A stretch of 64,000 nucleotides of DNA from the NCBI GenBank assembly GCA_015065065.1, contig SVQX01000003.1, forward strand, positions 21,930-85,929. Reading direction: 5' to 3'. Below, piece by piece: positions 1-64,000 of this stretch. Source of the stretch: Oscillospiraceae bacterium. Its GTDB lineage: Bacteria; Bacillota; Clostridia; Oscillospirales; CAG-272. Both the position numbers and the translations under genes were made by a program. Numbering within the stretch: position 1 is the first letter of the stretch; each line of letters opens with the position of its first letter. The notes below the pieces were generated by a model, which worked only from the letters and a program-made list of their open reading frames with translations, did no database searches and had not been told where the DNA came from.

Positions 1-762
1 GGCACGGAGAACGCTGTATTTTTCTATCTGGTCGTTAATTCGCGACTGACGGCGTATGCCCGCTGTGTCGATAAAGGTAAACGTGCCGCACTCGTTTTCG
101 ACTCTTGAATCCACGGCATCACGGGTAGTACCCGCGATATTCGAAACTATCATGCGGTTTTCGCCGAGAAATCTGTTGACGATAGAGGATTTTCCCGCAT
201 TCGGCTTGCCAAGGACGGCTACGCGGATGCCCGCATCCTCCTCCTCACCCTCGTCGTGATCTCCGAGCGCGTCAAGACAGGCGTCAAGCAGGTCGCCCGT
301 GCCGCTTCCGTGTACGGAGGAAACGGCAACGGGATCACACTCAAAGCCAAGCTCGTAGAATTCGTAATATTCGTAAGGCAGGTCGCCTATTCTGTCGCAC
401 TTATTGATGCAGGGGACGACCGGCTTCTTGCTCTTTTTGAGCATGATGCCTATCTCCTTATCTGCCGCCGTAAGTCCCGTGCGCACGTCGCACATGAATA
501 CGATAACGTCGGCGTCATCAATGGCTATCTGCGCCTGATCCTTCATCTGCGACAGGATAATATCGTCCGTCTTCGGCTCAATTCCACCTGTGTCGATAAG
601 CAGCAGGTTTTTGCCTCGCCACTCACACTCACCGAAAATTCTGTCGCGGGTAACGCCGGGTGTGTCCTCCACTATGGAGCGGCGCTCACCTATCAGCTTA
701 TTGAAAAGCGTGCTTTTGCCAACGTTGGGACGTCCAACTATGGCGATAACGGGTTTTGCCAT
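1..762 (-). CDS. der: GTPase Der (EngA), first 254 codons; the 3' end runs off the window
   Basis: Absent from the ORF track because it is open at the window edge. Reverse translation from ATG 762 gives MAKPVIAIVGRPNVGKSTLFNKLIGERRSIVEDTPGVTRDRIFGECEWRGKNLLLIDTGGIE. A second P-loop follows (IRVAVLGKPNAGKSSI), giving the tandem GTPase domains typical of Der. Confidence 0.9.
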   Translation of the reverse strand, partial: MAKPVIAIVGRPNVGKSTLFNKLIGERRSIVEDTPGVTRDRIFGECEWRGKNLLLIDTGGIEPKTDDIILSQMKDQAQIAIDDADVIVFMCDVRTGLTAADKEIGIMLKKSKKPVVPCINKCDRIGDLPYEYYEFYELGFECDPVAVSSVHGSGTGDLLDACLDALGDHDEGEEEDAGIRVAVLGKPNAGKSSIVNRFLGENRMIVSNIAGTTRDAVDSRVENECGTFTFIDTAGIRRQSRINDQIEKYSVLRA

Positions 763-767
763 CTATA

Positions 768-2081
768 TCATTCCTTTCCTAACAGCTCTTTTATGAATTC
801 CGCGCCGTCGTTTTTGCCCGCACGCACGGGGACACCAAGAATGTCGGACAGCTCGGAGGGTGTCATATCGTCGAGAAAGACGTCGCCGCCCGCGCGGAGG
901 GTATTTTCGGGGAAAATAAGCTCGTTCCCAAGCTCGCGTCCCACAAGCTGCTCACACATATCCTTGCCCGTGAGCAAGCCCGCAACGGTAATACTCTCTC
1001 CGAAAAAGTGATTTCTTATCTCGTAGACGTTGACGGTCAAGCCCTCCACCACAGCTTCAAGTCGCGCCGCCATGGCTTTTATGGTGGGATACGCCGCAAC
1101 GCCCGTCGCGACCGACACGCGCCTTGGCGGAGTGTAGCCGTCAAGGTACTCGTCAAGGAAAGCAAGCTCGCTGTCAAATTCGGACAAAAGCGACCTTATC
1201 ATTCCCACTCCGTTTTCTATCTGCGCGTAATCCTCGTAGTAGCTCTCGGAGGGCAGCGGACGCTCGGCGCAGAGGTACAATTCGTCCGCACAATAGAACA
1301 TTGACGTACCCAGCCGCTCGCGGCACTCGCTCGCAAATTTTTCAACGGTATCAATAATTTCCGCCGCTTCATCCTTCGTGTACTGCGACAGCGGATAAAG
1401 CTTGTCGCGGAATTTTGTAAGTCCCGCAGGGACGATGGATACGCTCTCCATTGCGGGCGCAAGCTCGGCAAGATCGCGCATGCTCCGAAGCAGCTCCGCG
1501 CCGTCGTTGATGCCCTTGCACAGCACTATCTGACCGCAAAGGCGTATGCCCGCGGCGGCAAGTCGCGGCAGATAGTCAAGCACCTCGCCTGCGTGCTTGT
1601 TGCGCATCATCTTCACGCGCAGCTCGGGATTTGTGGTATGCACGGACACGTTTACGGGCGAGATATGCATCTCGATTATGCGGTCTATATCCTTGGGAGC
1701 AAGGTTTGTCATGGTGATGAAATTGCCGTGAAGGAAGGACAGCCGTGAGTCGTCGTCCTTGAAATACAAGGTTTCCCTCATTCCCTTCGGCAGCTGATCT
1801 ATAAAGCAGAAAATGCACCTGTTCTCACAGGAGTGCTTTTTATCCATCAAAGGCGTATCAAAGTCAAGCCCAATATCGTCATATTCCTTCTTGTGTATGA
1901 TCTTTTCAAGCTCCTCGCCGTCGCGTAAGAGCTTCAGCGTGACCGCAGTATCAGCGAGGAAAAACCGATAGTCAAGCACGTCGTTTATCTCGCGGCCGTT
2001 GATGGATACCAGCTTATCTCCTGCGAGTATCCCGCACTTATCTGCGCGGCTACCGACGGCAACATCCTTTATTTCGACCAT
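768..2081 (-). CDS. DUF512 PDZ/radical-SAM-like protein
   Basis: ORF track 768..2099. ATG 2081 is preferred because the RBS AAAGGTGGGA lies at 2085-2096. PDZ-like N-terminus (GILAGDKLVSINGREI) and CENRCIFCFIDQ Cys motif. The DUF512-der gene pair is typical of Clostridia. Confidence 0.8.
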   Translation of the reverse strand: MVEIKDVAVGSRADKCGILAGDKLVSINGREINDVLDYRFFLADTAVTLKLLRDGEELEKIIHKKEYDDIGLDFDTPLMDKKHSCENRCIFCFIDQLPKGMRETLYFKDDDSRLSFLHGNFITMTNLAPKDIDRIIEMHISPVNVSVHTTNPELRVKMMRNKHAGEVLDYLPRLAAAGIRLCGQIVLCKGINDGAELLRSMRDLAELAPAMESVSIVPAGLTKFRDKLYPLSQYTKDEAAEIIDTVEKFASECRERLGTSMFYCADELYLCAERPLPSESYYEDYAQIENGVGMIRSLLSEFDSELAFLDEYLDGYTPPRRVSVATGVAAYPTIKAMAARLEAVVEGLTVNVYEIRNHFFGESITVAGLLTGKDMCEQLVGRELGNELIFPENTLRAGGDVFLDDMTPSELSDILGVPVRAGKNDGAEFIKELLGKE

Positions 2082-2151
2082 GGCTATCCCACCTTTCACT
2101 TTTGCGTCGCTTGCTCAAATCGTATTATTATAGCACATTTTTTACCTTCTG

Positions 2152-2631
2152 TCAAGGATTTTTCCCGTTTATGACCTCTTTCCCCGAATATTTTGAAAGG
2201 ACGTAGATACCGTCACCGCTCCAAAGGCGGCCAAATAATCCCTTGGGCTTTTTGAGTCGAGCTATGAGCCGGTCAAGCTCCTCGCTCTCCCCATCAAGCA
2301 AAAATATCCTTTCAAAATAAGGCTCTTTTGCTTCATAGCGATTGATATTCCGATAGCCGCTGACCACCGCCACCTTGTCGTCAAGCAGGGCAGACAGAAG
2401 AGTTTTTATTTGACCTGCAGGCACCTCGTCACCGATACACACGCCGCCCAGCCAAAGGGCGCAGGCATCCCCGTCGGCTCTCACTGTCACCGATATATGT
2501 AATTTTTCGCCGTCGCCGTCAAAAATAAGCTCCGCACATTCCTCGCCGTCGTCGGTGCTGTCCTGAAGCACGCGAGGCGAGTATTGAGCAAACGCCGAGC
2601 GCAATTCAAGTGCAAATTTCATGCTTTTCAT
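2152..2631 (-). CDS. hypothetical protein (159 aa)
   Basis: Clean ORF with no recognisable motif. Confidence 0.5.
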   Translation of the reverse strand: MKSMKFALELRSAFAQYSPRVLQDSTDDGEECAELIFDGDGEKLHISVTVRADGDACALWLGGVCIGDEVPAGQIKTLLSALLDDKVAVVSGYRNINRYEAKEPYFERIFLLDGESEELDRLIARLKKPKGLFGRLWSGDGIYVLSKYSGKEVINGKNP

Positions 2632-2826
2632 GACTACCTCTCCCGTATGTGACCTTCGCCCGCAAAAAATCAGCGATAAATTGGCATAATGCTCTTGAAA
2701 TCGGGGCGAATATTTGGTATAATTACTGTGACTTATTTTATCGGCTTATATTATACACTATTTTTTTGCAAATTACAACAGCAGAGCTGCCGAAAAGTCA
2801 ATATTTTCAGAATCGGAGCGTTTTTT

Positions 2827-3525
2827 ATGGAGCAAATATATACTATACCCGTCAACGAAGCCTTTGAAGCGGGAATGGAAAACCGTGAGTGCGGCTGTCC
2901 CCTCTGCGCGCTTTACCGCAAGCTGGAGGAAAACGAGCTTGACCTCATTCTCGGCGCGTCCATGATGGAGCCTGACGTGAGGATAAAAACCAACGAGGAG
3001 GGCTTTTGCCGTCTGCATTACGACCAGATGTTCGTACGTAAGAACCGACTCGGTATGGCACTTACGCTGGAAAGCCACCTCAAGGAGCTTGCGGGTGACA
3101 TCAAAAGCGGCGGGCTGGGCGCGCCAGGCGCAAAGCCTATGAAGCGTATCTCCGCCCTCGAAGCGGATTGCTACGTCTGCCGACGGATAGCGTTTAACTT
3201 TGAGCATATGGTCGAAACGGTGGTTTACCTTTGGGACGCAGACCCCGATTTCGTCCCCAAGCTGAAGGCACAGCCATATTTCTGCCTTCCCCACTACCGC
3301 CACCTTTTGCAGTACGGTCAGAAGCGGCTCTCCAAGAAAAAGCTGTCTGCCTTTGTTGACGATTGCGAAAGAATAGTTATGAATTATCTCTCCGAGCTTA
3401 CGGATGACGTAAGCTGGTTTTGCAAAAAATTCGACTACCGCTACGACGAGGAGCCGTGGTACAACTCCAAGGACTCGGTTGAGCGCGCAATAAAATTCCT
3501 GCGCTCGGACATACACGTTAAATAA
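2827..3525 (+). CDS. conserved Cys-rich hypothetical protein (DUF6062-like, from memory)
   Basis: Start moved to ATG 2827 (MEQIYTIPVNEAF). Paired Cys motifs CGCPLC and CYVCRR. Function unknown. Confidence 0.55.
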   Translation: MEQIYTIPVNEAFEAGMENRECGCPLCALYRKLEENELDLILGASMMEPDVRIKTNEEGFCRLHYDQMFVRKNRLGMALTLESHLKELAGDIKSGGLGAPGAKPMKRISALEADCYVCRRIAFNFEHMVETVVYLWDADPDFVPKLKAQPYFCLPHYRHLLQYGQKRLSKKKLSAFVDDCERIVMNYLSELTDDVSWFCKKFDYRYDEEPWYNSKDSVERAIKFLRSDIHVK

Positions 3526-3551
3526 GTATTGCACTGAAAGGTTTTTTAGAT

Positions 3552-4106
3552 ATGATAGATCTGCTTGAGCTTCACAAATATTTCATCCGTCAGCACCTTC
3601 GTCCCGGCGACGTTGCGGTGGATTTTACCATGGGAAACGGACACGACACCGAATTTTTGTCCCGCGAGGTAGGCCCCGACGGCTTCGTTTTCGCGTTTGA
3701 CATTCAGGAGCAGGCACTCGCCTCCACGCAGGAGAGGCTGGTCAGCTCTGGCTGTCCCGATAACTATCAGCTCATCCTGGACTCACACTCCAACGTCAAA
3801 AAGTACGTCGACGTACCGATAAAGGCAGGAATGTTCAATCTCGGCTGGCTGCCGGGCGGCGACAAATCCATCACCACCCTGCGCGAAACCACCCTCCCCG
3901 CCATACGCGACGCGATAAGTCTGCTTGACCGCGACGGAATTCTCAATATCGCCATCTACCCGGGTCACAAGGAGGGCGATGCAGAGGGAAAAATGGTGCT
4001 TGAATACCTTTCGGGCATCAGCCGCCACAAGGTGTGCGCTACCAAGATAAAAATTCTCAACTCCCCCACCTCCCCCTACTTTATCGTAGTGGAGACCAAG
4101 CCGTAA
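3552..4106 (+). CDS. mnmM: SAM-dependent methyltransferase, MnmM/YtqB family (tRNA mnm5s2U34 methyltransferase)
   Basis: Motifs VDFTMGNGHDTEFL, FAFDIQ, FNLGWLPGGDKSITT and IYPGHKEG are colinear with B. subtilis YtqB as I remember it. Confidence 0.75.
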   Translation: MIDLLELHKYFIRQHLRPGDVAVDFTMGNGHDTEFLSREVGPDGFVFAFDIQEQALASTQERLVSSGCPDNYQLILDSHSNVKKYVDVPIKAGMFNLGWLPGGDKSITTLRETTLPAIRDAISLLDRDGILNIAIYPGHKEGDAEGKMVLEYLSGISRHKVCATKIKILNSPTSPYFIVVETKP

Positions 4107-4119
4107 GGAGGGGCGAAAT

Positions 4120-4863
4120 ATGAATTGGTACAAAAAGATAATTTGCATTATCCTGTCTGCCGTTACCGCGGCGTCGATGTTCGCGTGCGGAGGCGACGGT
4201 GACACAAACGACGGCGGATGCGACGATAAATTGCACGATCCTTACCTTTTGCTTGCCAACAAGCAACACGCCCTTGACGAGAATTTTGTCCCGCCAAATC
4301 TCGTAGACGTTTCTGCATCCTACACCATGCGCGCGGACAACAAGGAGTACAGGCTGCAAGCGACGGCGGCTGAAGCAGTCGAAAAAATGCTTCGCGATAT
4401 GCACGCGGCGGGATATAGCGGTGTGCTTGTCACCAGCGCATACCGCACCTACGCATACCAAAAAAGCCTTTTCAACTACTACATTTCGGCCGAGCGAGAG
4501 AGAAATCCCTCTTTCAGCGACGCACAGCTTGAAGCCAAGGTGCTGACCTATTCCGCGCGCCCCGGCACGAGTGAGCATCAGACGGGACTTTGCGTTGATC
4601 TGTTTGACGTTTCCTGCATGAAGGAGCTTGAAAACTATGGCTACGAAGGCACGAAGGACGACGTAGGCTTTGCCGAAACGGGTGCCTTTGTATGGCTCAA
4701 GGCACACGCTCACGAATACGGATTTATCCTTCGCTACCCGGAGGACAAGGTGAGTGTCACGGGATATCAGTACGAATCCTGGCATTACCGATACGTGGGC
4801 ATTGAAGCCGCCAAAAATATACACCAAAGAGGTATAACGCTTGAGGAATACCTCGGTAAATAA
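4120..4863 (+). CDS. VanY/M15B-type D-alanyl-D-alanine carboxypeptidase, lipoprotein
   Basis: Lipoprotein-like signal (LSAVTAASMFACGG). Motifs SAYRTYAYQ, SEHQTGLCVD and ESWHYRYVG. Confidence 0.8.
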   Translation: MNWYKKIICIILSAVTAASMFACGGDGDTNDGGCDDKLHDPYLLLANKQHALDENFVPPNLVDVSASYTMRADNKEYRLQATAAEAVEKMLRDMHAAGYSGVLVTSAYRTYAYQKSLFNYYISAERERNPSFSDAQLEAKVLTYSARPGTSEHQTGLCVDLFDVSCMKELENYGYEGTKDDVGFAETGAFVWLKAHAHEYGFILRYPEDKVSVTGYQYESWHYRYVGIEAAKNIHQRGITLEEYLGK

Positions 4864-4883
4864 CAGAATTTCGGGAGGTGCGT

Positions 4884-5576
4884 ATGACTTACGCAGTTGC
4901 AAATTTACACGGAAATTATCAGAAATACAGCGAGCTTTTACAGCTCATAAAATTCAACAATGACAGAGATATTCTGTACGTTCTCGGCGACATCGTGGAT
5001 TACGGCACGGAATCCATGGAGCTTATCGGCGACATGAGCATCCGCCTCAACGTCTACCCTATTGCGGGTGAGCATGACTACAAGGCTGTAAAGATGCTGT
5101 CGGGCTTTGAAAAAATGCTTAAAAGCGGTGCCTCGCCCGATGCGGATTTCGTCACGGAAATGACCGAATGGGTAAAGGACGGCGGCGAGCCCACGCTTTC
5201 CGCGTACCGCGAGCTTGATGCGGATATGCGCGAGGGCGTTATCGACTATCTGTCGGATATGCCACTTTACGAGGAGGTCGAGGTGGGCGGCAAGACTTAC
5301 CTGCTTTTGCACGCGGGAATTGCTGATTTTACCCCTGACGTTGACCTTGATTCCCTGTCCCCCGATGACTTTTTCTCTACTCCCATCGACCCGCAGAATA
5401 AATACTTTGACGATAAGATAATTATCGCAGGACACACCTCCACCGCCGAGGATAACGGCGGTGACGGTAAGATATTCCACGGCAACGGCACTATTATTAT
5501 CGACTGCGGACTTGCCTTTGGCGGCGCTCTCGGCTGTATCCGCCTTGAGGACGGACGGGAATTTTATGTCCGTTAA
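4884..5576 (+). CDS. calcineurin-like metallophosphoesterase
   Basis: ATG 4884 follows GGGAGG; the track start 4878 is a GTG. Motifs ANLHGN, GDIVDYG, GEHD and AGHTS. Confidence 0.7.
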   Translation: MTYAVANLHGNYQKYSELLQLIKFNNDRDILYVLGDIVDYGTESMELIGDMSIRLNVYPIAGEHDYKAVKMLSGFEKMLKSGASPDADFVTEMTEWVKDGGEPTLSAYRELDADMREGVIDYLSDMPLYEEVEVGGKTYLLLHAGIADFTPDVDLDSLSPDDFFSTPIDPQNKYFDDKIIIAGHTSTAEDNGGDGKIFHGNGTIIIDCGLAFGGALGCIRLEDGREFYVR

Positions 5577-6996
5577 AGGAAATGCGGACAAGCTCGGCCT
5601 TGTCGGAAAAGAATTTGTCGTGGATATCCGCGATCTCAATAACCTTGGCGCAGGTGTCGGCAGACTACCCGTTGTCGGTAACGGCGACGGGCTTGTGGTA
5701 TTTGTAAGGGGCACTGTCAGCGGCGATGTGGCGCAGATTGAAATAATCAAGGAAACGTCCTCATTTTGCGTGGGACGGCTTATCCGTATCGTCACCCCCT
5801 CCCCCGTCCGCGATACCGAAAAATTTTGCTCCGCCCCGGAGGCGTGCGGCGGCTGTGTTTACAGACACGTGACCTACGCGCACGAGCTGGAATGTAAAAA
5901 GCAGCGCGTTATCCGCGCCTTCCGTGTGGCGGGAATTGCGGATGCAAACGTGCTTGACGTGCTGTCAACGGGCAAAACAAGGGGCTACCGCAACAAAGGC
6001 ATGTATCCTGTCGCGCAAGGAAAAAATGGTATGTATTCGGGATTTTTTGCATCTAAATCGCACAAGCTCATTCCTGCCGAAAATTGCTCGCTCCAGCCCG
6101 AAATATTCAGTAATATCGTCCGTGCCGTTTGTGATTTCTGCAATAAAAACGCTGTAAAGGCTTACGACGAAATAAGCGGCAAGGGGCTTTTGCGGCATAT
6201 CTATCTTCGCGCAACAGCGGCAGGCGAGGTCATGCTCTGCCTCGTTATCAACGCCGAGGATATCGGAAAAGCCTTACGCGGCAAGCTTATCGAATACATA
6301 ACCGAGAGATTTCCGGCAGTGACGGGAATTCTGCTCAACGTCAACAAAAAAAGCACCAACGTGGTGCTTGGCGATAAATTTCTTACCGTTTGGGGACAGG
6401 CGTATATTGAGGATGTGCTGTGCGGAAAGATACTGCGGATCGCGCCCGAGTCCTTCTATCAGGTCAACCGCGATGCGGCAGAGCTGCTCTACAACACCGC
6501 CGCGGATATGGCAGATCTTACGGGTAAGGAGCATCTGCTCGACCTTTACTGCGGCGCTGGAAGCATTGGAATTTCTATGTCCGACAAGGTAAAAAGCATT
6601 ACGGGAATTGAGATAGTCCCCGAGGCGGTGGAGTGCGCCAAGCTCAACGCGAGCCTCAACGGACTCTCCCCCGACCGCGCGAGATTTTTTGCGGGAGATG
6701 CCACGGATGCCGACCGACTTTTGTCGGCGGCGGAGGGCGGCGGCGCACCCAAAGCGGATATCGCCGTCATTGACCCGCCCCGCAAGGGCACGACACGGGA
6801 GCTTATCGAGGCGATAGCAAAGCGGAATATCAACCGCGTGGTCTATATTTCCTGCGAGCCCGAAACTCTCGCCCGTGACTGCGCGGTTTTCCGGGAGCTT
6901 GGTTATCAAATGAGCGACGTTCAACCCGTAGATTTGTTCCCGAGGACAGGACACGTCGAGAGTGTCGTGTGTCTGACACGACGACTCGACAACTAA
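5566..6996 (+). CDS. rlmD: 23S rRNA (uracil-C5)-methyltransferase RlmD/RumA
   Basis: ATG 5566 is preferred; the track start 5461 overlaps the upstream gene. Cys cluster CSAPEACGGCVYRH, SAM motif LDLYCGAGSIG, DPPRKG, and C-terminus DLFPRTGHVESVVCLTRRLDN. Confidence 0.85.
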   Translation: MSVKGNADKLGLVGKEFVVDIRDLNNLGAGVGRLPVVGNGDGLVVFVRGTVSGDVAQIEIIKETSSFCVGRLIRIVTPSPVRDTEKFCSAPEACGGCVYRHVTYAHELECKKQRVIRAFRVAGIADANVLDVLSTGKTRGYRNKGMYPVAQGKNGMYSGFFASKSHKLIPAENCSLQPEIFSNIVRAVCDFCNKNAVKAYDEISGKGLLRHIYLRATAAGEVMLCLVINAEDIGKALRGKLIEYITERFPAVTGILLNVNKKSTNVVLGDKFLTVWGQAYIEDVLCGKILRIAPESFYQVNRDAAELLYNTAADMADLTGKEHLLDLYCGAGSIGISMSDKVKSITGIEIVPEAVECAKLNASLNGLSPDRARFFAGDATDADRLLSAAEGGGAPKADIAVIDPPRKGTTRELIEAIAKRNINRVVYISCEPETLARDCAVFRELGYQMSDVQPVDLFPRTGHVESVVCLTRRLDN

Positions 6997-7184
6997 GTTC
7001 GCCTACGGCGAGTGAAGTTGCTGCGCAGTGAAGTTTCGGCTACTGCCGAAGTGAAGTTTGCGCCACGAGTGGCGCAAGTGAGAAGTAACTTTGGGGTGAA
7101 CTTAACTTCACTTTGCGACGAAGGAGCAAAACTTCACTGTGAACGAAGTGAACGACTTCACTTTTGCGTAGCAAAAACTTCACC
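6952..7184 (+). repeat. Direct repeat copy A (233 bp): last 45 nt of rlmD plus a palindromic GTGAAGT/ACTTCAC hairpin module
   Basis: About 92 percent identical to 9390-9623, and the first ~70 nt are identical. Contains hairpins TTCGGCTACTGCCGAA and TGCGCCACGAGTGGCGCA, three GTGAAGT motifs and four ACTTCAC motifs. Confidence 0.9.
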
Positions 7185-7286
7185 AAAAGTCAGGGACAAA
7201 TGTGAGTTTCGAGCAAAACTCGAAAATACAATTTACAGCAGTTTAGTATAACATATCGAAGTTTCTATAAAGGAGGTGTAAGGCCT

Positions 7287-8243
7287 ATGACAAGTACCAA
7301 AAGAATTTTATTTGTTGTTTTCATACTGATATTTCTCACTGGGATTGCTATCGGTTTGGTAGGCAGATCAATGTGCACACGAGATAACGAAAACTATCAA
7401 AAAGTGCAGGTAGAACTGTTTGCCCCAGACGAAATTGCTACGGTTTTACATGATGAAGATCTACATCAAATTTATGTATGCTATAATGATGCCTCCTATG
7501 TAAATGTCTATTCTGAAGAAGGCCGATTTCTTTGGGCGGTATCGACGCCGTATTTAAGAAATGTGTACTTTGAGCTTTCCAATAATCAACTCATTGTATA
7601 TAATTCTGCTGATGCTTACATTTATGATTCATCAAACGGAACTTTTGTTGAAAAGAAAAAATCAGATGATATTGATTTGAGTTACGATTGGGAAAACGAA
7701 TATACGGACGAATTCCAAGACGGCGAATTTTATTTTGATACATATCAAGTCTACAAGGCGCAAGAAGATGGATCACTGGCTACAGTCGTTGCACGTTCGT
7801 GGTGGTACTGGGTATTTAATTTTGGTGTTTGCTGGTGCGTATCGTTTGTCGGTGCTATTGGAATGGGAACTATCATTTTTCTTGAAAAACGGAAAGAGTA
7901 TCGAAAAACGCAGAAAGCTATACAGCCTTCAAAGCATTCAATCGTAATAGAAAATCGCAAAGCAAGGTTTATTCTGAAATACTTTCGGATTACCTCGATC
8001 ATTCATGTGATTTATGCCATTTTAGATATTGTTTTTGGACTTTTGCTGAATGGCATTCTTTGCATAGGCATTTTGCCGCTTGCAATTCATTTTATTATAT
8101 CCAACATCGTTATATGGAATATGCTTGATCATATTCGTCTCACAGAGGACGAACAAACGATAATCGATTATTGGAAGGTTTGTGAAACAGGTACTTTTAT
8201 AATCGCATTCTTGTCTGTTATCGTCGCAGCAATGCTGGCATAA
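7287..8243 (+). CDS. cassette ORF: multi-pass membrane protein (318 aa)
   Basis: RBS AAAGGAGG. N-terminal TM segment, a soluble middle part and several C-terminal TM segments. AT-rich relative to its neighbours. Confidence 0.6.
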   Translation: MTSTKRILFVVFILIFLTGIAIGLVGRSMCTRDNENYQKVQVELFAPDEIATVLHDEDLHQIYVCYNDASYVNVYSEEGRFLWAVSTPYLRNVYFELSNNQLIVYNSADAYIYDSSNGTFVEKKKSDDIDLSYDWENEYTDEFQDGEFYFDTYQVYKAQEDGSLATVVARSWWYWVFNFGVCWCVSFVGAIGMGTIIFLEKRKEYRKTQKAIQPSKHSIVIENRKARFILKYFRITSIIHVIYAILDIVFGLLLNGILCIGILPLAIHFIISNIVIWNMLDHIRLTEDEQTIIDYWKVCETGTFIIAFLSVIVAAMLA

Positions 8244-8244
8244 A

Positions 8245-8336
8245 ATATACCTTTTGGCTTTACAACCCCCGTTTTTGGCATAAAAATATACCTTTTGGTC
8301 TTATGACCCCATCGAGAGTGTCGTTTGTCTGACACG
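8245..8336 (+). repeat. cassette junction J1: two ATATACCTTTTGG boxes plus an rlmD-3'-end mimic
   Basis: Boxes at 8245-8257 and 8286-8298. Core CATCGAGAGTGTCGTTTGTCTGACACG at 8310-8336. Confidence 0.85.
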
Positions 8337-8353
8337 GAAATAACCGCAAAACC

Positions 8354-8427
8354 CGTAGGGGCGATTCACGAATCGCCCGGCAGACCACAAAAAAATCAAA
8401 ACGGGCGATTCATGAATCGCCCCTACG
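8354..8427. repeat. inverted pair of REP-like palindromes (GGGCGATTCACGAATCGCCC)
   Basis: CGTAGGGGCGATTCACGAATCGCCCG at 8354-8379 and its inverted copy at 8402-8427. A third copy lies in the prophage at 48089-48113. Confidence 0.85.
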
Positions 8428-8537
8428 AAATCCGAATTCAAATTGCCCCAATTTTGCGTTGGGACTGTTGCTTTTGAGCAAAACCCAAATGTTCATTTAC
8501 AGCAGTTTAGTATAACATATCGAAAGGAGCTGCCTTG

Positions 8538-9026
8538 ATGAAAGCTAAAATGAAAATCAAATATCGAAAGCTTTGGCTATTTATGATCGGTGTTGCATTT
8601 TTGTTGACATTGCTCGTTTCAATGGCAGCAGCTTTTATTACTGAAGATCATAACTATGCTCTGGCGATTTTATGTTTATTGCTTGATGTTGTAATTCTTG
8701 TCGCTACTTATTTCCGTTTTAATTATGGAATAACGATCACTGAAAAACGTGTAGTAGCCATCGAGCAAGCAGGAATTAAAATACTGCGATATGACGATGT
8801 AAGCAGTATTCTTGTGGAATTTACCGACGAAAGTGTTGTTGCTTACATAAAAATGAAAAATCAGAAGCAATATACTTTTGTTTGGGACAGCGTATTCTTG
8901 GGAACAAACGTTATTCTGCCATCTCACAACAAAATTAAAGTATATGATGAATGGGTGGAGAAAAGCATCGCGAATCTATCCAAATGCCCAAAGGTAAAAA
9001 TTCAAAACTTTTATACCACAAAATAA
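8538..9026 (+). CDS. cassette ORF: small membrane protein with two TM segments and a PH-like soluble part (162 aa)
   Basis: ATG 8538 follows AAAGGAG. It shares its 5' leader with the ORFs at 7287 and 10081. Confidence 0.55.
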   Translation: MKAKMKIKYRKLWLFMIGVAFLLTLLVSMAAAFITEDHNYALAILCLLLDVVILVATYFRFNYGITITEKRVVAIEQAGIKILRYDDVSSILVEFTDESVVAYIKMKNQKQYTFVWDSVFLGTNVILPSHNKIKVYDEWVEKSIANLSKCPKVKIQNFYTTK

Positions 9027-9027
9027 A

Positions 9028-9120
9028 ATATACCTTTTGGAGTTTTTCCCCCCCCATTTTTGCCGATTTTTATACCTTTTGGAGTCTTGACCCAAGTGGA
9101 GAGTGTCCTGTGTCTTGCGA
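9028..9120 (+). repeat. cassette junction J2: two box copies plus a degenerate rlmD-end mimic
   Basis: ATATACCTTTTGG at 9028-9040 and TATACCTTTTGG at 9071-9082. Core AAGTGGAGAGTGTCCTGTGTCTTGCGA at 9094-9120. Confidence 0.8.
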
Positions 9121-9139
9121 GAAAATCAGGAGGAAATCA

Positions 9140-9328
9140 ATGAAAGCATTAAGAATTATTCAAAGCATCGGATATTTCGCTTTGTTTTTGGCATCGGTCT
9201 TTAATTTAGTAAATCAAATTGCAGAAAAACATATTTTTGGTCTTGCTATCACGCTACCGCTGTTTGTAATTGCGCTTGTAGGCATAATTTGCGGCATCAT
9301 TCTTATAACCAAGAACAGAAAAAAGTGA
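9140..9328 (+). CDS. cassette ORF: 62-aa two-TM membrane peptide
   Basis: AGGAGG RBS at 9128-9133, then MKALRIIQSIGYFALFLASVF. This is the internal start of track ORF 8951..9328. Confidence 0.5.
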   Translation: MKALRIIQSIGYFALFLASVFNLVNQIAEKHIFGLAITLPLFVIALVGIICGIILITKNRKK

Positions 9329-9330
9329 GA

Positions 9331-9389
9331 CCTTTTGGAGTTACCACCTCCGTTTTTAGTCTATTTTTATACCTTTTGGAGTCTTGACC
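9331..9389 (+). repeat. cassette junction J3 (box pair) abutting repeat copy B
   Basis: Sequence CCTTTTGGAGTTACCACCTCCGTTTTTAGTCTATTTTTATACCTTTTGGAGTCTTGACC. Confidence 0.8.
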
Positions 9390-9623
9390 CACGTCGAGAG
9401 TGTCGTGTGTCTGACACGACGACTCGACAACTAAGTTCGCCTACGGCGAGTGAAGTTGCAAGCAGTGAAGTTTCGGCTACTGCCGAAGTGAAGTTTGCGC
9501 CACGAGTGGCGCAAGTGAGAAGTAACTTTGGGGCGAACTTAACTTCACTTTGCGAGTGATGCGAGCAAAACTTCACTGTGAGCGAAGCGAACAACTTCAC
9601 TTTTGCAAAGCAAAAACTTCACC
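9390..9623 (+). repeat. Direct repeat copy B of the rlmD 3' end plus the GTGAAGT hairpin module
   Basis: See copy A. It includes a complete copy of the last 45 nt of rlmD with the TAA stop. Confidence 0.9.
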
Positions 9624-9646
9624 AATAATCCCAAAGGAGAAAAGCT

Positions 9647-10012
9647 ATGAAAGATTCAGAACTGCGAACAATAGCAAAAGCTCTTGCTCTACATATAATC
9701 GCCGTCTGCGATGAGATAGATACTCGCAAAGGCAGAGGTGTGCTCGTAAATCAAATTATCAGAAGTGCGACCTCTATAGGAGCAAATATTCACGAAGCGA
9801 ATTATGCGGCAAGTAAAGCTGATTTTATAAACAAATTTCATATCGCACTCAAAGAATGTGGAGAAACCGAATATTGGGTTGAAATGCTCGTTGGCTCAAA
9901 TGCAATAAGCGAACAAATCGCAAAAGAACTTTTGCAGGACTGTGGTGTCATTCGCCGTATGCTTGTAAAATCCATCACCACCGCAAAGGGAAACGCTAAC
10001 GGGCAAACGTGA
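9647..10012 (+). CDS. four-helix-bundle protein (23S rRNA intervening-sequence protein / Avd-like family)
   Basis: Family signature IIRSATSIGANIHEANYAASKADFINKFHIALKECGETEYWVEML. Confidence 0.8.
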   Translation: MKDSELRTIAKALALHIIAVCDEIDTRKGRGVLVNQIIRSATSIGANIHEANYAASKADFINKFHIALKECGETEYWVEMLVGSNAISEQIAKELLQDCGVIRRMLVKSITTAKGNANGQT

Positions 10013-10080
10013 TTTTCGAGCAAAACTCGAAGCTCTAATTTACAGTTGTTTAAAATAACTTATCAAAGGATGTGGCTGAT

Positions 10081-10794
10081 ATGGAAAAAATAATCACTTA
10101 TGAAACCCTACGCAATTTTGCGTATTCAAACGACTCGCTCATCAAAGGTGCAATCAAAGGTATCGTACTGAATTTTTACGGCTTAGGTGGTATGACTATA
10201 CATAACACCGATCCGGGTGATGCACTGGAATATGCGGAAAAAGGTATTATTTACGTTATTCCGTATTATAACCCTTGGTCTTGGATGAACAAACAGGCAG
10301 TTGCATATACGGACGAGATCATTTCTGTTCTGTGCGAAAAATACGGATTAGGTTCTTCGGTTAAAATCGTATCGACCGGAGGTTCTATGGGTGGGCTTTC
10401 CGCGCTTGTGTATTGCGCTTATGCTAAAATAACACCGTGCGCCTGTGTTGCGAACTGCCCCGTTTGCGATCTTCCGTATCACTTCACCGAACGCCCCGAT
10501 CTTCCACGCACCTTATACAGTGCCTTCGGCGAATATGATGGAGATATGCAATCGGCTTTGCGTAGCTGCTCCCCTTTACATCTGGTTGAAAAAATGCCGA
10601 ATATCAGCTACACGGTTTTTCATTGCACCAGCGATAAATCCGTTAATTTGGAACAGCATTCGAAACGCTTTGCGGAAGCAATGGGGGCTACCCATACTAT
10701 TAATCTTAATATCGTGCCTTGGCGCGGGCATTGTGATCTTTCCGCAGAAGCAAGGGTTGATTACAACCAAACGATTCTTAAGGTATTCGAATAA
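10081..10794 (+). CDS. alpha/beta hydrolase
   Basis: ATG 10081; the track start 10072 is a GTG too close to the RBS. Nucleophile elbow GGSMGG. Shares the cassette leader at 10013-10067. Confidence 0.65.
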   Translation: MEKIITYETLRNFAYSNDSLIKGAIKGIVLNFYGLGGMTIHNTDPGDALEYAEKGIIYVIPYYNPWSWMNKQAVAYTDEIISVLCEKYGLGSSVKIVSTGGSMGGLSALVYCAYAKITPCACVANCPVCDLPYHFTERPDLPRTLYSAFGEYDGDMQSALRSCSPLHLVEKMPNISYTVFHCTSDKSVNLEQHSKRFAEAMGATHTINLNIVPWRGHCDLSAEARVDYNQTILKVFE

Positions 10795-10830
10795 AATATA
10801 CCTTTTGCGGTTCCCTCCCATGTTGAAAAT
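10795..10830 (+). repeat. degenerate cassette junction J4 (single box, no rlmD mimic)
   Basis: TAA fused to AATATACCTTTTGCGGTTCCCTCCC. Confidence 0.6.
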
Positions 10831-10861
10831 TTAGTTTGTTTGATGAAAAAGGAAAATAAAT

Positions 10862-12013
10862 ATGAAAGCTGTAATTGCGATAGATTCTTTTAAAGGCAGC
10901 CTTAATACTTTTCAGTCGGGAGCTGCGGTTACGGATGCGATACGCACCGTGTATCCCGATGCAGAAGTAAAAGTGTGTCCATTAGCAGACGGGGGAGAGG
11001 GTACGGTTTCAGCCGTTGTTTCTGCCCTTAATGGAGAAATATGCGAGGTTGAGGTTTGCGGTCCTCTCGGCGAAAGGGTTGTTGCGGAATACGGAGTTAT
11101 ATCCTCAAAAAAGCTTGCGGTTATTGAGATGAGTGCGGCGGCGGGTATTACACTCGTCCCCGACGAAAAAAGAAACCCCCTCAACACCACAACCTACGGT
11201 GTGGGCGAGCTTATACTTCACGCAATAGAAAAAATGGAGTGCCGACACTTTTTGATCGGCATCGGTGGCAGTGCGACAAACGACGGCGGCTTAGGTATGC
11301 TTTCCGCACTCGGCTTTGAATTTCTTGATAAAGACGGAAAGACCGTTTCCCATTTCGGCAAGGGGCTTCGAGACATTGTGAGAATAGACGCAAGCAGGTG
11401 CTTGCCTTCCCTTAAAAAATGCAGTTTCCAAATTGCCTGCGACGTTAACAATCCCCTTTGCGGAGAGGTTGGTTGTAGCAGAATTTACGGTCCGCAAAAG
11501 GGTGCAACCGAAGAAATAATATGCGACATGGATGCGTGGCTTTCAAACTATGCAGTCCTTACAAAGTCTGTGTTTAAAAACGCCGACGCAAGCTATCCCG
11601 GAGCAGGGGCTGCGGGTGGTCTCGGCTTTGCCTTTCTATCATATCTACATGCTTCTCTCACATCGGGAATAGAGCTTGTAATACGAGTTACAGAGCTTGA
11701 AAAACAAATACAGGACACCGATATAGTAATTACAGGCGAGGGTAGACTTGATGCACAGTCTTGCATGGGTAAGGCACCTGTCGGAGTAGCGAAGGCTGCA
11801 AAAAAATACGGGAAACCGGTCATCGCTTTTTCGGGTGCGGTTACAAAAGATGCAGGACTTTGCAATGAATACGGAATAGATGCGTTTTTTCCAATCGTCC
11901 GTACCCCCTGCTCACTAAAGGATGCCATGGATGTAGACAACGCTTATACCAACTTGAAAAATACTGCCGAACAAGCATTCAGGCTTATAAAAACATTCTC
12001 AAAAATCATGTAA
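10862..12013 (+). CDS. glxK: glycerate kinase
   Basis: Motifs MKAVIAIDSFKGSL, ADGGEGT, GGSATNDGG, and GEGRLDAQSCMGKAPVGVA. Confidence 0.85.
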   Translation: MKAVIAIDSFKGSLNTFQSGAAVTDAIRTVYPDAEVKVCPLADGGEGTVSAVVSALNGEICEVEVCGPLGERVVAEYGVISSKKLAVIEMSAAAGITLVPDEKRNPLNTTTYGVGELILHAIEKMECRHFLIGIGGSATNDGGLGMLSALGFEFLDKDGKTVSHFGKGLRDIVRIDASRCLPSLKKCSFQIACDVNNPLCGEVGCSRIYGPQKGATEEIICDMDAWLSNYAVLTKSVFKNADASYPGAGAAGGLGFAFLSYLHASLTSGIELVIRVTELEKQIQDTDIVITGEGRLDAQSCMGKAPVGVAKAAKKYGKPVIAFSGAVTKDAGLCNEYGIDAFFPIVRTPCSLKDAMDVDNAYTNLKNTAEQAFRLIKTFSKIM

Positions 12014-12107
12014 ACCGAGACTTTTTGCTTTCTCCCCCCCGTTTTTGGCACAAAAATATACCTTTTGTACTCCCCACCCACATCGAGAGTGTCGTGTGTC
12101 TCACACG
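12014..12107 (+). repeat. cassette junction J5 (terminal): box, C-run, box, rlmD-end mimic
   Basis: CCCCCCCGTTTTTGGCACAAAAATATACCTTTTG precedes the core CACATCGAGAGTGTCGTGTGTCTCACACG at 12079-12107. Confidence 0.85.
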
Positions 12108-12376
12108 CACTATTGGACGGATTTATCAGACGAATTATTTCCTAATGTTTTTACATAACAATTCGCCCGAGATCCTTTGCTACATCGCCCCACGTTGTCA
12201 TTCTGGAGCGCAGCGAAAAATCTCGTGGGGCAACTCCGCTTAAGGATGACACGGGCGAAATAAACGCCGAAATACAATATTAAAAACAACAGATGTTACG
12301 GCCTTCTAAAAACATATTTTGACGTCATACTCACCATCCCTGCCAAGACTTAACTTCAAAATAAAGGAGTCTCACT

Positions 12377-13042
12377 ATGAAGCTTCTCATCAGCGCACTT
12401 ACAAAATTCATATTTGGCATTATCCTTGTGGGAATAATGCTTTTTCTGCCCGCATGGACGTTCTGTTACCCCGGCGCGTGGCTGTTTTTAGGCGTGCTTT
12501 TTATTCCTATGCTCATAGTTGGCGCGGTACTGTACGTCAAGTCCCCCGCCCTGCTTGAAAAGCGCCTTGACAACAAGGAAAAGGAGAAAACTCAACGCGG
12601 AGTGGTCGCGCTTTCGGGGCTGATGTTCCCCGTTGGATTTATATTGTCGGCGCTTGATTTCCGCTTTGACTGGTCGAGCGTTCCCGCGTGGCTGTCCATC
12701 GCGGCGGCAGCATTGTTCCTTGGCGGCTACGGCATGTACGCCGAGGTAATGCGCGAGAACGCCTACCTTTCGCGGACGGTTGAGGTGCAATCGGGACAAA
12801 AGGTTATCGACACGGGGCTTTACGGTATTGTGCGCCACCCTATGTATCTCGCAACGCTCTTCATGTTTCTCCCCATTCCGCTTATTCTCGGCTCGCTTTG
12901 GGGGCTTATTCCCTTTGCAATCTATCCCGTGGTTATAGTAATACGGATACTTAATGAAGAAAAGGTACTCACAGAGCAGCTCCTTGGCTACTCGGAATAC
13001 AAAAAGAAAGTTAAATACAGACTCATTCCCTTTGTGTGGTAA
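12377..13042 (+). CDS. membrane methyltransferase, ICMT/PEMT-like family
   Basis: Multi-TM protein with the motif GLYGIVRHPMYLATLFMF. Confidence 0.7.
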   Translation: MKLLISALTKFIFGIILVGIMLFLPAWTFCYPGAWLFLGVLFIPMLIVGAVLYVKSPALLEKRLDNKEKEKTQRGVVALSGLMFPVGFILSALDFRFDWSSVPAWLSIAAAALFLGGYGMYAEVMRENAYLSRTVEVQSGQKVIDTGLYGIVRHPMYLATLFMFLPIPLILGSLWGLIPFAIYPVVIVIRILNEEKVLTEQLLGYSEYKKKVKYRLIPFVW

Positions 13043-13051
13043 AAATACATT

Positions 13052-13837
13052 ATGAAAAGAACTTTGATTGATTCACTCCCTCTCGCCCTACCCCACGAAT
13101 TTGACAAATTCATTGTCGGAGCAAAAATATTTGACAGCTCCTGCTCGCCCGAGGCGCGGGTTTACTATATTGAAAGTGACGGCGGCTACTACCTCAAGAC
13201 CGCCCCGAAGGGTACGCTTTTGCGCGAGGCACAGATGACGGAATATTTTCACTCAATAGGGCTTGGGGCGGAGATTTTGGGCTACTGCTCGGGTGACGTT
13301 GATCTCTTGCTGACCTCCCGTATGCGGGGCGAGGACTGTACCCACGCCGACTATCTTGCGGACGGCAAGCGGCTCTGCGACACTATTGCCACCGAGCTGC
13401 GCCGACTCCACGAGCTTGATTTTTCAGACTGCCCCGTTCAGGACAGAATTTCCGAATACATAACCACAGTCGAAGCAAATTACCGCACGGGTAATTATGA
13501 CACCTCCCACTTTCCCGACAGCTTCGGGTATACATCGGCAGAGGATGCTATGCTCGTTTTTAAGGACGGAAGCTCTCGGCTTCGCCGCGACGTTTTGCTT
13601 CACGGCGACTACTGTCTGCCAAACATCATGCTGGATAATTGGCGGCTTTCGGGATTTATAGACCTTGGAAACGGCGGTGTGGGAGACAGGCACATTGATA
13701 TATTCTGGGGTGTGTGGACGCTTGGCTTCAATCTTAGAACCGACGCATACCGCGACAGATTTCTTGATGCCTACGGCAGAGATAAGGTGGACGAGGAAAT
13801 GCTGAGAATCGTTGCCGCAGCAGAGGTTTTTGGATAA
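13052..13837 (+). CDS. aminoglycoside 3'-phosphotransferase-like kinase (APH family)
   Basis: Motifs HGDYCLPNIM and GFIDLGNGGVGDRHIDI. Confidence 0.7.
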   Translation: MKRTLIDSLPLALPHEFDKFIVGAKIFDSSCSPEARVYYIESDGGYYLKTAPKGTLLREAQMTEYFHSIGLGAEILGYCSGDVDLLLTSRMRGEDCTHADYLADGKRLCDTIATELRRLHELDFSDCPVQDRISEYITTVEANYRTGNYDTSHFPDSFGYTSAEDAMLVFKDGSSRLRRDVLLHGDYCLPNIMLDNWRLSGFIDLGNGGVGDRHIDIFWGVWTLGFNLRTDAYRDRFLDAYGRDKVDEEMLRIVAAAEVFG

Positions 13838-13915
13838 ACGACCGTTAAACCGATCTCAGCGCGGACACTGTCTGACGCTCTATTCCCATACAAATAACTC
13901 ACAAGGAAGGACAAC

Positions 13916-16684
13916 ATGCCAAAGGATATTTCATTCAAAGAGGTCAAAAGCCTTACAAATTACTATAAAGATCTGATGTCAAGATTGGGTCATGGGACTT
14001 CTGTAGGCGCGGGCTATTCGGCAGATCTAAAAAATCAGATCGACGAGCTTTTGCTGAGAGATTTCTTTTCCCGCACGGCAGAAAAGCTTTTGGGCGGAGA
14101 GGCTTTGGAGCTTTCATCCGTCCAGCTACGACTTTTCCTGTCGCAGATATATTATTCGATTTACGGAAATGACCTGTCTTCGGTGTGTCAACAGCTGAGC
14201 GATAATAATTCAAGCCATATTTTCGAGATGCTGAATGCGATGACGCCCGCTCTCAATCCTTTGTCGTGGATAATATCGTCGGGAAAGAAAAAGAGCGCCG
14301 CCACAGATGCCTACAAAAAATTATCGGCTATGCAGAGCGAATCCTTCGTGCGCTTGGCGGAGGATGCTCTCGCCAAATTAAACGACTTAAAGCGGACGGA
14401 CGCGGACACTATAACCGACGATTTCCTTCGCCACACCTCCAATTACAAAAAAGCCGCAGGGCAAGCCAACGAAAAAGCCTTTGCGCTCAATCGCGATATT
14501 CCCTCCATTCAAAAATTCCGCAACGATTACGAGGCGCGTATTCAAAAATTCGAGCATATCAAAGCCGCCCTCGACAAAAGCGCGGAGGACGTCAAGGTCG
14601 CCGTTGAGCATTTCATGGCACAGGAGCTTGTCGCCGCTCTTGGCAATATGCCTGTTGAGGAGCTGGGACGAGCCCGTCAGAATTTAAAGATCAAATATCT
14701 GAAGGATGCCGGCTTTTCAACCCTTGCCGACGTTTTCGTCGCGTCAAGAGAGGAGGTCGCCTCCGCATACGGCATCAGCGAGGATGCCTCGCACGCTATA
14801 AAAGATATTTGTCAGAATTATGCCCAGCAGGTTCGCCGTGGGCTCAAGCTCAAGCTTTCAACGGACGATCAGACGAAGCACGCAACACAAGTCATCACGG
14901 CAATCTGCAATTATATAAAACAAAAGGAATACGTTACCCAAATAGATACCCTGAACGCCAAATGCGGTAGCTCGCTGGTAGAATCCTTTGAGTGTTTGTC
15001 CGAATGTAAAAATAACGCCGCTTGGATATTTTATTCCGAAGACGAGCTTGAGCAAATACGGGAAAATTATAAAAATATCAAGAATATCCTAACAAGCTAT
15101 TTTCTCCACACCGCCGACGGCATTATAAAGGCTCACAAAAAGCTAAACGGAGCAGATGCGAAATCCGCATGGGAGGATTTCACACTCAACTCCATCAGCT
15201 ATTACAACGTAATAGAGGAGCTCCTCCCCGGCGTTCTCGGCACGGATGATTCCATCTACGGTCTGCCCAAGGAATTAGCGCGACAAATTCAGGACGAGTG
15301 CCTTTTCCCCAATGGGTTGCTGTGTCAATTACGAAAATATCAGGAATGGGGCGTGAAATATATTCTTCATCAGGAGCGCGTGCTTTTGGGCGACGAGATG
15401 GGTCTTGGAAAGACCATTCAAGCAATCGCGACTATGGTGTCACTCAAAAACACCGGAGCAACTCACTTTTTGGTAATTTGCCCCGCTTCCGTTATTACCA
15501 ACTGGTGCAGAGAGATCGTAAAGCACAGCAAATTGCGCGTGATAAAGATACATGGGACGGGCAAGCCCGCGGCTATCAAATCATGGATAAACACAGGCGG
15601 CGTTGCGGTCACGAATTACGAATCGACACCGTATTTTAAGCTTGAAGACGATTTCAAATTTGACCTTGTCGTGGTTGACGAGGCGCACTATATCAAAAAC
15701 GAATTTGCAAGACGCAGTATAAACACGCGAAGCATTGCCTCGCACGCGGAGCGGCTTTTGTTTATGACGGGAACTGCCTTGGAAAACAAGGTGGACGAAA
15801 TGATATCCCTCATCGACGTTTTAAACCCGTCAATAGGAAAAACCGTCAGGGATATGGCTTTTATGTCCTCCGCGCAGAATTTCAGAGAAACGATAGCGCC
15901 CGTTTATTACCGACGAAAGCGCGAGCAGGTACTCACCGAGCTTCCGGATAAGATCGAAACGCGGGAATGGTGTACCCTCAATCCCGAGGAGGAAAGCATA
16001 TACGAGCAAGCAATTCTGGAGCATAAATTTCAGGAGGCACGTCGCGTTTCGTGGAATATAAACGATCTGAGCAAATCCTCCAAGGCTACCCGACTCAAGG
16101 AGCTGATCGAGGAAGCCAAAGCCGAGGGCAGAAAAATAATAGTTTTCTCCTTCTTTTTGGACACCATCAGAAAAATCCGCGCCTTTTTAAAGGATCAATG
16201 TCTTGATCCTATCACGGGCTCTGTCAGCGTAAATCGCAGGCAGGAAATTTTAGACGAGTTTGAAGCCGCTCCCGAGGGCACGGTTTTGTTGGCACAGATA
16301 ACGTCAGGCGGAACGGGACTCAATATCCAATCCGCAAGCGTAGTTATTATCTGCGAGCCGCAGTTCAAGCCCTCGACGGAAAATCAAGCCATTTCAAGAG
16401 CTTATCGTATGGGACAGACGCGAAACGTTTTGGTATACCGCCTACTTTGCGAGGAAACCGTTGACGAAAGAATAACCAAGCTTCTTGAGGACAAGCAAGC
16501 CGTATTCGACACCTTTGCGGACAAATCCGTCGCCGCACAAAATATCGAGATCGACGACAAGGCGTTCAAGGATATCATCAAAGAGGAAATTGAGCGTATA
16601 CGCAAAAAGAAAGGTCTGCCGCCCACGGCTTCAAATGAGGCTGATGGGGATGTTGATATTATGGATAAAGGAGCAAATACATGA
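13916..16684 (+). CDS. SNF2-family helicase with a ~450-aa N-terminal extension of unknown function
   Basis: Motifs LRKYQEWGV, DEMGLGKTIQAIA, VVDEAHYIKN, and C-terminal helicase motif QAISRAYRMGQ. Confidence 0.8.
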   Translation: MPKDISFKEVKSLTNYYKDLMSRLGHGTSVGAGYSADLKNQIDELLLRDFFSRTAEKLLGGEALELSSVQLRLFLSQIYYSIYGNDLSSVCQQLSDNNSSHIFEMLNAMTPALNPLSWIISSGKKKSAATDAYKKLSAMQSESFVRLAEDALAKLNDLKRTDADTITDDFLRHTSNYKKAAGQANEKAFALNRDIPSIQKFRNDYEARIQKFEHIKAALDKSAEDVKVAVEHFMAQELVAALGNMPVEELGRARQNLKIKYLKDAGFSTLADVFVASREEVASAYGISEDASHAIKDICQNYAQQVRRGLKLKLSTDDQTKHATQVITAICNYIKQKEYVTQIDTLNAKCGSSLVESFECLSECKNNAAWIFYSEDELEQIRENYKNIKNILTSYFLHTADGIIKAHKKLNGADAKSAWEDFTLNSISYYNVIEELLPGVLGTDDSIYGLPKELARQIQDECLFPNGLLCQLRKYQEWGVKYILHQERVLLGDEMGLGKTIQAIATMVSLKNTGATHFLVICPASVITNWCREIVKHSKLRVIKIHGTGKPAAIKSWINTGGVAVTNYESTPYFKLEDDFKFDLVVVDEAHYIKNEFARRSINTRSIASHAERLLFMTGTALENKVDEMISLIDVLNPSIGKTVRDMAFMSSAQNFRETIAPVYYRRKREQVLTELPDKIETREWCTLNPEEESIYEQAILEHKFQEARRVSWNINDLSKSSKATRLKELIEEAKAEGRKIIVFSFFLDTIRKIRAFLKDQCLDPITGSVSVNRRQEILDEFEAAPEGTVLLAQITSGGTGLNIQSASVVIICEPQFKPSTENQAISRAYRMGQTRNVLVYRLLCEETVDERITKLLEDKQAVFDTFADKSVAAQNIEIDDKAFKDIIKEEIERIRKKKGLPPTASNEADGDVDIMDKGANT

Positions 16685-18813
16685 ACCTTCCCGAACAATG
16701 GATATGGCTGCCGAAGGAGCATTTTCCGAATGAGCAGACTACTAAATACAGCGCGTTTCTCGGAGGCGACTACCGTCAGGTGATCGCTGAATTCAAACGA
16801 GAATATTCCTTTTCCCAAAAGGTTATCCGCGCGCGTGTGCGCGTCAGCGGTGATACCTATTTCGAGCTTTATTTGAACGGCGAATTCGTTTGCACGGGTC
16901 CTGCGTGTGTAGGCGGCGACTTTATGTCCAACGAGCGCGTGCGTCCCAATTTCTACGCATGGGAGCTTGACCTTCACTCCGATTCCGACACGCTTGAATT
17001 TTTTGCCCGCGTGCGTATGCTTCCCCGCAAGATATCCGAATACTCCAAGGGACACGGCGGCTTTATGCTTGCCGCCGAGCTTGAATTTGACGACGGCACT
17101 ACCACCGTCATATCCACAGATGAAAGCTGGAAGGCGCGGCAAAATCTCGCATTCACCTCCTCCACTCTTTACGATGGGCGCTTGGGCGTGAGTGCTTACT
17201 ACCCTGCCGAGGTCATTACTGATCTGTGGAACGCGCAGACGGCACCTACGCCGCCCTGCATTGAGGAAACTTTTTTCGGCGAGGACATCACCGTCGCGCC
17301 CCACGAGAAAAAGGAGATAGTTCTCGATTACGACAGAATTCACACCGCCTACGTTGGCGTACACGCCGTGGCAAAGGGTGACGTAAGTGTCGAAACGCTC
17401 TGCCGCGAGCAGACAGAAAGCCCCATGGGAATGACCTTCATATTTGACCGCGACGGATACGCGCGCAGTCCTGTATTTTTCAGCGTGGGCAACATCACCG
17501 TAAAAATAAAAAACAGCGCGGACACGCCCGCAGTGGTACGAATTGACCTTATTTCCACTCACTACCCCGTGGACCGAGTGGCAATGACGGTAACGGACGA
17601 CGGCGATATGAACGACGTGCTTGACATTTGCCGTCACACCCTCAAAATATGCAGACAGACGCACCACCTCGACAGTCCGCGACACAGCGAGCCGCTTGCC
17701 TGCACGGGTGATTACTACATTGACGCGCTTATGACGTCCTTTACCTTCGGGGATATGCGACTTGCGGAATTTGACGCGCTTCGCACGGCGGAATTGCTTC
17801 GCCACAACGACGGCAGACTCTTCCACACCACCTACAGCCTTATCTACGTTTCCATGCTGCTTGACATTTACAAATTCACGGGCAAGCTCTCCCTCTTGAC
17901 CGACTGCAAGGACGCGCTCCTGCTTCTTTTGCGTCGCTTTGAAACGTATATCGGCGAGAACGGGCTTATCGAAACTCCGCCCGATTACATGTTTGTGGAT
18001 TGGATATATATCGACGGCATATCCATGCATCATCCTCCCAAGGCTTTGGGACAGACCTGCCTTAATATGTTCTATTTCGGCGCTCTCGGTGCGGCGGCAG
18101 AAATCTTTGATGTACTTGGAGAATCAGCCGTTGCAAAGGATTGCATATCCAAGCGTGAGCTGCTCCGCACTGCCATAAACTCTATACTTTTTGACAGCGA
18201 GCACGGCGTTTACTTTGAGGGACTCAACACCCCCACCGAGGAACATCTGCTGGCGCAGTACATGCCGCAGAACACAAGCAAGCGCTACTACATGAAGCAC
18301 TCAAACGTCCTCGCGGCGTACTATGGCGTTTGCGACGACCAGCTGTCGTGCGAGCTTATCCGCAAGGTAATGACGGACGAGTGCGAGGGCGAGATCCAGC
18401 CTTACTTTTTGCACTATCTGTTTGAAGCGATATTCAGGTGCGGTCTGCGCGAGCGCTACACCCGCGAGCTTGCCGAGCGTTGGAAGGAGCCCGTGCTGGC
18501 GTTCCGCAAAGGACTTGTGGAGGGCTTCGTTGCGCCTGAGCCGGGTTATCCCTTTGACCACAGCCACGCATGGGGCGGAAGTCCGCTTTATTCGTTGCCA
18601 AAGGCGTTCACGGGTCTTTTGATCAACAAAGCAGGCTACGACGAGATCACTCTCTCCCCCTCTCTGTGCGGCTACAAATCCGCCCGCGTGGAGATACCCA
18701 CGCCTCACGGCGACGTTATCTGTCAGCTTGAAGAGGACAAAAATCCGACCGTCACCTGCCCCGCCGCAATAAAGCTGAACTGTGACGCTGACTGCATCGT
18801 AATAACCGTTTAA
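16681..18813 (+). CDS. GH78 (alpha-L-rhamnosidase)-like six-hairpin glycosidase
   Basis: Motifs YFELYLNGEFVCTGP, LDSPRHSEPLACTGDYY and HSHAWGGSPLY resemble GH78 signatures from memory. The start overlaps the SNF2 stop (ATGA). Confidence 0.6.
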   Translation: MNLPEQWIWLPKEHFPNEQTTKYSAFLGGDYRQVIAEFKREYSFSQKVIRARVRVSGDTYFELYLNGEFVCTGPACVGGDFMSNERVRPNFYAWELDLHSDSDTLEFFARVRMLPRKISEYSKGHGGFMLAAELEFDDGTTTVISTDESWKARQNLAFTSSTLYDGRLGVSAYYPAEVITDLWNAQTAPTPPCIEETFFGEDITVAPHEKKEIVLDYDRIHTAYVGVHAVAKGDVSVETLCREQTESPMGMTFIFDRDGYARSPVFFSVGNITVKIKNSADTPAVVRIDLISTHYPVDRVAMTVTDDGDMNDVLDICRHTLKICRQTHHLDSPRHSEPLACTGDYYIDALMTSFTFGDMRLAEFDALRTAELLRHNDGRLFHTTYSLIYVSMLLDIYKFTGKLSLLTDCKDALLLLLRRFETYIGENGLIETPPDYMFVDWIYIDGISMHHPPKALGQTCLNMFYFGALGAAAEIFDVLGESAVAKDCISKRELLRTAINSILFDSEHGVYFEGLNTPTEEHLLAQYMPQNTSKRYYMKHSNVLAAYYGVCDDQLSCELIRKVMTDECEGEIQPYFLHYLFEAIFRCGLRERYTRELAERWKEPVLAFRKGLVEGFVAPEPGYPFDHSHAWGGSPLYSLPKAFTGLLINKAGYDEITLSPSLCGYKSARVEIPTPHGDVICQLEEDKNPTVTCPAAIKLNCDADCIVITV

Positions 18814-18938
18814 GCGGAATTTTTATCACAGCACTTTAAACGCAACAAGACGCGCGAGGCGGGGACGCAAAATTGACCGACACGCATAAATTTCATGCCT
18901 CCAAAGTATGATGAAATATCACACTTTCGGAGGTGGGT

Positions 18939-20033
18939 ATGCGTGTCGGTGTTTTTTTGCGTTTTGCGGCTGGTTGCCTTATGCTTTCGGGGATTTTGAT
19001 ATTGCTCTGCTCGTCAGCGGCATGTGAGGATGCTCCGTCACCTACCGAATATATATATTCCGCGCTTGTTGCCTGCGAGGCGGAAATCGATGTTGCGGAG
19101 TACGCGCTCGATCGCGCGGCAGCGGTGGAAATTCTGCGCGACCTGCTGTGCAATTCGCCCGAGCTATTTTACGTTTCGGGAAAAATATCCTATTCTTACG
19201 GCTCGGACGGGCGACTGCTCACTCTCACTCCCGCTTATAAGGTGGCAGGAAAAGAGCTTGATGCGCAAAGAAAATTTTATACTGATACAGTTGTAAAAAT
19301 GCTGTCGGAGGCAGACACGCTACAAGGTGAGGCAGAGCTTGCGCTATACATACACGACGCTATCGCATCCAAATTCGAATACGATACGGACCACAAAAAT
19401 TACGACGCCTATTCCCTTTTTCGCGATGGCAGAGGCGTATGTCAGGCGTACTCCCTCGGCTTTATCGCACTTTGCCACGAGGCGGGACTCGAAGCCAAAA
19501 CGGTAATCAGCGACGCGATGGACCACGCATGGAACGCGGTAAAAATTGACGGCGAGTGGTATCACATTGACGTCACCCGCGCTGATCCGATCAGCGACGA
19601 ATCCCCATCAAAAGCCGTACTCCACAAGGCTTTTCTCCGCAGCGACGCCGCCATGGCAAGCCTCGGCTATCACGGCTACAACACGGATATTTCTTGTAAA
19701 AGCACAAGATTTGAAAAGGACGGACGCGGCATTTTAGAGGATATTTCCGAGGCGGTGATATTTCGGCAGAACGGTGCATTTGCCGCGCGCGGCACGTCCG
19801 TCGTCAGGGTCGATCTTGCAACGCCGCACCTTATTCCCCTGCCCTTCGGCGACATCGACGGCGACGGAGCGGCAGACGCCCGCGACATAGCTATCCTTCT
19901 TGTTGGGGACAGCGACAGCCTCTTGCCATTTACAATGACGGATACCGATAAATTAGGTGCTTTGATTTTAGAGGATATACTCAAAAAGTATACGTCCGAC
20001 GGGAGTATTTCAGGCGCTGTCGGCGGTGGGTGA
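18939..20033 (+). CDS. secreted transglutaminase-like protease-fold protein with a dockerin-like C-terminus
   Basis: ATG 18939 follows GGAGG. Signal peptide present. Cys-His-Asp core GRGVCQAYS...DHAWN...HIDVT. GDIDGDGAADARDIAILL is a dockerin-type Ca-binding repeat. Confidence 0.7.
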   Translation: MRVGVFLRFAAGCLMLSGILILLCSSAACEDAPSPTEYIYSALVACEAEIDVAEYALDRAAAVEILRDLLCNSPELFYVSGKISYSYGSDGRLLTLTPAYKVAGKELDAQRKFYTDTVVKMLSEADTLQGEAELALYIHDAIASKFEYDTDHKNYDAYSLFRDGRGVCQAYSLGFIALCHEAGLEAKTVISDAMDHAWNAVKIDGEWYHIDVTRADPISDESPSKAVLHKAFLRSDAAMASLGYHGYNTDISCKSTRFEKDGRGILEDISEAVIFRQNGAFAARGTSVVRVDLATPHLIPLPFGDIDGDGAADARDIAILLVGDSDSLLPFTMTDTDKLGALILEDILKKYTSDGSISGAVGGG

Positions 20034-20070
20034 AATTTTATCAAAAAAAGAAAAAATTTTAAAAAACCTA

Positions 20071-20099
20071 TTGACAAAACTATTTTGCCGTGGTATAAT
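20071..20099 (+). promoter_or_regulatory. consensus sigma-70-type promoter for the tRNA operon
   Basis: TTGACA (20071-20076), a 17-nt spacer, then TATAAT (20094-20099). An A/T-rich UP-like tract lies upstream. Confidence 0.65.
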
Positions 20100-20133
20100 A
20101 GTCAAGTCTTGTGACGCATTTCACAATACACAT

Positions 20134-20210
20134 GGCGGAATAGCTCAGTTGGCTAGAGCATTCGGTTCATACCCGACAGGTCGTTGGTTCAAGTCCGACT
20201 TCCGCTACCA
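20134..20210 (+). tRNA. tRNA-Met (anticodon CAT), CCA encoded
   Basis: Cloverleaf folded by hand: acceptor GGCGGAA/TTCCGCT, D-arm GCTC..GAGC, anticodon loop TTCATAC, T-arm GTTGG TTCAAGT CCGAC. Confidence 0.85.
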
Positions 20211-20213
20211 AAA

Positions 20214-20289
20214 GGCCCGTTGGTCAAGAGGCCTAAGACACCGCCCTTTCACGGCGGTAACAGCAGTTCGAATCTGCTACGGGTCACCA
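20214..20289 (+). tRNA. tRNA-Glu (anticodon TTC), CCA encoded
   Basis: GGCCCGTTGGTCAAG...CCCTTTCACGGCGG...GTTCGAATC...ACGGGTCACCA, the classic tRNA-Glu pattern. Confidence 0.85.
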
Positions 20290-20295
20290 AAACAG

Positions 20296-20327
20296 TTAAG
20301 CAACCCTGTGGGGTTGCTTAATTTTTT
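20296..20327 (+). terminator. rho-independent terminator after the tRNA operon
   Basis: Stem TTAAGCAACCC, loop TGTG, stem GGGTTGCTTAA, followed by TTTTTT. Confidence 0.75.
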
Positions 20328-20397
20328 ATCCAAGCCGCAGACTGTATGCCGTGTTCGGCGTGATTTTATACACTATCTCTCACAACGGAGTCAATCT

Positions 20398-21303
20398 ATG
20401 AACACCAAAAGCTCTGTCCGCACGGGGATTTTTCTTGCAATCCTCGCCGCGGCGTTATACGCACTCAGCTCTCCCCTGTCAAAGCTGCTGCTCGACTACG
20501 TCCCGCCCACGCTCATGGCGGGGCTGTTGTACCTCGGCGCGGGGATTGGCATGGGCTGTATCGCTCTCGCCCGCAAGGTCGAAAAATCGCAAAAGCGCGA
20601 AGCCAAGCTGACACGTGCCGAGCTTCCGTACACGGTGGCTATGGTACTGTTGGATATAGCCGCGCCTATATGCCTGCTTATCGGTCTTAATTCCACGACG
20701 GCGGCAAGCGCATCCCTGCTCAACAATTTTGAGATAGTAGCAACAGCGATCATTGCCCTTATGGTATTCAAGGAAAAAATCAGCCCGCGGCTTTGGGTAG
20801 GTATACTTTTCGTCACGCTCTCCTGCGCTGTTTTGTCGGTGGAAAACCTTGCACTGCTTGAGTTTTCATACGGCTCTCTGTTCATTCTGCTTGCATGCGT
20901 ATGCTGGGGCTTTGAAAACAACTGCACGCGCAAGATATCATCCAAGGATCCGCTTCAGATAGTGCTTCTCAAGGGCTTCTTTTCGGGACTCGGCTCGGTC
21001 ATAATCGGTTTGTGTCTTGGTGAGCGCACGACGGCGGTATGGGGAATTTTTGCGGTGCTGTGCGTCGGATTTGTTGCATACGGACTCAGCATATTTTTCT
21101 ACGTTCACGCTCAAAGACGGCTTGGCGCGGCACGCACAAGCGCTTACTACGCGATATCTCCCTTTATAGGAACGCTGTTGTCACTCCTACTCTTTGTTGA
21201 AATGCCTACCTACAATTTTTTGATCGCTCTCGGACTTATGGCGCTCGGCGCATGGCTCTGCTCGTCGGATAGGCCGATATTCAAAAAGAGATCAAATCCA
21301 TAA
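20398..21303 (+). CDS. EamA/DMT-family transporter
   Basis: ATG 20398 (MNTKSSVRTGIFLAILAAALYALS). The track ORF starting at 20026 reads through the tRNAs and is not credible upstream of this ATG. About 10 TM segments. Confidence 0.8.
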   Translation: MNTKSSVRTGIFLAILAAALYALSSPLSKLLLDYVPPTLMAGLLYLGAGIGMGCIALARKVEKSQKREAKLTRAELPYTVAMVLLDIAAPICLLIGLNSTTAASASLLNNFEIVATAIIALMVFKEKISPRLWVGILFVTLSCAVLSVENLALLEFSYGSLFILLACVCWGFENNCTRKISSKDPLQIVLLKGFFSGLGSVIIGLCLGERTTAVWGIFAVLCVGFVAYGLSIFFYVHAQRRLGAARTSAYYAISPFIGTLLSLLLFVEMPTYNFLIALGLMALGAWLCSSDRPIFKKRSNP

Positions 21304-21515
21304 AAACATACCCGCCGAGAGCGATTTTCGAAGTCGCCTCGGCGGTTTGATACATCAAGAAAGACTATGTTGAAATGAAACAAATCCCCAACGCGCCGCA
21401 GCGCATTTCACAAATTCCGAAAGGGATTTATTTCGTTGAAAAACCCCCCTTGCCACACAGCAAGGTTTTTTATATATTATTAAAAAAGCAAAAAGATCCT
21501 CTATCAAATTCCATT

Positions 21516-22496
21516 TTATAATATATATAATATATTCACCAGCGAACAAAGAAGGCTCACAAGAACAAGTATCCAATATCCATAGCCTTGAAGAATAGCC
21601 CATGTTTTTTGGCGCTTTGTAGGTTGGATTATCTTGTAATTCTCATTCGGCTCGAGCTTCTCAAAGGTGTCTTTATAAGGTATTCCTTTTTCTATAGATT
21701 CCAGACCGTGTCGTGCCAGCTCCGCCAAATTCAAATTGGGTGCTTCCTGCAGTATACTTTGAAAAATTTTCGCAGCCGTTTCGTTTTCGCCCTTATCAAG
21801 AGCAATCCGCGCCTCGCGGAAACGCAGCCTAACCTGTTGATATTTTGTTTTTGCAAACTGGAATTGGGAAATGTAGGATATATAATCGTAGCAGTCACTA
21901 TAAGCCCTTTGAACAAATCTTTCATAAAACATAATAGAAGGTGTCTGACTACGAATCTTATTGGCTGTCTTGGCAGACTCGGCGACTAACTCAAGCTGGA
22001 AGCGTTTGCAAATTTCTCGCAGATTTTCTATATCTCCTATATCAAAATAAACGTGAGCCAAATACGCAAAATAAACATGTTTATGTTTTTTATCAGCTTT
22101 CGAATCTCTTAACTTTTGATGACACATACTGACGCAGTTAGAATAATTGTACGTAATATATTCACAAGTTAACTGACATAAGGACATAGGCCCTGTCATT
22201 TTGGTTTGTTTTACTATTTCCTTAAACAAATCAGCATTCAAATCATAATCAAGTGCGCGTGAAAGATATTTTTGCCCCAAGAAATGATAAATACGTCTAT
22301 CCAAATTGCACCATACGATTCCCAGCATCGCACAAATCAAGGCATACACGAAAAATGTTTTCGTGTTTTTGACGTAATTTCCGAAAAAACAAAATACAAC
22401 GGGTATTATAAAAGCGATAAATATAGGTATTCTGATTATTGCACTATAAATATTATATTTTCCTACTCTTACTTTGGTTTCTTCCTTAATGTTCAT
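21516..22496 (-). CDS. AT-rich island gene: membrane-anchored helical-repeat (TPR-like) protein
   Basis: Start probably MNIKEETKV. Two N-terminal TM segments and one C-terminal TM segment. Visibly much more AT-rich than its flanks. Confidence 0.5.
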   Translation of the reverse strand: MNIKEETKVRVGKYNIYSAIIRIPIFIAFIIPVVFCFFGNYVKNTKTFFVYALICAMLGIVWCNLDRRIYHFLGQKYLSRALDYDLNADLFKEIVKQTKMTGPMSLCQLTCEYITYNYSNCVSMCHQKLRDSKADKKHKHVYFAYLAHVYFDIGDIENLREICKRFQLELVAESAKTANKIRSQTPSIMFYERFVQRAYSDCYDYISYISQFQFAKTKYQQVRLRFREARIALDKGENETAAKIFQSILQEAPNLNLAELARHGLESIEKGIPYKDTFEKLEPNENYKIIQPTKRQKTWAILQGYGYWILVLVSLLCSLVNILYIL

Positions 22497-22595
22497 TTTC
22501 CGCTCCTTTCTACAACAATATTGTAACATCTACACACCATTTTGTCAAGTAAGATCGCTAAAAGTCTTGCACAGTAAAACCACACAAAGAAAAGT

Positions 22596-22624
22596 AAAAC
22601 CCCTTGCTACAGCAAGGGGTTTTC
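22596..22624. terminator. hairpin terminator
   Basis: AAAACCCCTTGC-TACA-GCAAGGGGTTTT. A similar hairpin lies at 21441-21470. Confidence 0.6.
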
Positions 22625-22628
22625 TGTA

Positions 22629-22652
22629 TGGGGTGAATAGTGGGATTCGAAC
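22629..22652 (-). other. tRNA-type 3'-terminal fragment; candidate att core at the left prophage border
   Basis: The minus strand reads GTTCGAATCCCACTATTCACCCCA, i.e. T-loop, T-stem 3' half, acceptor 3' strand and CCA. No D-arm or anticodon arm lies upstream. Confidence 0.6.
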
Positions 22653-22699
22653 TTTTTGCCATTCACCCAAATGTCGTTATTGTTCAATGACTTTATGCG

Positions 22700-23695
22700 T
22701 TATGTTTCGCGTTTTGTTTCGCATAACTCCTCTGAGGCGGCGCTCTTATCGCATTCTTCAAGCTTCAAAATATCCCTTATCTGCTCATACCGTTCCGCAA
22801 TGCTTCGATAGATCTTTTTCTCTATAAACTCGACGTAAGCCTGCAGATAGCGTATTTTCGCCTGCAGATGTCGCACCTCTACGGTGTTGTACGCCTTCAC
22901 GCCGTTTGTATATCCGGACGCCATTCTGAACAGCAGCGCCGTCAGCTTCAAGAACGTATAGATAACTCGTGCAAGCGTAATATCCTTCGTCATGGTGAGT
23001 GATATTCCGACTGTAAACACGGCAGTGAGAACGGATATTATAAGTCCTTTCCTGCCAAATTTCTTTTGCTCGACGTACTCGTCGCCGCCAACCGGAACAC
23101 CGCCGCGACCGTACTTGTTCAGCCCGTCTGTAAGCAAAATTTCAGCCGTGAGATCTATCGGCTCCAAAGCGTTAATGGCGTGGATCTTGAGGGCAAGGTC
23201 AGGACGCAGTATTTGCTTCAGCTCATCAAGGGACTTGTTAGAATATTTTTCAAGGTATTCCTTGTAGTCCACACGCAGACGCCGACAGCGGATGCGCCGT
23301 GCCTGCTCAAGCTCGACGTCCGTCTGCCAATCGCAATAAGGATCGAGAAGCAGAGTGCCAATTCCCTTCACCCTTTCAACGAGCGCCTTATACACAGATC
23401 GCTCGTGAAAATACTCGTCATCCAGCTTGCCGCTCGTCGTGCCTATCTGAAGCATAGCGCGCTCACCGATAACGAACATCAGTACGGTAATGATACCGTC
23501 GGACAGCAGCCCCCAGCCGAATTTCGGAAGCGAGCTGTCCGTCCAGATAAGACCGATCAGCAGCACGGGGAGCATAAGGCAGACGTAAAGGGAGAGATTC
23601 TGCCCTATCATACGCGCCATCTGCTTGGTCTTATCGTTCCGCTCCTTTTCACGAGCAAGAGTCGCCTCGCGCTTGTTTTCCGGCAATTTGTCCAT
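22700..23695 (-). CDS. phage membrane protein (331 aa), function unknown
   Basis: Long ORF with several TM segments. It is the last gene before the att-like border. Confidence 0.55.
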   Translation of the reverse strand: MDKLPENKREATLAREKERNDKTKQMARMIGQNLSLYVCLMLPVLLIGLIWTDSSLPKFGWGLLSDGIITVLMFVIGERAMLQIGTTSGKLDDEYFHERSVYKALVERVKGIGTLLLDPYCDWQTDVELEQARRIRCRRLRVDYKEYLEKYSNKSLDELKQILRPDLALKIHAINALEPIDLTAEILLTDGLNKYGRGGVPVGGDEYVEQKKFGRKGLIISVLTAVFTVGISLTMTKDITLARVIYTFLKLTALLFRMASGYTNGVKAYNTVEVRHLQAKIRYLQAYVEFIEKKIYRSIAERYEQIRDILKLEECDKSAASEELCETKRET

Positions 23696-23697
23696 AC

Positions 23698-24096
23698 TTA
23701 TTCGCTCCTCCTCTCAATGACTCCGGCAGCAAAAACGAGGAAATACCCAATACCGCTACCCACAAGTCCCGCCATGCAGACGGTTGTCAGATCGTCTATG
23801 ATAGTCGTTATCTTGCCCAGACCGACCATAGCAAAAAATCCGACGAGCCAAAAAACCACAGGAGGACACGTATTGAGTCCCAGCCTTTCCTTTATCCATG
23901 CAAATATGACCTTGCGAAAGGTTATCACAGCGACTGCAATAACAAGTATAGCGCCGCCTCCGATAGACACCGACACCCCCTCGCTTTTGCTCCACAGAGG
24001 GAATTTGTCTATTATTACCCATATCGGGCAGCCGGCGCTCACGGCAAAAGCCGCGAGCCGCAAAGCCGCACTCAAAAGATTACTGACCGTTTTCAT
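23698..24096 (-). CDS. small four-TM membrane protein (holin-like by size and topology only)
   Basis: 132 aa with four hydrophobic segments. Confidence 0.5.
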   Translation of the reverse strand: MKTVSNLLSAALRLAAFAVSAGCPIWVIIDKFPLWSKSEGVSVSIGGGAILVIAVAVITFRKVIFAWIKERLGLNTCPPVVFWLVGFFAMVGLGKITTIIDDLTTVCMAGLVGSGIGYFLVFAAGVIERRSE

Positions 24097-24841
24097 CAGC
24101 CGTCACCTCATGCTCCTCGGCAGGGACAGACGTCTGGGAATTAAGTGCCCTCACTTCCTCAAGCCGAGCCTTGGCGTTGTTAAAGCAAATGGTGATCTCG
24201 TCCCGCTTCCACTGCGGCAGAGCTGAAAGCTGAAGCAGCTCGTTTACCACCGTAGCCATAAGCTCGACCGACTCGGAGTACGCCGTTTCGGTATTTTTAA
24301 GACGCTCCATCTCCAACGCCGTTTCAGTACGCAACGCCTCCGCCGCAGCGAGGATCTCTTTTACCTTCTCCGCCGCATCTCCCATATATTTTTTTGCCGC
24401 TTCCCCAAACTCCACCGTGTTGTTATTCATTACAGCTGCATCCTTGGAGGCGCTCTTGCGTGATATGCAGTTTCCTATAAAGAACACGATAAACGCAACG
24501 CCGGCAAATATCCATGCTATGGCATCAAGATTTGTGATAACGAATTCTTTGACCTTGTCCCAGCCCGTAATATTGTCACCATCTACCGACTCAAGCCCGA
24601 ACAGTATGTAATCCTTGATAGCCTGTATCTGCTCAGGTGTCGCACGGTCAAGCAGCCCCTCGATGTCACCTGCGCTGACCTCTGTAGTGAGCGCCTCGCT
24701 CTGTGCCGCAGTAACCGCCGCCGTCATTTCGGACGTTGCTTCTGTAATAGCTTGGGCGTCAGCAGTCCCCTCCGCGAAAACGCTTATCGCCGAGAAAGCG
24801 ATAACGATAACGGTAAACAGTATGCCAAAAAGTCTTTTCAT
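24080..24841 (-). CDS. secreted/TM coiled-coil protein (253 aa)
   Basis: Signal peptide MKRLFGILFTVIVIAFSAISVFA, a central TM segment and a helical C-terminus. Confidence 0.55.
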   Translation of the reverse strand: MKRLFGILFTVIVIAFSAISVFAEGTADAQAITEATSEMTAAVTAAQSEALTTEVSAGDIEGLLDRATPEQIQAIKDYILFGLESVDGDNITGWDKVKEFVITNLDAIAWIFAGVAFIVFFIGNCISRKSASKDAAVMNNNTVEFGEAAKKYMGDAAEKVKEILAAAEALRTETALEMERLKNTETAYSESVELMATVVNELLQLSALPQWKRDEITICFNNAKARLEEVRALNSQTSVPAEEHEVTADENGQ

Positions 24842-24843
24842 TT

Positions 24844-25242
24844 TTATTCCTCCTCATTATTTATAATGAATCCAAGTGCGTCGTGACGAATAGAGCCGAT
24901 GAGCCGCCTCAGCTCCTCAGCGGTGTTCTCAAGCTTTATCTCAAGCTGTGAAATATACATCCGCGCTTCAATGTATCCCGCGAAGGGATCAACGCGGCTG
25001 ACGGGTATGCCGTTCTCAAGGTGCGGCGATACTACGTTATATCTGATGCCGTCCGCCGTGGTAAAGGTGGCGTGAACACGCCCCACCGCCTCTATGCGCG
25101 GCGTAGGCGTGTCCGCGCTGCCGACGGTAAACGCCTGCCCGTCTATCGACAGAATACCGATATTTTTAGGAGTTACCGTTATGTACTCCTTGTTATCGTT
25201 CACGAGGATAGCCTCGTGATTGTTGAGTAAGTAGATTATCAT
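24844..25242 (-). CDS. phage hypothetical protein (132 aa)
   Basis: ORF in operon register. Confidence 0.5.
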   Translation of the reverse strand: MIIYLLNNHEAILVNDNKEYITVTPKNIGILSIDGQAFTVGSADTPTPRIEAVGRVHATFTTADGIRYNVVSPHLENGIPVSRVDPFAGYIEARMYISQLEIKLENTAEELRRLIGSIRHDALGFIINNEEE

Positions 25243-25261
25243 AATACGCTCCTTTCGCTAA

Positions 25262-26170
25262 TTACTCGGCATTGTACTTTACGAAGATATCCGAATCCTC
25301 CAAGTCTGCATATAGTGTGGTGCAAGGATACAAACTCGTCACACCTTCCACAGTGCCATCTGCGGCGGCCGGATATTCAATAGGCTCTATATAAGGCTCA
25401 TACTCGGTGGCAGTTTCGCCAAGCTCTATCTGATATTGGTAGCTCGTCAATCTGGACTTAGCTATATCTAATCCAGAATTAACAGCATCCACTATATAAA
25501 TTACATCACCCTCTTTTATGTCATAATAAAAAGTAAAGGTGGTAGTCTGAGTAACTATATAGTGATCCGTTTTTTGCGCTCCCCCTACTAAGTGCAAAGC
25601 ATCACTGCGACAATTACCATCTTTATCATTAACGTAAGTGTAAATATAGCAGTCTGCGCTTGTGTCGGTTTTGTAAGGATTCAAAAAATACTTTCCAGCT
25701 GGTAAGCGTATCTCATAGCCACATCTTGTGTGCACTGCGCCATCCACATTAGCCGTATAAGTAACCTCTTTTACTTGCGAGGCTGCGCTATTAAATAAAT
25801 TCTTGCCCAGCTTTATAACCTTGACATCGCTGAAACCGGACTGACTCCGATGGTCAATCTTTATATCAAGCGTGTGTGATTCGGGAGAAATATCCTTCAG
25901 GGATACGATCCTTCCTTGCGCGGCAGCGTTAAAGGCTTCCGAAACACTTATTGATATATCGTAGAGCATTTTCTTCTTGGCACATTCCACCGTGGCAGTC
26001 TTGCCCGCGGGCACATTTGTGCTGACGCCGTTATAAGTAACGTTCCCTTTTAAATCAAAAGCTATCTTGATATTTTTAGCCGCAACCTTGTCCGCGCAAT
26101 GAATGGTCGCGCTTTTTCCTCCGTCAAGAGAGGCAAGCAAAGAATCACCGTATTTAATTGAAGTCGCCAT
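25262..26170 (-). CDS. phage tail-associated hypothetical protein (302 aa)
   Basis: Assigned from its position next to the fibre gene. No motif recognised. Confidence 0.5.
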   Translation of the reverse strand: MATSIKYGDSLLASLDGGKSATIHCADKVAAKNIKIAFDLKGNVTYNGVSTNVPAGKTATVECAKKKMLYDISISVSEAFNAAAQGRIVSLKDISPESHTLDIKIDHRSQSGFSDVKVIKLGKNLFNSAASQVKEVTYTANVDGAVHTRCGYEIRLPAGKYFLNPYKTDTSADCYIYTYVNDKDGNCRSDALHLVGGAQKTDHYIVTQTTTFTFYYDIKEGDVIYIVDAVNSGLDIAKSRLTSYQYQIELGETATEYEPYIEPIEYPAAADGTVEGVTSLYPCTTLYADLEDSDIFVKYNAE

Positions 26171-26179
26171 GCATCCTCC

Positions 26180-27865
26180 TTACGATATAGTCACAGTACC
26201 GTCGAATATTTCAAGCTGTTCGAGGGTGGTTATTCTTGCCTTAAGCGCATCTACTTCCGCCGCCCCACAACCGATTTTTTCGCAATAAACATTTCCATAG
26301 TCGGGGTGAATACTTGAAATAGTAAGAATTGTACCTTCCGTGTCAATAATAATGTCGCCCGTTCTTGCCTTTGCTACGTCAAAATTTTCTATGTTGGCAA
26401 ATAGGCATACCGGGTTGCCCTCGTCGTGCGTGGTGTCGTTGCATCTCCACACGTTCGCGCCCGCCGCGCCACCTCCACCATAGATATCGGTAAATAGAGC
26501 CACTTCCGGCTTTAACGGATCGCCTTGCCAGCCGGTCACAACGGCATAATGACCTTTCGAGTCAAAAATGTAGTCCCCTATTTTGACGATTTTTCCGTCT
26601 TGCGCGACCAATAAGCTACTGGACATTGAATATGATTGGATGCTTTCATACCAAGTAGCACTTGACAACGCAATCGTCGACTGCCATATTGTCGTGCCGT
26701 CTGTGCCATCTTTGCTGTTGATTTCATAAATCGTACTGAGATAAAAGCCGGCGGGGTCAGCAGGGTCGCCAATGGTATTGTTGACAATACCATAGCAACC
26801 ACAGGAGTCAAAGAGATAATCCCCCGCCTTGATGATCTTACCATCAATGGGATCAATCTCCGAAATGTAGATGTAACCATCCGCATCTTTCGCTATGCAG
26901 TTGAGAGAAGTCGAGGTGTGCCATATTGTCGCTCCGTCCTTGCCATCCGCTCCGTCCTTGCCATCCGCTCCGGTGCTGACGATCTCATAAATCGTGCTGA
27001 GCAAAGCTTGTATAGGGTCAGCGGGATCTCCTGTGGTATTTTGGACGATACCATAACAGCCGTCCGAGTCGAAAAGATAATCTCCTGCCTTGATAACCTT
27101 GCCCTCAATAGGGTCGATATCACTGACGTTGATATAACCGTCTACGTCCTCAGTCAAGCAGTTGAGAGAAGTCGAGGTGTGCCATATTGTCGCTCCGTCC
27201 TTGCCATCCGCTCCGTCCTTGCCCATCGGGCCTCGAAGCGAAGAGAGATACAAATAGCCAAAGGTTGTATCCGACACCGCGGTTATCAGCGCCATACGTC
27301 CATTCGTATCAATGGCAAGATCCCCCGCCTGTACCGTTTTGTCAACCACCTTGGCAAGAGGACCGATGGAAGCCGTCGCCGAGCCCTCCTCAAATGCTCC
27401 GTCAAAGTACCACGTGGACGCTCCATCCCTCAGCATCGCCTTTTTCTCGTTGAATTCAGCTATCAGAGCATTCAGGGCAGAATACTGACTCGATGACGTC
27501 ACCCCGCTGATATCAAAGGGACTCTCGTATATTATCATACAGATATGCGGCGAGCACAGAAAAGCCCCGTCAATACCGAAAACGTGTATCTGACAGTCCA
27601 TAGCGCCGCTCACAGCCGCCGTCTGCTCGTTAAAATCGTAGATAATGACGTCGTCCTTGATAACGCAGTCGTCGTACAGCTGCGTAGTATCGGGCTTGGT
27701 GGCGGCAAATATCGCATAACAGCCGTAAGGCAACGCAAACGGCTTCCCGTTCTCCACCAACCGAATACAAAGCCTGCGGTTCGTTTCGCCCTGACGCGCC
27801 GATACAGACACCTGTATGTCCTGACGGTGCAAGTCAAGCGTAAGATTATATACCGATCTGTTCAT
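26180..27865 (-). CDS. tail fibre / receptor-binding protein with a BppU-N-like head and collagen-like repeats
   Basis: N-terminus YNLTLDLHRQD...ARQGETNRRLCIRLVENGKPF...AATKPD. Repeated 87-aa units start GADGKDGADGKDGATIWHTSTSLNC. Confidence 0.65.
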   Translation of the reverse strand: MNRSVYNLTLDLHRQDIQVSVSARQGETNRRLCIRLVENGKPFALPYGCYAIFAATKPDTTQLYDDCVIKDDVIIYDFNEQTAAVSGAMDCQIHVFGIDGAFLCSPHICMIIYESPFDISGVTSSSQYSALNALIAEFNEKKAMLRDGASTWYFDGAFEEGSATASIGPLAKVVDKTVQAGDLAIDTNGRMALITAVSDTTFGYLYLSSLRGPMGKDGADGKDGATIWHTSTSLNCLTEDVDGYINVSDIDPIEGKVIKAGDYLFDSDGCYGIVQNTTGDPADPIQALLSTIYEIVSTGADGKDGADGKDGATIWHTSTSLNCIAKDADGYIYISEIDPIDGKIIKAGDYLFDSCGCYGIVNNTIGDPADPAGFYLSTIYEINSKDGTDGTTIWQSTIALSSATWYESIQSYSMSSSLLVAQDGKIVKIGDYIFDSKGHYAVVTGWQGDPLKPEVALFTDIYGGGGAAGANVWRCNDTTHDEGNPVCLFANIENFDVAKARTGDIIIDTEGTILTISSIHPDYGNVYCEKIGCGAAEVDALKARITTLEQLEIFDGTVTIS

Positions 27866-27880
27866 TTAACTTTCCTTTCC

Positions 27881-27903
27881 GCTCGGGCGGTATCCGCCCG
27901 AGC
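27881..27903. repeat. perfect 10-bp GC hairpin in the intergenic gap
   Basis: GCTCGGGCGG-TAT-CCGCCCGAGC, with no U-tract on the coding strand. Confidence 0.7.
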
Positions 27904-27909
27904 CTGATA

Positions 27910-30900
27910 TTATTTACTTGTCTTTTTACTGTCACGGTAGTCCTCAAACCACTTTTCCGTGACCTTAAGCACGTCGTTTGAATCGCCGTAAAGCCCCGAG
28001 CGAGTGAGCAAGGAGCGAATGCGCTTAAGCTCAGCAGCATCCTTCGCCTCCCGCGCCGCGAGATATTTCTTTTTCCAATAGGACGTTACCGACGAGCGCA
28101 CAGCGCTCCGCGCCGCCTTCTCCGTCTTGCCGATAGCAACCCTTGACGCCACAAGATCGTCGAGTATGACCTTTGCCTCCTTGAAGTCACCTCGGTCAAG
28201 CTCCGAATTCAGCATTGAGGAATTGTAAATAGAGGACGCTACCTGCGTTGACTCCTCATCCTTGTTGTCCTCAGCGCCGCTCTCGATATCCTTCATAATA
28301 TCGTTGTACTCCGCATTGACGGCAGCCTTGACCGTTTTCTCGTCAAAGAATCCCTCCGCCATTACCTCGCGCACAAGCTTGGAATAGGTGCTGATATCGC
28401 CGTCCACTCTCGCCTGAGCCGCGTCGCGGATGCGCTCATCATTATCGCGCAGAGCCGTGCGTAAAGCGTTGTTAAGCTTCACTTCGCTGTCAAAACGCTT
28501 CAGTACACGGTTGTAATGCGCCTTGTCGCCGCTGATGATAGCATTGTAAAGCTGCTGACCGTTGGAGATATCAGCATCAACGCCAAAGAACTTTTTCAAA
28601 GGAACAATACCGGCAGCTCCCGTAGCAAAAGCGTATTTGTAGCCAACAGCCGTATTTCCATCACCGTCAGCATTGGTAAGTACATTATATATACCTCGTG
28701 CATCTCGATACAAATTACGGGTTGGCAGACCAAAGAACGTACCTACATTAGCGCCAAGATTCATTGATTTTTGCGCCCATGTTTTTTCACTTGAGCTCAT
28801 ATCCTGTACCGACTGAATAAGATCTGCAAAAACAGCGATATCCGTGCGTTCCACGTCGTAACCTTGCGCCAACGACCAAATATCCTTGACATAAGGCAAT
28901 ACTGTCAGCGGATTGAACGCATCCGTTATTTCCGACGTTAGCGATTCGAGGTATTTTTCACCGTAGTTTTTCTCCTCGTCATCATCACGTGCCGCGTATA
29001 CTAATGAAGCAAGTATAGCATTAAGAATAAGGGATCCCGCTATACATCCCACCGATCGGCGGAAGGTCTTGACGTCGCCGCGTTGAAGCTTTACAGAAGC
29101 GCCCACAAGCATATTAACCATAGTAGTAGGCTCAGCCATAAAGGACATTGCCATTTTCCAGCCCGTATCTTTAGAGCGCATCATCTCGCTGCGGGACAGC
29201 GTAGAATCGTATACCTGAGTCCGAACAACAGCCTCTGTAAACCTCTCGCCGGCTAATGTAAGAAGCTCCTCAGAATCGGGAGAAAGCTCCTTGTGAAGAT
29301 CGGTCTGCTCCTTTTTGCACGCTTCCCAAAGTCCGAGCCAAGCAAGCTGGTCAGCCTTGGCAGCACCGTATCCAAATACGCGATCACGGTAGTTCTTGTC
29401 CTTGATAAACGCCATAGGCTTTTCCTTCAGACTGTATTCCCGCTCCATGATATAATCGCCGGTAGCTTGTCCCACGCCCGTGTCAAAGCCGCCCATCTCC
29501 TTGACAATAGCCACGGGAGCATATTCCTTCAATTCCTCCCACAGCTCGCGGCTCTTTTGAGGGTTATATCCCGTGTTGACAAAATACTTAGCGTCGATCA
29601 GCTCCCAAGCGCGGCAGATAGACGTCGGCTGCTGGATGATCGTCGACCACGACGCCATCACTGCGGATTTTTTGAAAAGACTTATACCCTTGTCAATGGC
29701 ATTCGTAGGCGTTCCGCTACGCACACCGCCGTTAAGATCTCGCAGGAGCTGTTCTATGTATTTTATCGCCTCCGGACCGTATTCCTTGTTTATACTGTCC
29801 TTGAAGGAGTAGGACGGCAGATCATCCTTGTAAGGCGTACCGCTCCATTCTCCCGTATCCTTGTTCAGCTCCGCAGAACGTCGGTAGTTAAGTATTTTGC
29901 TTAGATTCTCCGTAGCTAACGCCATTCCGTGGTATAGACTCATATCGTTTACGTGCCGTGTCCATACCTCCATAAAATCGCGGAGTACGAGCGTATTAGT
30001 GGCTCTTTCCTCGGGATCAATGGCGATCTGCTTAGTCATACTCTTGTTGGTGATCTTGCTGTCCCCGGTGCGCCCCGTTTGACTATTGACTTGGGTATCA
30101 AGCACCTCCATCGGGAAATAGTGCTTGTCCCCGAACAGCGCGGCACCGTATAATTGCACGGAAACCTCGTTACCCTTCTCGCCCATAACAACCGACAAGT
30201 ATTCGATCATATCATCCGCAAAGGCGCGTTGCTCGTCACTCAGCGCACGCGTGATCTCCTCGGCAGTCTTATCGTCCAGCCGATAGCGTTCAAAATCGTT
30301 TTTGACTCTTTCCTCTCCCCATTTGCCCTTTTCCACCGTTTCGGAATGGAAAGCAAAGCCACCGTTTGTCAAATGGTGATACGCAGGGGGACGGTTGATA
30401 AGAGCATAGAGCGAAAGAATCTCTCCAAGCGTGAGCTTTACTTTTTTACCGTTAGCGACCTCGAATTCACGTTTGGACTCGAAATCCCAATCCCAGTAGT
30501 GATGCTTTTCGGCAACCGATTTGAATTTCTTTTCGGCATCCGCGCAGTCTTTTGCCCACACACCTTCGCCGCGTTGCAAGCTCCAGAATATACTCATCAT
30601 AGAGTCCGAGCCAAAGATCTCAAAGGCATATACGGGCTTGAGCGCCTTCCAAATGTATTTGCGCACGGAGGATAGCACTCCCACCTCGTTAGGCTTTGGC
30701 TTCATAAATGCAGGCTTTTTTGATTTCTCGACTTCCTCTATAGTATCCTCTACGAAAGCGTCAAGCTCTGCCTGCTTGCCGTCAAGGAATAATTGATTTG
30801 CGGTGCCCACGCGGGTAAGAATTGCATTGTAAAACTCCTTCGCCGACCTCAGCTGTACAAGTGTCATATCGGCGATAGGCGTATCTCCCACCACTCTGCG

Positions 30901-33900
30901 ATGCTCTGATAGCATACCGCTTATTTCCTCGTCGAACATACCCTGTACCGTATCGCTGCCCGAGGCTGTTATCTGCGCATACAACTGCGAAAGGAAGGTC
31001 ATCTGCTCCTGTATGCCGGCAGCTTTCCTTTCCCACTTTTCTCTCTTTTCAAGCTGTTCATTAAGAGCCTTGCTGACATCCGCGCCCTTGTTTGCACGTT
31101 GTGTAAGCCGCTCAATTTCCGCATTGATCTTAGCAATATTCTGCACGCCCACCGTATCCATATTGGTGGAGGATAAAGCCTCGGCAACGGCTCTTTGCAT
31201 TTCAGGCGGAATATGCCATTTTTTATTGGGCACGAACAGCATACTGTTCAAACGGTCGATTTCCTTCCTCAAGGAGTTTCGCGCTGCTGTGGTGTCCTTT
31301 CCAAGCTGACGGTCATCATACATTTTCTTGTACTTTGCCTTAGCTTTATATACCCTTCTCTCCTCTCGCTCCTTGACTTTGAAAAGCCTTTTTTCATACG
31401 ATTCCTTTGTCCTTTGCAGCTTTTCTGCGTCTCTTTGACGAGTCTTATTTGCAGCTTGCTTTTTGGCGTGCTGAATTAGCTCGCGGATAGGCTTTGTCGC
31501 CTGAAGCTTTAACAGCTTTTTATCCTGCTCGGTAATCATACTGTCAGCATCATCTATCTGACGTTTGATTTCGTCCTTTGCTTTTTTCAGCTCCACTATC
31601 TCCGCGTCTATCCAACTGTCCGACTCAGCCTCTGTTGTAACCATGTCCGTTCCGTTTGCATCAGGGCTTGGTTCCTCGAACATTCGTTTTTTGATACCCT
31701 TAAGCTCGTTTATCCGCTTTACGACCTCAGCATGTGCCTTTTTTAATGTCTTGCGTTTTTCAACCACGGCGTCAAGCTCCGTCAACTGCTCACGGTACTC
31801 CTTGAGCGCATTGTATTCGCCCTTCGACCGCACCGCTCCTTCTAAAGCTCCTGACAAAATTTCTCTGTCTGTCGCAGGCTTTTCGGGTAAGATCTCACCT
31901 TCCACAGCATACTCATCCATACTTGTAAAGGGTTCAATGCCGGTGTTAGCATCATCTACTGAAAATTTTTTTGATGGGGTATTGACTTTTGAGTCAGAAT
32001 ATGTTACAATATCTTTCGCAAGGTCGACAATGCGTGACACCTCGGAAGGTTGGATTCCTATGGTGGCGAGCATTTGTTCGGCCTTATTTTTGTTTATTAT
32101 AACAAGCATGCCTTGTTCTGCCGCTTTTACTAGCCGATCGGCAAAATCATCCCACGGATATGCACTTTTAATTTGGTTGACTATATCATTCTCCATATTC
32201 TGTTTTTTGTGAACCCCAACTATGACATAAGATGCTTTGCCGTTGGTATCGTTCATTGGATACGAAGTAATAACAGTCGCCTTTTCTGCGCCATCTATAA
32301 TCATAGGGGCGCTATCCAAAAGTTTTGGCAACTTCGCAAAGAAATCATAAGGAACAGCGTGCGCAGAATAATTTTTATTATTTCCTGCTGTTCGCCTTGG
32401 CTTTCTATAGTCGGACTGATTCATAGCAAACGGCAAATTGGAAAACATTTGTGATAGTGAGATAATCTCCCCTATATATAACGAGTTACTGCCGTTTATA
32501 CTTTTTTGTTCGACCGCTTGCAGCTGTTTGTCCCAATCTATTTTTTGGGTTTGTTTAATGCTATATCTTATGCCCGTTACATCAGCATCCTTCCCGCTCC
32601 GTCGTGCATCTCCCGCCTCCGTCACCGCTTCATAGAACAGCTGCTTGATATTATCAAGACTGTCCATCGTGTCGGAAAGCACCTGCGCCGTCTTTGACGT
32701 ACCGCTCAAGGTTGCATAAGCCGCCTTCACGAGGTCAACGACGCGAAGGACAACGTCCTTTATCTTCTCCCACAAGGTCTTGTCCCGAGCTGCAAGCTTG
32801 CCCAGCACCTCGCCGTCCGCAAGTATAAGCTCCATGCCGTCGCATACGACCTCCTCACGCGCAAGCTCCCGCGCCTGCACCTCCGTCGCACCCTTGGGTA
32901 AAAGCCCCGCCGCTCGCAGCGCCTCAACCTTTGCATCAATCAAGGATTCTACTGTAGGGACAGGCGTCCTCGACTGTCCGTCTGCGAGCCGCTCAAAAAC
33001 AAACTCCGCGAGCGCCGCGTACTTCTCCCCCGACCACGCCTTGACATAATGCGTCACCTCGTGGGAAAGCGTGTAAAGAGCAATATGCTCGCCGTCCCGC
33101 ATGGCGTTGATGTTGACGTGGATCTGTCCCGTTTTCTCGTCAAAATAACCGTTTACGGCTTTGCCGTTCTTGGTCTGCCCGAGATCCGCGTGGATAACGA
33201 TATCCGTGCCCAGCGCCCGCGCCATGATCTCCGCCGCCTTGTACGCCGAGTACTGACGGTCGCTGAGCTTTTGCATATTCACGCCCTCCGCGCGGATAAC
33301 TCTGCCCTCCCGCGAAGAACGTCGAAAACTTTTTTCGTCCGAGGTGTTGACAGAACCGTCCGTGTGTGGTATACTGTTAATGGTAGCAATGCCGTCACGA
33401 AGCGTCTTGGACGTAGGCTGTGGGCGATCCTCGGATTGCATATTCAGCACTTGACCGTTGCTACCTTTTTCTATACGTGCGCTTACTATGTATATTCTCT
33501 TGGCGCTGCTGTCAGGAACACATTCCACGACAATCATTTTGGAATCTCCGATTTCCTTTTCCAACATTACCTTGGGCGAAGGGCTTTGGTCGGAATTCTT
33601 GTACTGCGTATCATAATCTACGGAGCCGTCATCCTCGCGTGCAATATGAGCAGACTCTGCGTTATTCGCCGCCCATCCTATACGAGCAACGTCCCTGGGA
33701 TCCTTCATAGATTGGTCGGCATCGCCATTCTTGCCATGTCTGTCTTCAATATGCTGTATCGCGCCGCCGTCAATATAAAGATCGTATCCGGAAACGTCTA
33801 TCGTTTTGCCGGTTTCTTTTTTTATGACCTTTTCTATCAGACGTGCGTGCTTTTCTGATATCCTTCCAAGCTTCTTTTTGCGCTTCGACAAAATAGACTT

Positions 33901-35808
33901 GTTCTCCATTGACAAAACACTGCGATAAAATTCCAAAAGCTCGTCATCGACAGCCTCATCATACGAATACTTCTTTCCACCCTCGGCATCCGCCGAGGCT
34001 TTTTTATTCTCCGCCTCCGCGCCGCTCTTTTGCTTCTGCCCCAGCGAATACGCCGCATCAACTACCTTTTGTGGCAGGCGGGAAACGTAGTTATCCTTGT
34101 AAGCGTACGCCTTGTCCGCCCCGCTCCGCCCGTATATCGTGGCAATAGCAAACGCCGTGGCGTAATCCTCGGCTCTCATTCCCTTAACGGGATAGTAGGT
34201 ACTGATAACGGTGTCCTTTATGTCCTCGGACAGCTTCGTACCGTTCAGAGCACGCCGCAGAGTGGCAAGGTCAGCGGCTTTATTTTCCCATTTTTGCTCG
34301 TTTCTCTGCTCTGCGGTCAAATTCCCGTCCGTACCCGCCTTCGCGCCCTGTGCGGCATTCTCGCCCGTCTGTGTGCCCTTCACAGCGCGTCGGATATCCT
34401 TCGCCACCTGCTTGCCTTCTTTATAAGCTCCTACGCGCGCCGTGTTCTTTTGGCGCGCCGTTCTCATGTCCTCGCTTACCTTCTCGGCAACGAGCAAGCC
34501 CGCCGCCTGAGAAAGCATACCGTCGCGGTCAGCGCGCAGATCCTCGACACTGTATTCCTTGCCCGTCTGCTCGCGCACGTACTCCGCGATCTTGGTAAGC
34601 TGTGCGTCATCCGCCGAAAGCTCGGATACCTTTGCTTCAATCTCCGCATTTATCTGCGCGTACAGCATGTTGATCTGCATCTCGCCAAGCACCGCGTGGC
34701 CCGCACTGCTCGATCTTTGCGCCTCGCTCATGCCGTCCCACGCCGCAATGTTAGCCGCAAGCGCCTCTGCAAACTGCGCCGAGCGCTTGGCGTCCTTTTT
34801 CATCTGATGACGGGCGCGGGCTTGGAATATAGCATTCTCGTTCGCGAATTCCTTCGCCGTTGTTTCCGCCTCTGTCTGTATGCCGGAGAGATAGGAGGCA
34901 ACGCCGCGCGCCGAGCTTACCACTCTGTCGGTCTTGCCCGCGCGCTCAATGCTCGCGCCGCGCCGCTCGTTGGTCTTGTAGTTTACCGCCGCACCGGGCG
35001 CGCTCATAAGTCCGCCCGACACAGCACCCACAGCGCCGCTGTAAAATATATCGCCGAAAGACGCTGCCTCTGCCTCCGGGTCAACGCCACTGATGCGCTG
35101 AAGGAGAGGATCGATAGCAGTGGATGTCGCCTCCTCGGCAAATTCGCCCGCCGCTCCCTTTCCTATCTCCTTGAGCGTGGTCTTAACAAGCCCCTTCGCG
35201 CCCGTCTTTGCCACAGCCTCCGACGTTTCCTTGACGGCAGTCTTGCCAAGCAGCTTGGAAAGACTCTTGACAGCAGTGCCGCCAACGCCGCCCGTCACAG
35301 CCTCAAGACCGAATTCCACGCCGCCCGAAGCCGCGCCGTATAGGAGCTCATTCCAGCCCACCTTACCCGTTTTCGCTGCCGCAGAGCTGATACCCTGCCC
35401 CACAACGCCCGTGGCAAACAGCGGAACTCCCGCGTAAGGTATGAGCAAGACGGAGGAATCACCGATACCGCCGCCAACGTCGCCCATAAATTGCATAAAG
35501 CCGTCGGGGTTGTACCATTCATCAAGCCCCTGCGACAGCTGCGCCGTCTTGTTGTCAAGGAATCGGTACTGCGCCATGTCCGTGTTCCCCGTTACAAGGT
35601 CACCCGTGGCTGCAAGGATGTCACCCACACCCTCGAATATTCCCATAGCGCCAAGCACCGTTTTTCCGCCGACGTAGCCCACGCCCTCAAACAGTCCGCC
35701 CGTGTTCTTTTCTTTTTCAATAAGGCTGACCTTCCGATTTCTCGCCTTTACCGACTCCGCGTACAGCTTGGAGGGACGGTTGGGGTTAAAATATTTGATA
35801 CCGCTCAT
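27910..35808 (-). CDS. giant (2632 aa) polyvalent-type virion/ejection protein
   Basis: Gly-rich hydrophobic N-terminus. PBECR-type nuclease-like motif GGAIQHIEDRHGKNGD. HExxH metallopeptidase motif YTLSHEVTHYVKAW. MuF-C/LPD-like segment AHAVPYDFFAKLPKLLDSAPMII...IKSAYPWDDF. Long coiled coils. Confidence 0.7.
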   Translation of the reverse strand: MSGIKYFNPNRPSKLYAESVKARNRKVSLIEKEKNTGGLFEGVGYVGGKTVLGAMGIFEGVGDILAATGDLVTGNTDMAQYRFLDNKTAQLSQGLDEWYNPDGFMQFMGDVGGGIGDSSVLLIPYAGVPLFATGVVGQGISSAAAKTGKVGWNELLYGAASGGVEFGLEAVTGGVGGTAVKSLSKLLGKTAVKETSEAVAKTGAKGLVKTTLKEIGKGAAGEFAEEATSTAIDPLLQRISGVDPEAEAASFGDIFYSGAVGAVSGGLMSAPGAAVNYKTNERRGASIERAGKTDRVVSSARGVASYLSGIQTEAETTAKEFANENAIFQARARHQMKKDAKRSAQFAEALAANIAAWDGMSEAQRSSSAGHAVLGEMQINMLYAQINAEIEAKVSELSADDAQLTKIAEYVREQTGKEYSVEDLRADRDGMLSQAAGLLVAEKVSEDMRTARQKNTARVGAYKEGKQVAKDIRRAVKGTQTGENAAQGAKAGTDGNLTAEQRNEQKWENKAADLATLRRALNGTKLSEDIKDTVISTYYPVKGMRAEDYATAFAIATIYGRSGADKAYAYKDNYVSRLPQKVVDAAYSLGQKQKSGAEAENKKASADAEGGKKYSYDEAVDDELLEFYRSVLSMENKSILSKRKKKLGRISEKHARLIEKVIKKETGKTIDVSGYDLYIDGGAIQHIEDRHGKNGDADQSMKDPRDVARIGWAANNAESAHIAREDDGSVDYDTQYKNSDQSPSPKVMLEKEIGDSKMIVVECVPDSSAKRIYIVSARIEKGSNGQVLNMQSEDRPQPTSKTLRDGIATINSIPHTDGSVNTSDEKSFRRSSREGRVIRAEGVNMQKLSDRQYSAYKAAEIMARALGTDIVIHADLGQTKNGKAVNGYFDEKTGQIHVNINAMRDGEHIALYTLSHEVTHYVKAWSGEKYAALAEFVFERLADGQSRTPVPTVESLIDAKVEALRAAGLLPKGATEVQARELAREEVVCDGMELILADGEVLGKLAARDKTLWEKIKDVVLRVVDLVKAAYATLSGTSKTAQVLSDTMDSLDNIKQLFYEAVTEAGDARRSGKDADVTGIRYSIKQTQKIDWDKQLQAVEQKSINGSNSLYIGEIISLSQMFSNLPFAMNQSDYRKPRRTAGNNKNYSAHAVPYDFFAKLPKLLDSAPMIIDGAEKATVITSYPMNDTNGKASYVIVGVHKKQNMENDIVNQIKSAYPWDDFADRLVKAAEQGMLVIINKNKAEQMLATIGIQPSEVSRIVDLAKDIVTYSDSKVNTPSKKFSVDDANTGIEPFTSMDEYAVEGEILPEKPATDREILSGALEGAVRSKGEYNALKEYREQLTELDAVVEKRKTLKKAHAEVVKRINELKGIKKRMFEEPSPDANGTDMVTTEAESDSWIDAEIVELKKAKDEIKRQIDDADSMITEQDKKLLKLQATKPIRELIQHAKKQAANKTRQRDAEKLQRTKESYEKRLFKVKEREERRVYKAKAKYKKMYDDRQLGKDTTAARNSLRKEIDRLNSMLFVPNKKWHIPPEMQRAVAEALSSTNMDTVGVQNIAKINAEIERLTQRANKGADVSKALNEQLEKREKWERKAAGIQEQMTFLSQLYAQITASGSDTVQGMFDEEISGMLSEHRRVVGDTPIADMTLVQLRSAKEFYNAILTRVGTANQLFLDGKQAELDAFVEDTIEEVEKSKKPAFMKPKPNEVGVLSSVRKYIWKALKPVYAFEIFGSDSMMSIFWSLQRGEGVWAKDCADAEKKFKSVAEKHHYWDWDFESKREFEVANGKKVKLTLGEILSLYALINRPPAYHHLTNGGFAFHSETVEKGKWGEERVKNDFERYRLDDKTAEEITRALSDEQRAFADDMIEYLSVVMGEKGNEVSVQLYGAALFGDKHYFPMEVLDTQVNSQTGRTGDSKITNKSMTKQIAIDPEERATNTLVLRDFMEVWTRHVNDMSLYHGMALATENLSKILNYRRSAELNKDTGEWSGTPYKDDLPSYSFKDSINKEYGPEAIKYIEQLLRDLNGGVRSGTPTNAIDKGISLFKKSAVMASWSTIIQQPTSICRAWELIDAKYFVNTGYNPQKSRELWEELKEYAPVAIVKEMGGFDTGVGQATGDYIMEREYSLKEKPMAFIKDKNYRDRVFGYGAAKADQLAWLGLWEACKKEQTDLHKELSPDSEELLTLAGERFTEAVVRTQVYDSTLSRSEMMRSKDTGWKMAMSFMAEPTTMVNMLVGASVKLQRGDVKTFRRSVGCIAGSLILNAILASLVYAARDDDEEKNYGEKYLESLTSEITDAFNPLTVLPYVKDIWSLAQGYDVERTDIAVFADLIQSVQDMSSSEKTWAQKSMNLGANVGTFFGLPTRNLYRDARGIYNVLTNADGDGNTAVGYKYAFATGAAGIVPLKKFFGVDADISNGQQLYNAIISGDKAHYNRVLKRFDSEVKLNNALRTALRDNDERIRDAAQARVDGDISTYSKLVREVMAEGFFDEKTVKAAVNAEYNDIMKDIESGAEDNKDEESTQVASSIYNSSMLNSELDRGDFKEAKVILDDLVASRVAIGKTEKAARSAVRSSVTSYWKKKYLAAREAKDAAELKRIRSLLTRSGLYGDSNDVLKVTEKWFEDYRDSKKTSK

Positions 35809-37493
35809 TCCTTGCCCTCCGAAACTTTTTTCGTAAAGTTCGCCAACTGAGTTTTTATCTCATCATTCCACAGGAATTCATGTATATAGCGTGGAGCCAT
35901 AAGCCCGTCACTGCTGCTGTAGTACTCCGCCGTCCATCTCTCGTACCATCCCTCGGGAAGCGAATCGGCAATTCTATTTGTTAAAAGTCTAAGCTGTTCG
36001 TCGCCAAGAGCACCGGAATCATAATAGTCCATCAGCATAGAAAATACACCTGCCGTAGCTTTCATTTGATCGACATCCGACTCTCCCGCATTACTCATTT
36101 CGTGCCTTACTCCCGGCAAAAGCACTTGAAGCATGTCTCCCTGATGTATAACCCCCTCACTCACCATCTCCGCCGCGGCGTTATAGATAAGCTCCTTTTG
36201 TGCCCAAGGCTTACCGGCATACTCCTCCCAAGTCTCCTTCTTGATTCCGAGTCTTTCCAAATCCTCATCCGTCATATTGCCCGTGTTGTCCGCCGCGTGC
36301 TTGTAGGTAGCTACCACACCGTCACCGAGCGCGCCGTAAAATTCCTGCCACGCATCCTCCGAAATAGCACCGGTGTCGTGAAGCTTCTTATACGTTGTAT
36401 ACGCTTCGGTAATATCGGTCATTTTGATATTTTCGGGGTCTGCCTCCATGCGCTCAAGCTCGCCAACGGCGTCATAGACCGTTTGGTCAATTACGTACTG
36501 CGCCTCCGCAAAGATCTGCTCTATCTGCGCGTCTGTGTATCCCTGCTGGCGGAGCTTCGCCGTCTGCGACTGCTTCTGCGAGCCGTCGTAGGTGAGCTGA
36601 AGCTTGCCGTCCTCGTCCTCGGTGTAAAGAATACTGTTAAGGCCTGTCTGTATTTTCTCGTTCAGCGTACCGCCCGGCACGTATTCTCCGCCCTCGCTGT
36701 ACGTGCCCGCATCAGCCGTGCTTGTCAGGCGCGATACCGCCGCCGTAGCCTCCGCCTCGCTGTAGCCGTTAGCCATAAGTGCCGCTCGGATGGACTGTGC
36801 ACTGTAGCCCTCCTCCGCAAGACCGTATGCCGTGCCGTAAGCCGCACTCGCACGGCTCTTTGCATTCTCCTCGGCTGCCGCTTGAGTCTCGACCTCCGCG
36901 TCAAGGCTGTCCTGCCTGTCGGCAAGCAGACCGTATTTGGTGTAAAGGTCGGATTTTCTTTCGCTCTCCGCCGTCCTGTGACGGCTGTAAGCGTATTCGT
37001 AAAGCTCGGGGATGATATCGTCTGCATCGTCCATCTGCTCGCTGTACGCCTGCTGTGAGGCGACGGCGGCAAAGGAATTGCCAAAGCCGCCCGAGCCCGC
37101 CACAGCCCGCGCATACGTGTCCTCTGCGGCGTTCTTTGCATTTTTGGAGTAGCTCTCCATGTATTTCTGATAAATAGGATCGGCGTCCTTGTCGTATTCA
37201 AACGGCTTAGCCTCGTAATTCATCATTTGCTCAAACACCGCATCAAGGTCTGCGCGGTTGCTCGCGGCGGCATCCGTCGCTGAAGGTGTTGGCGTAGTCG
37301 CCACGGGAGACATCGCTTTAGGCGTTGTCGTGGGAATGATCGAGGGAATGACCTCAGCTTTTTTCTCTGTCGAAACGTAGGTCTGCGCCGTCGGCTTTGG
37401 CGTCACCGCTGCAGGCTTGCCCGCGAACTCGTTGTTATACAAGTCCTCCTCGTATTTGAGCCTGTCGCGCAGGTATTCGGATATTTTAGCCAT
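35805..37493 (-). CDS. phage virion-associated hypothetical protein (562 aa)
   Basis: ATGA overlap with the giant ORF. No motif recognised. Confidence 0.55.
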   Translation of the reverse strand: MAKISEYLRDRLKYEEDLYNNEFAGKPAAVTPKPTAQTYVSTEKKAEVIPSIIPTTTPKAMSPVATTPTPSATDAAASNRADLDAVFEQMMNYEAKPFEYDKDADPIYQKYMESYSKNAKNAAEDTYARAVAGSGGFGNSFAAVASQQAYSEQMDDADDIIPELYEYAYSRHRTAESERKSDLYTKYGLLADRQDSLDAEVETQAAAEENAKSRASAAYGTAYGLAEEGYSAQSIRAALMANGYSEAEATAAVSRLTSTADAGTYSEGGEYVPGGTLNEKIQTGLNSILYTEDEDGKLQLTYDGSQKQSQTAKLRQQGYTDAQIEQIFAEAQYVIDQTVYDAVGELERMEADPENIKMTDITEAYTTYKKLHDTGAISEDAWQEFYGALGDGVVATYKHAADNTGNMTDEDLERLGIKKETWEEYAGKPWAQKELIYNAAAEMVSEGVIHQGDMLQVLLPGVRHEMSNAGESDVDQMKATAGVFSMLMDYYDSGALGDEQLRLLTNRIADSLPEGWYERWTAEYYSSSDGLMAPRYIHEFLWNDEIKTQLANFTKKVSEGKE

Positions 37494-37644
37494 TTTTCCT
37501 CTCCACCTCTCTTATCTTTTTTTCAACCGCCGAGAAAGTTATCTCTACCTCGCGCACAAGGGCGGCAAGGTATCGCCTCAGCTCGTCAAGCTGCTGCTGC
37601 GTCGTGCCCTTCGGCACGGGTGGCTGTTTAAAGCTTCTTGCCAT
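37486..37644 (-). CDS. 52-aa coiled-coil micro-ORF (not in the ORF track)
   Basis: MARSFKQPPVPKGTTQQQLDELRRYLAALVREVEITFSAVEKKIREVERKNG. Its start overlaps the upstream stop by 1 nt, and its last 8 nt overlap the downstream start codon. Confidence 0.4.
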   Translation of the reverse strand: MARSFKQPPVPKGTTQQQLDELRRYLAALVREVEITFSAVEKKIREVERKNG

Positions 37645-39554
37645 CAGATATCACTTCCTTCCTCTAAGGTCTTGCTTATCGAAAATATTTTTACATCCCC
37701 CTCACCCTCTATCCTCAGCCGCATGTGATCGTGTCGGCGGAGGGGTACGGGGATGGTAAAAGTCTTAAACGTCTGGGATTCTGTGCCGTAAAGTCGGATA
37801 AAGTCGCCCATAGAGTCGTACTGCACAGAGATCACGACCCGCGCACCCGACGCGAGCGACATGCGCACGGCAATTTTGGAAATATACTTGCGATCGGGCG
37901 AGTCAAGTCCGATAATACCGCTCTCGGCATACCAGCGCACCCGCTCGTCCGAGCTGTCGGGAGTAAGACAAACGATCTGTCCGTCCGCAACGGCGTAAAG
38001 CCTGCCCTTGGCCGTGGCAAAGGATTCGGCGTGCATACCGTCCTCTCTGTGCCAGAGCCCATATCGCGTGTCGTATACGAAAAGGTGATAAGCGCCGTTT
38101 GTATCCTTCATGCTGACGTAGTATTTGCCGTTGTGCACGACCGCAGTAGCGTCCGAATATCTCTCATTTCCAAGTGAATCAGATATATGCTGTGTAGACG
38201 TACCGTTAAAGGCGATAATACCAGCACGCGACTTGTAATATAAAAGTCCGTTCAACACCGCAGCGGTTTTGTCGCTTCCCTTTTCTATACCCGACTCTAC
38301 AAGCTCATAAAGCGTGAACTCCGTCGTATCACTCCCGTATACCGTAAAAATACGGTTTTCCTTGAAAAAGTACGGTCGCCCGTCATACACGACTGCCCCC
38401 GTGAATTCACCCGGCATACCGACACTTGCCGCCCAGGAGTTATCCGCAGTCGAGCCGTCAGCGTAGGTGTGCCAGCGGCGAATGTCACCAAGCTTTGTGG
38501 CGTAGATCTCATTTACCACCTTTTTCTCGGTATTAAGACCGTACCGACATCCCCAAAGACGATTCCCGCAGGAAATAACGTAGTCGAGATTTGGAACTAT
38601 CAGAGTGACGGTGGGCAATTCTTTTTCGGGATCAAGTGACATATAGCACACATTGTCACCTTCTGTTTGACCGCCGACTATGCCGGAAATGATAAACGCA
38701 CCGTCGTCCGTCACTTTTTTAATATGATGTCTGCCATTTATCCAAGGAATAAAAAACACTGAATCGCCCTCGTTCCATGTGTCTTGAAATCCCTCAAATT
38801 CAACATAATCACCCGAAAGAAAATCTCCGCACCACGCCCTCTGTGCGGCACGCGGATCAGCTGTAGCAGCGTCGAGCTGAACACTTACAAAAGTATCTGT
38901 AATCTGAATCCATTGATCGTTCCCCTCATCTACACGTGCATATTTATAAAGACACGGAGGACTCAATATATCCAGCGGAGTTCCGTCTGCCGCCTTCTCT
39001 AATTTTGGCGCTTCAAGCTTGTAGTCGCCCAGGCTTGGATTATCCACATCCTCAGCATATTTGATAATAGTGCCATCACGCTCACAGTTGCGAAAGATAA
39101 TGAGCAGGTCCTCTTTGTTTTCAAAAACAGGCTTTCTTACGATCTCAAGCGAACCGTACTCCTCGTCGCCTGCAATGTCGTAGTATTTCATTTCTGGAAA
39201 TACTATCGCGTAAGCACCGTGGGTGACTATAAAGTGTTTCCCGACATTATCCTTTGAGAGTCCTACGTCGTGCGTTTCAAAATAATTATCCGGAACGCCG
39301 CGGCAAAGCTCGGCTGTGGCACTATTTATCCACCAAAGCTGGTTAAAATCGGGCTCGTGCGTAAGTGCCTCGGCATTTTCGACATTATATATGATTCTCC
39401 CGCTTCTCGGAGAGAGCAGCGGATACCGGTCGGATGACATATTCTCCATTTGGGAGAACTCGCCCTCCCCGATAACGGGGTTATGATTATAGCCGCGAAA
39501 GACGGAGAGCATCTGTCGGACGGAGCTTTCATTCTCTATTTGAGGGTAATACAT
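37644..39554 (-). CDS. phage structural hypothetical protein (636 aa)
   Basis: Long ORF in the late operon. Confidence 0.55.
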   Translation of the reverse strand: MYYPQIENESSVRQMLSVFRGYNHNPVIGEGEFSQMENMSSDRYPLLSPRSGRIIYNVENAEALTHEPDFNQLWWINSATAELCRGVPDNYFETHDVGLSKDNVGKHFIVTHGAYAIVFPEMKYYDIAGDEEYGSLEIVRKPVFENKEDLLIIFRNCERDGTIIKYAEDVDNPSLGDYKLEAPKLEKAADGTPLDILSPPCLYKYARVDEGNDQWIQITDTFVSVQLDAATADPRAAQRAWCGDFLSGDYVEFEGFQDTWNEGDSVFFIPWINGRHHIKKVTDDGAFIISGIVGGQTEGDNVCYMSLDPEKELPTVTLIVPNLDYVISCGNRLWGCRYGLNTEKKVVNEIYATKLGDIRRWHTYADGSTADNSWAASVGMPGEFTGAVVYDGRPYFFKENRIFTVYGSDTTEFTLYELVESGIEKGSDKTAAVLNGLLYYKSRAGIIAFNGTSTQHISDSLGNERYSDATAVVHNGKYYVSMKDTNGAYHLFVYDTRYGLWHREDGMHAESFATAKGRLYAVADGQIVCLTPDSSDERVRWYAESGIIGLDSPDRKYISKIAVRMSLASGARVVISVQYDSMGDFIRLYGTESQTFKTFTIPVPLRRHDHMRLRIEGEGDVKIFSISKTLEEGSDI

Positions 39555-39568
39555 TCGGGAGCGCCTCC

Positions 39569-39937
39569 TTAAAATACTCTTTTTCTCGCCTGCCGCGGCA
39601 TGTGTACTGAATTATAATATTGCTTGAAGCCGGAGAGAGCGCTGTTATAAAGCGCCGCCGCGGCGTTGTACTTTTTCAGCTCGCCCTGCACGTAGCTTAT
39701 CTGCATCGAGAGCCAGTGAATGTATATATCGTCGTGCGGGAACGGCACAAGCAGCACAGCGTCCGTATTGTCCTGTGTGTACGGTCGGAAGCCAACCTCT
39801 CCGCCGCCCTCGTGGGTGTCGATCACCTCCAGCTTTATTCTGCCGTCAAGCTCAGACAGCCAACGGAGCTTTTCGTCAAGCGATATATCGTTTGGCTTCA
39901 GCGTGTCCACCCGCGCAATAGCCTCGGATACTGTCAT
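39569..39937 (-). CDS. phage head/neck-region hypothetical protein
   Basis: Start taken at MTVSEAIARVD. Assigned from its position after the capsid genes. Confidence 0.5.
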   Translation of the reverse strand: MTVSEAIARVDTLKPNDISLDEKLRWLSELDGRIKLEVIDTHEGGGEVGFRPYTQDNTDAVLLVPFPHDDIYIHWLSMQISYVQGELKKYNAAAALYNSALSGFKQYYNSVHMPRQARKRVF

Positions 39938-40020
39938 TTTTTTGTCCTTTCCGCCGCCCGTCGGCGGCAATATAAATCTCGTGTGCGGGAGGCAGATCGC
40001 CTCCCGCTTTTGTTTGTAGC

Positions 40021-40272
40021 TTATTTTTTCAGCGATTCAAGATGTCTGTCGTACTCCGCGAGCCTTTTGTCGCGGTATGCAAGAAGCTTTGCGACGCACT
40101 CGGGAACCTCGACATCCACGCCCTTCTGTATCATAAAGTTACGCTCGCCAACCGACACAAAAAGGTGTGTCTGAGTATCGTCGCGCTCCTTATGTATCCT
40201 GACAGTTACCATCTTTTCACCCTTTTTTACGGGGATGGTGGATGCACTTGAATTAATCTGACTCATATTCAT
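40021..40272 (-). CDS. small phage protein downstream of the capsid gene (83 aa)
   Basis: ORF in operon register. Confidence 0.5.
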   Translation of the reverse strand: MNMSQINSSASTIPVKKGEKMVTVRIHKERDDTQTHLFVSVGERNFMIQKGVDVEVPECVAKLLAYRDKRLAEYDRHLESLKK

Positions 40273-40280
40273 ACCTCCTG

Positions 40281-41297
40281 TCAGTTAGCCTGCGCGTCGG
40301 GCGCGTAGGCCATAAGATCAATGATAGCCTCGTTTGAGAGGATCTCGGCGGTGATGTTGGTTTTCCAGCCCGCAGTGCCGCGCTGGTTGAGAGGATCGGC
40401 AGTGCCGGCGCTTCCGAGCTGCTTGACGATAGTCTCGACACCGCCCTCACCCGCCTCGGTAACGCCGTAAGCGCCAAGACCGATAACGAAGGTGTGAGCA
40501 ACCATACCGCCCGCTTCCTCTGTCACAAGAGCCTCGGTAGACTCAACGAAGCGACAGCCGTCTATCTTGCCAATCTCGCCCGTAAAGAGCTTGTTAGCAT
40601 CCGTGTACTTATGCCACTCAACGAAGGTGGGATCCTTGGTCTTGAGATAGAACGCAGTCCACGGGTGAATGATAGCAACGTAGCAGCCGCCGTCCAGAGG
40701 CTGAATGTTGTTAGCCTTCATCTTGGTGACCGCGCGCATGATATCCTTCACCTTCAGCTCGCAGCCCGCCACGATATTATCAATATCGTCAATGGCAGTC
40801 TCCGAGCCGTCAGCCGCCACCTTGGTCGCAAAGGAGGCGTTAGTGGTAGTCGCCAGCACGTTGCGCACGACGGTATCGCGGGAAAGTCCCGCCTGATCGC
40901 CCTGAAGCTTTACAGTCTCGGCAAGCAGAGGATCAATGGCGGTGAGCTGCACGAAGTCGGACAGCTCCACGTAATCGCCGTACTGCTGAACGGTCGCAGT
41001 AAGAGTCGTGACCTTCAGCGAGCTGCCGCCGGGAGTAACGCCCTCGCGCAGAGGCTCGGTCACCTTGGGCAGACGCTCAAAGCGACGGAACTCCACCGTC
41101 TTGCCGTTGCCCTTCGGGATGGGCTTTTTCTGACCGAACTGCTCGTGCACGAGTCGCGGCTTTGCGGACTCAAGCAGCGCCTTGTCGTAAAATACCTTCA
41201 TTTCGGGCGACAGATCCGCCGTCGCCGTAGTCATAGTGTTGTCTGCAAAAAGCTGCAGATTAAGGATGATATCATCCCTGAGTCGAATGTTAAACAT
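40281..41297 (-). CDS. major capsid protein (N4-gp56-like family, from memory)
   Basis: DLSPEMKVFYDKALLESAKPRLVHEQFGQKKPIPKGNGKTVEFRRFERL. Sits downstream of the scaffold gene. The N-terminus carries LNLQLFA. Confidence 0.7.
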   Translation of the reverse strand: MFNIRLRDDIILNLQLFADNTMTTATADLSPEMKVFYDKALLESAKPRLVHEQFGQKKPIPKGNGKTVEFRRFERLPKVTEPLREGVTPGGSSLKVTTLTATVQQYGDYVELSDFVQLTAIDPLLAETVKLQGDQAGLSRDTVVRNVLATTTNASFATKVAADGSETAIDDIDNIVAGCELKVKDIMRAVTKMKANNIQPLDGGCYVAIIHPWTAFYLKTKDPTFVEWHKYTDANKLFTGEIGKIDGCRFVESTEALVTEEAGGMVAHTFVIGLGAYGVTEAGEGGVETIVKQLGSAGTADPLNQRGTAGWKTNITAEILSNEAIIDLMAYAPDAQAN

Positions 41298-41374
41298 AAT
41301 TTTTCTTTTCCTTTCTCTTGTTTCTTTTGAAATTCATCGAGAGAAGATCAGGCGCAGCAATATGCAAGATCGGT

Positions 41375-41432
41375 GATTTTCGCCGCATCGAAAATCCTCC
41401 TCACTTTTTCACTATTACTTCTTACCTCTCAC
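41375..41432 (+). repeat. hairpin-plus-heptad element, family 1, variant hairpin
   Basis: GATTTTCG-CCGCAT-CGAAAATC, followed by CTCCTCAC TTTTTCAC TATTAC TTCTTAC CTCTCAC. Confidence 0.75.
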
Positions 41433-41437
41433 CTCGA

Positions 41438-42337
41438 TCACGTAAACGTGATCTGCTCCCCTCGCTCTGCTCTGCGGATGTATTCATTGATCTGCTCCAT
41501 GGACAGCTTGGAGGGATCTACCTTTACGCTGGACGGTACATTCGCCCTTGCTCCGCTCTCTGACGGACGCATGCCGTTTTGACGCACACGGTTTGCCACC
41601 GCGTCCTCGCCCTTCTTGGATGCGTACTTCATAGCCGCGGGAACAAGAGTGTCCCTATGTGCGATCTCGTAGGCGTCGCGCATGCTGTAGCCGATATCAA
41701 GCAGATTTTTAAACCGCTCACCCTCAAGCTCGGTGCGCAAGTCGAAATTCTTGTAGATCGCCTTGACGCTCTTTGCTTCCTCCAGAAGCGCCGCATACTC
41801 TGCCGCCGCCGTCGCCTCCGCCTCGGCGCGCTCGCGCGCGGCCGCCTGCGTTCTGAGCGACTCCATTTCATTTATGGTTTCAAGAGGAACGCCCGTCTCG
41901 TCAGCGCGCGCTTGGTTGTAGGTATTATCGGCATTAAAAGCCTTCAGAAGTGCCTCCGTATCCCCGGCCTTGACGCCGTAGCGCGTCGCAAGCTTGTCAA
42001 GGATGGGAAGCGCCGCTTCGTAGGATTTTGCCTTTTGCCCGAGGGTACGGGTGCGCCCCGTTACCGCCTTTTTCACACGCGCGTCATAAAGGTCCTTGTA
42101 ATCGCCCTTGATAAGCCGCTCAAACTCCGCCTCACGGTCGGGAGTCCCGGCTTGTCCGGCTTCAGCGTCAGCACCGACGTTATCGGTACCGCTGTCCGTG
42201 TTGTTTGTCAGCCCGGCGTCGGCTGCCTCTGCCCCCGCAGGAGCATTTCCGCCCGTTGCACCGCCAGCGACCGCCGCTCCATCCGCAAAGAACTGGAGGC
42301 CGAGCCTGACGGGCATTTTAAAAGTAGTATCGAACAT
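41438..42337 (-). CDS. scaffolding protein
   Basis: Ala/Glu-rich helical protein between the portal/Prp genes and the capsid gene. The N-terminus carries LGLQFFA. Confidence 0.65.
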   Translation of the reverse strand: MFDTTFKMPVRLGLQFFADGAAVAGGATGGNAPAGAEAADAGLTNNTDSGTDNVGADAEAGQAGTPDREAEFERLIKGDYKDLYDARVKKAVTGRTRTLGQKAKSYEAALPILDKLATRYGVKAGDTEALLKAFNADNTYNQARADETGVPLETINEMESLRTQAAARERAEAEATAAAEYAALLEEAKSVKAIYKNFDLRTELEGERFKNLLDIGYSMRDAYEIAHRDTLVPAAMKYASKKGEDAVANRVRQNGMRPSESGARANVPSSVKVDPSKLSMEQINEYIRRAERGEQITFT

Positions 42338-42435
42338 TTACGTTCCTTTCTTTCCCCGTCCTCAGACGGAGAAGCAGCCCGTTACGTGGGCGAGCCGTAT
42401 TTTTTATAAGCACCGAGTATTCCTCGGGACTATAC

Positions 42436-42501
42436 GTAAAGTAAAAAGTAATAGTGAAAAGTGAATAGGTGATGTGGATTTCCGCCACGGCGGAAATCCA
42501 C
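42436..42501 (-). repeat. hairpin-plus-heptad element, family 1 (inverted orientation)
   Basis: GTAAAAA GTAATA GTGAAAA GTGAATA, then a 12-bp-stem hairpin GTGGATTTCCGC-CACG-GCGGAAATCCAC at 42474-42501. Confidence 0.85.
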
Positions 42502-42503
42502 CT

Positions 42504-42623
42504 GCACACGCTTCGCGTGGTGCGACTCTCAACTCTCAACTCTCAACTACCAACTATCAACTCTCAGCTACCAACTATCAACTACCAACTATCAACTCTC
42601 AACTACCAACTCTCAACTCTCAA
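42504..42623 (+). repeat. hairpin GCACACGC-TTC-GCGTGGTGC followed by 14 phased 7-nt repeats (CTNNCAA)
   Basis: Units from 42526: CTCTCAA x6, CTACCAA x4, CTATCAA x3 and CTCTCAG x1, with no phase break. Confidence 0.9.
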
Positions 42624-42944
42624 CTTGACATGCTCCGCCACGTCCCGCGCCAGCACCGAGTACCCCGTCATTATCACCTCAGCATATTCCGTAAGCCTGT
42701 GCCACGCCACACCGTCCAAGGCAACCGCTCGCAGGTGCGCCTCCCCGTCCTGAATGTGATACTGCACCTTCACGCCGTAGCCGCAGTCATCAAGCGCCGC
42801 AAAGCTCTGTGCCGCCGTGTAAAACAAGGTGGAAATGCCGGCACACACAATGTCAGAGCCTAAATTTGCAAAGCCCGCGTGACCGAATATGTCGATCGTA
42901 AATATCATTCGCGCATCGTCTGCGCGTATCTCAATATTCGTCAT
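42603..42944 (-). CDS. prp: Prp-family cysteine protease (ribosomal L27-processing type), phage-encoded
   Basis: FGHAGFANLGSDIVCAGISTL matches the GHA...D.VCA.VS His/Cys signature of Prp (DUF464). The last 7 codons and the stop lie inside the heptad array. Confidence 0.75.
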   Translation of the reverse strand: MTNIEIRADDARMIFTIDIFGHAGFANLGSDIVCAGISTLFYTAAQSFAALDDCGYGVKVQYHIQDGEAHLRAVALDGVAWHRLTEYAEVIMTGYSVLARDVAEHVKLRVESW

Positions 42945-42947
42945 ACG

Positions 42948-44900
42948 TTATACCGGAGACGTGGTCGCCGCACTCCTCTCCCGCGCCTTTCTCGTCACGT
43001 GTGATTCGCCCTCCGCCCCGTCTGCTGTAGGGACAGGCGTCCTCGACTGTCCGTCTGTGACAGGCGTCCTCTGTCCGCTTATCCTTCCCGCGCCGCCGCT
43101 CGCCGCCAGCTCGGGTGCTATCTGCGCCACCATAGCGGAGTAATTCGTACCGCTCGACGCATCAACCGTCTGCGCCAGAGCAAACGCCATCTGCTGAAGC
43201 TGTATCAGCTTTTGATAAAGCGTGCCGTTTCGCATGATCTTCTGCATCACCATGTCCTTGCGGTCAAAGTCCATCATATCAAGGCAGGCAAGAGATGCGT
43301 CCGCATTCTGCGGGTTGAAAAATCCCGCGTTCAGGAATTGAAGCGCCATTTCATTCTGCGCGAGCCGGCTGTACGGGCTCTGCTTTTCGGCAGAGATCTC
43401 AATATCAAATACGGGAGAACGGTATACAGGCTGACCGTCCGAGTCAATACCCGCAGGCTGCGGCTTTATTTTCTCGTTGGAATAGCGGATAAAGGTCTCC
43501 GCTCCGCCATCCCCTACCACGCGGAAATAATGCGGAGTGTCGTAGAACTGACGTATCAGCTCGATAACCAGCTCTACAATGCGGCGGAAAGCGCGATAAG
43601 TGCCCTTGTTTGAGTCACGTGACCGTTTGCCGCCCGCCTCCTGCATGGCGGCAATACCGGACGCCGTGGTAACTCCGGAGGTAGTGCCGCCGTTGGATAC
43701 GTCGCGGTTACCCGTGACCTCCTTGAGCTCCTCAACCTTGCCCGTAAGCACGTTTAAGTAAATTGCTGACAGCGGCTTTGTCTGAAGCGGCTGTATCGCG
43801 TTTGGATCTCCCGTGTAATGCACGACCTTCTTTTTTCGGTCAAGCAGCTCACCCTCGTTGATGCCCGCCGCCTCGCTTCCGAAATATCGGGAGGATGAGC
43901 CGTCAAGCATGTTTTCCATAACTGCCTGCGAGCCGCGGTCTATGTATTCCTGAGGACTCTTGCCGATATCTATATAACCAAAACCTGCAGGCGTACCCTC
44001 ACAGGGAATGAGAATGTCCAAAACGAAGGGATACTTACCGTGATCGTATAGTCCCCTCTCTGCCGCTTGAGGATCGTTTTCCGTCGCATATAAAACCTCC
44101 GTGTTGATAAATTTGCAAAAGTGAAGTACGGTTTTGCCACCAACCGTCTTTTTGTAATACCAGTCGATAACGGCGCTCTTTTCAGCGGTATTTATACTGT
44201 CGTCGTGGATGTATTCGCCGACAGCCACGTTTCTGCCGCCAAGCTTGCCGCGAAGCTGCGGATACATTCCCTCCAGCAGCTTGTTGTCGTAAAGAGTAAC
44301 AAGAAATATGTTTTGCGAGTCCTGAATATCCGTGATACTCGGCTCCCAGAACAGATTGAGCACGTCAACGTCCTTAACCGTTATCTCGCCAAGCCCACCC
44401 GCAGCTGTCGCGTCCCAGAACACACCGTACACACTCGTGCCGTGCTTGAGCTTGGGATAGAGCGCGCGTGAATAGATTTCCTCAAACCCTATGTGATCGA
44501 ATATAACGGGCACGATTGAGGAAAGGATCTTGGCTTCACTCACGTCCCCCTCCTCTCGCGGTACGATATTCGGTCGAGGATAGTTATCCATGCCGTCCGC
44601 GTGCTTACTCAGAATGGAATCGAGCAGCCATGCAGAGGTAGGCTCTACCTCCTCAGGAATGTCGTTGCCGTTCTCGTCCTTTCTGTTTTTCCGCAAAGCT
44701 GCCCAGTGGCGCAAGCGGAACCACTCCTCATCCTCAATTATGCGCGCGTCAAGGTTAGCCTTGCCCGCCTTGTATTTTTGGAAAAGCTCCATAGCATCGC
44801 GGAGCTGTACCTCCCCTATAGGTAATTCCCGCGCCGCCCCCTCGACCTGCATATCCGCCCCCTGCTGCTCCGCTCTCAATATTTCATCTGCAAAATCCAT
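42948..44900 (-). CDS. portal protein
   Basis: ATG 44900 follows AAAGGAGA. The call rests on size (650 aa) and position between terminase and Prp/scaffold. No specific motif recognised. Confidence 0.6.
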   Translation of the reverse strand: MDFADEILRAEQQGADMQVEGAARELPIGEVQLRDAMELFQKYKAGKANLDARIIEDEEWFRLRHWAALRKNRKDENGNDIPEEVEPTSAWLLDSILSKHADGMDNYPRPNIVPREEGDVSEAKILSSIVPVIFDHIGFEEIYSRALYPKLKHGTSVYGVFWDATAAGGLGEITVKDVDVLNLFWEPSITDIQDSQNIFLVTLYDNKLLEGMYPQLRGKLGGRNVAVGEYIHDDSINTAEKSAVIDWYYKKTVGGKTVLHFCKFINTEVLYATENDPQAAERGLYDHGKYPFVLDILIPCEGTPAGFGYIDIGKSPQEYIDRGSQAVMENMLDGSSSRYFGSEAAGINEGELLDRKKKVVHYTGDPNAIQPLQTKPLSAIYLNVLTGKVEELKEVTGNRDVSNGGTTSGVTTASGIAAMQEAGGKRSRDSNKGTYRAFRRIVELVIELIRQFYDTPHYFRVVGDGGAETFIRYSNEKIKPQPAGIDSDGQPVYRSPVFDIEISAEKQSPYSRLAQNEMALQFLNAGFFNPQNADASLACLDMMDFDRKDMVMQKIMRNGTLYQKLIQLQQMAFALAQTVDASSGTNYSAMVAQIAPELAASGGAGRISGQRTPVTDGQSRTPVPTADGAEGESHVTRKARERSAATTSPV

Positions 44901-44914
44901 ATTTATAAATTCTC

Positions 44915-44967
44915 CTTTCAACTTTCAATTTTCAATTCACTTTCAACTCTCAACTATCAACTCTCAA
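44915..44967 (+). repeat. heptad tract without an adjacent hairpin
   Basis: CTTTCAA CTTTCAA TTTTCAA (TTCA) CTTTCAA CTCTCAA CTATCAA CTCTCAA. Confidence 0.8.
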
Positions 44968-45236
44968 CTCCGCATTATCTCCACCCTCGCTCTGCCCGGA
45001 GGCGTTGTGAGATCCTCGCGCCTGATGTTCAGCGCGTCGAATATCCTTCCCTCAAGGGGACCGCGTCGCGCCGCATTCATCCTGGGCGCTATCGGTCGCA
45101 TCATGCAGAAATACCGTGCTTCGTCGGCACAGTTATGCGCGACCACGCCGCCCTGTATGACAAAATCATGTGTATCCGCTACTTCCATGTTGTATACGTC
45201 ACGCTCTCCAACGTAGCTTACCGACTTAACTTTCAT
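44964..45236 (-). CDS. terL: terminase large subunit, C-terminal fragment: 35-aa C-intein plus C-extein
   Basis: MKVKSVSYVGERDVYNMEVADTHDFVIQGGVVAHN|CADEARYFCMM. This shows the canonical intein block G (VAHN followed by Cys+1) and the terminase DxxRY-type motif. Confidence 0.8.
   Translation of the reverse strand: MKVKSVSYVGERDVYNMEVADTHDFVIQGGVVAHNCADEARYFCMMRPIAPRMNAARRGPLEGRIFDALNIRREDLTTPPGRARVEIMRS
45132..45236 (-). other. split-intein C-half (IntC, 35 aa)
   Basis: Same length class and sequence pattern as DnaE-type IntC. The Cys+1 codon lies at 45129-45131. Confidence 0.75.
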
Positions 45237-45738
45237 TCAGCTCCTCCTTTATCCTGTTGCGGCGAAACGAAGCACGGCAGTTCTGATGACAAAAACGGTT
45301 CGCGCCTTCAACGTATACATGCCGTGTTTGAAACGACTTTCCGCAAAAGGTGCATACATATTCACGTAGCGGAGCCTTTTCCCAATATTCTTTTGCGTGC
45401 GCTCCATGCCACGCCGCACCCTCTACGCTCCCATGCCACGCAGAAGCATATTTGAGTGCCTTTTTAATGTCACGTCGGCTTTGTTCAACACGTTCGGGGG
45501 ATTTCATATGTTTTCGCTGATGCTCTTTACCTTGCATCATGCACAGATTAGATATGGAATTGTTATGCCTATCGCCGTCTATATGGTGGATATCAAATCC
45601 CTTTGGAATACTGCCATTGTGGTATTCCCACACCGCTCGATGCAGTCTTTTGCCTTTGCGTTGAAAATAAGCTCCGCACAGGTAAAACATTTCTCCGTTA
45701 AATTCCTGTTTGGTATTGCTTATCACGTTTACCTGCAT
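45226..45738 (-). CDS. free-standing HNH homing-endonuclease-like gene between the intein halves
   Basis: ATG 45738 follows GGAGGTG. Motif HRAVWEYHNGSIPKGFDIHHIDGDRHNNSISNL (HNH), plus a C-terminal CxxC...CxxxC. It overlaps both flanking ORFs by about 10 nt. Confidence 0.8.
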   Translation of the reverse strand: MQVNVISNTKQEFNGEMFYLCGAYFQRKGKRLHRAVWEYHNGSIPKGFDIHHIDGDRHNNSISNLCMMQGKEHQRKHMKSPERVEQSRRDIKKALKYASAWHGSVEGAAWHGAHAKEYWEKAPLREYVCTFCGKSFQTRHVYVEGANRFCHQNCRASFRRNRIKEELNES

Positions 45739-47312
45739 ATCCGCACCTCCGTTTTGTTGGGTAGCATATCTTTTATTCGTACCCACGTTCCGTCCTCTCT
45801 CATTATCCGGTGATCTTCTGTGCCCTCAAAAACTGTTCCATCCTCAAGCTCTACACGATATACCTTGGCTTTTCTTCTCGTCATACGAACGTCAGAAAAA
45901 CGGTGATATTCGCCATCATGCGATAATACCAATCCTTCCTTCCCCACCAAGCGTTCAATCGGTACATAGCCTTCATCAGTACGAATGAGCGTATCCCCAA
46001 CAAGACAGTGGTCCTCGCCCGAGGAATCCACGTCCTCCACACGCACGTCGTCAAACTGAAGCGCGGGCAGGGTGCGGATGAAGTCGCGGCAGTTATTGAA
46101 TACGTACATCTGCGCAAAGCCCTCCTCGTCAAAGCTGAGGCGGTAATGCAGCTGCATCCAGCCGGGTATGCGCTCGTGATCTCCCTTGTTAAAGTAAACG
46201 CGCCGAGACGCGGCAACCTCCGCTATTGACGGGCCGCCGTTCTGCGCCCAGATAGCGGGATCGGCAACACCGATTATCTGTTTACCCTTTAGCCACCTGT
46301 GTTCCCTCTCGGTACGCGCTATCTCCTCAAATATCCGTTCGTTGTTCCACTTAACACCCGTGTCGGGACTGCTCTCCTTGCAACCGTAAAGCTCAAGGAT
46401 GCGGTACGCCACACCCTGATAATCCACAGCCCACCAGCCACAGGAGAAGGGCTTGGCATATCCCCAGTCGAAGCTACGGTATATGTTCCAACCGTCCGGA
46501 ATATCGAAAGGCTTGATAACGTGCGTCCACCGTCTGTCCTCGTAGTGGGCGGGATCGTTTTTCCATTCTGCGAATACCTGCCCCGTGTAGCTGTCCCAAT
46601 TTCCGTAAAGCAGAGCCTCGCGCTCTGCCTCGGGCATTGACGCAAGCCTTGTAATGTACTCGGGATTTGCATCAAGCAACGCCTTGTTGTCAAATACGCT
46701 GGCAGGGATAAATATGCGGGAGAGCCGTCCAACCACTCGCTTGCCCTCGGGGGTAACGTACTCGTGATCCGTCCACATTGTAGTCATTGGCGGCGCGGGA
46801 GTAATGAATCTGTCCTTTACCCATCCGTGACCGACTCCTCCGGGGTTTGCGGATGCGCGGATATAGCACCGCGTGCCGGGACCGTTTGGACGGTTACGGG
46901 ATATCAGATAGATGTATTCCTCAAGTGTAAAATGTGTCAGCTCGTCAAAGGCGATATAGTCGTAAGCGCGACCTTGGTATTTGAGCTTGTCCTGAGTGCG
47001 GTGCAGATCTCCGAAAATGACCTTCGCACCGCTCGGAAAGGTCCACGAATGCTTTGCCTCGTTGTACTTTGCCTTCGGATATATCAGCGGATAGTAGTTC
47101 TGACTTTTGCCGATAAGCTCCTCAAGCTCAGGGTACGTCTTACGGAGAAGCAGCCCCTTGTAGTGCGGTATGTCTACCTGACGGAGGGCTTCAAGCACCA
47201 AAGCCTCCGACTTTCCGCCCCCCGCCGCTCCGCCGTAAAGCGCTTCATATTCCGCCCGCGCCATAAATGCCGCCTGCCTCGGCTGCGGCGACCAAACCAC
47301 GTTCTTACCCAT
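45729..47312 (-). CDS. terL: terminase large subunit, N-terminal fragment: N-extein plus 92-aa N-intein
   Basis: ATG 47312 follows AAGGAGG. Walker A LYGGAAGGGKSEAL and Walker B YDYIAFDELTHF. The intein starts at GEDH|CLVGDTLIRTDEG (Cys1 codon 46005-46007), with an in-frame stop 92 aa later. Confidence 0.85.
   Translation of the reverse strand: MGKNVVWSPQPRQAAFMARAEYEALYGGAAGGGKSEALVLEALRQVDIPHYKGLLLRKTYPELEELIGKSQNYYPLIYPKAKYNEAKHSWTFPSGAKVIFGDLHRTQDKLKYQGRAYDYIAFDELTHFTLEEYIYLISRNRPNGPGTRCYIRASANPGGVGHGWVKDRFITPAPPMTTMWTDHEYVTPEGKRVVGRLSRIFIPASVFDNKALLDANPEYITRLASMPEAEREALLYGNWDSYTGQVFAEWKNDPAHYEDRRWTHVIKPFDIPDGWNIYRSFDWGYAKPFSCGWWAVDYQGVAYRILELYGCKESSPDTGVKWNNERIFEEIARTEREHRWLKGKQIIGVADPAIWAQNGGPSIAEVAASRRVYFNKGDHERIPGWMQLHYRLSFDEEGFAQMYVFNNCRDFIRTLPALQFDDVRVEDVDSSGEDHCLVGDTLIRTDEGYVPIERLVGKEGLVLSHDGEYHRFSDVRMTRRKAKVYRVELEDGTVFEGTEDHRIMREDGTWVRIKDMLPNKTEVRICR
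45732..46007 (-). other. split-intein N-half (IntN, 92 aa)
   Basis: Block A CLVGDTLI and a block-B-like GTEDHRI. It ends at a stop codon, not at an endonuclease domain. Confidence 0.75.
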
Positions 47313-47341
47313 GCATTCCTCCTTAATGAATAATTGACGTG

Positions 47342-47400
47342 GATTTCCGCCACAGCGGAAATCGTCCTTCACTATTCACTTTTCACTCTTCACTCTTCAC
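47342..47400 (+). repeat. hairpin-plus-heptad element, family 1
   Basis: GATTTCCGC-CACA-GCGGAAATC, then CCTTCAC TATTCAC TTTTCAC TCTTCAC TCTTCAC. The terS stop (47390-47392) lies inside the heptads. Confidence 0.85.
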
Positions 47401-47848
47401 TTTTTTCGTCTATCATTTCCGCCAACGGCAGCATCACAGTTCCACCCTGCACCGCATCAACAGATACCTCGACCTTGTCGCGCCAGCGCTCGGGGTTGCG
47501 GTTGTTCAGCCAATATTTCTGCGCGCGGAAATCCGCAGGGAGAACTACCACCTTGTCCTCGACAAGCTCCTTTATCTCACCGTTCTTGTCAAGCACCTGC
47601 TTGTGAAGCTTGACGACCTGTGTGCGATCAAAGCAACACTTGTATATCTCCTTTTCCACCGCCTCGCACTTTTCGCGGTCGTAGAGTACGGAGCGAATAA
47701 CGTCGCTCTTTTTGCACCAACGGTTAAGTGTTGTGCGGGTAATTCCTATACGTCTGGCAATTTCGCCGAGATCCAGCGTAGCCCACTGACGTAACCGCTC
47801 AAGACCTTCACCGCCGGTATATTCCTCAATGCTGACTCCGCGAGCCAT
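47390..47848 (-). CDS. terS: terminase small subunit (HTH)
   Basis: ATG 47848 follows GGAGGTGAGCGG. HTH LGEIARRIGITRTTLNRWCKK. Lies immediately upstream of terL. Confidence 0.6.
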   Translation of the reverse strand: MARGVSIEEYTGGEGLERLRQWATLDLGEIARRIGITRTTLNRWCKKSDVIRSVLYDREKCEAVEKEIYKCCFDRTQVVKLHKQVLDKNGEIKELVEDKVVVLPADFRAQKYWLNNRNPERWRDKVEVSVDAVQGGTVMLPLAEMIDEKSEE

Positions 47849-47881
47849 CCGCTCACCTCCTCTTTTTTGCTTTCTGCCTGC

Positions 47882-47911
47882 ATTATAGCAGAAAATAAAA
47901 AATAATGTCAC
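47882..47911 (-). promoter_or_regulatory. candidate late-operon promoter
   Basis: On the minus strand: GTGACA, an 18-nt spacer, then TATAAT, directly downstream of a terminator hairpin. Confidence 0.4.
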
Positions 47912-47925
47912 ACCACCCCTTGACA

Positions 47926-47968
47926 TAGAAAAAAGGCAAGCCCCACAAGGGAAAACTTGCCTTTTTAA
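47926..47968. terminator. bidirectional hairpin terminator between the early and late modules
   Basis: AAAGGCAAG...CTTGCCTTT with A/T runs on both sides. Confidence 0.6.
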
Positions 47969-48088
47969 AAAAATAATATATTTTGGCGCCACAAGTTGGG
48001 AATGCCTTATCTAAAGCCTCTCCCCACGGGAGAGGTGGCGGCGTAGCCGACGGAGAGGGCGCCTCACCCTTCGGGAGAAGTATAGGAA

Positions 48089-48113
48089 GTAGGGGCGATT
48101 CACGAATCGCCCG
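48089..48113. repeat. host-type REP palindrome inside the prophage
   Basis: GTAGGGGCGATTCACGAATCGCCCG, the same unit as at 8354-8427. Confidence 0.85.
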
Positions 48114-48116
48114 CCG

Positions 48117-48338
48117 TTAATCACCAGGATACTTCTCCTTGAGCGCCCAAAATAGCCCGCAGTCCCAATACCGCGCGCAACAATACGTCCGCGTAAACCG
48201 TTCTAACTCCGCGCGCGACGAAAAGACGAGGTGGGTAGAGCATTTTTCGCACACTCCCTCGCATTTTAACTTTTTTTCCTTCGGCAAAGCCTTCTTGTAG
48301 AACGGACAGCGCACGTCGGCATCAATGTAATTACTCAT
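48117..48338 (-). CDS. small Cys-rich protein (73 aa)
   Basis: ATG 48338 overlaps the upstream stop (ATGA). MSNYIDADVRCPFYKK...CEGVCEKC. Confidence 0.5.
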   Translation of the reverse strand: MSNYIDADVRCPFYKKALPKEKKLKCEGVCEKCSTHLVFSSRAELERFTRTYCCARYWDCGLFWALKEKYPGD

Positions 48339-49255
48339 CACACCACCTCCGCGTACCGCTCGCGCATCCGCCTCAGCTCCGCTGCCTCCGACCGGCGGCG
48401 CTTTGCCTCCCGCCGCCCGGGATCGGTGTCGCGGCGGTATAGCTTGATATGTATAACCCACTCACGGAATTGCTCAATGTAGATCGCCTCCGCCTCGGAC
48501 ATATAATATCCTGGATAGCGGGACTCCACGGGCGCATATCGCTCCTCTGTGGTCTCTACTCCCTTTCCAACTCCCGCATTGATATCCTCAATAGCACGCG
48601 CCAGCTCATCCGTCGCCTCGGCGGAAATACCGGCGTTAAGCTCAGCATACCCGGTGCGCTCCAAATTGCGCGAGCCATACCAGCGATGCTCACCGTTAAT
48701 GCGCCCCTGCTTTGTAAGATAAGCGGAAAGCGCCTCAAATCCGTTGCTGCTTGCCTGAAGCGTGCGCACGTTAACAATATCAGCCATCCCCCACAGCTCG
48801 CGGATGCGGGACTCCGAGAGCCCGCCCGTCATAAGAAGGTGAGGATGCATTCGCTTACCGTCGCCACCTTCGATAACGTAGAGATATTTGAACTCGCGCA
48901 CCGCCTCAAATGCATTGTTGGAAAGAATATTGAGGGCAACGTGCGCCCTCTTTACACGTCGAAGGAAATTGCGCATCAGAAGGCGCACCTCCGCTCTGGT
49001 GGCGGGATAGTGTGCCTCATCAAAGGTAAGCGTTATGTATAAGTCGCGTCCGTCCTCAAAATTCGCGTTGACGATACGGTTCAGATTCATAATGGCGTTG
49101 CGCTCATTCACGCGCGCCTGTGCCTCACTCGTAGCCTTACCGAGAGCGCGGGGCTGACGTCGCTTGCCCTTTACTCGGTAAAGCAACGTGTCGCAGAACC
49201 CAAGCCCCATATTGTACGACGTCTCCCGTGTATATCTTATATCACCGTTTGCCAT
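48338..49255 (-). CDS. HUH-type rolling-circle Rep-like protein
   Basis: Three motifs in canonical order: LYITLTF (motif I), MHPHLLM (HUH-like) and SAYLTKQ (YxxK). Confidence 0.55.
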   Translation of the reverse strand: MANGDIRYTRETSYNMGLGFCDTLLYRVKGKRRQPRALGKATSEAQARVNERNAIMNLNRIVNANFEDGRDLYITLTFDEAHYPATRAEVRLLMRNFLRRVKRAHVALNILSNNAFEAVREFKYLYVIEGGDGKRMHPHLLMTGGLSESRIRELWGMADIVNVRTLQASSNGFEALSAYLTKQGRINGEHRWYGSRNLERTGYAELNAGISAEATDELARAIEDINAGVGKGVETTEERYAPVESRYPGYYMSEAEAIYIEQFREWVIHIKLYRRDTDPGRREAKRRRSEAAELRRMRERYAEVV

Positions 49256-49549
49256 ATTTTCTCCTCTTTTTTATTTTCCGCGCAGGCGGATATATGGGGC
49301 GCCGCCCCACACCCCGCAAGCCTTTCTTTCGAGAAAGGCTTGACCGAAAGAACTTGCCCGCAAATTATTTTTGTCTAAATTTGTTTACGATGGTTACAAC
49401 CGCAACCATCTCTATAACCCCCGTGGGACCCTCTCCCACCGGGCTATTTAATTTTCAATTTTCAATTCGCATAATATGTATCGCGTGTGCGCGCACCGCC
49501 GCCCGCGCCCGCCGCTCTGCACGTTTGTAACATTCCCACCGACCGCGCG

Positions 49550-50023
49550 TCAAAGGAATATATCGTCTATCCCCGCCTGCTCGTCACACTCCAGCTCGAA
49601 CACCGAATTGTAAAGCATTGATCGCACGTATATCTTTTTGCAGGTGTCACCGCATCCGCGAGCGTGTATGATATCAATAACGTGTTGAATATGATCCGCA
49701 CGGATCTCGGCGAATACCTCCTTGACAAGCACCGCATCAAGCATCTCGCCGCTTATCTTGATCTGCCCCGCGGGGCGCATCTTTATCACCTCCGCAATAA
49801 TTCGGCAAAGCGCCTCCGCAAGCCGATACTCAGAGCAACGCTTACCCATCGGAGGACGTGCAAAGCTTTCAAGTTCTATCTGCTGCCTTGCAAGCTCTAC
49901 CGCCTCCCCGAAAGTGATCCCGCGTTCCTCGATGACCGCCCACTGCGTGGGCTGACAGACCGCGCCTGCGGCGCCTGACGTGTTGTTCCGTTCTGCACTG
50001 AAATTGATTGCCTTGTTCTCCAT
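49550..50023 (-). CDS. phage early hypothetical protein (157 aa)
   Basis: ATG 50023 follows AAAGGAGAG. Confidence 0.5.
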   Translation of the reverse strand: MENKAINFSAERNNTSGAAGAVCQPTQWAVIEERGITFGEAVELARQQIELESFARPPMGKRCSEYRLAEALCRIIAEVIKMRPAGQIKISGEMLDAVLVKEVFAEIRADHIQHVIDIIHARGCGDTCKKIYVRSMLYNSVFELECDEQAGIDDIFL

Positions 50024-50249
50024 TCCTGCTCTCCTTTCTTTCTCCCCGTCTGAAACGGTTCTTCTTTTAATACAGCAATACCAGCCGAATTTGAGGAAGC
50101 GACCCTCAAAATTTACGCTGTTATTATATTGTTTGGGAGCCTGTACGGACTTGAACCGTAAATATCGCCCATGCGCAGGCCCGTATATTATATAAATGTA
50201 TCGTTTCGGGGAGGAGACGATTTGACGTCCCCTCCACACACTTTTAAAT

Positions 50250-50849
50250 TCAGATCCTCATTTGCTCCGTCCGTCTCGCCTTCTCATCGGCGAGAGCCAG
50301 CGCCGCCGCATTGTAGATAGCGCCGACAGTTTCTACAAACTTGTCATCCGCGGGCGCATATACGTACACAATACCGCGCAATATGCATCCGATCTTGACG
50401 GCAACGTACTCCACACCGTTTGCATCGCGCCGGCGGTAGAGTTCAAGCTCCTTCAGCTTTTCAAAAGGAGTCAGATACTTGCGCTGAATGCAGATAAGCT
50501 TGTCCGCTTCGTCCTTCAGGAGCAGCAGCTCCGCACCGTTGACGGTGATCTTGATGTCGTAAGGCTCAAGCAGAACGTCCTCGTCCGACAGATCCGCAAA
50601 GCAAACGCTCTCCGGAAGCTGCGCCTCGTGATGAAAGACGATCTTCTCCCGCTTCTTCGCGTCAATGTCAAACATCACAAGTACACCCTCCTCCGTCAGC
50701 ATCGGAAGCCCGTCCAGCGGATAGAACGCGCGTCCGTCGCCCATCCATTGACGTGCAACGGTGACAGACTCCTCGCCCTCCACCCGCTCGTCCAGCAGAG
50801 CTATGTACCCCTCTGCCTTCACCAGCCGTTCAATAGCCTTAAATTTCAT
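50250..50849 (-). CDS. phage early hypothetical protein (199 aa)
   Basis: ORF in operon register. Confidence 0.5.
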   Translation of the reverse strand: MKFKAIERLVKAEGYIALLDERVEGEESVTVARQWMGDGRAFYPLDGLPMLTEEGVLVMFDIDAKKREKIVFHHEAQLPESVCFADLSDEDVLLEPYDIKITVNGAELLLLKDEADKLICIQRKYLTPFEKLKELELYRRRDANGVEYVAVKIGCILRGIVYVYAPADDKFVETVGAIYNAAALALADEKARRTEQMRI

Positions 50850-51204
50850 CCAGATCCACTCCTTCTATTACCGCCCTTATCTCCAACACGTGGAGATAAC
50901 GTCCCATAGCCGATTGCTGATCACGGAGCAGTGCCAAAGGGCAGTCGTGCTTTGGCATTTCGATGGTCGCATTCCCATCGAGCTGGGCGCACTCCGCCGC
51001 TTCGATCTTGTTGCAGAACGCCTTCAGCTTTTCATATCTGATCTTGGTCTGGTGATACTCCGCCTTGAATCTCTCCTTGTAGTCCGTGCTTTGCATCCCC
51101 TCGATAGTGTCCTTGAGTTCCATTTTTCTTGCCTTCCCTTCATTTTTATTTGCTTCTTGAGCACCTTTTGTATTTTTGTAAAGTCCGCTTATACCCGTAG
51201 GCAT
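50839..51204 (-). CDS. phage early hypothetical protein (121 aa)
   Basis: AAAGGAG RBS 9 nt upstream of ATG 51204. Confidence 0.5.
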   Translation of the reverse strand: MPTGISGLYKNTKGAQEANKNEGKARKMELKDTIEGMQSTDYKERFKAEYHQTKIRYEKLKAFCNKIEAAECAQLDGNATIEMPKHDCPLALLRDQQSAMGRYLHVLEIRAVIEGVDLDEI

Positions 51205-51210
51205 TGATTA

Positions 51211-51441
51211 TTACTCCTTTTCTCTTTTCAAAAGCTGATCTATTTTCTTGTTCGTGGGCTCAACGAATTTTTCCACAATACCCTGCTCCTCGTTCAGCCG
51301 CTGCCATTCCCGCTCCCGCTTCCAGAACGGCGCCCGATCGACAGTATGGCAAGTCTTAATGCAAACAGACACCGTAGCAGCACTCCACATCCCGTCACAG
51401 GCGCGCTCATTACACCACTTTTTAAATTGTCTGTAGGTCAT
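51211..51441 (-). CDS. phage early hypothetical protein (76 aa)
   Basis: ORF whose start overlaps the stop of the upstream ORF by 4 nt. Confidence 0.45.
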   Translation of the reverse strand: MTYRQFKKWCNERACDGMWSAATVSVCIKTCHTVDRAPFWKREREWQRLNEEQGIVEKFVEPTNKKIDQLLKREKE

Positions 51442-51821
51442 ACAGTGTCCTCCGTATATTTCTTTTCAAGCTTTGCAAAATCGGCAGGATCTATGCACCA
51501 AAACGGCTCTTTTTCAATTTCAACCATTCCTTCGCGTACAACGGGAAAAACGTGCATTTTTGCGAGATCCTTAAGCTCCTCGAAAATTCGTTCCGCGACA
51601 TTGGTCTGCTTGCGGTAGCCCAACTGCGTTATAATATACCGTGCGATACTCGTTTCTTCATCTTCGTATGCATTTCCTGACAAACGGCTTAATACATCAA
51701 ACCCTATTTTCTCGTTGTCAAGTTTTCTAATTCGCAGGGAGTGCGCCATTTCTTCGATTTCTTCTTCCGTAATTTTCAATTTGGGCACCACGCTTGGCGT
51801 GGTGCGATTTTCAATTTTCAC
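51438..51821 (-). CDS. phage early protein whose first ~18 codons are encoded by a hairpin repeat
   Basis: GTG 51821 overlaps the stop of the upstream micro-ORF (GTGA). N-terminus MKIENRTTPSVVPKLKITE. Confidence 0.5.
   Translation of the reverse strand: MKIENRTTPSVVPKLKITEEEIEEMAHSLRIRKLDNEKIGFDVLSRLSGNAYEDEETSIARYIITQLGYRKQTNVAERIFEELKDLAKMHVFPVVREGMVEIEKEPFWCIDPADFAKLEKKYTEDTV
51765..51820 (+). repeat. 56-bp repeat, copy 1: hairpin GCACCACGC-TTG-GCGTGGTGC flanked by AATTTTC-type heptads
   Basis: Near-identical to 52518-52573. Confidence 0.9.
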
Positions 51822-51958
51822 TTCTCCTCACCTCTTTTGCCTAATACCTTAACCATCAATTTTATGGCATCTCGGCAACCGTTTATCTTTGCAATACTTG
51901 AATTCGCTGTACACTTGCCTTTGTGATTTGACAAGGGACAAAAATCGCATTTACACAT
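51818..51958 (-). CDS. 46-aa Cys-rich micro-ORF (not in the ORF track)
   Basis: MCKCDFCPLSNHKGKCTANSSIAKINGCRDAIKLMVKVLGKRGEEK. Translationally coupled at both ends (TGATG and GTGA overlaps). Confidence 0.45.
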   Translation of the reverse strand: MCKCDFCPLSNHKGKCTANSSIAKINGCRDAIKLMVKVLGKRGEEK

Positions 51959-52260
51959 CACCCCTCACCGCCTTTCAACGCCTCGTAGGTTTTTTCAAAT
52001 ATATCGGGCTTGCAAGGATAAAATTCACCTTTGACACCTTTGATGATATAATCTCCGATTGAAGCAAGATGTTCACCCTCAAGAGTTTTTATAATTAAAC
52101 CGCCTTTTATTTTATCGTGGTCAATATAAAAATTTTCTCCCGAACTTGACATAAACTCATTTGTTAATTCATAGTTAGTTAAAAAATCAAACATTTCTCG
52201 ATGATTTTCACCATTCCATTGAATAGCATCAATCACAACAGGTTTCTTTCTGTATTTCAT
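51958..52260 (-). CDS. phage hypothetical protein (100 aa)
   Basis: MKYRKKPVVIDAIQWNG, a common small phage protein N-terminus. Confidence 0.55.
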   Translation of the reverse strand: MKYRKKPVVIDAIQWNGENHREMFDFLTNYELTNEFMSSSGENFYIDHDKIKGGLIIKTLEGEHLASIGDYIIKGVKGEFYPCKPDIFEKTYEALKGGEG

Positions 52261-52574
52261 TCCTCCGCACCGCCTTTCTCGGTTGGGAGGTCAGTCCAAT
52301 CAAGAGCCTGTCCGCATCTGCAATGATGGTCATTAGGAAATAAACTTCTATGGCAAGTCGGACAATGCTCTTTTTCGTAAACACCGTTGTCATTGTCAAG
52401 ATACGGCTTTTTTGAAATCTGTTTTTCAAGCGCCTCAACAGCCATATCTAATGCTTCGCACAAAATTATGTATCCGCTTGTAGGTTTGTTACACTTTATT
52501 GCGTTGATAGCTTCCGCTTCCGTAATTTTCAATTTGGGCACCACGCTTGGCGTGGTGCGATTTTCCATTTTCAT
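52257..52574 (-). CDS. zinc-ribbon-like phage protein whose N-terminus is encoded by the hairpin repeat
   Basis: ATG 52574 overlaps the upstream stop (ATGA). N-terminus MKMENRTTPSVVPKLKITE. Cys motif CPTCH...CRCG. Confidence 0.55.
   Translation of the reverse strand: MKMENRTTPSVVPKLKITEAEAINAIKCNKPTSGYIILCEALDMAVEALEKQISKKPYLDNDNGVYEKEHCPTCHRSLFPNDHHCRCGQALDWTDLPTEKGGAEE
52518..52573 (+). repeat. 56-bp repeat, copy 2
   Basis: See 51765-51820. Confidence 0.9.
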
Positions 52575-52819
52575 TTCTTAACCCCCTTCAGCCCAAGCAC
52601 CACGTACCCCTCCTTGCAGTATTCGCGGTTGTCCAGCACGTAGCTTACCTTCTTTTTAACCTCTCGCCCGGTGTAGGAGCCTCGGTCGTACTCTCTGAGG
52701 TTGAGGATATCCCCAACCTCAAAATTACGGTCGTTGTACCGTACCTCAAAGGGCTTTTTGCCGTTCTTTACGTCATCAAAATACACCGATGAGATCTTCA
52801 GATCGTGTGTTTTTGCCAT
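52571..52819 (-). CDS. DUF3850 / ASCH-PUA-like small protein
   Basis: HDLKISSVYFDDVKNGKKPFEVRYNDRNFEVGDILNLREY. Confidence 0.7.
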   Translation of the reverse strand: MAKTHDLKISSVYFDDVKNGKKPFEVRYNDRNFEVGDILNLREYDRGSYTGREVKKKVSYVLDNREYCKEGYVVLGLKGVKK

Positions 52820-52839
52820 ATTTTATCCTTCCCGATGGA

Positions 52840-52901
52840 GATTTCCGCCGCACAGGCGGAAATCATCCACCACTTTTCACTTTTCACTATTAACTATTAA
52901 C
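52840..52901 (+). repeat. hairpin-plus-heptad element, family 1
   Basis: GATTTCCGCC-GCACA-GGCGGAAATC, then TTTTCAC TTTTCAC TATTAAC TATTAAC. Confidence 0.85.
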
Positions 52902-52907
52902 TCTCTC

Positions 52908-53888
52908 TCATATCTGCCAGCCCGCATCGTTAACGATACGGAGGAGTGTTGACTCGCAGCGGGCGCGGAGCTTCTGACCGCTGCCGCTCTCTGCGGCGTC
53001 CATAGCCTTAATTTCTGCATTTATATCCGCAATGGCGCGGCGTATAGCTTCAAGGCTATAGGATACCTTCGCCGCGTGAGGATCGGCGGCAAGCGTCGCC
53101 TGACGGAGCTTCAAGGCGGCGGTGCGCTCCTGCTCTGCCATCTGCTCGCGGAGCTTGTCAAGCTCCCCTGCCGACTCCTTCTGCGCCTTTTGAAGTGCCT
53201 TGGCGTGCTTTTCGTTGAGCTTGTCCACCTCGGCACGGTGAGAAGCCGCAAGCGCCTCCTCCGCCTCTGCGCGTATGGCGTTGATCTGCTCGTCGGAGGG
53301 CTGATTTACTACCACCGTAACCTCCTGCGGCGCGGCGGCGGGCAGAGCACGAAGCTGCTCCAGCTCGTAATAGCTATCCTGCGCAGCCTTTTTAGCACAA
53401 GCCAGCTCGCGGTCGCGCTCCTCAAGCTGCTCCTTAAGATATTTACGATCCTCCGCCACGTCCTGCAAAGCGTCAAGCTCCTCACGTTGGGACTTGATAA
53501 GCTCGCGCATATCGCGGATGGACATATCCCCGCTCTCAAGCTGTTCACGGTGCTCCTCTACAAACTCCGCGCGTTGCGGCTTGGGGAGTGCAAAAAGCTC
53601 CACAAGCTGGGACTGCGAGAGTCCCTCAAAGATTTCCGCATCCGATCTGCCCGTCAGCATATCTATCTGCTCCGAGCCGTACTCTCTGTATATTCGCATA
53701 AGATTTCCCGCAGTGCTCTCGGAATACTCGAAGTTATCCTCAAGCCAAGTGCCCCACTCACCGTGAGGCACAAGCGCCTTTGCCTCCTCCAGCCGTTTTC
53801 CTATCTCAAAGCATGAGCGCTTTGCCATCGAAAAAGCGGCATTCAGTATTCCCGCCGTCTGAGATCTTATGGCGTTTATCTCCTCCAC
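52908..53888 (-). CDS. DUF3102-family protein
   Basis: EIGKRLEEAKALVPHGEWGTWLEDNFEYSESTAGNLMRIY, followed by a long coiled coil. Confidence 0.7.
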   Translation of the reverse strand: MEEINAIRSQTAGILNAAFSMAKRSCFEIGKRLEEAKALVPHGEWGTWLEDNFEYSESTAGNLMRIYREYGSEQIDMLTGRSDAEIFEGLSQSQLVELFALPKPQRAEFVEEHREQLESGDMSIRDMRELIKSQREELDALQDVAEDRKYLKEQLEERDRELACAKKAAQDSYYELEQLRALPAAAPQEVTVVVNQPSDEQINAIRAEAEEALAASHRAEVDKLNEKHAKALQKAQKESAGELDKLREQMAEQERTAALKLRQATLAADPHAAKVSYSLEAIRRAIADINAEIKAMDAAESGSGQKLRARCESTLLRIVNDAGWQI

Positions 53889-53956
53889 AATAACTATTGG
53901 TGTCCTTGTAATTTTATTGTCCGTGACTATTATACCTCTTTTCTGTTTGAAATTTG

Positions 53957-56083
53957 TCAGACCGCCGCCTGCTCATTGTATTCCTTAAAGTCCGCCTCAA
54001 GGATCTCCACGAGCAAGCGTCCCGCAAACCGACCGTTGCGGATGATATTTCCGTTACGGCGCAGTTCCTCGAATTCCGCAATACGCCGCTCGCGACTGAC
54101 CTCTGCCGCTTCAAGCTCTCGCTCGCCATCGCTATTTGATTTGAGCCGCTTAAATATCTCCTTTTGCCAACGTCCGAGCGCCTCCTTCGCCTCCGGACGG
54201 TCAGATCCCTCATCATCACCAAAGGTGCGGAGCTGACGTACCTTGCCGCCCGGCTCCACCTCCATGGTGTACCACGGCGCGTCCGCATCCGAGCACTTGC
54301 GGAGAAACATTATGTAAGACTCCCCCTCGGCAATACGGTCAAAATATCTGTCCGTGCTGCCCACACAATGACGGAGCAGCCGTCCCTCGCGGATGATATC
54401 CGCAGCCCCCGCAGGCACGATAACACGGTATTTTTCATCCGTCCACTCGTAAAGAGGACGTATGCGATCACACACGCCAACCACCGCAGGATACTGCGCC
54501 TCGATGCGCTCGCGCTCCAGCTCGTCCGCCTTGGCGCTGATGATCTCCGCAAGCTCGTCGTGGCGCGCTTTTAAGTGCTTCGGGCGGAATATCATATCCT
54601 TCTTCGTGTCAAGCTTCAGCCGCTTGGCCATACCGAGATAATCCTTCCAGGACTCAATAACGCTGCTTGTCTTGCGCTTGTATTCCTTGACCTGCGCGCG
54701 CAGATAGTTTCCCACCTTAACAGCACTCATTCGCTCAAGTGCAAAATTCAGATCCGACGGCTTTTCTATATTGTCCCCAAGCCAGCACAAAAGCTCCTCG
54801 GGGATCTTCTCCTCCGTTTCTGCCTCGTAACGAAGCCAGCGCAAATATCCAATACCCCCGTCAGCCCGACGGAGTCGCGCTACACGCTGACCGTCAAGCA
54901 TCAACGTCTCTTTAACGTCGCGCCCCACCTCGCAGATGCATCCTGCATAAAGCCCAACGTGACAACGGTCGGAGATCTCACCTACAAGACGCTCAAAGCC
55001 GCCCTTTATCAGATACTCAGTCTGTCCGTAACGCCAAGCCATCATAAGACGGTTGTAGGATAACCGCCAGCCCCGAGCCGCCGCCACGTCAAGTCCAAGG
55101 TGCTCGTAGACCGTGTTTGCAAGAGCATCCTTTACAGTGTAAGGGTAACAGTACTCACGCCGCGGCGTATAGTTTGCCTTGTTGCGATCGTCCCACCAAG
55201 TGCCGCCGAAAAAGCCGCCGCATAGGTGGTAATACCATTTGTAAGCAGAAGTGCGCCCATCCTTCGGCAGCACCACTACCATGTTGTCACCCCAATTAGA
55301 GCGCATCCCATCCTTTGCAGACCAGTCAAACCATACGGAAATATGCCGTGCCACTGCCTCCTTGCCGTCCGGCATACTCTGAAGCAGCATTACCGTCTCG
55401 TGTCTTTCCACCAATTCCCTGCTCTTTTCCACCTTCACACGCGCGCCCGTGATCGGACACTCGGTGCGCTGTCTGTCCTTGAGTCCCTTGATAATGTGCT
55501 TTGAGCCGCAGGACGTGCAAAAATATACGTCCTCCCCTGCCTTGCCGAACATATAGTGCATACCACCCATAACCACCTCATGACACCATTTTTCAAAGTC
55601 CTCCGGCTCATCGGGAATAGTATCAATGTAATTTTGTATTCGACGCATCTTGCGCTCCGCTGCCGACGTTCTGCGGTTCTCGTTGTACTGTGACTCTATT
55701 TCTCGCAATCGGCGGATAATGTTGGGCTTGCAGCTTACGTACCGATTATGCTCATCAAGCAGCTCCTCACCTGTTCGCTCGTCCTCAGCCGTGGCCCAGC
55801 GTATCTTCTTGTCCGCGTGTGCCTCCGCCTGATACCAATATGTACTCCACTCAAATATACTGTAAATGCCACCGGAGCACCATACGCTACCCTCGCGCCG
55901 CGAGCAGTACCGCCCGTCGGGATTAAGCACGTAAACGCCCATTTGTTTTTTGTCCTTGTATACGCCGAGGATAAGCCGCCCGTCATTCTCAAGCGCGCGG
56001 AATACCATACCGCCGCGCCGAGGAATCGGACAGCCCGCGTACCACTCGTCAATCTGTGCCCGAGTCAATCGTTTCGTGCTCAC
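53957..56083 (-). CDS. PcfJ-like protein
   Basis: C-terminal EGRLLRHCVGSTDRYFDRIAEGESYIMFLRK...PWYTMEVEPGGKVRQLRTFGDD. Confidence 0.7.
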   Translation of the reverse strand: MSTKRLTRAQIDEWYAGCPIPRRGGMVFRALENDGRLILGVYKDKKQMGVYVLNPDGRYCSRREGSVWCSGGIYSIFEWSTYWYQAEAHADKKIRWATAEDERTGEELLDEHNRYVSCKPNIIRRLREIESQYNENRRTSAAERKMRRIQNYIDTIPDEPEDFEKWCHEVVMGGMHYMFGKAGEDVYFCTSCGSKHIIKGLKDRQRTECPITGARVKVEKSRELVERHETVMLLQSMPDGKEAVARHISVWFDWSAKDGMRSNWGDNMVVVLPKDGRTSAYKWYYHLCGGFFGGTWWDDRNKANYTPRREYCYPYTVKDALANTVYEHLGLDVAAARGWRLSYNRLMMAWRYGQTEYLIKGGFERLVGEISDRCHVGLYAGCICEVGRDVKETLMLDGQRVARLRRADGGIGYLRWLRYEAETEEKIPEELLCWLGDNIEKPSDLNFALERMSAVKVGNYLRAQVKEYKRKTSSVIESWKDYLGMAKRLKLDTKKDMIFRPKHLKARHDELAEIISAKADELERERIEAQYPAVVGVCDRIRPLYEWTDEKYRVIVPAGAADIIREGRLLRHCVGSTDRYFDRIAEGESYIMFLRKCSDADAPWYTMEVEPGGKVRQLRTFGDDEGSDRPEAKEALGRWQKEIFKRLKSNSDGERELEAAEVSRERRIAEFEELRRNGNIIRNGRFAGRLLVEILEADFKEYNEQAAV

Positions 56084-56624
56084 CGACCTTTACCTCCTCG
56101 CCGTTAAAGTTGTACCATTTTCCTTTTCTTACTGTGTCCTCGCAAAGTATAGACAAGCCCCACGGCTCGCCCTCCTTCCCCTTTTTTACAAGACAAAGGA
56201 TATCCCCGTCGCGCTCCGCCTGCGCCTTCGGATCATAGCCCACCACAACGGCAAAACCGTTTGAGCTTGACCGCCCGTGATTTTTGAAAACACAGGATGC
56301 AAGCGGACGCAAAGGGTGCTCGACAATGTACCTGCCAGCCTCATAAACAAACGCAAGCTTTCCCAGACGTCTGAGAATTTCAAGGCGGGTGCAGGATATT
56401 TTGGAGTCCGTTCCGTCCTCGTGGATGTCACCGTCTGCATAGCAGAGCCAACATTCGCTTGAGTCAAAGTCGGGATAATACGAAAGACAGTCAAGCGGAT
56501 TTTCCACCGCGTGAAAGCCCTCGCGCACGCAGGTGGCGTGCTCGCATTCATTTACTCCTACCTTGAATTGATAATCACGGCACACAAGCCCGGGCTTGAA
56601 CATTTTAAAAACGTACATTCCCAT
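56049..56624 (-). CDS. phage hypothetical protein (191 aa)
   Basis: ORF in operon register. Its 3' end overlaps the PcfJ-like start by 35 nt. Confidence 0.5.
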   Translation of the reverse strand: MGMYVFKMFKPGLVCRDYQFKVGVNECEHATCVREGFHAVENPLDCLSYYPDFDSSECWLCYADGDIHEDGTDSKISCTRLEILRRLGKLAFVYEAGRYIVEHPLRPLASCVFKNHGRSSSNGFAVVVGYDPKAQAERDGDILCLVKKGKEGEPWGLSILCEDTVRKGKWYNFNGEEVKVGEHETIDSGTD

Positions 56625-56627
56625 AGC

Positions 56628-57080
56628 TTACGCTTTCTCCGCCCCAAAAAGGTCAAGAATAATGGCACCGCCCGAGGGCTCTGCTAAACTGTCAGGCTCG
56701 CTAAGACAAAGCAGATCGTCGTCCCTCTCCTCGGGCAGCTCCACGCGGAAGCTTGCCTGCACCCGCGCCGCGGGAAGATAAAACTTCACCGCCATTATGT
56801 AAGCCTCAAGATCGGATATCATAGGACTGTCCTTTGTCTCCTTTTTGAGGATGCCGTCAAGGCACTCGTAAAGAGTCCCCTTAGAGCTTATAACCCCTTG
56901 GGCAAATTCCTCGTTCTGATAGCAAAAGCGTGTCAGCATTGCCGCTATAGGCTCCGCAAGACAGCGCATAGCTATATCCGTAAAGGACGTGCCCTTGCGC
57001 TTGTCCAGCACCGCCTGTTTCTCTGCCGCCAGCTTGTCCGCTGCGCGGTCGCTTACGTTGATCTCGTCTAATGTTCCCAT
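56628..57080 (-). CDS. PcfK-like protein (the family that includes anti-CRISPR AcrIIA9)
   Basis: Small acidic protein paired with a PcfJ-like gene. The overall pattern matches PcfK as I remember it. Assignment is tentative. Confidence 0.5.
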   Translation of the reverse strand: MGTLDEINVSDRAADKLAAEKQAVLDKRKGTSFTDIAMRCLAEPIAAMLTRFCYQNEEFAQGVISSKGTLYECLDGILKKETKDSPMISDLEAYIMAVKFYLPAARVQASFRVELPEERDDDLLCLSEPDSLAEPSGGAIILDLFGAEKA

Positions 57081-57103
57081 AGTTCCCTCTCCTTTATATA
57101 AAA

Positions 57104-57343
57104 TTATTTAATTCCTTTCTTTACGTCTCTGAATACAACGTACTTGCACTTTGGAAGCTTGTAGTCACTGTATCGAGCGATCTTGTGCAGATACACCCAA
57201 AATACCTCTTTTCTATAATCGGGATATCCCTTCATATAACACTGCAATATTCCGTCGACATAATACGCGAGTATGTAATATCCGTTCTCGTACCCCTGCT
57301 CAACCCACTTAATAACCGGCTGTGCCATATATCCGCTCCTCAA
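57104..57343 (-). CDS. phage hypothetical protein (79 aa)
   Basis: ORF in operon register. Confidence 0.45.
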   Translation of the reverse strand: MRSGYMAQPVIKWVEQGYENGYYILAYYVDGILQCYMKGYPDYRKEVFWVYLHKIARYSDYKLPKCKYVVFRDVKKGIK

Positions 57344-57593
57344 CCGCGACCATAGCGTATTTCTTGCTGATAAGGTCGGAGAGCTTCACGTTAAATAAGC
57401 ACGCCGCCCGCGTCAGATCCTCAAGAGTAAAATTCTCCGGATGAGCAAGACGGGCGTAATAGGTCGCAGGGCTCATCCCCAAGTATTTCGCCACGTCCCG
57501 CACCTTCTTGTTGCGCTGAACGGTCAGCTGCCTTATGTTGTCCGCCACGCGGACGTAGTTTTCCTGTACCTTCGACTTTGCCATCCTTGCCAT
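57309..57593 (-). CDS. HTH (XRE-like) DNA-binding protein
   Basis: ATG 57593 follows AAAGGAG. HTH VRDVAKYLGMSPATYYARL. Confidence 0.6.
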   Translation of the reverse strand: MARMAKSKVQENYVRVADNIRQLTVQRNKKVRDVAKYLGMSPATYYARLAHPENFTLEDLTRAACLFNVKLSDLISKKYAMVAVEERIYGTAGY

Positions 57594-57631
57594 AAGCCGC
57601 ACTCCTTTCCTCACTTATTACTTCTTTCCTC

Positions 57632-57751
57632 TTATTTCTTTCCTTGAATGATCCCGTCCGCTTCTGCTTCGCGCGCGATCGCTCCAACGCCCGTGAATAT
57701 AAACACAAGCCAATCCGTGAGCCTTGTAAAAAACGTCCTACTTTTTTTCAT
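57632..57751 (-). CDS. 39-aa membrane micro-ORF (not in the ORF track)
   Basis: GGAGGT RBS, then MKKSRTFFTRLTDWLVFIFTGVGAIAREAEADGIIQGKK. Confidence 0.35.
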   Translation of the reverse strand: MKKSRTFFTRLTDWLVFIFTGVGAIAREAEADGIIQGKK

Positions 57752-57764
57752 GTATGTACCTCCG

Positions 57765-58019
57765 TTACTTTAAGAGCTCCTGCTCCGTCGCAGCCCTGAG
57801 TGATATCGCCTCAAACTCCGGCTTTCCGCTCGCCGCCATGCATTCAAAGGTGTCAGGACACTCCATTGTGCCGCGTTTTTTGCAAATACGGCAGGCGCGC
57901 TCGTAAACCAAGCGCCGATATCTTTTCCTTTTCTGCCGCGTCGTTATTCCGTCAATCAGCAACGCCACCGCTCCCAGCACCGCAAAAGCAGCCGCTATGT
58001 AAATAAGCTCAGGCAACAT
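57765..58019 (-). CDS. small TM plus Cys-rich protein
   Basis: ATG 58019 (MLPELIYIAAAFAVLGAVALL), CRICKK...C...C. Confidence 0.45.
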   Translation of the reverse strand: MLPELIYIAAAFAVLGAVALLIDGITTRQKRKRYRRLVYERACRICKKRGTMECPDTFECMAASGKPEFEAISLRAATEQELLK

Positions 58020-58033
58020 TACCTTCCCCTTCC

Positions 58034-58366
58034 TCACATTCCGATTTTTTTCGTAATAGGATTATAGAATCCCACAAACTCACCGTCCGAGAATATAGCG
58101 ATACGGTTGTCCGCAGGCAGTACCACCTGTATCTTGCCCCACAGACCGCTATCCGAGATCTCCCGCTCCACCGCCGCGCGCTGACCGTTAAGCAGTCTCA
58201 ACGTGTACTCGTCGATCTTACCGCGTAATACGGTGGCTGCCGTGCCCTTGTTAAGGGGATTGAGCGCCGTCGAAAGCTGCGTCGCGCTGCATCCAATCCC
58301 CGCCGCTACCTCAGCACTTGAAAGCCCCAGCGCCGCAATTCTGATGTTGTACTCCTGTTTTGTCAT
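58034..58366 (-). CDS. Cro/antirepressor-like HTH protein; first gene of the leftward early operon
   Basis: LGLSSAEVAAGIGCSATQLSTAL. Confidence 0.55.
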   Translation of the reverse strand: MTKQEYNIRIAALGLSSAEVAAGIGCSATQLSTALNPLNKGTAATVLRGKIDEYTLRLLNGQRAAVEREISDSGLWGKIQVVLPADNRIAIFSDGEFVGFYNPITKKIGM

Positions 58367-58381
58367 TTTTTGTCTCCTTTC

Positions 58382-58410
58382 TTGACAAACCTATATTTTT
58401 GTGTTAGAAT
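58382..58410 (+). promoter_or_regulatory. near-consensus promoter pointing rightward, away from the cro-like gene
   Basis: TTGACA, a 17-nt spacer ending in TGT, then TAGAAT. Confidence 0.55.
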
Positions 58411-58535
58411 AAATTAAATAACCTAAATTTCGATTTTCTCCGCACCCTGCGGGGCTTTTTCCGCGCCTAATCGGAAATAACTTTTTGCGGGATTTCCTTC
58501 CCTTTCCCTACATTAAATATTTTTGGAGTTTTAAA

Positions 58536-58895
58536 ATGACCGATTTAAAATACACTATCCTCGAGAAATTTTACAATACCGAGTCTCGCGCCATCAATTA
58601 CTACGAGTTGATCAATCAATTTATCGGTCAAACAACTATCGCGACGTATGCCGTGGAAGAACTGAAAAATAACCGACTCATTCGCCAAAGCAATATTGCC
58701 GATAAATTGGAGTTAACGCCCGTCGGCGCCGAGCTATACGAAGCGGTGAAAGAAGAACGCCAAAAAGCAGCAAACGCAGATAAGCAGCGAGAGCGGGAAT
58801 ACAAAATCGCGAAGTTTGCCCTTTTGGTTGCTCTCATCCCGGCTATAATAGGAGTTTTTGATTTCATTCTCAAGGTGATTGATTTTTTCTGTTAA
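58536..58895 (+). CDS. winged-helix-like protein with a C-terminal TM anchor (119 aa)
   Basis: ATG 58536. C-terminus KFALLVALIPAIIGVFDFILKVIDFFC. Confidence 0.5.
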   Translation: MTDLKYTILEKFYNTESRAINYYELINQFIGQTTIATYAVEELKNNRLIRQSNIADKLELTPVGAELYEAVKEERQKAANADKQREREYKIAKFALLVALIPAIIGVFDFILKVIDFFC

Positions 58896-59231
58896 TGTTT
58901 CGAGTATTTGTCTTTCCTTAAATCCGTCATACCAATCCTCAAATTGTTGCTCCGTCCACCCTTGTTGTAGATGTTCACGGCGTGACAAGGCTTTAAAACC
59001 TATCTTTTGCCTTATGTGACTCAGTACACTGCACTCGGCTTCAAACCTCTGTCTGTCCGTCATGCTCTCCCAGCCATCGGGGGCTTCAAGCATCTCCTCC
59101 GGCCACGGAGTATCCGGCAAATTAAGTCTGTCGTATAGCTCCGGTAATTTTTCATACGGCAGCTGGTCTACCTTCTCGAAGGTATGTATCACAGCCCATT
59201 CCTGTTCGGGCGTCAGCGTTTGTTTTCCCAT
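58734..59231 (-). CDS. paralogue A of the duplicated MGKQTLTPEQEW gene (extent uncertain)
   Basis: The first 65 aa are about 90 percent identical to 60065..60262. The 3' 160 nt overlap the convergent ORF 58536..58895, so the real stop may differ. Confidence 0.4.
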   Translation of the reverse strand: MGKQTLTPEQEWAVIHTFEKVDQLPYEKLPELYDRLNLPDTPWPEEMLEAPDGWESMTDRQRFEAECSVLSHIRQKIGFKALSRREHLQQGWTEQQFEDWYDGFKERQILETLTEKINHLENEIKNSYYSRDESNQKGKLRDFVFPLSLLICVCCFLAFFFHRFV

Positions 59232-59280
59232 TTTCTCTCCCTTTCCCTACATTAAATTTTCGGAGGTGTCTCAATCAATT

Positions 59281-59754
59281 ATGAATTCCAATGTTGACAA
59301 CGCCTATGTAATAGCCGCAATAGCACTGCTTTCCACTATTATCGGACCTATACTCACCGCAACTATAACAGCCATACATGAATCAATGATGTACAAGAAA
59401 CGTTTCCATATTGAGCACAAGTTTGAAGCTATCGAGCGTTATTTACATGCCGCCGGAAGATACGCATTTTGTTTAGATTATGACGACTTAAAAGATTGGG
59501 GCGATGCGGTCTCCGAAATCTTTATGTATACACCTCCGGAATTTTGGGAAGATATACAAAATTTAAACACGCTCATAAACGCAAAATCGAACGCAACTAC
59601 TTATGCCTCAAAGGAAGAGTACACTCCTCAGATCCGCGAGGCTTATCTTGATTTGTGTGAAAGGCTCGCAGACCTTAACCGATCAGGCCAAAAACACAAT
59701 AAGCGTAAATGCCAAAAGCCAAATAAACGAGTAGATAACAACAACGCAGAATGA
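59281..59754 (+). CDS. N-terminally TM-anchored protein (157 aa)
   Basis: GGAGGTG RBS, then MNSNVDNAYVIAAIALLSTIIGPILTATI. Confidence 0.5.
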   Translation: MNSNVDNAYVIAAIALLSTIIGPILTATITAIHESMMYKKRFHIEHKFEAIERYLHAAGRYAFCLDYDDLKDWGDAVSEIFMYTPPEFWEDIQNLNTLINAKSNATTYASKEEYTPQIREAYLDLCERLADLNRSGQKHNKRKCQKPNKRVDNNNAE

Positions 59755-60054
59755 AAACCAGTCCCCGCAATAATCGTCCGCCCAATACTTGGCGATAGCA
59801 AATATTACCGATAGCATGATTGTAACAATAAATATAAACGCATTCCCAATCAGCACCGTCCACAGAGTAGTTTCCGCAAGTAGCTGTGCAAACACCGCCG
59901 CTCCGATAAATCCCATTGTCGGCATTACAGTAGCCAACACAGTCGCTCCGTAGCTCCTTTGTTCTTGATACTGCCAAACGCAGAGCCACATATACCCTAC
60001 TAAAGCCCAGCACCCTGTCGCTGCAAGCATAAAATATAATATCAGGTAGAGCAT
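59683..60054 (-). CDS. four-TM membrane protein (123 aa)
   Basis: ATG 60054 follows GAGGAAG. Lies immediately downstream of the 65-aa gene. Confidence 0.5.
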   Translation of the reverse strand: MLYLILYFMLAATGCWALVGYMWLCVWQYQEQRSYGATVLATVMPTMGFIGAAVFAQLLAETTLWTVLIGNAFIFIVTIMLSVIFAIAKYWADDYCGDWFSFCVVVIYSFIWLLAFTLIVFLA

Positions 60055-60064
60055 TCTATCTTCC

Positions 60065-60262
60065 TCATTCAAAGAACCTTTGCCGCTCCGACATACTATC
60101 CCAGCCGTCAGGTGCTTCAAGCATCTCCTCCGGCCACGGAGTATCCGGCGAATTCAGTCTGTCGTATAGCTCCGGTAATATTTCATACGGCAGCTTGTCT
60201 ACCTTCTCGAAGGTATGTATCACAGCCCATTCCTGATCCGGCGTCAGCGTTTGTTTTCCCAT
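60065..60262 (-). CDS. paralogue B of the duplicated gene (65 aa)
   Basis: MGKQTLTPDQEWAVIHTFEKVDKLPYEILPELYDRL. Confidence 0.55.
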   Translation of the reverse strand: MGKQTLTPDQEWAVIHTFEKVDKLPYEILPELYDRLNSPDTPWPEEMLEAPDGWDSMSERQRFFE

Positions 60263-60522
60263 TTTCTCTCCCTTTCCCTACATTAAATATAGCAACAACT
60301 TTTTCCCGCCTTGGCGTAACTCCAACCGCGCGCGGTAGTGCAAAACCGGGCGCGGTGGGAGAGAAACCAGCCAAGGGCAGTTATACGGGGAAAACGGCTC
60401 GGCGGGAGCGAGCCGCAGGCGATCATCGCGCTGCAGTCCTCCGCGCACCCGCGCGGCAAGCCCTCTCAGTGCTCTCGTGTACAATGCACTCGGACCTCGC
60501 TCGGTGGGTACGTATACATTGT

Positions 60523-60605
60523 AAATCTAAAAATAGATTTTGTCAATAGAAAAAATCTATTTTTAGAGTTTTCTACCTTTTGCCTAAAATCTAAATTTAG
60601 AATTT
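60523..60605. promoter_or_regulatory. operator triad upstream of the cI-like gene
   Basis: Three TCTA-N4-TAGA palindromes at 60526-60537, 60556-60567 and 60590-60601. Confidence 0.65.
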
Positions 60606-60630
60606 GTTAAAAACAAACAAGGAGGTTTTT

Positions 60631-61500
60631 ATGTTTTACACCAACCTGCAAAAAATATGCAAAGAGCGCGGCACAACGCCAACAGCCGTGGCCAAAGCCA
60701 TAGGTATCAGCACATCTATGACTGCCAATTGGAAGAAAGGCGGTATGCCGCGTGGCGACACCCTGCAAAAGCTCGCCTCTTATTTCGGCGTAACCACCGA
60801 CTACCTACTCGGTTCCGAGTTGACAACCATTGCTTTTGCAGAACCTAATGAACTTAACGGATACACTATGTTCAAACAAAATTTCATTCGACTGTGTAAT
60901 CAAAAAGGCGAATCCCCTTCGGCTGTATGCATTAAGGTAGGCATAACCCCTGCCACTTTTTCCTGCTGGACGGACGAGTCCGTTCCGCGTAAAGCAACCC
61001 TTATGAGAATAGCCGACTATTTCGGCGTATCTGTTAACTACCTGCTCGGCACCGAAAAAGAAAACGCGCCCGGCATAAAACCGAACGCAATATTTTTGGA
61101 GGAAAAGAATGTCCACCTCATCCCCGTGTACGAAACTGTGTCCGCAGGCTTCGGTGCTTTGGCGGATAACAGCATAATTGATTATACCCCCCTCTATTTC
61201 ACAAGCGCGGCAGAGGCGGCGGAGACCATCTGCATAAAGGTCAAGGGAGACAGCATGTACCCCAAGATCGAGGAAGGCGACGTAATACAGGTGCATAAAA
61301 CGGATAGCGTTGACAGCGGCACTATTGCCGTCGTGCTGCTTGACGGCGACGAGGGACTTGTCAAGCGCGTGGAGTACGGCGAAAGCTTTATCGAGCTGCA
61401 GTCCATAAATCCTATGTACCCGCCCATGCGCTTTGAGGGAGCCGATACGCTCCGCATCCGCATCCTCGGCGCGGTAAAGAAAATTATCAAGAGTATCTAA
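60631..61500 (+). CDS. cI/LexA-like repressor with two tandem HTH domains and an S24 peptidase domain
   Basis: ATG 60631 follows GGAGG. HTH 1 TAVAKAIGISTSMTANW and HTH 2 SAVCIKVGITPATFSCW. Motifs VKGDSMYP and LVKRV (Ser/Lys dyad). Confidence 0.8.
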   Translation: MFYTNLQKICKERGTTPTAVAKAIGISTSMTANWKKGGMPRGDTLQKLASYFGVTTDYLLGSELTTIAFAEPNELNGYTMFKQNFIRLCNQKGESPSAVCIKVGITPATFSCWTDESVPRKATLMRIADYFGVSVNYLLGTEKENAPGIKPNAIFLEEKNVHLIPVYETVSAGFGALADNSIIDYTPLYFTSAAEAAETICIKVKGDSMYPKIEEGDVIQVHKTDSVDSGTIAVVLLDGDEGLVKRVEYGESFIELQSINPMYPPMRFEGADTLRIRILGAVKKIIKSI

Positions 61501-61515
61501 TCAGGGAGATCAACT

Positions 61516-62931
61516 ATGCCTGCACTCATTATATACGTTATCACGGTTGCCATACTGGGCATATATATATTGATTTTACGCGGAGATAGGGAATCCTTGC
61601 AAAGTAGCAAGGAATGGGACAAAAAATATTACCAAGATCTTTTGTCCCAAGAGGAACGAAAGCAAGCACAAAAATATAAAAAACTTTATGACGAACAATC
61701 CGGAATTCTCCAAGCAGAGCGCCTTCGCTTGGAAGATGAAGAAAAAGATTTAAAAGCACAATACGAAAAGATGTGTGCCGAACAATCAAATATTCTCCAA
61801 GCAGAGCGCCTTCGCTTGGAAGATGAAGAAAAAGATTTAAAAGCACAATACGAAAAGATGTGTGCCGAACAATCAAATATTCTCCAAGCAGAGCGCCTTC
61901 GTCTACAGTACGAAAGAAAGAAATCAAAAGAACAATACGATAAGCTTTGCGCCGAGACCGAGGATCTAAAATCGCGGTATGAGCTTATGCACCGTGAATT
62001 CGATCAATACATAAAGGATAAATGTCAAGCATACCCCCATCTTGCAGCAATCCAAGCCGATTTGATGACGGCTCACTATGCTCGCTCTGCCTTTTATCTC
62101 CGCAATAAAAAAAGTCCGGCTTTGGTGGAAGCGCAGCGAATAGACGAATTAAAAAAAGAAACCAAGAAAATTTGTGAAGAAAAAAAGCTTATCGAGTACA
62201 AGCTGGCGTATATTGAGGAATGCTTCCCCAATATAAATGATATCTTTGATGACGGTTTTAATGAAGAATCCGATTTTGAATTAGAAACCTCGGAAAACAC
62301 TGACCGAGTAAAATTTTATCTTTCTGCAGAAGAATATCGTTCATTGTCAACTACTCGTAAAAACCAACTGGCTCTTGACCGCTATCTTCTAGGCAGAAAA
62401 AGCAAGTGGCAGATTGGCAGAGATTATGAAATGTATATAGGCTACCTCTATGAAAATCAAGGATTTAATGTTCAGTACACGGGAATTATTGAGAACTTTG
62501 AAGATATGGGACGCGACTTGATCGTGACGCGGCAGGGCAAAACATATATCATACAATGTAAAAATTGGTCCAAGGAAAAGACTATTCACGAAAAGCATAT
62601 TTTTCAGTTGTTCGGAACGGTAACTCTATATAACATCGATCACGCAACTGCTCCGGCGTGCGGTGTTTTTGTCACCACTACTGAGCTATCATCCAAAGCA
62701 AAACTTATCGCAGACTATCTCGGCATTAAAGTATCCCACATAAATCTCGGCGATTTCCCACGCATTAAATGTAATATTAACCGCACGACCGGAGAAAAAA
62801 TATATCATCTTCCTTTTGATCAGCAATATGACCGCGTGGTCGTAGAGAAAAATCACGGCGAAAGTTACGAGTTTACTGTAAAGGATGCGGAGTCCAAAGG
62901 ATTTCGACGTGCTTTTAAGCATTTTGCATAA
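61516..62931 (+). CDS. TM-anchored coiled-coil protein with a C-terminal Mrr-cat-like restriction endonuclease fold
   Basis: N-terminal TM segment. 87-bp tandem repeat at 61693-61905. C-terminal GRDYEMYIGYLYENQGF...GRDLIVTRQGKTYIIQCKNW (D...QxK pattern). Confidence 0.6.
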   Translation: MPALIIYVITVAILGIYILILRGDRESLQSSKEWDKKYYQDLLSQEERKQAQKYKKLYDEQSGILQAERLRLEDEEKDLKAQYEKMCAEQSNILQAERLRLEDEEKDLKAQYEKMCAEQSNILQAERLRLQYERKKSKEQYDKLCAETEDLKSRYELMHREFDQYIKDKCQAYPHLAAIQADLMTAHYARSAFYLRNKKSPALVEAQRIDELKKETKKICEEKKLIEYKLAYIEECFPNINDIFDDGFNEESDFELETSENTDRVKFYLSAEEYRSLSTTRKNQLALDRYLLGRKSKWQIGRDYEMYIGYLYENQGFNVQYTGIIENFEDMGRDLIVTRQGKTYIIQCKNWSKEKTIHEKHIFQLFGTVTLYNIDHATAPACGVFVTTTELSSKAKLIADYLGIKVSHINLGDFPRIKCNINRTTGEKIYHLPFDQQYDRVVVEKNHGESYEFTVKDAESKGFRRAFKHFA

Positions 62932-62995
62932 CCGACAAGAACCATCCCACACCCCTCGCACACCGCGAACCGTAATTCCACAGAAAGGACACCCA

Positions 62996-64000
62996 ATGGC
63001 AAAATCACGAAACACGGGACTGCCTAAAATAAATCAGCTCCCAAGCGGCGCCTACCACGCCAAGGCATACGATTATACCGATGAAACGGGTAAGCGAATA
63101 TACCGCTCATTTTCAAATTATGACTATAATAAGCTGCTGCTTGAGCTGGCACAGTTCAAGCAAGCTAAGAGCGACGATAAGCTTGCCCGCGCCACAGGCA
63201 ACCGCTCGCTCACGCTCGGCGACGCCATAGATAGCTATATCAAATCCAAAAGCGCAGTGCTGTCCCCTACCACGATGAACAGCTACCGCTCCCTGAGGCG
63301 CAATAATTTGCAATATTTAATGGATATCCCGGTGGATAAAATCACCCAGGAGAACGTCCAGCAGGAGATCAACCGGGAGGCAATGACACACGCGCCAAAG
63401 ACCGTCCGCAATATCCACGGACTCCTGACAGCAGTATTGCAGGTCTACCGCCCCGATCTAACCTTGCACACTCGCCTCCCGCAAAAGGTCAAAAATGAAA
63501 TTGCAATTCCTACCGAGGAAGAAGTGCAGAAGCTCATCAAGCTCTCCAAGGATACCGATATGGAGCTCCCGATCCTGCTGGCAGCCTGCTGCGGTATGCG
63601 AAGAAGTGAGATAGCCGCGCTTAAATGGTCGGACATAAACTTTAAGAATAATACTATAACCATAAAGCACGCGCTGGTTATAAACGGGGATAATCAATTT
63701 GTGGAGAAAACCACAAAAACCACCGCAGGCACGCGCACCATCAGAATGTTCCCAATCGTTTCAAATGCATTGAAAAGCTATAAAAACGAAAATAAAAAGG
63801 GCGACGGCGAATATATCACCATCAACCCCGACGCCATAAGCCGCGCATTTGCCAGACTCGAAAAGAAAGCAGAGATCCCCCATTACCGTTTCCACGACCT
63901 GCGACACTACACCGTGTCGGTAATGCTCTCGCTGAATATCCCGAAGAACTATATCGCCGACTACGTGGGCCACGAGACCGAAAATATGATAGACCAAGTG
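62996..64000 (+). CDS. int: tyrosine integrase (3' end beyond the window)
   Basis: Absent from the ORF track because it is open at the edge. Hand translation from ATG 62996 gives MAKSRNTGLPKINQLPSGAYHAKAY. Motifs CCGMRRSEIAALKW, HYRFHDLRHY and YVGHE are present. Confidence 0.85.
   Translation, partial: MAKSRNTGLPKINQLPSGAYHAKAYDYTDETGKRIYRSFSNYDYNKLLLELAQFKQAKSDDKLARATGNRSLTLGDAIDSYIKSKSAVLSPTTMNSYRSLRRNNLQYLMDIPVDKITQENVQQEINREAMTHAPKTVRNIHGLLTAVLQVYRPDLTLHTRLPQKVKNEIAIPTEEEVQKLIKLSKDTDMELPILLAACCGMRRSEIAALKWSDINFKNNTITIKHALVINGDNQFVEKTTKTTAGTRTIRMFPIVSNALKSYKNENKKGDGEYITINPDAISRAFARLEKKAEIPHYRFHDLRHYTVSVMLSLNIPKNYIADYVGHETENMIDQV

What the first reader, a model, noticed from the sequence alone, without database searches (positions are those of the whole stretch)
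6952..12107. Integron-like stack of small gene cassettes on the 3' end of rlmD; every junction re-creates the rlmD C-terminal coding motif and no recombinase is nearby
Seen in sequence: the end of rlmD (CACGTCGAGAGTGTCGTGTGTCTGACACG..., encoding HVESVVCLTR) recurs four more times downstream in the same orientation. The copies are at 8310-8336, 9094-9120, 9390-9434 (a full copy inside a 233-bp, ~92 percent direct repeat of 6952-7184) and 12079-12107. Each secondary copy is preceded by the same 60-90 bp junction: ATATACCTTTTGG, a C-rich run, GTTTTTGGCA, a second ATATACCTTTTGG, then GACCC. In three cassettes the ORF stop codon is fused to the first box (TAA-AATATACCTTTTG at 8241, 9024 and 10792). 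Three ORFs also share a ~55-bp leader, TTTCGAGCAAAACTCGAA-N-ATTTACAGCAGTTTAGTATAACATATCGAAAGGAG, at 7207-7260, 8472-8524 and 10013-10067. The delimited segments are 0.27-2.5 kb and carry 1-3 same-strand genes of unrelated function: three small membrane proteins, a four-helix-bundle protein, an alpha/beta hydrolase and glycerate kinase. Inference: this looks like serial site-specific insertion of promoterless mini-cassettes into the rlmD 3' end, each regenerating the gene end. That resembles integron or CIME accretion, but there is no attC-type symmetry and I recognise no integrase or transposase among the host genes in the window (1-22 kb). I do not know of a described system with this architecture.
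Basis: partly seen in the sequence, partly recalled or inferred. Interest (0 to 1): 0.82.

Follow-up and report, generated by a model that had tools for sequence, protein, structure and literature searches.

The report
Mobile gene cassette array behind rlmD
Five small, swappable gene cassettes sit one after another behind the rRNA methyltransferase gene rlmD, each ending in a conserved 55-95 bp tag that rebuilds the end of rlmD; the same integron-like arrangement, with no recombinase gene beside it, occurs in well over a hundred species of uncultured gut Clostridia and seems not to have been described.

Summary
The last conserved codons of rlmD (about 29 nt, HVESVVCLTR) recur four times downstream on the same strand. 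Each copy is preceded by a conserved junction with one or two ATACCTTTTGG boxes. A fifth, decayed junction at 10793-10839 splits the last segment, giving five cassettes.

It lies directly behind rlmD in 52 of 62 loci with enough upstream sequence.

- Units measure 287-4848 bp and nearly always carry one same-strand ORF whose stop codon lies in the first box.
- One 297-bp cassette (window 9092-9389) is 100% identical inside six genomes whose rlmD DNA is only 64-72% identical.
- Strains of one species differ in cassette content.

No recombinase lies in the window or in about 1 Mb of flanks. The one exception is a rumA-type large serine recombinase integrated at a core copy (L046). The junction has no attC-like fold and is absent from the phage, viral-contig and plasmid collections.

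Best reading: an integron-like cassette array built by Campbell-type recombination at the rlmD end. The enzyme would act in trans, and homologous recombination between junctions reshuffles the cassettes. The enzyme is unidentified.

The parts
5518..6996 (+). rlmD (23S rRNA m5U methyltransferase, RumA family). Its last 10 conserved codons are the array's proximal recombination site. Its final 5 codons (RRLDN) and stop come from cassette 1.
   Evidence: Pfam TRAM + tRNA_U5-meth_tr. The 492-aa identical product P0001 is on record. Homologues end in HVE[SNTC]VVCL followed by more than 40 different short tails.
6951..6980 (+). Core copy 1, the attB/attI-like site inside rlmD: ACACGTCGAGAGTGTCGTGTGTCTGACACG.
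   Evidence: (D4). PSSM score 44.9. In 49 of 62 loci the first detected core is the end of rlmD; in 3 more rlmD lies further upstream with its own core below threshold.
6981..8336 (+). Cassette 1. Contains the new rlmD tail and stop (6981-6996), Gut-1-like hairpin repeats (6990-7185, with no four-helix-bundle gene here), the leader (7194-7261), a 318-aa membrane ORF (7287-8243), a two-box junction (8241-8306) and core copy 2 (8307-8336).
   Evidence: (D3, D5, D7, D8). The same cassette occurs in L018 and L073 and in strain L190.
8337..9121 (+). Cassette 2. Contains the inverted-repeat module (8340-8457, arms 8354-8379 / 8402-8427), the leader (8458-8525), a 163-aa membrane ORF (8535-9026), a two-box junction (9024-9091) and core copy 3 (9092-9121).
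   Evidence: I1, D1-D4. Cassette family of 7 members, including L092 and L093.
9122..9418 (+). Cassette 3, the minimal type. Contains a ribosome-binding site, a 62-aa membrane ORF (9140-9328, stop TGA inside the box variant GTGAGACC), the junction (9322-9388) and core copy 4 (9389-9418). Core-to-core length is 297 bp.
   Evidence: The identical protein is indexed in 114 blocks of the collection, and the unit is always 297 bp. The interior is 100% identical in six divergent backbones.
9419..10839 (+). Cassette 4. Contains a tail identical to that of cassette 1, Gut-1-like repeats (9428-9624), a four-helix-bundle 23S_rRNA_IVP gene (9647-10012), the leader (10001-10068), an S9-type alpha/beta hydrolase (10081-10794), and a single-box junction with a decayed core (10792-10839).
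   Evidence: (D3, D5-D8).
10840..12107 (+). Cassette 5. Contains glycerate kinase (10862-12013), a junction with a degenerate first box (12019-12077) and core copy 5 (12078-12107).
12108..12376 (+). Distal flank after the last core. It is non-coding and holds remnants of a hairpin-repeat module (GTCATTCTGGAGCGCAGCG ... AAGGATGACAC) of the kind that flanks a 79-aa GIY-YIG gene in L119. Conserved backbone genes follow (PEMT-like at 12377, APH at 13052).
   Evidence: The PEMT/APH synteny behind arrays is also seen in L055 and L014.

Best explanation
The region is an array of five mobile gene cassettes stacked behind rlmD.

Anatomy of a cassette:
- an optional 5' module;
- a ribosome-binding site and usually one ORF reading in the rlmD direction;
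- a conserved 3' terminal element. This has one or two ATACCTTTTGG boxes, the first usually supplying the stop codon, then about 9 nt, (G)ACCC, and a copy of about 29 nt of the last conserved rlmD codons.

Proposed mechanism (inferred): a cassette enters by a single reciprocal (Campbell-type) exchange between its own core copy and a resident core copy. The resident copy can be the one in rlmD or one already in the array. This duplicates the core, keeps RlmD intact up to ...CLTR, and gives it a new short tail. Minimal cassettes are then read through from rlmD.

No enzyme is encoded at the locus, so I infer that a recombinase acts in trans. The only concrete candidate is the rumA-specific large serine integrase family, whose own attP mimics the same codons. 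After insertion, homologous recombination between the 55-95 bp junctions reshuffles, replaces and deletes cassettes.

Shown: the anatomy, its wide distribution, the mobility of cassettes between divergent genomes, strain polymorphism, and the lack of a linked recombinase.
Inferred: Campbell-type entry and the trans-acting enzyme.
For: 1. Repeats are far beyond chance and strictly co-oriented. The core PSSM gives 0 hits on the minus strands of 119 loci.
It lies directly behind rlmD in 52 of 62 informative loci, although RlmD is only 29-65% identical to the window's.
3. There are 144 complete units of 287-4848 bp. The longest ORF is on the + strand in 140 of 144. The stop lies 60-67 nt before the next core in most, and the start lies 10-20 nt after the core in about a third.
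4. Horizontal mobility: the 297-bp ORF62 unit is 100% identical over 200 nt in six backbones whose rlmD DNA is 64-72% identical or unalignable. It sits at different positions in the arrays, including directly after rlmD.
5. Strain polymorphism. L119 and L120 are about 100% identical up to the last 150 nt of rlmD, differ in cargo, and match again from the next core. L190 is 99.6% identical to the window through cassette 1 and then differs, with the break inside core 2.
6. Sequence linked to the downstream cassette starts sharply at core position +25 to +27. RlmD homologues share HVE.VVCL and then carry more than 40 different tails.
7. The core is a proven kind of att site. In L046 a large serine recombinase ORF runs into a core copy, as described for rumA-specific integrases (PMC4701971). 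Its relatives end in GACACA(C/T)GTNGAG.., mimicking HVE(T/S)VV.
8. L064 has an array headed by an orphan core behind an unrelated gene, where no flanking homology is available.
Against: - No recombinase, transposase or reverse transcriptase family recurs among 286 representative flanking proteins, and none is in the window. The enzyme is therefore hypothetical.
- The serine integrase arm next to the core does not resemble the boxes, and no integrase-bearing contig carries boxes.
- Exchange points are not unique. A rare core variant travels with ORF62 in four contexts but not in three, and the junction to its right changes partner at about -30 or about -8. The junction is more diverged than the 100% identical cargo. 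These patterns fit homologous recombination or gene conversion better than a fixed cleavage point.
- No circular intermediates or empty sites could be looked for.
Confidence: 0.5

Rival explanations
1. The locus is a recombinase-free hot spot. The conserved junctions are only portable homology. Cassettes are gained, replaced and lost purely by RecA-type homologous recombination, or by slippage between junction/core repeats, after DNA enters by transformation, conjugation or transduction. Loop-out between two junctions makes circles, and re-entry uses the 29-95 bp homology.
For: - Breakpoints lie at several positions within the junction and core.
- The last 150 nt of rlmD are mosaic in the otherwise identical pair L119/L120.
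- The junction is more diverged than the identical cargo.
- No recombinase lies anywhere near 128 arrays.
Against: - It does not explain how more than 100 unrelated ORFs each acquired the same terminal element placed exactly at the stop codon.
- It does not explain why that element mimics the rlmD end.
- It does not explain entry into naive sites, such as the orphan core behind a mutarotase gene in L064.
- It does not explain why a non-coding 55-95 bp sequence stays about 75-95% conserved across lineages whose RlmD is 29-65% identical to the window's, with two direct-repeat boxes typical of protein-binding sites.
- The spread of breakpoints leftwards from +26 is about what chance identity in a conserved core would give: roughly 33% observed against an estimate of about 35%.
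Confidence: 0.3
2. The cassettes are debris. Repeated integration of large rumA-specific serine-integrase elements (ICEs or prophages), followed by imprecise excision or internal deletion, left small cargo fragments between att scars.
For: - L046 shows such an element integrated at a core copy.
- rum/rlmD accretion of phages and ICEs is documented (PMC13651849; PMC4701971).
Against: - Junctions carry boxes, not integrase-gene 3' ends.
- Units are compact, ORF-precise and co-oriented in 140 of 144 cases, which random deletion remnants would not be.
- The same 297-bp unit recurs exactly in many genomes.
- Only 1 of 128 loci has the integrase, and the junction is absent from IMG/VR, INPHARED and PLSDB.
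Confidence: 0.08
3. The region is an ordinary vertically inherited operon. The repeated junction is an intercistronic regulatory or RNA-processing element, and nothing here is mobile.
For: - All genes are co-oriented behind rlmD, there is no strong terminator, and the ribosome-binding site overlaps the end of the core.
Against: - G+C drops by 10-15 points.
- Identical cassettes occur in divergent genomes and in different orders.
- Strains differ in content.
- There is no structural covariation in the junction.
- A regulatory element has no reason to copy rlmD codons.
Confidence: 0.03

Closest known systems
Integrons (intI-attI-Pc plus attC gene cassettes) and CALINs (attC clusters lacking an integrase)
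   Same: Arrays of compact, mostly single-ORF, co-oriented cassettes, often promoterless. The recombination element is at the 3' end of each cassette and often contains the stop codon. Cargo is mostly of unknown function. Identical cassettes occur in different arrays. Like CALINs, there is no adjacent integrase.
   Different: There is no IntI. The terminal element is not an imperfect palindrome and does not fold. The proximal site is the coding end of a housekeeping gene rather than attI. Boundaries are not at one fixed nucleotide. The hosts are Clostridia.
SCC / ECC cassette chromosomes at rlmH (orfX), mobilised by Ccr large serine recombinases (PMC6222049)
   Same: Serial insertion into the 3' end of an rRNA methyltransferase gene, with a direct repeat that regenerates the gene end at every joint. 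Tandem composites include units that lack their own recombinase and depend on one supplied in trans.
   Different: The target is rlmD, not rlmH. The repeat sequence is unrelated (no TATCATAA). Units are 0.3-5 kb with one ORF instead of 3-90 kb. ccr-type genes are absent from 127 of 128 loci.
rumA/rlmD-specific single serine integrases of ICEs and prophages (Streptococcus, C. difficile CTn5; PMC4701971)
   Same: The same target codons (HVE(T/S)VV). One such integrase, with attR inside its own gene, sits at a core copy in L046.
   Different: Those elements are tens of kb, carry their integrase, and have no ATACCTTTTGG boxes. Their exchange point appears to lie at the left edge of the core, whereas the cassette boundary lies at its right edge.
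Site-specific accretion arrays and CIMEs (cis-mobilisable elements) next to ICEs (Pavlovic 2004 and Bellanger 2011, as cited in PMC13651849)
   Same: Integrase-less units bounded by att-like direct repeats accumulate in tandem at the 3' end of a conserved gene.
   Different: CIMEs are decayed ICEs lying beside a cognate ICE. Here there are hundreds of different ORF-sized units sharing one terminal element, and no cognate element is in sight.
rAID-1 clusters of Bacteroidales (10.1101/471110)
   Same: Found in gut bacteria. Low-GC arrays of small co-oriented genes are separated by repetitive intergenic sequences 'reminiscent of integrons'.
   Different: rAID-1 is defined by a 5' XerD-like recombinase gene and by immunity-gene content. 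Neither was found here.

Membership tests
Integron | An integron-type tyrosine recombinase (intI) adjacent to the array | tested here: not met
   No Phage_integrase hit in window ORFs or among the called genes of the same-species locus L190. No tyrosine-recombinase motif in 3076 ORFs from all loci. No recombinase family with 2 or more members among 286 representatives.
Integron | attC sites: imperfect inverted repeats that fold as single-stranded hairpins | tested here: not met
   Single-strand DNA folds of three junctions on both strands gave z-scores of -0.65 to +0.65 for four and -2.4 and -1.7 for the pair at 12010-12110, where the stem lies in the core only. There are no long-range covarying columns in 173 junctions.
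Integron | Compact co-oriented cassettes with the recombination site at the 3' end, shared between arrays | tested here: met
SCC/ECC cassette chromosome | Insertion in the 3' end of rlmH, with the att core TATCATAA | tested here: not met
   The target gene is a TRAM + tRNA_U5-meth_tr protein (rlmD). The core sequence is unrelated (PMC6222049).
SCC/ECC cassette chromosome | ccrAB/ccrC large serine recombinases on at least one unit of the composite | tested here: not met
   tblastn with the L046 recombinase hits only L046 among 118 loci and the window, and none of 42 metagenome contigs.
rumA-specific serine-integrase ICE/prophage | An integrase gene at the element end with attR inside the gene, on an element of tens of kb | tested here: not met
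   This is met by the element in L046 but by none of the window's cassettes, which are 0.3-2.7 kb and lack the gene.
rumA-specific serine-integrase ICE/prophage | The target is the HVE(T/S)VV-coding end of rumA | tested here: met
   The same codons form the array's core.
REP / BIME / MITE dispersed repeats | Copies scattered over many unrelated intergenic sites, in both orientations | tested here: not met
   In the window all close box and core copies lie in 6951-12107. In other genomes 52 of 62 informative loci are behind rlmD. There are 0 minus-strand cores.
CIME / accretion next to a cognate ICE | att sites recognised by the integrase of a related autonomous element | not testable with these tools
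No autonomous element carrying the box junction was found in IMG/VR, INPHARED or PLSDB.
rAID-1 | A 5' XerD-like recombinase and immunity-gene cargo, in Bacteroidales | tested here: not met
   No recombinase. About 45 cassette proteins give almost no Pfam hits and none to immunity families. The hosts are Clostridia.

The most novel reading that the evidence does not exclude
A previously unrecognised, integron-like gene-capture system is native to gut Clostridia (Oscillospirales and Christensenellales). It has a large pool of ORF-sized cassettes, each tagged by a 55-95 bp double-stranded, box-containing element that targets the coding end of rlmD. The cassettes would be moved by a dedicated, unlinked recombinase, or by a new use of rumA-type serine integrases, that has yet to be identified.
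Probability: 0.35. Interest if true: 0.9.

Novelty: new variant of a known kind. Interest (0 to 1): 0.78.

Why it matters
Integrons are essentially absent from Firmicutes, and the way gut Clostridia exchange single genes is poorly known. Here a very large pool of ORF-sized units moves between family-level-divergent, uncultured gut species. All of them dock at one housekeeping gene.

If an enzyme is behind this, it would be a new cassette-capture system and a potential tool: a short double-stranded tag that directs single genes to a universal, conserved site.

If no enzyme is involved, the arrays show that short portable homology tags alone can sustain an integron-like gene market.

The cargo is almost entirely of unknown function, with many small membrane proteins. 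It marks a reservoir of strain-level variation in animal gut microbiomes. The finding also gives a genomic context to the orphan Rfam motif Gut-1 and to stand-alone four-helix-bundle (23S rRNA IVS protein) genes.

Tried and rejected
- attC-like folding of the junction: single-strand DNA folds are no better than shuffles, and there are no covarying column pairs. Rejected.
- Dispersed REP or MITE: rejected.
- Known RNA families: only sub-threshold Gut-1 hits in the repeat blocks, and nothing for the junction or leader.
- Promoter or terminator function of the junction: consensus scans are at background. One weak TTTACA-17-AAAAAT match is not conserved in the other junction haplotype.
- Phage or plasmid origin: 0 true hits in IMG/VR, PLSDB and INPHARED.
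- Linked recombinase: regex motifs, tblastn with the L046 integrase and Pfam on 286 representative flanking proteins found none apart from L046. That Pfam output lists only the 25 commonest families, so single occurrences could be hidden.
- The prophage at 21.5-62 kb: portal, terminase, capsid and repressor were found, but no integrase in the ORFs scanned, and it has no relation to the array.
- Concerted evolution of junctions within one array: not seen, 0.754 against 0.739 identity.
- Similarity of the boxes to the serine-integrase attP arm or to the rlmD coding sequence upstream of the core: none by eye.
- Immunity-gene content of the rAID type: no Pfam support.
- Exact look-ups of the window's RlmD (476-aa start) and of the 318-aa protein found nothing on record. 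The 492-aa RlmD start did succeed.
- The metagenome scan gave only short contigs and added nothing.

Full report
**1. The observation**

The window carries rlmD at 5518/5566-6996 (TRAM + tRNA_U5-meth_tr). Its last conserved codons, CACGTCGAGAGTGTCGTGTGTCTGACACG (HVESVVCLTR), recur at 8307, 9092, 9389 and 12078 on the same strand (D4). A 23-nt version with up to 3 mismatches hits 4 times against 0 in 100 shuffles.

Each secondary copy is preceded by a conserved junction (D1/D2). The box ATATACCTTTTGG occurs 7 times in 8245-12068 and essentially nowhere else in 64 kb.

The other claims also hold:
- the 235-bp direct repeat 6952-7186 / 9390-9625 (D5/D7/D8; 94.5%);
- the three leader copies (D3);
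- the stop codons fused to the first box.

A further single-box junction with a decayed core at 10793-10839 (D6) makes glycerate kinase its own unit, so there are five cassettes. G+C falls from 0.54 to about 0.40 over the array.

**2. It is a widespread family, not a local oddity**

All were Clostridia MAGs from ruminant, pig, bird and human guts: Oscillospiraceae, Christensenellaceae, Acutalibacteraceae, Faecousia and Ruminococcus. Thirty-two short metagenome contigs also matched.

The consensus over 151 copies is TAAAATATACCTTTTGG-tTTACaACCCCCgTTTTTggc-AtttttAtACCTTTTGGAgTCTTGACCC-ACGTcGAgAGTGTCGTTTGTCTgACgAG.

A core PSSM finds up to six copies per 8 kb and none on the opposite strand. Of 62 loci with at least 1.3 kb upstream, 49 have an rlmD homologue ending exactly at the first core, and 3 more have it just upstream. 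That RlmD is only 29-65% identical to the window's.

**3. Anatomy of a unit**

There are 144 complete core-to-core units of 287-4848 bp, median about 780.
- The longest ORF is on the rlmD strand in 140 of 144.
- Its stop lies 60-67 nt before the next core in most, that is, inside the first box (TAA of TAAAATATACC, or TGA of GTGAGACC). In a minority it lies 22-29 nt before the core, which is the single-box type.
- In about a third the start codon follows the core by 10-20 nt, with the ribosome-binding site overlapping the end of the core.

The other cassettes begin with one of two conserved 5' modules:
- an inverted-repeat module of about 130 bp followed by the leader;
- a block of short hairpins separated by a heptamer, then a four-helix-bundle gene (PF05635), then the leader.

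The leader occurs 103 times in 73 loci, on the + strand only. It lies either about 170-205 nt or about 540-730 nt after a core.

The minimal terminal element is about 55 bp: one box, 9 nt, ACCC and the core. The two-box form adds about 41 bp.

Of about 45 representative cassette proteins, almost none has a Pfam family, and many are small membrane proteins.

**4. The cassettes are mobile**

The 62-aa protein of window cassette 3 is indexed in 114 blocks of the collection. In every context read, the unit is exactly 297 bp core to core, with different neighbours and positions, and in L124 it lies directly behind rlmD.

Its interior (200 nt) is 100% identical in six backbones whose rlmD DNA is only 64-72% identical over partial alignments, or not alignable. 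Other cassette families are likewise shared between loci.

Evidence within species:
- L119 and L120 are about 100% identical up to the last 150 nt of rlmD, carry different cargo, and become identical again at the next core.
- L190 has an identical RlmD and is 99.6% identical to the window over 8.3 kb, including cassette 1. It then diverges completely, with the break inside core 2.

RlmD homologues share HVE[SNTC]VVCL and then show more than 40 different short tails, as expected if the first cassette supplies the tail.

**5. No enzyme in cis**

Pfam scans of window ORFs show housekeeping genes around the array. A prophage lies at 21.5-62 kb next to tRNA-Met/Glu, with no integrase among the ORFs tested.

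In about 1 Mb of flanks from 118 loci:
- relaxed motif searches find no tyrosine recombinase and a single serine recombinase;
- no recombinase, transposase or RT family has two or more members among 286 representative proteins.

The junction is absent from IMG/VR (two chance hits only), from PLSDB and from INPHARED. It does not fold and shows only local haplotype linkage, with no base-pair covariation. It matches no Rfam family.

**6. The one recombinase, and what is already known about this target**

In L046 a 672-codon large serine recombinase ORF runs straight into a core copy, and a four-helix-bundle cassette follows. This is the hallmark of the rumA-specific single serine integrases of streptococcal ICEs and C. 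difficile CTn5, whose attR lies inside the integrase gene (PMC4701971).

Sixteen relatives (56-61% identical) in IMG/VR mostly end in ...GACACA(C/T)GTNGAG.. at the 3' end of the gene, or at the edge of the match, which mimics HVE(T/S)VV. So the core is a bona fide att site for a known enzyme family, and rum/rlmD is a known accretion hot spot (PMC13651849).

However, these integrase arms do not resemble the boxes. Their exchange point appears to lie at the left edge of the core. None of their contigs carries the junction.

**7. Where exchange happens**

Pairs of junctions sharing the downstream cassette but not the upstream one become identical sharply from core position +25 to +27. Pairs sharing the upstream cassette lose excess identity between about -33 and -21. 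The 55 bp in between are linked to neither neighbour and are not homogenised within an array.

The leftward spread of breakpoints is about what chance identity in a conserved core predicts for a boundary near +26. There are clear exceptions, though:
- the rare core variant GTCCTGTGTCTTGCGAG accompanies ORF62 in four different contexts, including the rlmD copy, but not in three others;
- the junction to the right of ORF62 changes haplotype at about -30 in two contexts and near -8 in the others;
- that junction carries several differences while the cargo carries none.

Exchange is therefore not confined to one nucleotide position. Homologous recombination or gene conversion between junctions clearly contributes.

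**8. Interpretation**

The anatomy argues for cassettes that enter by a reciprocal exchange at the core, with an enzyme acting in trans. The relevant features are:
- ORF-precise units;
- a terminal element conserved across lineages in which RlmD itself is only 29-65% identical to the window's;
- two direct-repeat boxes;
- mimicry of the gene end;
- an orphan-core array at an unrelated site (L064).

The variable breakpoints and the mosaic rlmD end show that homologous recombination then reshuffles the arrays. A purely homologous mechanism remains a serious rival (0.3). Debris of large integrase elements (0.08) and a non-mobile operon (0.03) are unlikely.

**9. Comparison and novelty**

Functionally the arrays behave like integrons or CALINs. 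Architecturally they resemble SCC/ECC composites at rlmH (PMC6222049) and CIME-type accretion. They share their target with rumA-specific serine integrases.

They fail the defining tests of each of these families: no IntI or attC, no ccr or rlmH, no integrase-bearing large element, and no XerD-type gene as in rAID-1 (10.1101/471110).

Full-text searches found no description of such cassettes. I classify this as a new variant of a known kind, namely cassette or accretion arrays at the 3' end of a conserved gene. There is a substantial chance that it is a distinct system once the enzyme is known.

Noticed in passing
window 6990-7185 and 9428-9624; L046 2960-3240, L101 5400-5680, L105 2350-2640: The blocks between a core copy and the four-helix-bundle gene (or the leader) consist of short hairpins separated by a heptamer. 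The heptamer is GTGAAGT(T) in the left half and its complement in the right half. Other loci use GCGATAT/ATATCGC. They give sub-threshold matches to the orphan Rfam motif Gut-1 on both strands (35.3, 29.9, 29.8 and 26.9 bits against a gathering score of 50), and the RNA fold has z = -4.6. Gut-1 may therefore be the flank of these four-helix-bundle modules.
   Followed up: partly
window 9647-10012; 33 members in 118 loci: The 23S_rRNA_IVP / four-helix-bundle gene (same Pfam family as DGR Avd, from memory) is the commonest gene in the arrays. Wherever examined it starts a unit directly after a core, and its 5' flank forms a hairpin with the core (register differs between module types). No reverse transcriptase is nearby. 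Cassette 1 of the window looks like cassette 4 with this gene precisely deleted.
   Followed up: partly
window 7194-7261, 8458-8525, 10001-10068: The leader extends to GGGACAAATGTGAgTTTYGAGCAAAACTCRAAA-N6-TTTACAGCAGTTTAGTATAACATATCGAAAGGAG. It has 103 copies in 73 loci, on the + strand only. The hairpin TTTYGAG/CTCRAAA shows compensatory changes by eye (T.G, C-G, T-A; G-C to A-T). There is no canonical sigma-70 spacing and no Rfam family, so its function is unknown.
   Followed up: partly
window 8354-8427: A 26-nt inverted repeat, 96% complementary (CGTAGGGGCGATTCACGAATCGCCCG / complement), belongs to a roughly 130-bp module. The module recurs right after cores in many loci (for example L119 8600-8700 and 10290-10400; L004, L019).
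   Followed up: partly
window 12150-12265; L119 9390-9640: After the last core the window holds remnants (GTCATTCTGGAGCGCAGCG..., ...AAGGATGACACGGGCG) of a hairpin-repeat module. In L119 this module flanks a 79-aa GIY-YIG gene that has been inserted into a junction between its two boxes. It may be another small selfish module that colonises these arrays.
   Followed up: no
window 21500-62000: A prophage on the minus strand next to tRNA-Met and tRNA-Glu (20134-20289). It has a P22-type portal, large terminase, capsid, BppU baseplate protein, a 2632-aa ORF (27910-35808), PcfJ-like and DUF3102 proteins, an S24/HTH repressor (60604-61500) and an Mrr-type nuclease (61516-62931). No integrase was seen among the ORFs scanned.
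   Followed up: partly
L046 770-3189; L129-L144: Large serine recombinases whose 3' ends mimic the rumA HVE(T/S)VV codons carry a direct repeat of about 25-33 nt of the arm sequence just upstream of the crossover (for example TTGTGTTCACATGACAGCAACGAGG / ATGTGTTCCGATAGTAGTAACGACAC in L130). L046 also has a second, truncated serine recombinase gene upstream.
   Followed up: no
L064 7040-7150: A cassette array headed by an orphan core copy, with no boxes and no rlmD, lies 65 nt behind a galactose-mutarotase-like gene. This suggests either secondary-site insertion or loss of rlmD.
   Followed up: no
L121 9247-10395; L098, L042, L052: In several genomes the array is followed by a second, TRAM-less rlmD-type methyltransferase paralogue. 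In these cases the cassettes lie between two rumA-family genes.
   Followed up: no
L190 12790-12830 versus window 8307-8336: In a strain with identical RlmD, core 2 is truncated after CACATCGAAA and fused to a leader. Everything downstream differs from the window, including the backbone (CN_hydrolase/GDPD, GH20 and GH43 instead of PEMT, APH and SNF2). This is either a strain-level rearrangement with its breakpoint in the core or a metagenome mis-join.
   Followed up: partly

What the first reader, a model, noticed from the sequence alone, without database searches (positions are those of the whole stretch)
42436..42630. Composite intergenic element: reverse heptads, two GC hairpins, then 14 perfectly phased 7-nt repeats built from three alternating unit types
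The element reads, in order, as follows. First GTAAAAA GTAATA GTGAAAA GTGAATA. Then a 12-bp-stem hairpin GTGGATTTCCGC-CACG-GCGGAAATCCAC. Then a hairpin GCACACGC-TTC-GCGTGGTGC. Then CTCTCAA x3, CTACCAA, CTATCAA, CTCTCAG, CTACCAA, CTATCAA, CTACCAA, CTATCAA, CTCTCAA, CTACCAA and CTCTCAA x2 (42526-42623). The period is 7 nt, so it is neither codon-phased nor helical. The Prp gene ends inside the array (KLRVESW-stop). Only positions 3-4 of the unit vary (CT, AC, AT), and the variant order is patterned rather than random. I know of no described phage element with this architecture. Possible roles are a protein-binding array, an RNA processing or stability element that segments the late transcript, or a slippage-prone selfish repeat.
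Basis: seen in the sequence. Interest (0 to 1): 0.72.

Follow-up and report, generated by a model that had tools for sequence, protein, structure and literature searches.

The report
Phage intergenic heptad-repeat and hairpin mosaic
The odd spacer between two head genes of this gut-bacterium prophage is real, but it is a fast-changing patchwork of a 7-base microsatellite, two small hairpins that recur elsewhere in the phage, and a 32-base piece identical to host DNA, so it is one example of the widespread but still unexplained bacterial habit of piling up 7-base repeats between genes.

Summary
There are 14 exact-phase heptads (42526-42623), two GC hairpins (42474-42501 and 42504-42523) and a short opposite-strand heptad run (42436-42469) between Prp and the scaffold gene. 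The spacer is identical in nine independent contigs. It is not unique. The prophage has heptad runs at six or more junctions, four copies of the hairpin-1 cassette and three of hairpin 2. Related phages carry arrays of their own unit flavour. Period 7 far outnumbers other periods, and published surveys already call intergenic heptamer repeats the commonest prokaryotic tandem repeat, function unknown. Close relatives with conserved flanks have only three heptads at this junction, followed by no hairpins or by different ones, so about 160 nt is a recent, dispensable insertion or expansion. The "reverse heptads" match the host smpB-tmRNA spacer exactly over 32 nt. No ribbon-helix-helix (RHH), HutP or TRAP reader, Rfam family or canonical terminator was found. 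Best reading (about 0.45): a labile mosaic built by slippage and cassette duplication or recombination, acting at most as RNA-level intercistronic punctuation. Rivals are an omega-like DNA-binding array, a period-7 XAG RNA-binder site and a captured promoter part. It is a new variant of a known kind, of moderate interest.

The parts
42526..42623 (-). 14-unit heptanucleotide array. The sense strand reads TTGAGAG / TTGGTAG / TTGATAG / CTGAGAG. It overlaps the last 7 codons and the stop of Prp.
   Evidence: Close relatives have only 3 units here.
42603..42944 (-). Prp-like cysteine protease gene (Peptidase_Prp). Its C-terminal residues KLRVESW are encoded by the heptads.
   Evidence: (PF04327).
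42504..42523 (.). Hairpin 2 (sense strand TCGCACCACGCGAAGCGTGTGC), a member of a 3-copy family in this prophage.
42474..42501 (.). Hairpin 1, a perfect 12-bp stem with a 4-nt loop, and a member of a 4-copy cassette family in this prophage. It is also present in an unrelated phage (L005) and in relatives L324 and L326.
42439..42470 (-). It is 100% identical to the host smpB-tmRNA intergenic spacer and in the same orientation relative to the downstream gene.
42338..42438 (-). Conserved 3' part of the spacer, present in all relatives. It contains a -10-like TATAGT/TATAAC, the small hairpin CCGAGGAATACTCGG, an A-rich stretch, two further small hairpins and the Shine-Dalgarno (SD) sequence GAAAGAAAGGAAC before the scaffold ATG.
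41438..42337 (-). Scaffold protein gene, directly downstream of the element.
41375..41435 (-). Older hairpin-1-family cassette at the scaffold|MCP (major capsid protein) junction. It has degenerate heptads GAGGTGA GAGGTAA GAAGTAA TAGTGAA AAAGTGA followed by GATTTTCG-ATGCGG-CGAAAATC.
   Evidence: It is absent in relative L325.
44912..44970 (-). Heptad array without a hairpin between the TerL stop and the portal SD/ATG (TTGAGAG TTGATAG TTGAGAG TTGAAAG ... TTGAAAGGAG).
47336..47400 (-). Hairpin-1 cassette at the HTH(TerS-like)|TerL junction: GTGAAGA x2, GTGAAAA, GTGAATA, GTGAAG, then GATTTCCGC-TGTG-GCGGAAATC.
49444..49468 (-). Short array GAATTGA AAATTGA AAATTAA ATAG followed by a GC hairpin, upstream of the HUH Rep-like gene.
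51767..51821 (-). Hairpin-2 cassette (TGAAAAT x2, then CGCACCACGCCAAGCGTGGTGC, then CCAAAT TGAAAAT) forming the first 19 codons of ORF 51438-51821.
52520..52574 (-). Second hairpin-2 cassette, forming the first 19 codons of ORF 52257-52574.
52834..52909 (-). Hairpin-1 cassette at the DUF3102|DUF3850 junction: TTAATAG x2 and TGAAAAG x2, then GATTTCCGCC-TGTGC-GGCGGAAATC.

Best explanation
The element is a recently assembled, dispensable mosaic that sits in a permissive intercistronic gap of a prophage late operon in an Oscillospiraceae/Ruminococcaceae host. Shown: a short heptad run that overlaps the Prp stop codon in all relatives has expanded from 3 to 14 units, with nested 7-, 14- and 21-nt duplications of the kind expected from replication slippage. 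Next to it lie one copy each of two small GC-hairpin repeat families that are duplicated at other gene junctions of the same phage. The hairpin-1 cassette is inverted here and carries a 32-nt block identical to the host smpB-tmRNA spacer. Inferred: the pieces spread by illegitimate or short-homology recombination between intergenic cassettes, in a REP/MITE-like or PeSL-like way. Any function is modulatory and acts on the late mRNA. The sense-strand heptads each carry a stop triplet, so every reading frame closes within three units and the stretch stays purine-rich and unstructured. The stable hairpins, optionally extended by G.U pairing of the 5' heptads with the 3' inverted heptads, would mark a boundary between the low-copy portal/Prp message and the high-copy scaffold/capsid message. 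They could do this as barriers to exonucleases or as processing sites, the way REP hairpins and Firmicute 5' stabilisers work.
For: Labile and dispensable: relative L324 (Prp 78% identical, flanks about 90-95% identical) has only TTGAAAA x3 and no hairpins. L325 and L326 have 3 heptads plus two unrelated hairpins. The 3' spacer is conserved in all of them. A second cassette at the scaffold|MCP junction is present in the window, L324 and L326 but deleted in L325.

Repeat families: hairpin 1 occurs four times and hairpin 2 three times in the prophage, and the cassettes are homologous over about 65 nt including the last heptads. One copy is in an unrelated phage from the same samples.

Structural constraint on hairpin 1: one stem pair goes C-G to C.A to T-A across copies, and the fold is very stable.

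Host-identical 32-mer with breakpoints at the cassette edges.

Slippage signature: strong lag-14 signal and a duplicated E-A-G block.

Class behaviour: period 7 dominates in 160 unselected relatives (25 arrays against 0-10 for other periods; 50 against 17 or fewer). Only about 15 loci are positive, each with 2-9 arrays of a lineage-specific unit. No protein co-varies with arrays.

RNA-level hints: unpaired arrays in this phage group are sense-oriented 9:0. Arrays begin at the upstream stop codon. The sense RNA folds the 5' heptads onto the 3' inverted heptads around both hairpins (-97 kcal/mol, z = -3.1).

The literature treats heptamer satellites as local replication errors of unknown function.
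Against: No transcript data exist, so the RNA role is inference only. The hairpins lack U-tracts and are not called as terminators, although the host uses canonical terminators. The antisense strand folds with an equal z-score, so the sense/antisense energy gap is largely compositional. Across the broad viral set arrays show no strand bias relative to genes, and there is no general tendency for a hairpin to lie 3' of an array. Pure slippage does not explain why 7 is favoured over 5, 8, 10 or 11, nor why neighbouring arrays are convergent 29:6. The spacer is invariant in nine contigs, so hypermutability is not directly seen, although these contigs may come from one population.
Confidence: 0.45

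Rival explanations
1. It is a DNA-level protein-binding array. A small cooperative DNA binder, such as a ribbon-helix-helix (RHH) protein like omega/ParB of pSM19035 or a stoperator-type repressor, coats contiguous 7-bp units at several phage junctions. It would silence or insulate late transcription, or act as a centromere.
For: Omega binds 7-10 contiguous non-palindromic 7-bp repeats (WATCACW) in either orientation at six sites per plasmid. The window's GTGAAWA units differ from the reverse complement WGTGATW at one position, and some viral arrays read GATCACT. The phage has multiple sites, units are lineage-specific, and variation is confined to 2 of 7 positions. Neighbouring arrays are convergent, and there is no strand bias in the broad set.
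Against: No RHH, omega, ParG, Arc or MetJ family was found among 53 distinct window ORFs scanned with Pfam, ten of them (eight small, previously unassigned ORFs among them) also with PHROGs, and no ParA was found. No protein co-occurs with array-positive lineages. One phage carries at least five different unit flavours (TTGAKAG, GTGAARA, TTAATAG, TTGAAAA, GAGGTAA), which is hard to reconcile with one specific reader. A close relative replaces the units and shrinks the array to 3. The prophage is integrated in the chromosome, so it has no need for a centromere.
Confidence: 0.15
2. It is an RNA-binding-protein switch. A ring-shaped protein that reads XAG triplets every 7 nt, like HutP, binds the sense-strand array and remodels the adjacent GC-rich hairpins. 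This would control read-through or translation of the scaffold/capsid genes.
For: HutP recognises A and G of XAG motifs separated by 4-nt spacers, in two XAG-rich sites flanking a stable GC-rich stem. Every sense-strand array in the window, whatever its unit flavour, keeps 'AG' in phase at period 7. There are five such runs, all on the sense strand, against 1.8 expected on both strands. The array abuts two GC-rich stems. Solo arrays in this phage group are sense-biased 9:0.
Against: No HutP or TRAP family hit in any scanned ORF. The hairpins are not terminators. There are 14-15 motifs where HutP uses 3 + 3. The nearest relative has UUGAAAA units with no XAG at the same junction. TTGACAA-type arrays in relatives lack AG. 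There is no XAG site on the 3' side of the stems.
Confidence: 0.1
3. It is a neutral or selfish repeat with no function. The array and cassettes persist only because this gap tolerates insertions.
For: The same indel and turnover evidence as the main explanation. The literature view is that long simple-sequence repeats with 5-11-bp units reflect a tendency to expand (own knowledge: Mrazek 2007) and that heptamer satellites arise from duplication errors. No reader was found, and arrays decay with age, as in the degenerate 41.4-kb cassette.
Against: The marked specificity for period 7. The convergent-pair bias of 29:6. The sense bias in this phage group. The compensatory change in the hairpin-1 stem. 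Recurrence at equivalent junctions, before the portal gene and after portal/Prp, in lineages with different units.
Confidence: 0.2
4. It is a captured promoter part. The 32-nt host-identical block supplies the upstream (-35/UP) half of an internal promoter that, together with the conserved -10-like TATAGT, boosts scaffold and capsid transcription.
For: The block is identical to the sequence just upstream of the host tmRNA gene and lies in the same orientation relative to the downstream, highly expressed gene. The consensus scan reports TTCACT-18-TATAGT at 42458-42429 on the minus strand. A TATAAC/TATAGT hexamer is conserved at that position in all relatives, whereas the upstream part varies.
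Against: The match is only 9 of 12 with a weak -35, and 22 such sites occur in 12 kb against 10 expected. The likely host ssrA -35 (TTGATA, overlapping the smpB stop) is not part of the copied block. Relatives manage without the block.
Confidence: 0.07
5. It is a recombination or replication site. Either the 32-mer is an attP core for integration at smpB-ssrA, with contig L333 as attL, or hairpin 1 plus the heptads is an origin or nick site for the phage HUH Rep-like protein, or a pac site.
For: L333 joins host smpB to window position 42470 exactly. The phage encodes an HUH Rep-like protein, and an unrelated phage has three cassettes upstream of its rep gene. Hairpin 1 has 11-6-11 geometry.
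Against: L333 is a k = 31 assembly and the shared block is 32 nt. All k = 141 assemblies keep Prp-element-scaffold contiguous and no attR form was found. The window prophage lies beside tRNA-Glu and EamA, not at ssrA, and no integrase was found. There are four hairpin-1 copies per genome, and the hairpin loops differ between copies (CGTG, TGTG, TGTGC, TAT), unlike HUH nick sites. Rep does not co-occur with arrays.
Confidence: 0.03

Closest known systems
Intergenic heptamer (7-bp) tandem repeats of prokaryotic genomes (Mori et al., SPADE, PMC6344855; Subirana & Messeguer, PMC6749651; from my own knowledge also the cyanobacterial STRR heptamers and Mrazek's LSSR5-11 class)
   Same: Period exactly 7, intergenic location, many loci per genome, lineage-specific unit, no known function, and an apparent origin by local duplication or slippage. 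Some viral arrays found here (AATGACC) are rotations of the STRR2 unit as I recall it.
   Different: Here the arrays lie in a phage late operon, start at the stop codon of the upstream gene, are sense-biased in this phage group, and are joined to genome-specific hairpin families and a host-derived block. The surveys I read do not describe that composite.
Omega (RHH ParB/repressor) heptad operators and parS sites of inc18 plasmid pSM19035 (PMC9499535)
   Same: Contiguous 7-bp non-palindromic units, 7-10 or more per site, direct and inverted orientations, several sites per replicon, a Firmicute host, and a unit core resembling GTGA/TCAC.
   Different: No RHH or ParA gene was found. The units are heterogeneous within one genome. 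The arrays lie between structural genes and do not overlap promoters of regulatory genes. The array is not conserved in close relatives.
REP/BIME-type extragenic palindromes (own knowledge)
   Same: Short GC-rich palindromes repeated at intergenic sites just after stop codons, in either orientation, with presence or absence varying between relatives. They are known to act as mRNA 3'-end stabilisers and attenuators.
   Different: Only 3-4 copies per family, confined to a prophage. They are flanked by heptad arrays, and no RAYT-type transposase is present; the phage HUH protein matches a Rep family and is not a Y1 transposase.
PeSL mobile regulatory cassettes of T4-type phages (PMC2839356, PMC4122927)
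   Same: Small repeated intergenic cassettes containing a stem-loop. Indels and replacements between close phages map to them, and they are proposed to mediate modular shuffling.
   Different: PeSLs are a strong sigma-70 promoter plus a functional terminator in early hyperplastic regions. Here there is no clear promoter or U-tract terminator, the cassettes lie in the late operon, and they have a heptad component.
HutP binding sites in the Bacillus subtilis hut terminator (PMC2425495)
   Same: XAG triplets at 7-nt period on the mRNA, immediately 5' of a stable GC-rich stem.
   Different: HutP uses 3 + 3 motifs flanking a true terminator. Here there are 14-15 motifs on one side only, no terminator, and no HutP homologue was detected.
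TTTTGAT heptad repeats upstream of ctxAB in the CTX prophage (papers found; details from my own knowledge)
   Same: A phage-borne tandem 7-bp array in an intergenic regulatory region, with copy number varying between strains.
   Different: It is a single promoter-proximal site bound by ToxR/H-NS, not multiple inter-cistronic arrays with hairpins.

Membership tests
Prokaryotic intergenic heptamer tandem repeats (SSR/STRR-like) | Head-to-tail repeats of a 7-bp unit, 4 or more copies | tested here: met
   14.4 copies, TRF score 118; only lags 7 and 14 are significant.
Prokaryotic intergenic heptamer tandem repeats (SSR/STRR-like) | Located outside coding sequence, at several loci per genome | tested here: met
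   Six or more junctions between 41.4 and 52.9 kb, and none in 26 kb of flanking host DNA. The array overlaps only the last 7 codons of Prp.
Prokaryotic intergenic heptamer tandem repeats (SSR/STRR-like) | Copy number varies between related genomes (slippage dynamics) | tested here: met
   3 units in L324, L325 and L326 against 14 in the window. Identical among nine contigs of the same strain.
Omega-type RHH heptad operator / parS | Contiguous 7-bp units, 4 or more, in direct and/or inverted orientation | tested here: met
Omega-type RHH heptad operator / parS | Cognate ribbon-helix-helix protein (and a ParA) encoded on the same replicon | tested here: not met
   No RHH, omega, ParG or ParA hit among the 53 window ORFs scanned (46 of them prophage ORFs) with Pfam and PHROGs. 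Very small or divergent RHH proteins could be missed.
Omega-type RHH heptad operator / parS | Unit consensus WATCACW, uniform within the replicon | tested here: not met
   Units are CTMTCAA, TTTTCAC/TATTCAC, CTATTAA and others. The best match is 6 of 7, and there are five or more flavours in one phage.
Omega-type RHH heptad operator / parS | Arrays overlap promoters of the regulated genes | tested here: inconclusive
   Only weak consensus promoter matches inside or next to the arrays.
REP/BIME-like extragenic palindromes | Imperfect GC-rich palindrome of 20-40 nt repeated at intergenic sites in both orientations | tested here: met
   Hairpin 1 x4 (one inverted) and hairpin 2 x3.
REP/BIME-like extragenic palindromes | High copy number across the host chromosome and an associated RAYT (Y1 HUH) transposase | tested here: not met
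   No copies in 26 kb of host DNA in the window or in host contigs L337 and L339. The only HUH protein matches REP_ORF2-G2P. The whole host genome could not be scanned.
PeSL-type phage regulatory cassette | Strong sigma-70 promoter followed by a stem-loop terminator | tested here: not met
   No U-tract after either hairpin, and only 9-of-12 promoter matches.
PeSL-type phage regulatory cassette | Indels and replacements between close phages map to the cassettes | tested here: met
HutP-type XAG-N4 RNA operator | Three or more XAG triplets spaced by 4 nt on the sense RNA next to a GC-rich stem | tested here: met
   15 in-phase AG on the sense strand abutting hairpins 2 and 1.
HutP-type XAG-N4 RNA operator | HutP-family protein present, a second XAG site 3' of the stem, and the stem is an intrinsic terminator | tested here: not met
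   No HutP hit. The 3' flank is pyrimidine-rich without XAG. No terminator call. A host HutP could not be searched for.
Rfam RNA families | Match to any curated covariance model | tested here: not met
   No hit at E <= 1 over 39-54 kb on either strand.
Phage attP core | Identity block shared with a host locus | tested here: met
   32/32 nt identical to the smpB-tmRNA spacer.
Phage attP core | Adjacent integrase, both attL and attR junctions observed, and the prophage located at that host locus | tested here: not met
   No integrase found. Only an attL-like k = 31 contig exists. The prophage lies next to tRNA-Glu and EamA.

The most novel reading that the evidence does not exclude
Heptad arrays are not junk. 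In this reading, arrays built on an N-A-G-T-K-R-R grammar with a stop triplet in every unit, typically converging on a central core, form a widespread and so far unrecognised class of phage intercistronic control elements. They would be read by a conserved machine with a 7-nt footprint, such as a ring-shaped XAG-binding protein, the ribosome or an RNase on RNA, or an omega-like filament on DNA. That would explain the 'prime-number periodicity' of prokaryotic intergenic repeats that surveys have flagged as unexplained.
Probability: 0.12. Interest if true: 0.8.

Novelty: new variant of a known kind. Interest (0 to 1): 0.5.

Why it matters
Intergenic 7-bp tandem repeats are reported as the commonest tandem repeat between prokaryotic genes, yet nobody knows why the period is 7 or what they do. 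This prophage and its relatives offer an unusually clean natural series at one gene junction: 3 units, 3 units plus alternative hairpins, and 14 units plus two hairpins plus a host-derived block, all with conserved flanks. They also show regularities that pure slippage does not predict, namely strong specificity for period 7, convergent pairs and a sense bias in this phage group. If a function exists, this series shows exactly which constructs to compare. If not, it documents how quickly phage intercistronic spacers are rebuilt from microsatellites, small palindromes and host DNA. It also shows how a 32-nt phage-host repeat can generate chimeric contigs in k = 31 assemblies.

Tried and rejected
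- Assembly artefact: rejected. The spacer is identical in nine independent contigs.
- Known RNA family: none at E <= 1.
- Intrinsic terminators: neither hairpin is followed by a U-tract.
- Phage-encoded reader: 53 distinct window ORFs were scanned with Pfam, ten of them also with PHROGs. No RHH, HutP or TRAP was found.
- Co-occurrence of any window protein with array-positive relatives: none. Clustering the ORFs of 57 array-rich contigs gave no common family.
- HUH Rep origin: the loops are not conserved and Rep does not track arrays.
- General 'array then hairpin' polarity: tested on 345 arrays and not supported. The upstream flank is, if anything, more structured.
- General sense-strand bias: absent in the broad viral set (125:126 and 47:51). 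Those gene calls are crude, and the bias is present where the direction is known (9:0).
- attP at smpB-ssrA: rejected as the main reading. L333 is best explained as a k = 31 chimera through the 32-nt repeat.
- Closer relatives by capsid protein in metagenome contigs: only 30-59% identical hits, not useful.
- The 32-mer in viral contigs: no match.
- The phage record collection has no close relative.
Full report
**1. The observation**

The described sequence is present. Coordinates are on the + strand.
- Short heptad run: GTAAA GTAAAAA GTAATA GTGAAAA GTGAATA GG at 42436-42469.
- Hairpin 1 (hp1): a perfect 12-bp stem with a 4-nt loop, GTGGATTTCCGC-CACG-GCGGAAATCCAC, at 42474-42501.
- Hairpin 2 (hp2): an imperfect hairpin, GCACACGC-TTC-GCGTGGTGC, at 42504-42523.

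TRF scores the array at period 7, 14.4 copies, score 118. A lag scan of the whole window finds signal only at periods 7 and 14. hp1 is very stable as RNA (-21.2 kcal/mol, z = -5.6), and hp2 is modest (-10.1 kcal/mol, z = -1.6).

The surrounding genes are on the minus strand: portal, a Prp-like protease (42603-42944), the element, then the scaffold gene (41438-42337) and the major capsid protein (MCP) gene. Read on the sense strand the array is TTGAGAG/TTGGTAG/TTGATAG, and Prp ends inside it (...KLRVESW-stop). The unit order shows nested 14- and 21-nt duplications.

The 293-nt spacer is exactly identical in nine distinct ENA and JGI contigs. It is therefore not an assembly artefact.

**2. It is not a one-off within this prophage**

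The hp1 core GATTTCCGC...GCGGAAATC occurs three times in the window, whereas about one 9-mer match is expected by chance. A diverged fourth copy lies at the scaffold|MCP junction (41375-41435). Each copy is preceded by purine-rich heptads. The cassettes align over about 65 nt, including the last two or three heptads. Three copies are sense-oriented: HTH|TerL at 47336-47400, DUF3102|DUF3850 at 52834-52909, and scaffold|MCP. The copy in the finding is inverted.

hp2 has two near-identical copies flanked by TGAAAAT heptads (51767-51821 and 52520-52574). Each forms the first 19 codons of a small ORF.

Further arrays without these hairpins lie between TerL and the portal gene (44912-44970) and upstream of an HUH Rep-like gene (49444-49468).

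At a relaxed threshold, heptad runs occur at six junctions between 41.4 and 52.9 kb and nowhere in 26 kb of flanking host DNA. The finding is therefore best described as two array-plus-hairpin cassettes facing each other: (TTGAKAG)14 + hp2 on the sense strand, and (GTRAAWA)4-5 + hp1 on the other strand.

**3. It is not a one-off among phages**

I scanned 160 loci encoding portal relatives (43-58% identity, not selected for repeats). Period-7 arrays far outnumber every other period from 4 to 13: 25 against 0-10 at a strict threshold, and 50 against 17 or fewer at a relaxed one.

Only about 15 loci are positive. Each has 2-9 arrays of a lineage-specific unit (TTGACAR, GAGTGAG, GAGTGRA, GAGTTGA). 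Arrays often lie at equivalent junctions, before the portal gene and after portal/Prp. Some lineages have their own conserved sequence following the arrays: GGTGTCGCCGRCGCGACGRATT in L142 and GTTTTGGAATGGTCTGA in L146.

Pattern scans of viral contigs found 23 stretches with (TTGRNAG)5 and at least 119 with (GTGRRNA)4.7. Many of these contigs carry up to 20 arrays and come from clearly different phage types.

Published surveys already state that tandem heptamer repeats are the most abundant intergenic repeat across prokaryotes, with 'no clear clue' to function (PMC6344855). They also state that heptamer-derived satellites probably arise as duplication errors (PMC6749651).

**4. Evolution of this particular junction**

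Three intermediate relatives were recovered through Prp and scaffold homologues.
- L324 (Prp 78% identical; flanks about 90-95% identical): TTGAAAA x3 and nothing else before the conserved 3' spacer. The gap is 106 nt against 265 nt in the window.
- L325 and L326: TTGAAAA TTGATAG TTGAGAG, followed by two different hairpins (GGGGAGCAT...ATGCTCCC and GGCGGAT...ATCCGCC).
- Window: 14 heptads, hp2, hp1 and the inverted heptads.

A three-unit run overlapping the Prp stop codon is therefore ancestral, and everything from about 42439 to 42602 is a lineage-specific expansion or insertion.

At the scaffold|MCP junction the hp1-like cassette is present in the window, L324 and L326 but is cleanly absent in L325. 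One hp1 stem pair runs C-G (window copies at 42, 47 and 52 kb), C.A (L324) and T-A (window 41 kb copy, L326). This is a compensatory path that argues for selection on pairing.

**5. A host-derived piece**

One k = 31 Logan contig (L333) joins the host PHP and smpB genes to window position 42470, and is then 100% identical to the phage for 1,999 nt. Host contigs carrying the same smpB are an NCBI Ruminococcaceae MAG (GCA_015064735.1) and several k = 141 metagenome contigs. They show smpB-TGA-T-ACCTATTCACTTTTCACTATTACTTTTTACTT-CAAACTAT-tmRNA.

It lies in the same orientation relative to the downstream gene.

Four facts bear on whether this is an attachment site:
- Every k = 141 assembly keeps Prp-element-scaffold contiguous.
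- No attR form was seen.
- The window prophage lies beside tRNA-Met, tRNA-Glu and a host EamA gene.
- No integrase was found.

I therefore read L333 as a chimera through a genuine 32-nt phage-host repeat, not as an attachment junction. The block is absent from the viral contig collection.

**6. Tests of mechanism**

*Known RNA families and terminators.* Rfam gives no hit. Neither hairpin has a U-tract, while the host tmRNA gene has a canonical terminator.

*Reader protein.* No RHH, omega, ParG, HutP or TRAP family was found among 53 distinct window ORFs scanned with Pfam, ten of which (eight small, previously unassigned ORFs among them) were also run against PHROGs. No window protein co-occurs with array-positive relatives. 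Array-rich contigs share no common family.

*RNA folding.* The sense RNA folds so that the 5' heptads pair, with G.U wobbles, onto the 3' inverted heptads around both hairpins (-97 kcal/mol, z = -3.1). The antisense strand has an equal z-score.

*Orientation.* In the portal-relative set, where transcription direction is known, unpaired arrays are purine-rich on the sense strand 9:0 (p = 0.004). In the broad viral set, with crude gene calls, there is no bias (125:126 and 47:51).

*Pair geometry.* Neighbouring opposite-strand arrays are convergent, with the stop-bearing units first on both strands, 29:6.

*Stop triplets.* Runs of in-phase stop triplets are about 20-fold commoner at period 7 than at periods 4, 5, 8, 10, 11 or 13. 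That set is partly selected for heptads.

*Hairpin polarity.* A general 'array then hairpin' polarity is not supported.

*Shared invariant.* All sense arrays of the window keep 'AG' in phase at period 7. This echoes HutP's XAG-N4 sites next to a GC-rich stem (PMC2425495). However, the nearest relative has UUGAAAA units without AG.

**7. Interpretation**

Shown:
- The element is a mosaic of an expanded microsatellite, two members of small intragenomic hairpin families, and a host-identical 32-mer.
- It is dispensable and turns over quickly.
- It belongs to a widespread period-7 phenomenon.

Inferred, at about 0.45: it was built by slippage and cassette recombination. If it acts at all, it acts as RNA-level punctuation between the low-copy portal/Prp message and the high-copy scaffold/capsid message.

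Rivals:

| Reading | Confidence |
|---|---|
| Functionless repeat | 0.20 |
| Omega-like DNA-binding array (PMC9499535) | 0.15 |
| HutP-like RNA operator | 0.10 |
| Captured promoter part, TTCACT-18-TATAGT | 0.07 |
| Recombination or origin site | 0.03 |

The specificity for period 7, the convergent geometry and the local sense bias remain unexplained by slippage alone. They are what keeps the more novel reading alive.

**8. Verdict**

The feature is real and accurately described. The claim that it is unique is wrong. It is a new variant of known kinds: intergenic heptamer repeats combined with REP/PeSL-like cassettes. Interest is moderate (0.5). It matters mainly as a clean natural series for attacking the open 'why seven?' question, but it sits in an uncultured host, and no mechanism has been demonstrated.

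Noticed in passing
L333/L338 (Logan SRR7032251 contig) compared with window 42439-42470 and host contigs L337, L339-L341: A k = 31 assembly joins host smpB directly to the phage scaffold gene through a 32-nt exact repeat shared by the phage spacer and the host smpB-tmRNA spacer. It is probably a chimeric contig, and is a caution for using Logan contigs at short repeats.
   Followed up: yes
window 44964-47372 (minus strand): The large terminase is split. An N-terminal ORF (Terminase_6N) is followed by an HNH_3 endonuclease ORF (45226-45786), then a 90-aa ORF whose start looks like an intein C-terminus (...VVAHNC) before the TerL C-terminal residues. The three are in different frames, suggesting an intein or intron with a homing endonuclease, possibly degenerate.
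   Followed up: partly
window 51438-51821 and 52257-52574 (minus strand): Two small ORFs share an identical 17-residue stretch at positions 3-19 of their N-termini (residues 1-19 differ only at position 3; MK[I/M]ENRTTPSVVPKLKITE). It is encoded by the hairpin-2 cassette, and similarity drops sharply beyond it. Either a repeat cassette has been recruited as coding sequence, or the true starts lie downstream.
   Followed up: partly
window 48338-49255 (minus strand); L005 1300-2980: The prophage encodes an HUH Rep-like protein (PF23343 REP_ORF2-G2P). An unrelated phage from the same samples has a 26%-identical homologue (motif RYHHHIF) preceded by three heptad-hairpin-heptad elements within 700 bp, one of which has the same hairpin-1 core.
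   Followed up: partly
window 20134-21516 and 58000-63000: The prophage's left end abuts tRNA-Met, tRNA-Glu and a host EamA transporter gene. No integrase was detected in any scanned ORF. A LexA/CI-like HTH-S24 repressor (60604-61500) and an Mrr-like nuclease (61516-62931) lie at the right side. The mode of integration is unclear.
   Followed up: partly
window 61705-61901: A perfect 87-bp tandem repeat (2.3 copies, 100% identical) lies inside the N-terminal part of the Mrr-like ORF.
   Followed up: no
window 27910-35808 (minus strand): A giant 2632-aa ORF lies in the tail region. The homologue in relative L325 (3081 aa) carries ART-PolyVal and LPD3 Pfam marks, i.e. a polyvalent-protein-like toxin or anti-defence module.
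   Followed up: no
L273, L276, L225, L238, L203, L212, L290-L311 (viral contigs): A family of about 16 related contigs of a different phage type (DnaA-C-like HTH, glucosaminidase, Bacteroidota-style GGGGCGATTTGCAAATCGCCC palindromes) carries up to 20 heptad arrays per 15 kb or less, with several unit types per genome (CAGTGAA, AATGATT, CATTGAA, GAAGAAC).
   Followed up: partly
L275, L266, L274 (viral contigs): Some arrays use units I recall as cyanobacterial STRR-like (AATGACC, the reverse-complement rotation of TTGGTCA) or near-omega units (CAGTGATCAGTGATC, reverse complement GATCACT). The taxonomic origin of these contigs was not determined.
   Followed up: no
L325 position 1 (Logan SRR24653666 contig end): The 21-kb contig of a close relative ends about 100 nt upstream of Prp, at the portal 3' end, although another relative (L326) has no array there. 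This is possibly a coverage or repeat break.
   Followed up: no
window 26930-26972: A perfect 18-bp tandem repeat (2.4 copies) lies inside the BppU-like baseplate/tail ORF 26180-27865. It is in frame (period 18) and probably encodes a short peptide repeat.
   Followed up: no

What the first reader, a model, noticed from the sequence alone, without database searches (positions are those of the whole stretch)
44964..47312. Terminase large subunit is a fractured gene: split intein (92-aa IntN, 35-aa IntC) with a free-standing HNH endonuclease gene between the halves
The N fragment carries Walker A and B motifs and ends ...VDSSGEDH|CLVGDTLIRTDEG..., with a stop codon 92 aa into the intein. A separate ORF in another frame encodes an HNH enzyme (45226-45738, own GGAGGTG RBS). 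A third ORF with its own AAGGAGGAG RBS starts MKVKSVSYVGERDVYNMEVADTHDFVIQGGVVAHN|CADEARYF. That is a 35-aa IntC followed by Cys+1 and the terminase nuclease-domain motif. The sizes and block motifs match naturally split inteins. By established knowledge, fractured genes with split inteins and intervening homing endonuclease genes were described from metagenomes (Dassa et al. 2009). Functional TerL would then require protein trans-splicing in every lytic cycle. The pair could also be a compact new orthogonal split-intein reagent.
Basis: partly seen in the sequence, partly recalled or inferred. Interest (0 to 1): 0.7.

Follow-up and report, generated by a model that had tools for sequence, protein, structure and literature searches.

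The report
Split-intein terminase gene with HNH insert
A prophage's DNA-packaging enzyme (large terminase) is really encoded in two pieces that carry the two halves of a self-splicing intein, with a selfish HNH nuclease gene between them; this is a genuine, widespread but little-annotated example of an arrangement first described in 2009.

Summary
On the minus strand lie three overlapping ORFs:
- TerL-N (435 aa) plus IntN (92 aa), at 47312-45729.
- An HNH_3 endonuclease (170 aa), at 45738-45226.
- IntC (35 aa) plus TerL-C (55 aa), at 45236-44964.

It is not a sequencing error. The 2.5-kb region is 100% identical in 10 contigs from 10 samples. Fifty distinct relatives keep the split layout with Cys1 and His-Asn|Cys intact. 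One relative has the HNH gene on the opposite strand.

Intein-less homologues (488-491 aa) read straight across the site: GEDH|(I/A/V)ADE. Contiguous mini-intein alleles, split alleles without HNH and alleles with a decayed HNH also exist.

Both intein halves and the HNH gene are under purifying selection (dN/dS about 0.1-0.2). The fused halves match the Npu DnaE split intein, and the break falls at the same point.

Two phages deposited as complete genomes with named hosts, Lactobacillus phage CL2 and Brochothrix phage BL3, carry the same kind of locus without annotation.

Most likely mechanism: co-translated fragments associate and trans-splice into a 490-aa TerL, while the HNH enzyme drives homing.

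This is a new member of a known kind (fractured genes, Dassa 2009). Trans-splicing itself is inferred, not shown. Interest is moderate.

The parts
47390..47848 (-). Terminase small subunit gene (context; first gene of the packaging module)
   Evidence: PHROG 309 terminase small subunit, E 4.7e-21.
46008..47312 (-). TerL N-extein, 435 aa: ATPase domain and most of the nuclease domain, ending ...VDSSGEDH
   Evidence: Pfam Terminase_6N, E 1.5e-11. PHROG 979 terminase large subunit, E 2.5e-58. Intein-less homologues of 488-491 aa cover exactly this part.
45729..46007 (-). IntN, 92 aa plus stop codon TAA at 45731-45729. Cys1 (CLVGDT, block A) and TEDH (block B).
   Evidence: TIGR01445 at 436-504, 35.6 bits. 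Aligns to the IntN part of Npu DnaE. Cys1 is present in 50/50 split relatives.
45744..45750 (-). Shine-Dalgarno GGAGGTG of the HNH gene, 5 nt before its ATG, inside the IntN coding sequence
   Evidence: Read directly from the sequence.
45226..45738 (-). Free-standing HNH endonuclease gene, 170 aa: HNH_3 domain plus a C-terminal Cys4 zinc-ribbon-like region. It is in a different frame from TerL and overlaps both neighbours.
   Evidence: Pfam HNH_3, E 1.6e-17. PHROG 15471 HNH endonuclease, E 2e-32. Homologues sit at the same place in relatives, on either strand. dN/dS about 0.12.
45241..45249 (-). Shine-Dalgarno AAGGAGGAG of the IntC/TerL-C gene, 4 nt before its ATG, inside the HNH coding sequence
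   Evidence: Read directly from the sequence.
45132..45236 (-). IntC, 35 aa (MKVKSVSYVGERDVYNMEVADTHDFVIQGGVVAHN): blocks F and G, ending His-Asn
   Evidence: TIGR01443, 17.3 bits against a cut-off of 15.6. Matches the N-terminus of cyanobacterial DnaE-C (PRK07373 positions 2-39). HN|C is present in 50/50 relatives, and 40/50 are exactly 35 aa.
44964..45131 (-). TerL C-extein, 55 aa plus stop, starting Cys+1: CADEARYFCMMRP...
   Evidence: Collinear with the C-terminus of intein-less TerL (GEDH|IADETRYFCMMRP).
42948..44921 (-). Portal gene immediately downstream (context)
   Evidence: The precomputed Pfam call P22_portal for the identical gene in L001.

Best explanation
This is a genuine fractured terminase large-subunit gene in a prophage-like element of a Ruminococcaceae/Oscillospiraceae bacterium. 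A class-1 intein sits precisely between His435 and the next residue of the conserved nuclease-domain motif GEDH|xADE. The intein is broken at the canonical homing-endonuclease insertion point by a free-standing HNH_3 endonuclease gene.

Shown here:
- There are three separate, overlapping ORFs, each with its own start codon. Each of the two downstream ORFs has its own Shine-Dalgarno sequence.
- All canonical splicing residues are present: Cys1, block-B Thr-x-x-His, C-terminal His-Asn and Cys+1.
- The insertion is exact relative to intein-less alleles.
- The layout is conserved under purifying selection across many divergent phages.

Inferred:
- The terS / terL-N / HNH / terL-C / portal block is transcribed as one late message.
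- The 527-aa and 90-aa products associate through IntN and IntC into a HINT fold.
- They undergo protein trans-splicing: N-S acyl shift at Cys1, trans-thioesterification to Cys+1, Asn35 cyclisation, then S-N shift.
- This releases a 490-aa TerL with the junction ...GEDH-CADE..., which restores the nuclease motif.
- The HNH protein is a homing endonuclease. It cuts intein-less terL alleles of co-resident related phages and so copies the intein and itself into them.
For: Anatomy:
- ORFs, overlaps and ribosome-binding sites are as described.
- Domain matches are above the curated cut-offs.
- The fused IntN+IntC matches the Npu DnaE intein at E 1e-9. The natural break aligns with the DnaE split site.
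- The fragments match the split DnaE-N C-terminus and the DnaE-C N-terminus.
- An AF2 model of the fused halves finds only inteins in the PDB, best Npu DnaE at E 1e-7, TM 0.60.

Not an artefact:
- The identical 90-aa fragment occurs in at least 22 contigs. The 2.5-kb region is 100% identical, with no indels, in 10 contigs from 10 JGI/ENA/Logan samples.

Conserved architecture:
- Relatives at 57-63% identity have N fragment + HNH + 81-90-aa C fragment (L011, L012).
- L013 has different inserted genes.
- L015 has the HNH gene plus an RHH gene on the opposite strand.
- In IMG/VR, 58 of 80 loci are split with an own-ORF HNH gene.
- 548 protein clusters match the IntC+TerL-C profile, and nearly all of the best 120 are 71-94 aa long.

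Precise insertion:
- Intein-less homologues are 488-491 aa, equal to 435+55, and read GEDH|(I/A/V)ADE.
- The empty-site DNA in L122 is GAGGACCAT|ATCGCGGATGAG.
- A contiguous mini-intein sits at the same site in P0062 and L098.

Selection:
- Cys1 and HN|C are present in 50/50 distinct split variants.
- dN/dS is 0.19 for IntN, 0.16 for IntC, 0.12 for HNH and 0.32 for the N-extein.

Evidence bearing on function:
- Split alleles persist after the HNH gene is lost or decays (L019, L100, L099).
- Lactobacillus phage CL2 and Brochothrix phage BL3, deposited as complete genomes with named hosts, have the same kind of split terL.
- There is only one TerL in the window.
Against: - No protein-level evidence of splicing exists for this or any member of this family.
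- Overall charges of IntN (-1) and IntC (-2) are not complementary, unlike DnaE or gp41-1.
- The dS values behind the dN/dS estimates are near saturation (about 1.5), so the ratios are rough.
- The structural model is single-sequence and only moderately confident (pLDDT 63).
- That the HNH enzyme cuts the empty terL site is inferred from position and patchy distribution only.
- Whether this particular prophage is inducible is unknown, and no integrase was identified.
Confidence: 0.8

Rival explanations
1. Sequencing or assembly artefact. The locus is really an ordinary contiguous intein with an in-frame HNH domain, and two compensating indels create the apparent stops and frame changes.
For: The N and C fragments are in the same frame. 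One 1-nt insertion and one 1-nt deletion near homopolymer runs could in principle join the three ORFs.
Against: - The region is 100% identical in 10 contigs from 10 independent samples and three assembly pipelines.
- Fifty divergent variants keep separate ORFs, in several different frame geometries.
- In L015/L016 the HNH gene is on the opposite strand.
- Both downstream ORFs have their own Shine-Dalgarno sequence and ATG.
Confidence: 0.01
2. Decaying gene in a defective prophage. The HNH gene invaded and broke the intein, TerL is no longer made, and the fragments are pseudogene remnants.
For: - No integrase or induction evidence exists for this element.
- Some relatives show decay: an HNH remnant in L099 and a frameshifted N-extein in L100.
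Against: - dN/dS is 0.16-0.19 on both intein halves, and every catalytic residue is kept in 50/50 variants at 40-70% identity.
- The ORFs are intact in all lineages.
- The same architecture occurs in the deposited phage genomes CL2 and BL3.
- The packaging, head and tail genes around it are intact.
Confidence: 0.06
3. Non-covalent reconstitution. The intein halves only act as a dimerisation handle that holds the two TerL pieces together, and no peptide bond is formed. This would resemble the intein-less split NrdA of phage Aeh1.
For: Split genes interrupted by homing endonuclease genes can work without splicing (Aeh1 nrdA and Aeromonas phage 25 gp43, as cited in PMC2677866).
Against: - Strict conservation of Cys1, TxxH, His-Asn and Cys+1 is needed for chemistry, not for binding.
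- The break lies inside the invariant nuclease motif EDH|xADE. A retained 127-aa HINT domain would therefore sit in the active site.
- Contiguous mini-intein alleles at the same site must splice to be functional.
Confidence: 0.06
4. The HNH protein is not a selfish homing endonuclease. Instead it is a packaging co-factor of the terminase, like the HNH proteins of HK97-like phages, and its position inside terL is functional.
For: HNH proteins next to terminase genes can be part of the packaging machine (Kala et al. 2014, listed in the references of PMC10055350). The HNH gene here is under purifying selection.
Against: - It occupies exactly the endonuclease insertion point of the intein.
- It belongs to HNH_3, a family typical of phage homing endonucleases.
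- In otherwise similar phages it is absent (L019, L100, BL3), decayed (L099), replaced by other genes (L013) or inverted (L015).
- The closest TerL homologues have neither intein nor HNH.
Confidence: 0.07

Closest known systems
Fractured genes with split inteins and free-standing homing endonuclease genes (Dassa et al. 2009, PMC2677866; for example gp41-1, NrdJ-1, IMPDH-1)
   Same: - The gene order is the same: N-extein+IntN, then a free-standing endonuclease ORF, then IntC+C-extein.
- The break lies between motifs N4 and C2.
- IntN of 88-105 aa and IntC of 33-54 aa bracket the 92/35 aa seen here.
- The host is a phage-type gene.
   Different: - The endonucleases in that paper were GIY-YIG or Vsr-like, and HNH was only predicted to be able to do this.
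- Its single terminase locus was gp17-like and split atypically, with a 122-aa IntC.
- The present family is from gut or rumen Firmicutes phages, not marine samples.
GOS-TerL and AceL-TerL naturally split inteins
   Same: They are naturally split inteins in phage terminase large subunits, with Cys+1, and trans-splicing has been shown experimentally (PMC11766414).
   Different: - Those are atypically split: IntN 25-37 aa and IntC 104-115 aa.
- Here the split is canonical (92/35).
Cyanobacterial DnaE split intein (Npu/Ssp)
   Same: It is the best sequence and fold match. The split position is identical, IntC is 35-36 aa, and it uses class-1 Cys1/Cys+1 chemistry.
   Different: - Identity is only about 27%.
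- The DnaE halves are encoded far apart with no endonuclease gene between them.
- DnaE halves are charge-complementary, whereas these are not obviously so.
Split PolB intein with an HNH gene in Pseudomonas jumbo phage MIJ3 (PMC6892783)
   Same: An HNH-family homing endonuclease ORF lies between the two halves of a split intein in an isolated phage.
   Different: The host protein is DNA polymerase B and the intein uses Ser1/Ser+1. It is a single reported case rather than a large family.
Actinobacteriophage inteins with endonucleases in another reading frame (bioRxiv 10.1101/2025.01.02.630785)
   Same: The same idea applies: a free-standing endonuclease gene invades an intein, giving out-of-frame or split arrangements, and many of these are in TerL. 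Relatives of the present intein show the nested out-of-frame form (L050, L057, L105-L108).
   Different: - In the window the TerL frame is closed by about 12 stop codons, so the intein is truly split, not contiguous.
- The out-of-frame types listed there were endonuclease VII-like, Vsr-like and antisense LAGLIDADG, not HNH_3.

Membership tests
Intein (HINT splicing domain, class 1) | N-terminal splicing region: Cys/Ser1 (block A) and Thr-x-x-His (block B) | tested here: met
   CLVGDT... and ...GTEDH are present. TIGR01445 scores 35.6 bits against a cut-off of 24.5. Cys1 is present in 50/50 relatives.
Intein (HINT splicing domain, class 1) | C-terminal splicing region: blocks F and G ending His-Asn, followed by Cys/Ser/Thr at +1 | tested here: met
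   ...VVAHN|C is present. TIGR01443 scores 17.3 bits against a cut-off of 15.6. HN|C is present in 50/50 relatives.
Intein (HINT splicing domain, class 1) | Precise insertion into a conserved site of a host protein whose intein-less homologues are collinear across the site | tested here: met
   GEDH|CADE here against GEDH|(I/A/V)ADE in homologues of 488-491 aa. The empty-site DNA was also compared.
Intein (HINT splicing domain, class 1) | HINT fold | tested here: met
   phmmer of the fused halves against the PDB hits Npu DnaE at E 1e-9 over the whole domain. The AF2 model (pLDDT 63) returns only inteins, with top TM 0.60. The model confidence is moderate.
Intein (HINT splicing domain, class 1) | Protein splicing activity | not testable with these tools
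   This needs expression of the fragments followed by western blot or mass spectrometry.
Naturally split intein / fractured gene (Dassa 2009) | The two intein halves lie on separate ORFs, each fused to one extein piece and each with its own translation signals | tested here: met
   There are stop codons, start codons and Shine-Dalgarno sequences. The layout is reproduced in 10 independent assemblies and in divergent relatives.
Naturally split intein / fractured gene (Dassa 2009) | The break is at the canonical endonuclease insertion point, between motifs N4 and C2(F) | tested here: met
   The break aligns with the DnaE split site. IntN is 92 aa and IntC 35 aa.
Naturally split intein / fractured gene (Dassa 2009) | A free-standing homing-endonuclease-type ORF lies between the halves | tested here: met
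   A 170-aa HNH_3 ORF sits in another frame.
Naturally split intein / fractured gene (Dassa 2009) | Local charge complementarity between the halves | tested here: inconclusive
   Net charge is IntN -1 and IntC -2. Relatives vary from -3 to +5 for IntN. No interface model was made.
Naturally split intein / fractured gene (Dassa 2009) | Protein trans-splicing of the two products | not testable with these tools
   It is inferred from residue conservation, dN/dS and deposited phage genomes with the same layout.
HNH homing endonuclease | HNH catalytic motif | tested here: met
   PF13392 HNH_3 scores 63.3 bits. PHROG 15471 HNH endonuclease.
HNH homing endonuclease | Patchy, mobile-element-like distribution at one genomic site | tested here: met
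   At the same intein position in relatives it is present, absent, decayed, inverted or replaced.
HNH homing endonuclease | Site-specific cleavage of the element-free allele | not testable with these tools
   This needs a cleavage assay on intein-less terL DNA, for example the L122 site.
Contiguous HNH-containing (full-length) intein | Extein, splicing domain and endonuclease lie in one uninterrupted reading frame | tested here: not met
   The TerL frame has about 12 stop codons across the HNH region, and the HNH gene is in another frame. In-frame relatives do exist elsewhere (L109-L111).
Atypically split TerL inteins (AceL-TerL / GOS-TerL) | Short IntN (25-37 aa) and long IntC (more than 100 aa) | tested here: not met
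   IntN is 92 aa and IntC 35 aa. Literature values are taken from PMC11766414.

The most novel reading that the evidence does not exclude
The TerL nuclease-motif site DH|xADE may host a very large, still-active intein and homing-endonuclease life cycle in Firmicutes phages, with every stage extant:
- an empty site;
- a contiguous mini-intein;
- a split intein without an endonuclease gene;
- a split intein with a sense or an antisense HNH gene;
- a contiguous intein with the HNH gene overprinted in another frame;
- an in-frame HNH intein.

On this reading the split state is not just tolerated but selectively maintained. It might delay assembly of the terminase nuclease until both halves are made, or serve as a weapon in phage-phage competition. 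It would also provide hundreds of mutually divergent canonical split-intein pairs as a natural orthogonal toolbox.
Probability: 0.15. Interest if true: 0.65.

Novelty: new member of a known kind. Interest (0 to 1): 0.42.

Why it matters
- **Annotation.** An essential phage gene is routinely mis-annotated. The public record calls the pieces 'Terminase-like family protein', 'HNH endonuclease' and 'hypothetical protein'. In phage CL2 the C fragment is not annotated at all. TerL-based phage taxonomy and completeness checks will therefore mis-score such genomes.
- **Evolution.** The family supplies, at one insertion site, all the intermediates of the gene-breaking model for how split inteins arise (Dassa 2009). 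It includes two deposited phage genomes with named hosts in which the model could be tested.
- **Tools.** It offers many divergent canonical Cys1/Cys+1 split inteins (35-aa IntC) from organisms growing near 37 °C. These are candidate orthogonal ligation reagents.

None of this overturns current understanding.

Tried and rejected
- **Programmed frameshifting to make one polypeptide.** Going from the N frame to the HNH frame needs a -1 shift, but the 58-nt overlap has no X XXY YYZ slippery heptamer. The idea is also impossible in relatives with an antisense HNH gene. Rejected.
- **A second, intact TerL in the window.** An HMM scan of all six frames found only this one.
- **Mapping the insertion site onto a solved terminase nuclease structure.** phmmer of the spliced 490-aa TerL and a 33-sequence profile gave no PDB hit, even at E 1. 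The statement that the site lies in the nuclease active-site motif therefore rests on invariance of D434/H435/D438 and on general knowledge of TerL nucleases.
- **Near or distant DNA search in GenBank phages.** It found only weak TerL matches in unannotated gut phage contigs.
- **Internal terminators or promoters separating the three ORFs.** Nothing convincing was found.
- **Charge complementarity of the halves.** Not evident.
- **Horizontal transfer of the intein.** Comparing intein and extein identity gave only a weak hint. Intein and HNH identity stay at 45-60% while extein identity ranges from 42% to 64%, and no close donor was found.
- **Literature searches.** They found no report of canonical TerL split inteins with an HNH gene, nor of the CL2 or BL3 loci. 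The library lacks most subscription journals, so absence is not proof.
Full report
**1. What is in the sequence**

All features lie on the minus strand.

- ORF 47312..45729 encodes 527 aa. The first 435 aa are a terminase large subunit (Pfam Terminase_6N, E 1.5e-11; PHROG 979, E 2.5e-58). It has Walker A YGGAAGGGKS and Walker B YDYIAFDE and ends ...VDSSGEDH.
- The last 92 aa start CLVGDTLIRTDEG, contain GTEDH, and stop at ...EVRICR*.
- A 170-aa ORF at 45738..45226 is in another frame and overlaps the first by 10 nt. GGAGGTG lies 5 nt before its ATG. It is an HNH_3 endonuclease (E 1.6e-17; PHROG 15471) with a Cys-rich C-terminal region.
- A 90-aa ORF at 45236..44964 overlaps the HNH gene by 11 nt. 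AAGGAGGAG lies 4 nt before its ATG. It reads MKVKSVSYVGERDVYNMEVADTHDFVIQGGVVAHN|CADEARYFCMMRP...
- The terminase small subunit lies directly upstream and the portal gene directly downstream.
- The N and C fragments happen to be in the same frame, but that frame has about 12 stop codons across the HNH region.

**2. Are these intein halves?**

- NCBIfam TIGR01445 (intein N-terminal region) matches residues 436-504 at 35.6 bits, against a cut-off of 24.5.
- TIGR01443 (intein C-terminal region) matches residues 13-36 of the small ORF at 17.3 bits, against a cut-off of 15.6.
- The two fragments also hit the C-terminal end of the cyanobacterial split DnaE-N model and the very N-terminus of the DnaE-C model.
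- Joined in silico, IntN+IntC match the Npu DnaE intein structures 4kl5 and 2keq at E 1e-9 over the whole domain. The natural break falls exactly where DnaE is split.
- A single-sequence AlphaFold model of the joined halves is only moderately confident (pLDDT 63). Even so, Foldseek returns only inteins and related HINT (bacterial intein-like) domains among the listed hits, led by Npu DnaE and gp41-1.
- The residues needed for class-1 splicing are all present: Cys1, Thr-x-x-His, terminal His-Asn and Cys+1.

**3. Artefact or real?**

- The exact 90-aa product is found on at least 22 contigs.
- In 10 contigs from 10 different JGI, ENA and Logan samples, the whole 2.5-kb region is 100% identical with no indel.
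- Divergent relatives settle the matter. N fragments at 57-63% identity are followed by an HNH_3 gene and an 81-90-aa IntC fragment in L011 and L012.
- L013 carries two unrelated small genes in place of the HNH gene.
- L015 carries the HNH gene plus a ribbon-helix-helix gene on the opposite strand.
- Frame relationships differ between loci.
- A contiguous intein with two compensating sequencing errors is therefore excluded. Programmed frameshifting is excluded as well.

**4. The insertion site and its alleles**

- Most TerL homologues are 488-491 aa, which equals 435 + 55. They read GEDH|(I/A/V)ADE..RYFCM straight across the site.
- The closest one is 76% identical (74% to the spliced 490-aa TerL). 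It shows the empty site at the DNA level: GAGGACCAT|ATCGCGGATGAG, against GAGGACCAC|...|TGTGCCGACGAA in the window.
- D434, H435 and D438 are invariant in 33 homologues. The intein therefore sits in a conserved motif of the nuclease domain, as is typical of inteins. I could not map the motif onto a solved structure.

At this same site I found the following alleles:

| Allele type | Examples |
|---|---|
| Contiguous mini-intein | P0062, L098 |
| Split intein, no endonuclease gene | L019, L100, Brochothrix phage BL3 |
| Split intein with a decayed HNH remnant | L099 |
| Split intein with sense HNH gene | the window and most relatives |
| Split intein with antisense HNH gene | L015 |
| Contiguous intein ORF with the HNH gene in a second frame of the same DNA | L050, L057, L105-L108 |

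More distant in-frame HNH inteins also turned up (L109-L111). Their exteins did not match this TerL family, so I do not know whether they sit at the same site. Taken together the series comes close to the full set of intermediates in the gene-breaking model of Dassa et al. 2009.

**5. How common is it?**

- A scan of IMG/VR with an IntC+TerL-C alignment returned 80 loci. Of these, 58 are split with an own-ORF HNH gene.
- A profile search of 5.8 billion proteins gave 548 clusters. Nearly all of the best 120 are 71-94 aa long, that is, free-standing C fragments.
- Genome hits are MAGs of Eubacteriales, Clostridiales and Lachnospiraceae, and more distant ones come from other phyla.
- The window's own proteins are in GenBank as MBE6693393.1 'Terminase-like family protein', MBE6693392.1 'HNH endonuclease' and MBE6693391.1 'hypothetical protein', from a Ruminococcaceae/Oscillospiraceae MAG.
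- Two phages deposited as complete genomes with named hosts carry the same kind of locus, without annotation.
  - Lactobacillus phage CL2: TerL ends in IntN, followed by an HNH gene. The IntC ORF is unannotated and has a plausible GTG start at 2538.
  - Brochothrix phage BL3: gp2 is TerL-N+IntN, and gp3 is a leader plus IntC plus the C-extein.

**6. Is it functional?**

- Across 50 distinct split variants, Cys1 and His-Asn|Cys are invariant, and IntC is 35 aa in 40 of them.
- Pairwise dN/dS is about 0.19 for IntN, 0.16 for IntC and 0.12 for HNH, against 0.32 for the N-extein. dS is close to saturation, so the values are rough.
- The window has no second TerL. Its packaging and head genes are intact.
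- Split alleles survive after the HNH gene is lost.
- Phages CL2 and BL3 depend on such a gene. That they are viable cultured isolates is my understanding, not something a tool result showed.
- Together this makes a dead gene or a mere non-covalent handle unlikely. Protein trans-splicing itself is still an inference.

**7. Mechanism proposed**

- The terS / terL-N / HNH / terL-C / portal block has no convincing internal terminator, and the ORFs overlap. This suggests one late transcript with coupled translation.
- The 527-aa and 90-aa products associate through IntN and IntC.
- They splice by the standard class-1 route and release a 490-aa TerL with the junction GEDH-CADE.
- The HNH protein most likely nicks or cuts intein-less terL alleles of related phages in the same cell, so that repair copies in the whole 0.9-kb element.
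- Its position at the canonical endonuclease site supports a selfish role rather than a packaging role. So does its state in close relatives, where it is present, absent, decayed or inverted.

**8. Comparison with what is known**

- The arrangement is that of 'fractured genes' (Dassa et al. 2009, PMC2677866). That study found GIY-YIG and Vsr-like endonucleases, predicted that HNH could do the same, and had one terminase locus with an atypical split.
- GOS-TerL and AceL-TerL are characterised TerL split inteins, but both are atypically split.
- An HNH gene inside a split PolB intein was reported in jumbo phage MIJ3.
- Out-of-frame endonucleases in actinobacteriophage inteins were described in a 2025 preprint.
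- I found no report of this canonical TerL/HNH family or of the CL2 and BL3 loci. The searchable library is incomplete.

**9. Verdict**

The locus is a real, well-conserved, probably functional fractured terL gene, and a new member of a known kind. It is of moderate interest, mainly for the size and completeness of the family, for the annotation gap it exposes, and as a source of candidate split-intein tools.

Noticed in passing
window 42525-42625, 42438-42465, 44915-44969, 47367-47401, 52871-52902, 49450-49467: Tandem heptamer repeats fill the short intergenic spacers just upstream of late genes. On the coding strand they read TGATAGT x14, TTGAAAG x8 and AGTGAAG x5. The portal and TerL-N genes are among those preceded by them. 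Similar AGTGAAG-type arrays occur in one related phage contig (L029) but not in most relatives. Their function is unknown; they might be a 5'-UTR or regulator-binding element.
   Followed up: partly
L050, L052-L055, L057, L058, L077, L080, L084, L105-L108 (for example L106 3619-4731 and 3885-4508): In these relatives the TerL/intein reading frame stays open for about 640 nt between IntN and IntC, while a full HNH_3 gene is encoded in a different frame of the same DNA. The result is a roughly 200-codon dual-coding stretch whose linker frame translates to low-complexity sequence. It is a nested, out-of-frame endonuclease inside a contiguous intein.
   Followed up: partly
L120 (Lactobacillus phage CL2, KR905067, 506-2771) and L121 (Brochothrix phage BL3, HM144386, 727-2607): Two phages deposited as complete genomes with named hosts have a fractured terL with split-intein halves that the records do not annotate as such. 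In CL2 the IntC/TerL-C ORF is missing from the annotation and overlaps the annotated portal start. In BL3 it is listed as 'gp3' with no function, and no endonuclease gene lies between the halves.
   Followed up: partly
phage records (for example Yersinia phage vB_YenM_TG1 20004-20108, Escherichia phage HY03 101352-101456): T4-like phages have recombinase (UvsX-like) fragments that begin with a related 35-aa IntC, often next to a GIY-YIG or other homing endonuclease gene. These look like further fractured genes in cultured phages.
   Followed up: no
P0054 and P0101: Related mini-inteins sit four residues further downstream in the same TerL motif (EDHIYDE|C...HN|CRY), which is a second insertion point next to the first.
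   Followed up: no
P0056 / L013 versus P0048 and P0053: Between nearly identical TerL alleles (1 change in 433 extein residues), the IntN part differs at 7-8 of 94 residues. This lineage also carries different inserted genes (71 aa and 164 aa, no Pfam hit). The pattern suggests recombination or relaxed constraint confined to the intein.
   Followed up: partly
window 61705-61901: A perfect 87-nt tandem repeat (2.3 copies) lies inside the Mrr-like restriction endonuclease ORF at 61516-62931.
   Followed up: no
window 20134-20289 and about 21500-61500: tRNA-Met and tRNA-Glu genes lie near the left edge of the roughly 40-kb minus-strand phage block. A CI/LexA-like repressor (60604-61500, plus strand) marks the other side. 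No integrase was recognised, so how or whether the element is integrated is unclear.
   Followed up: partly
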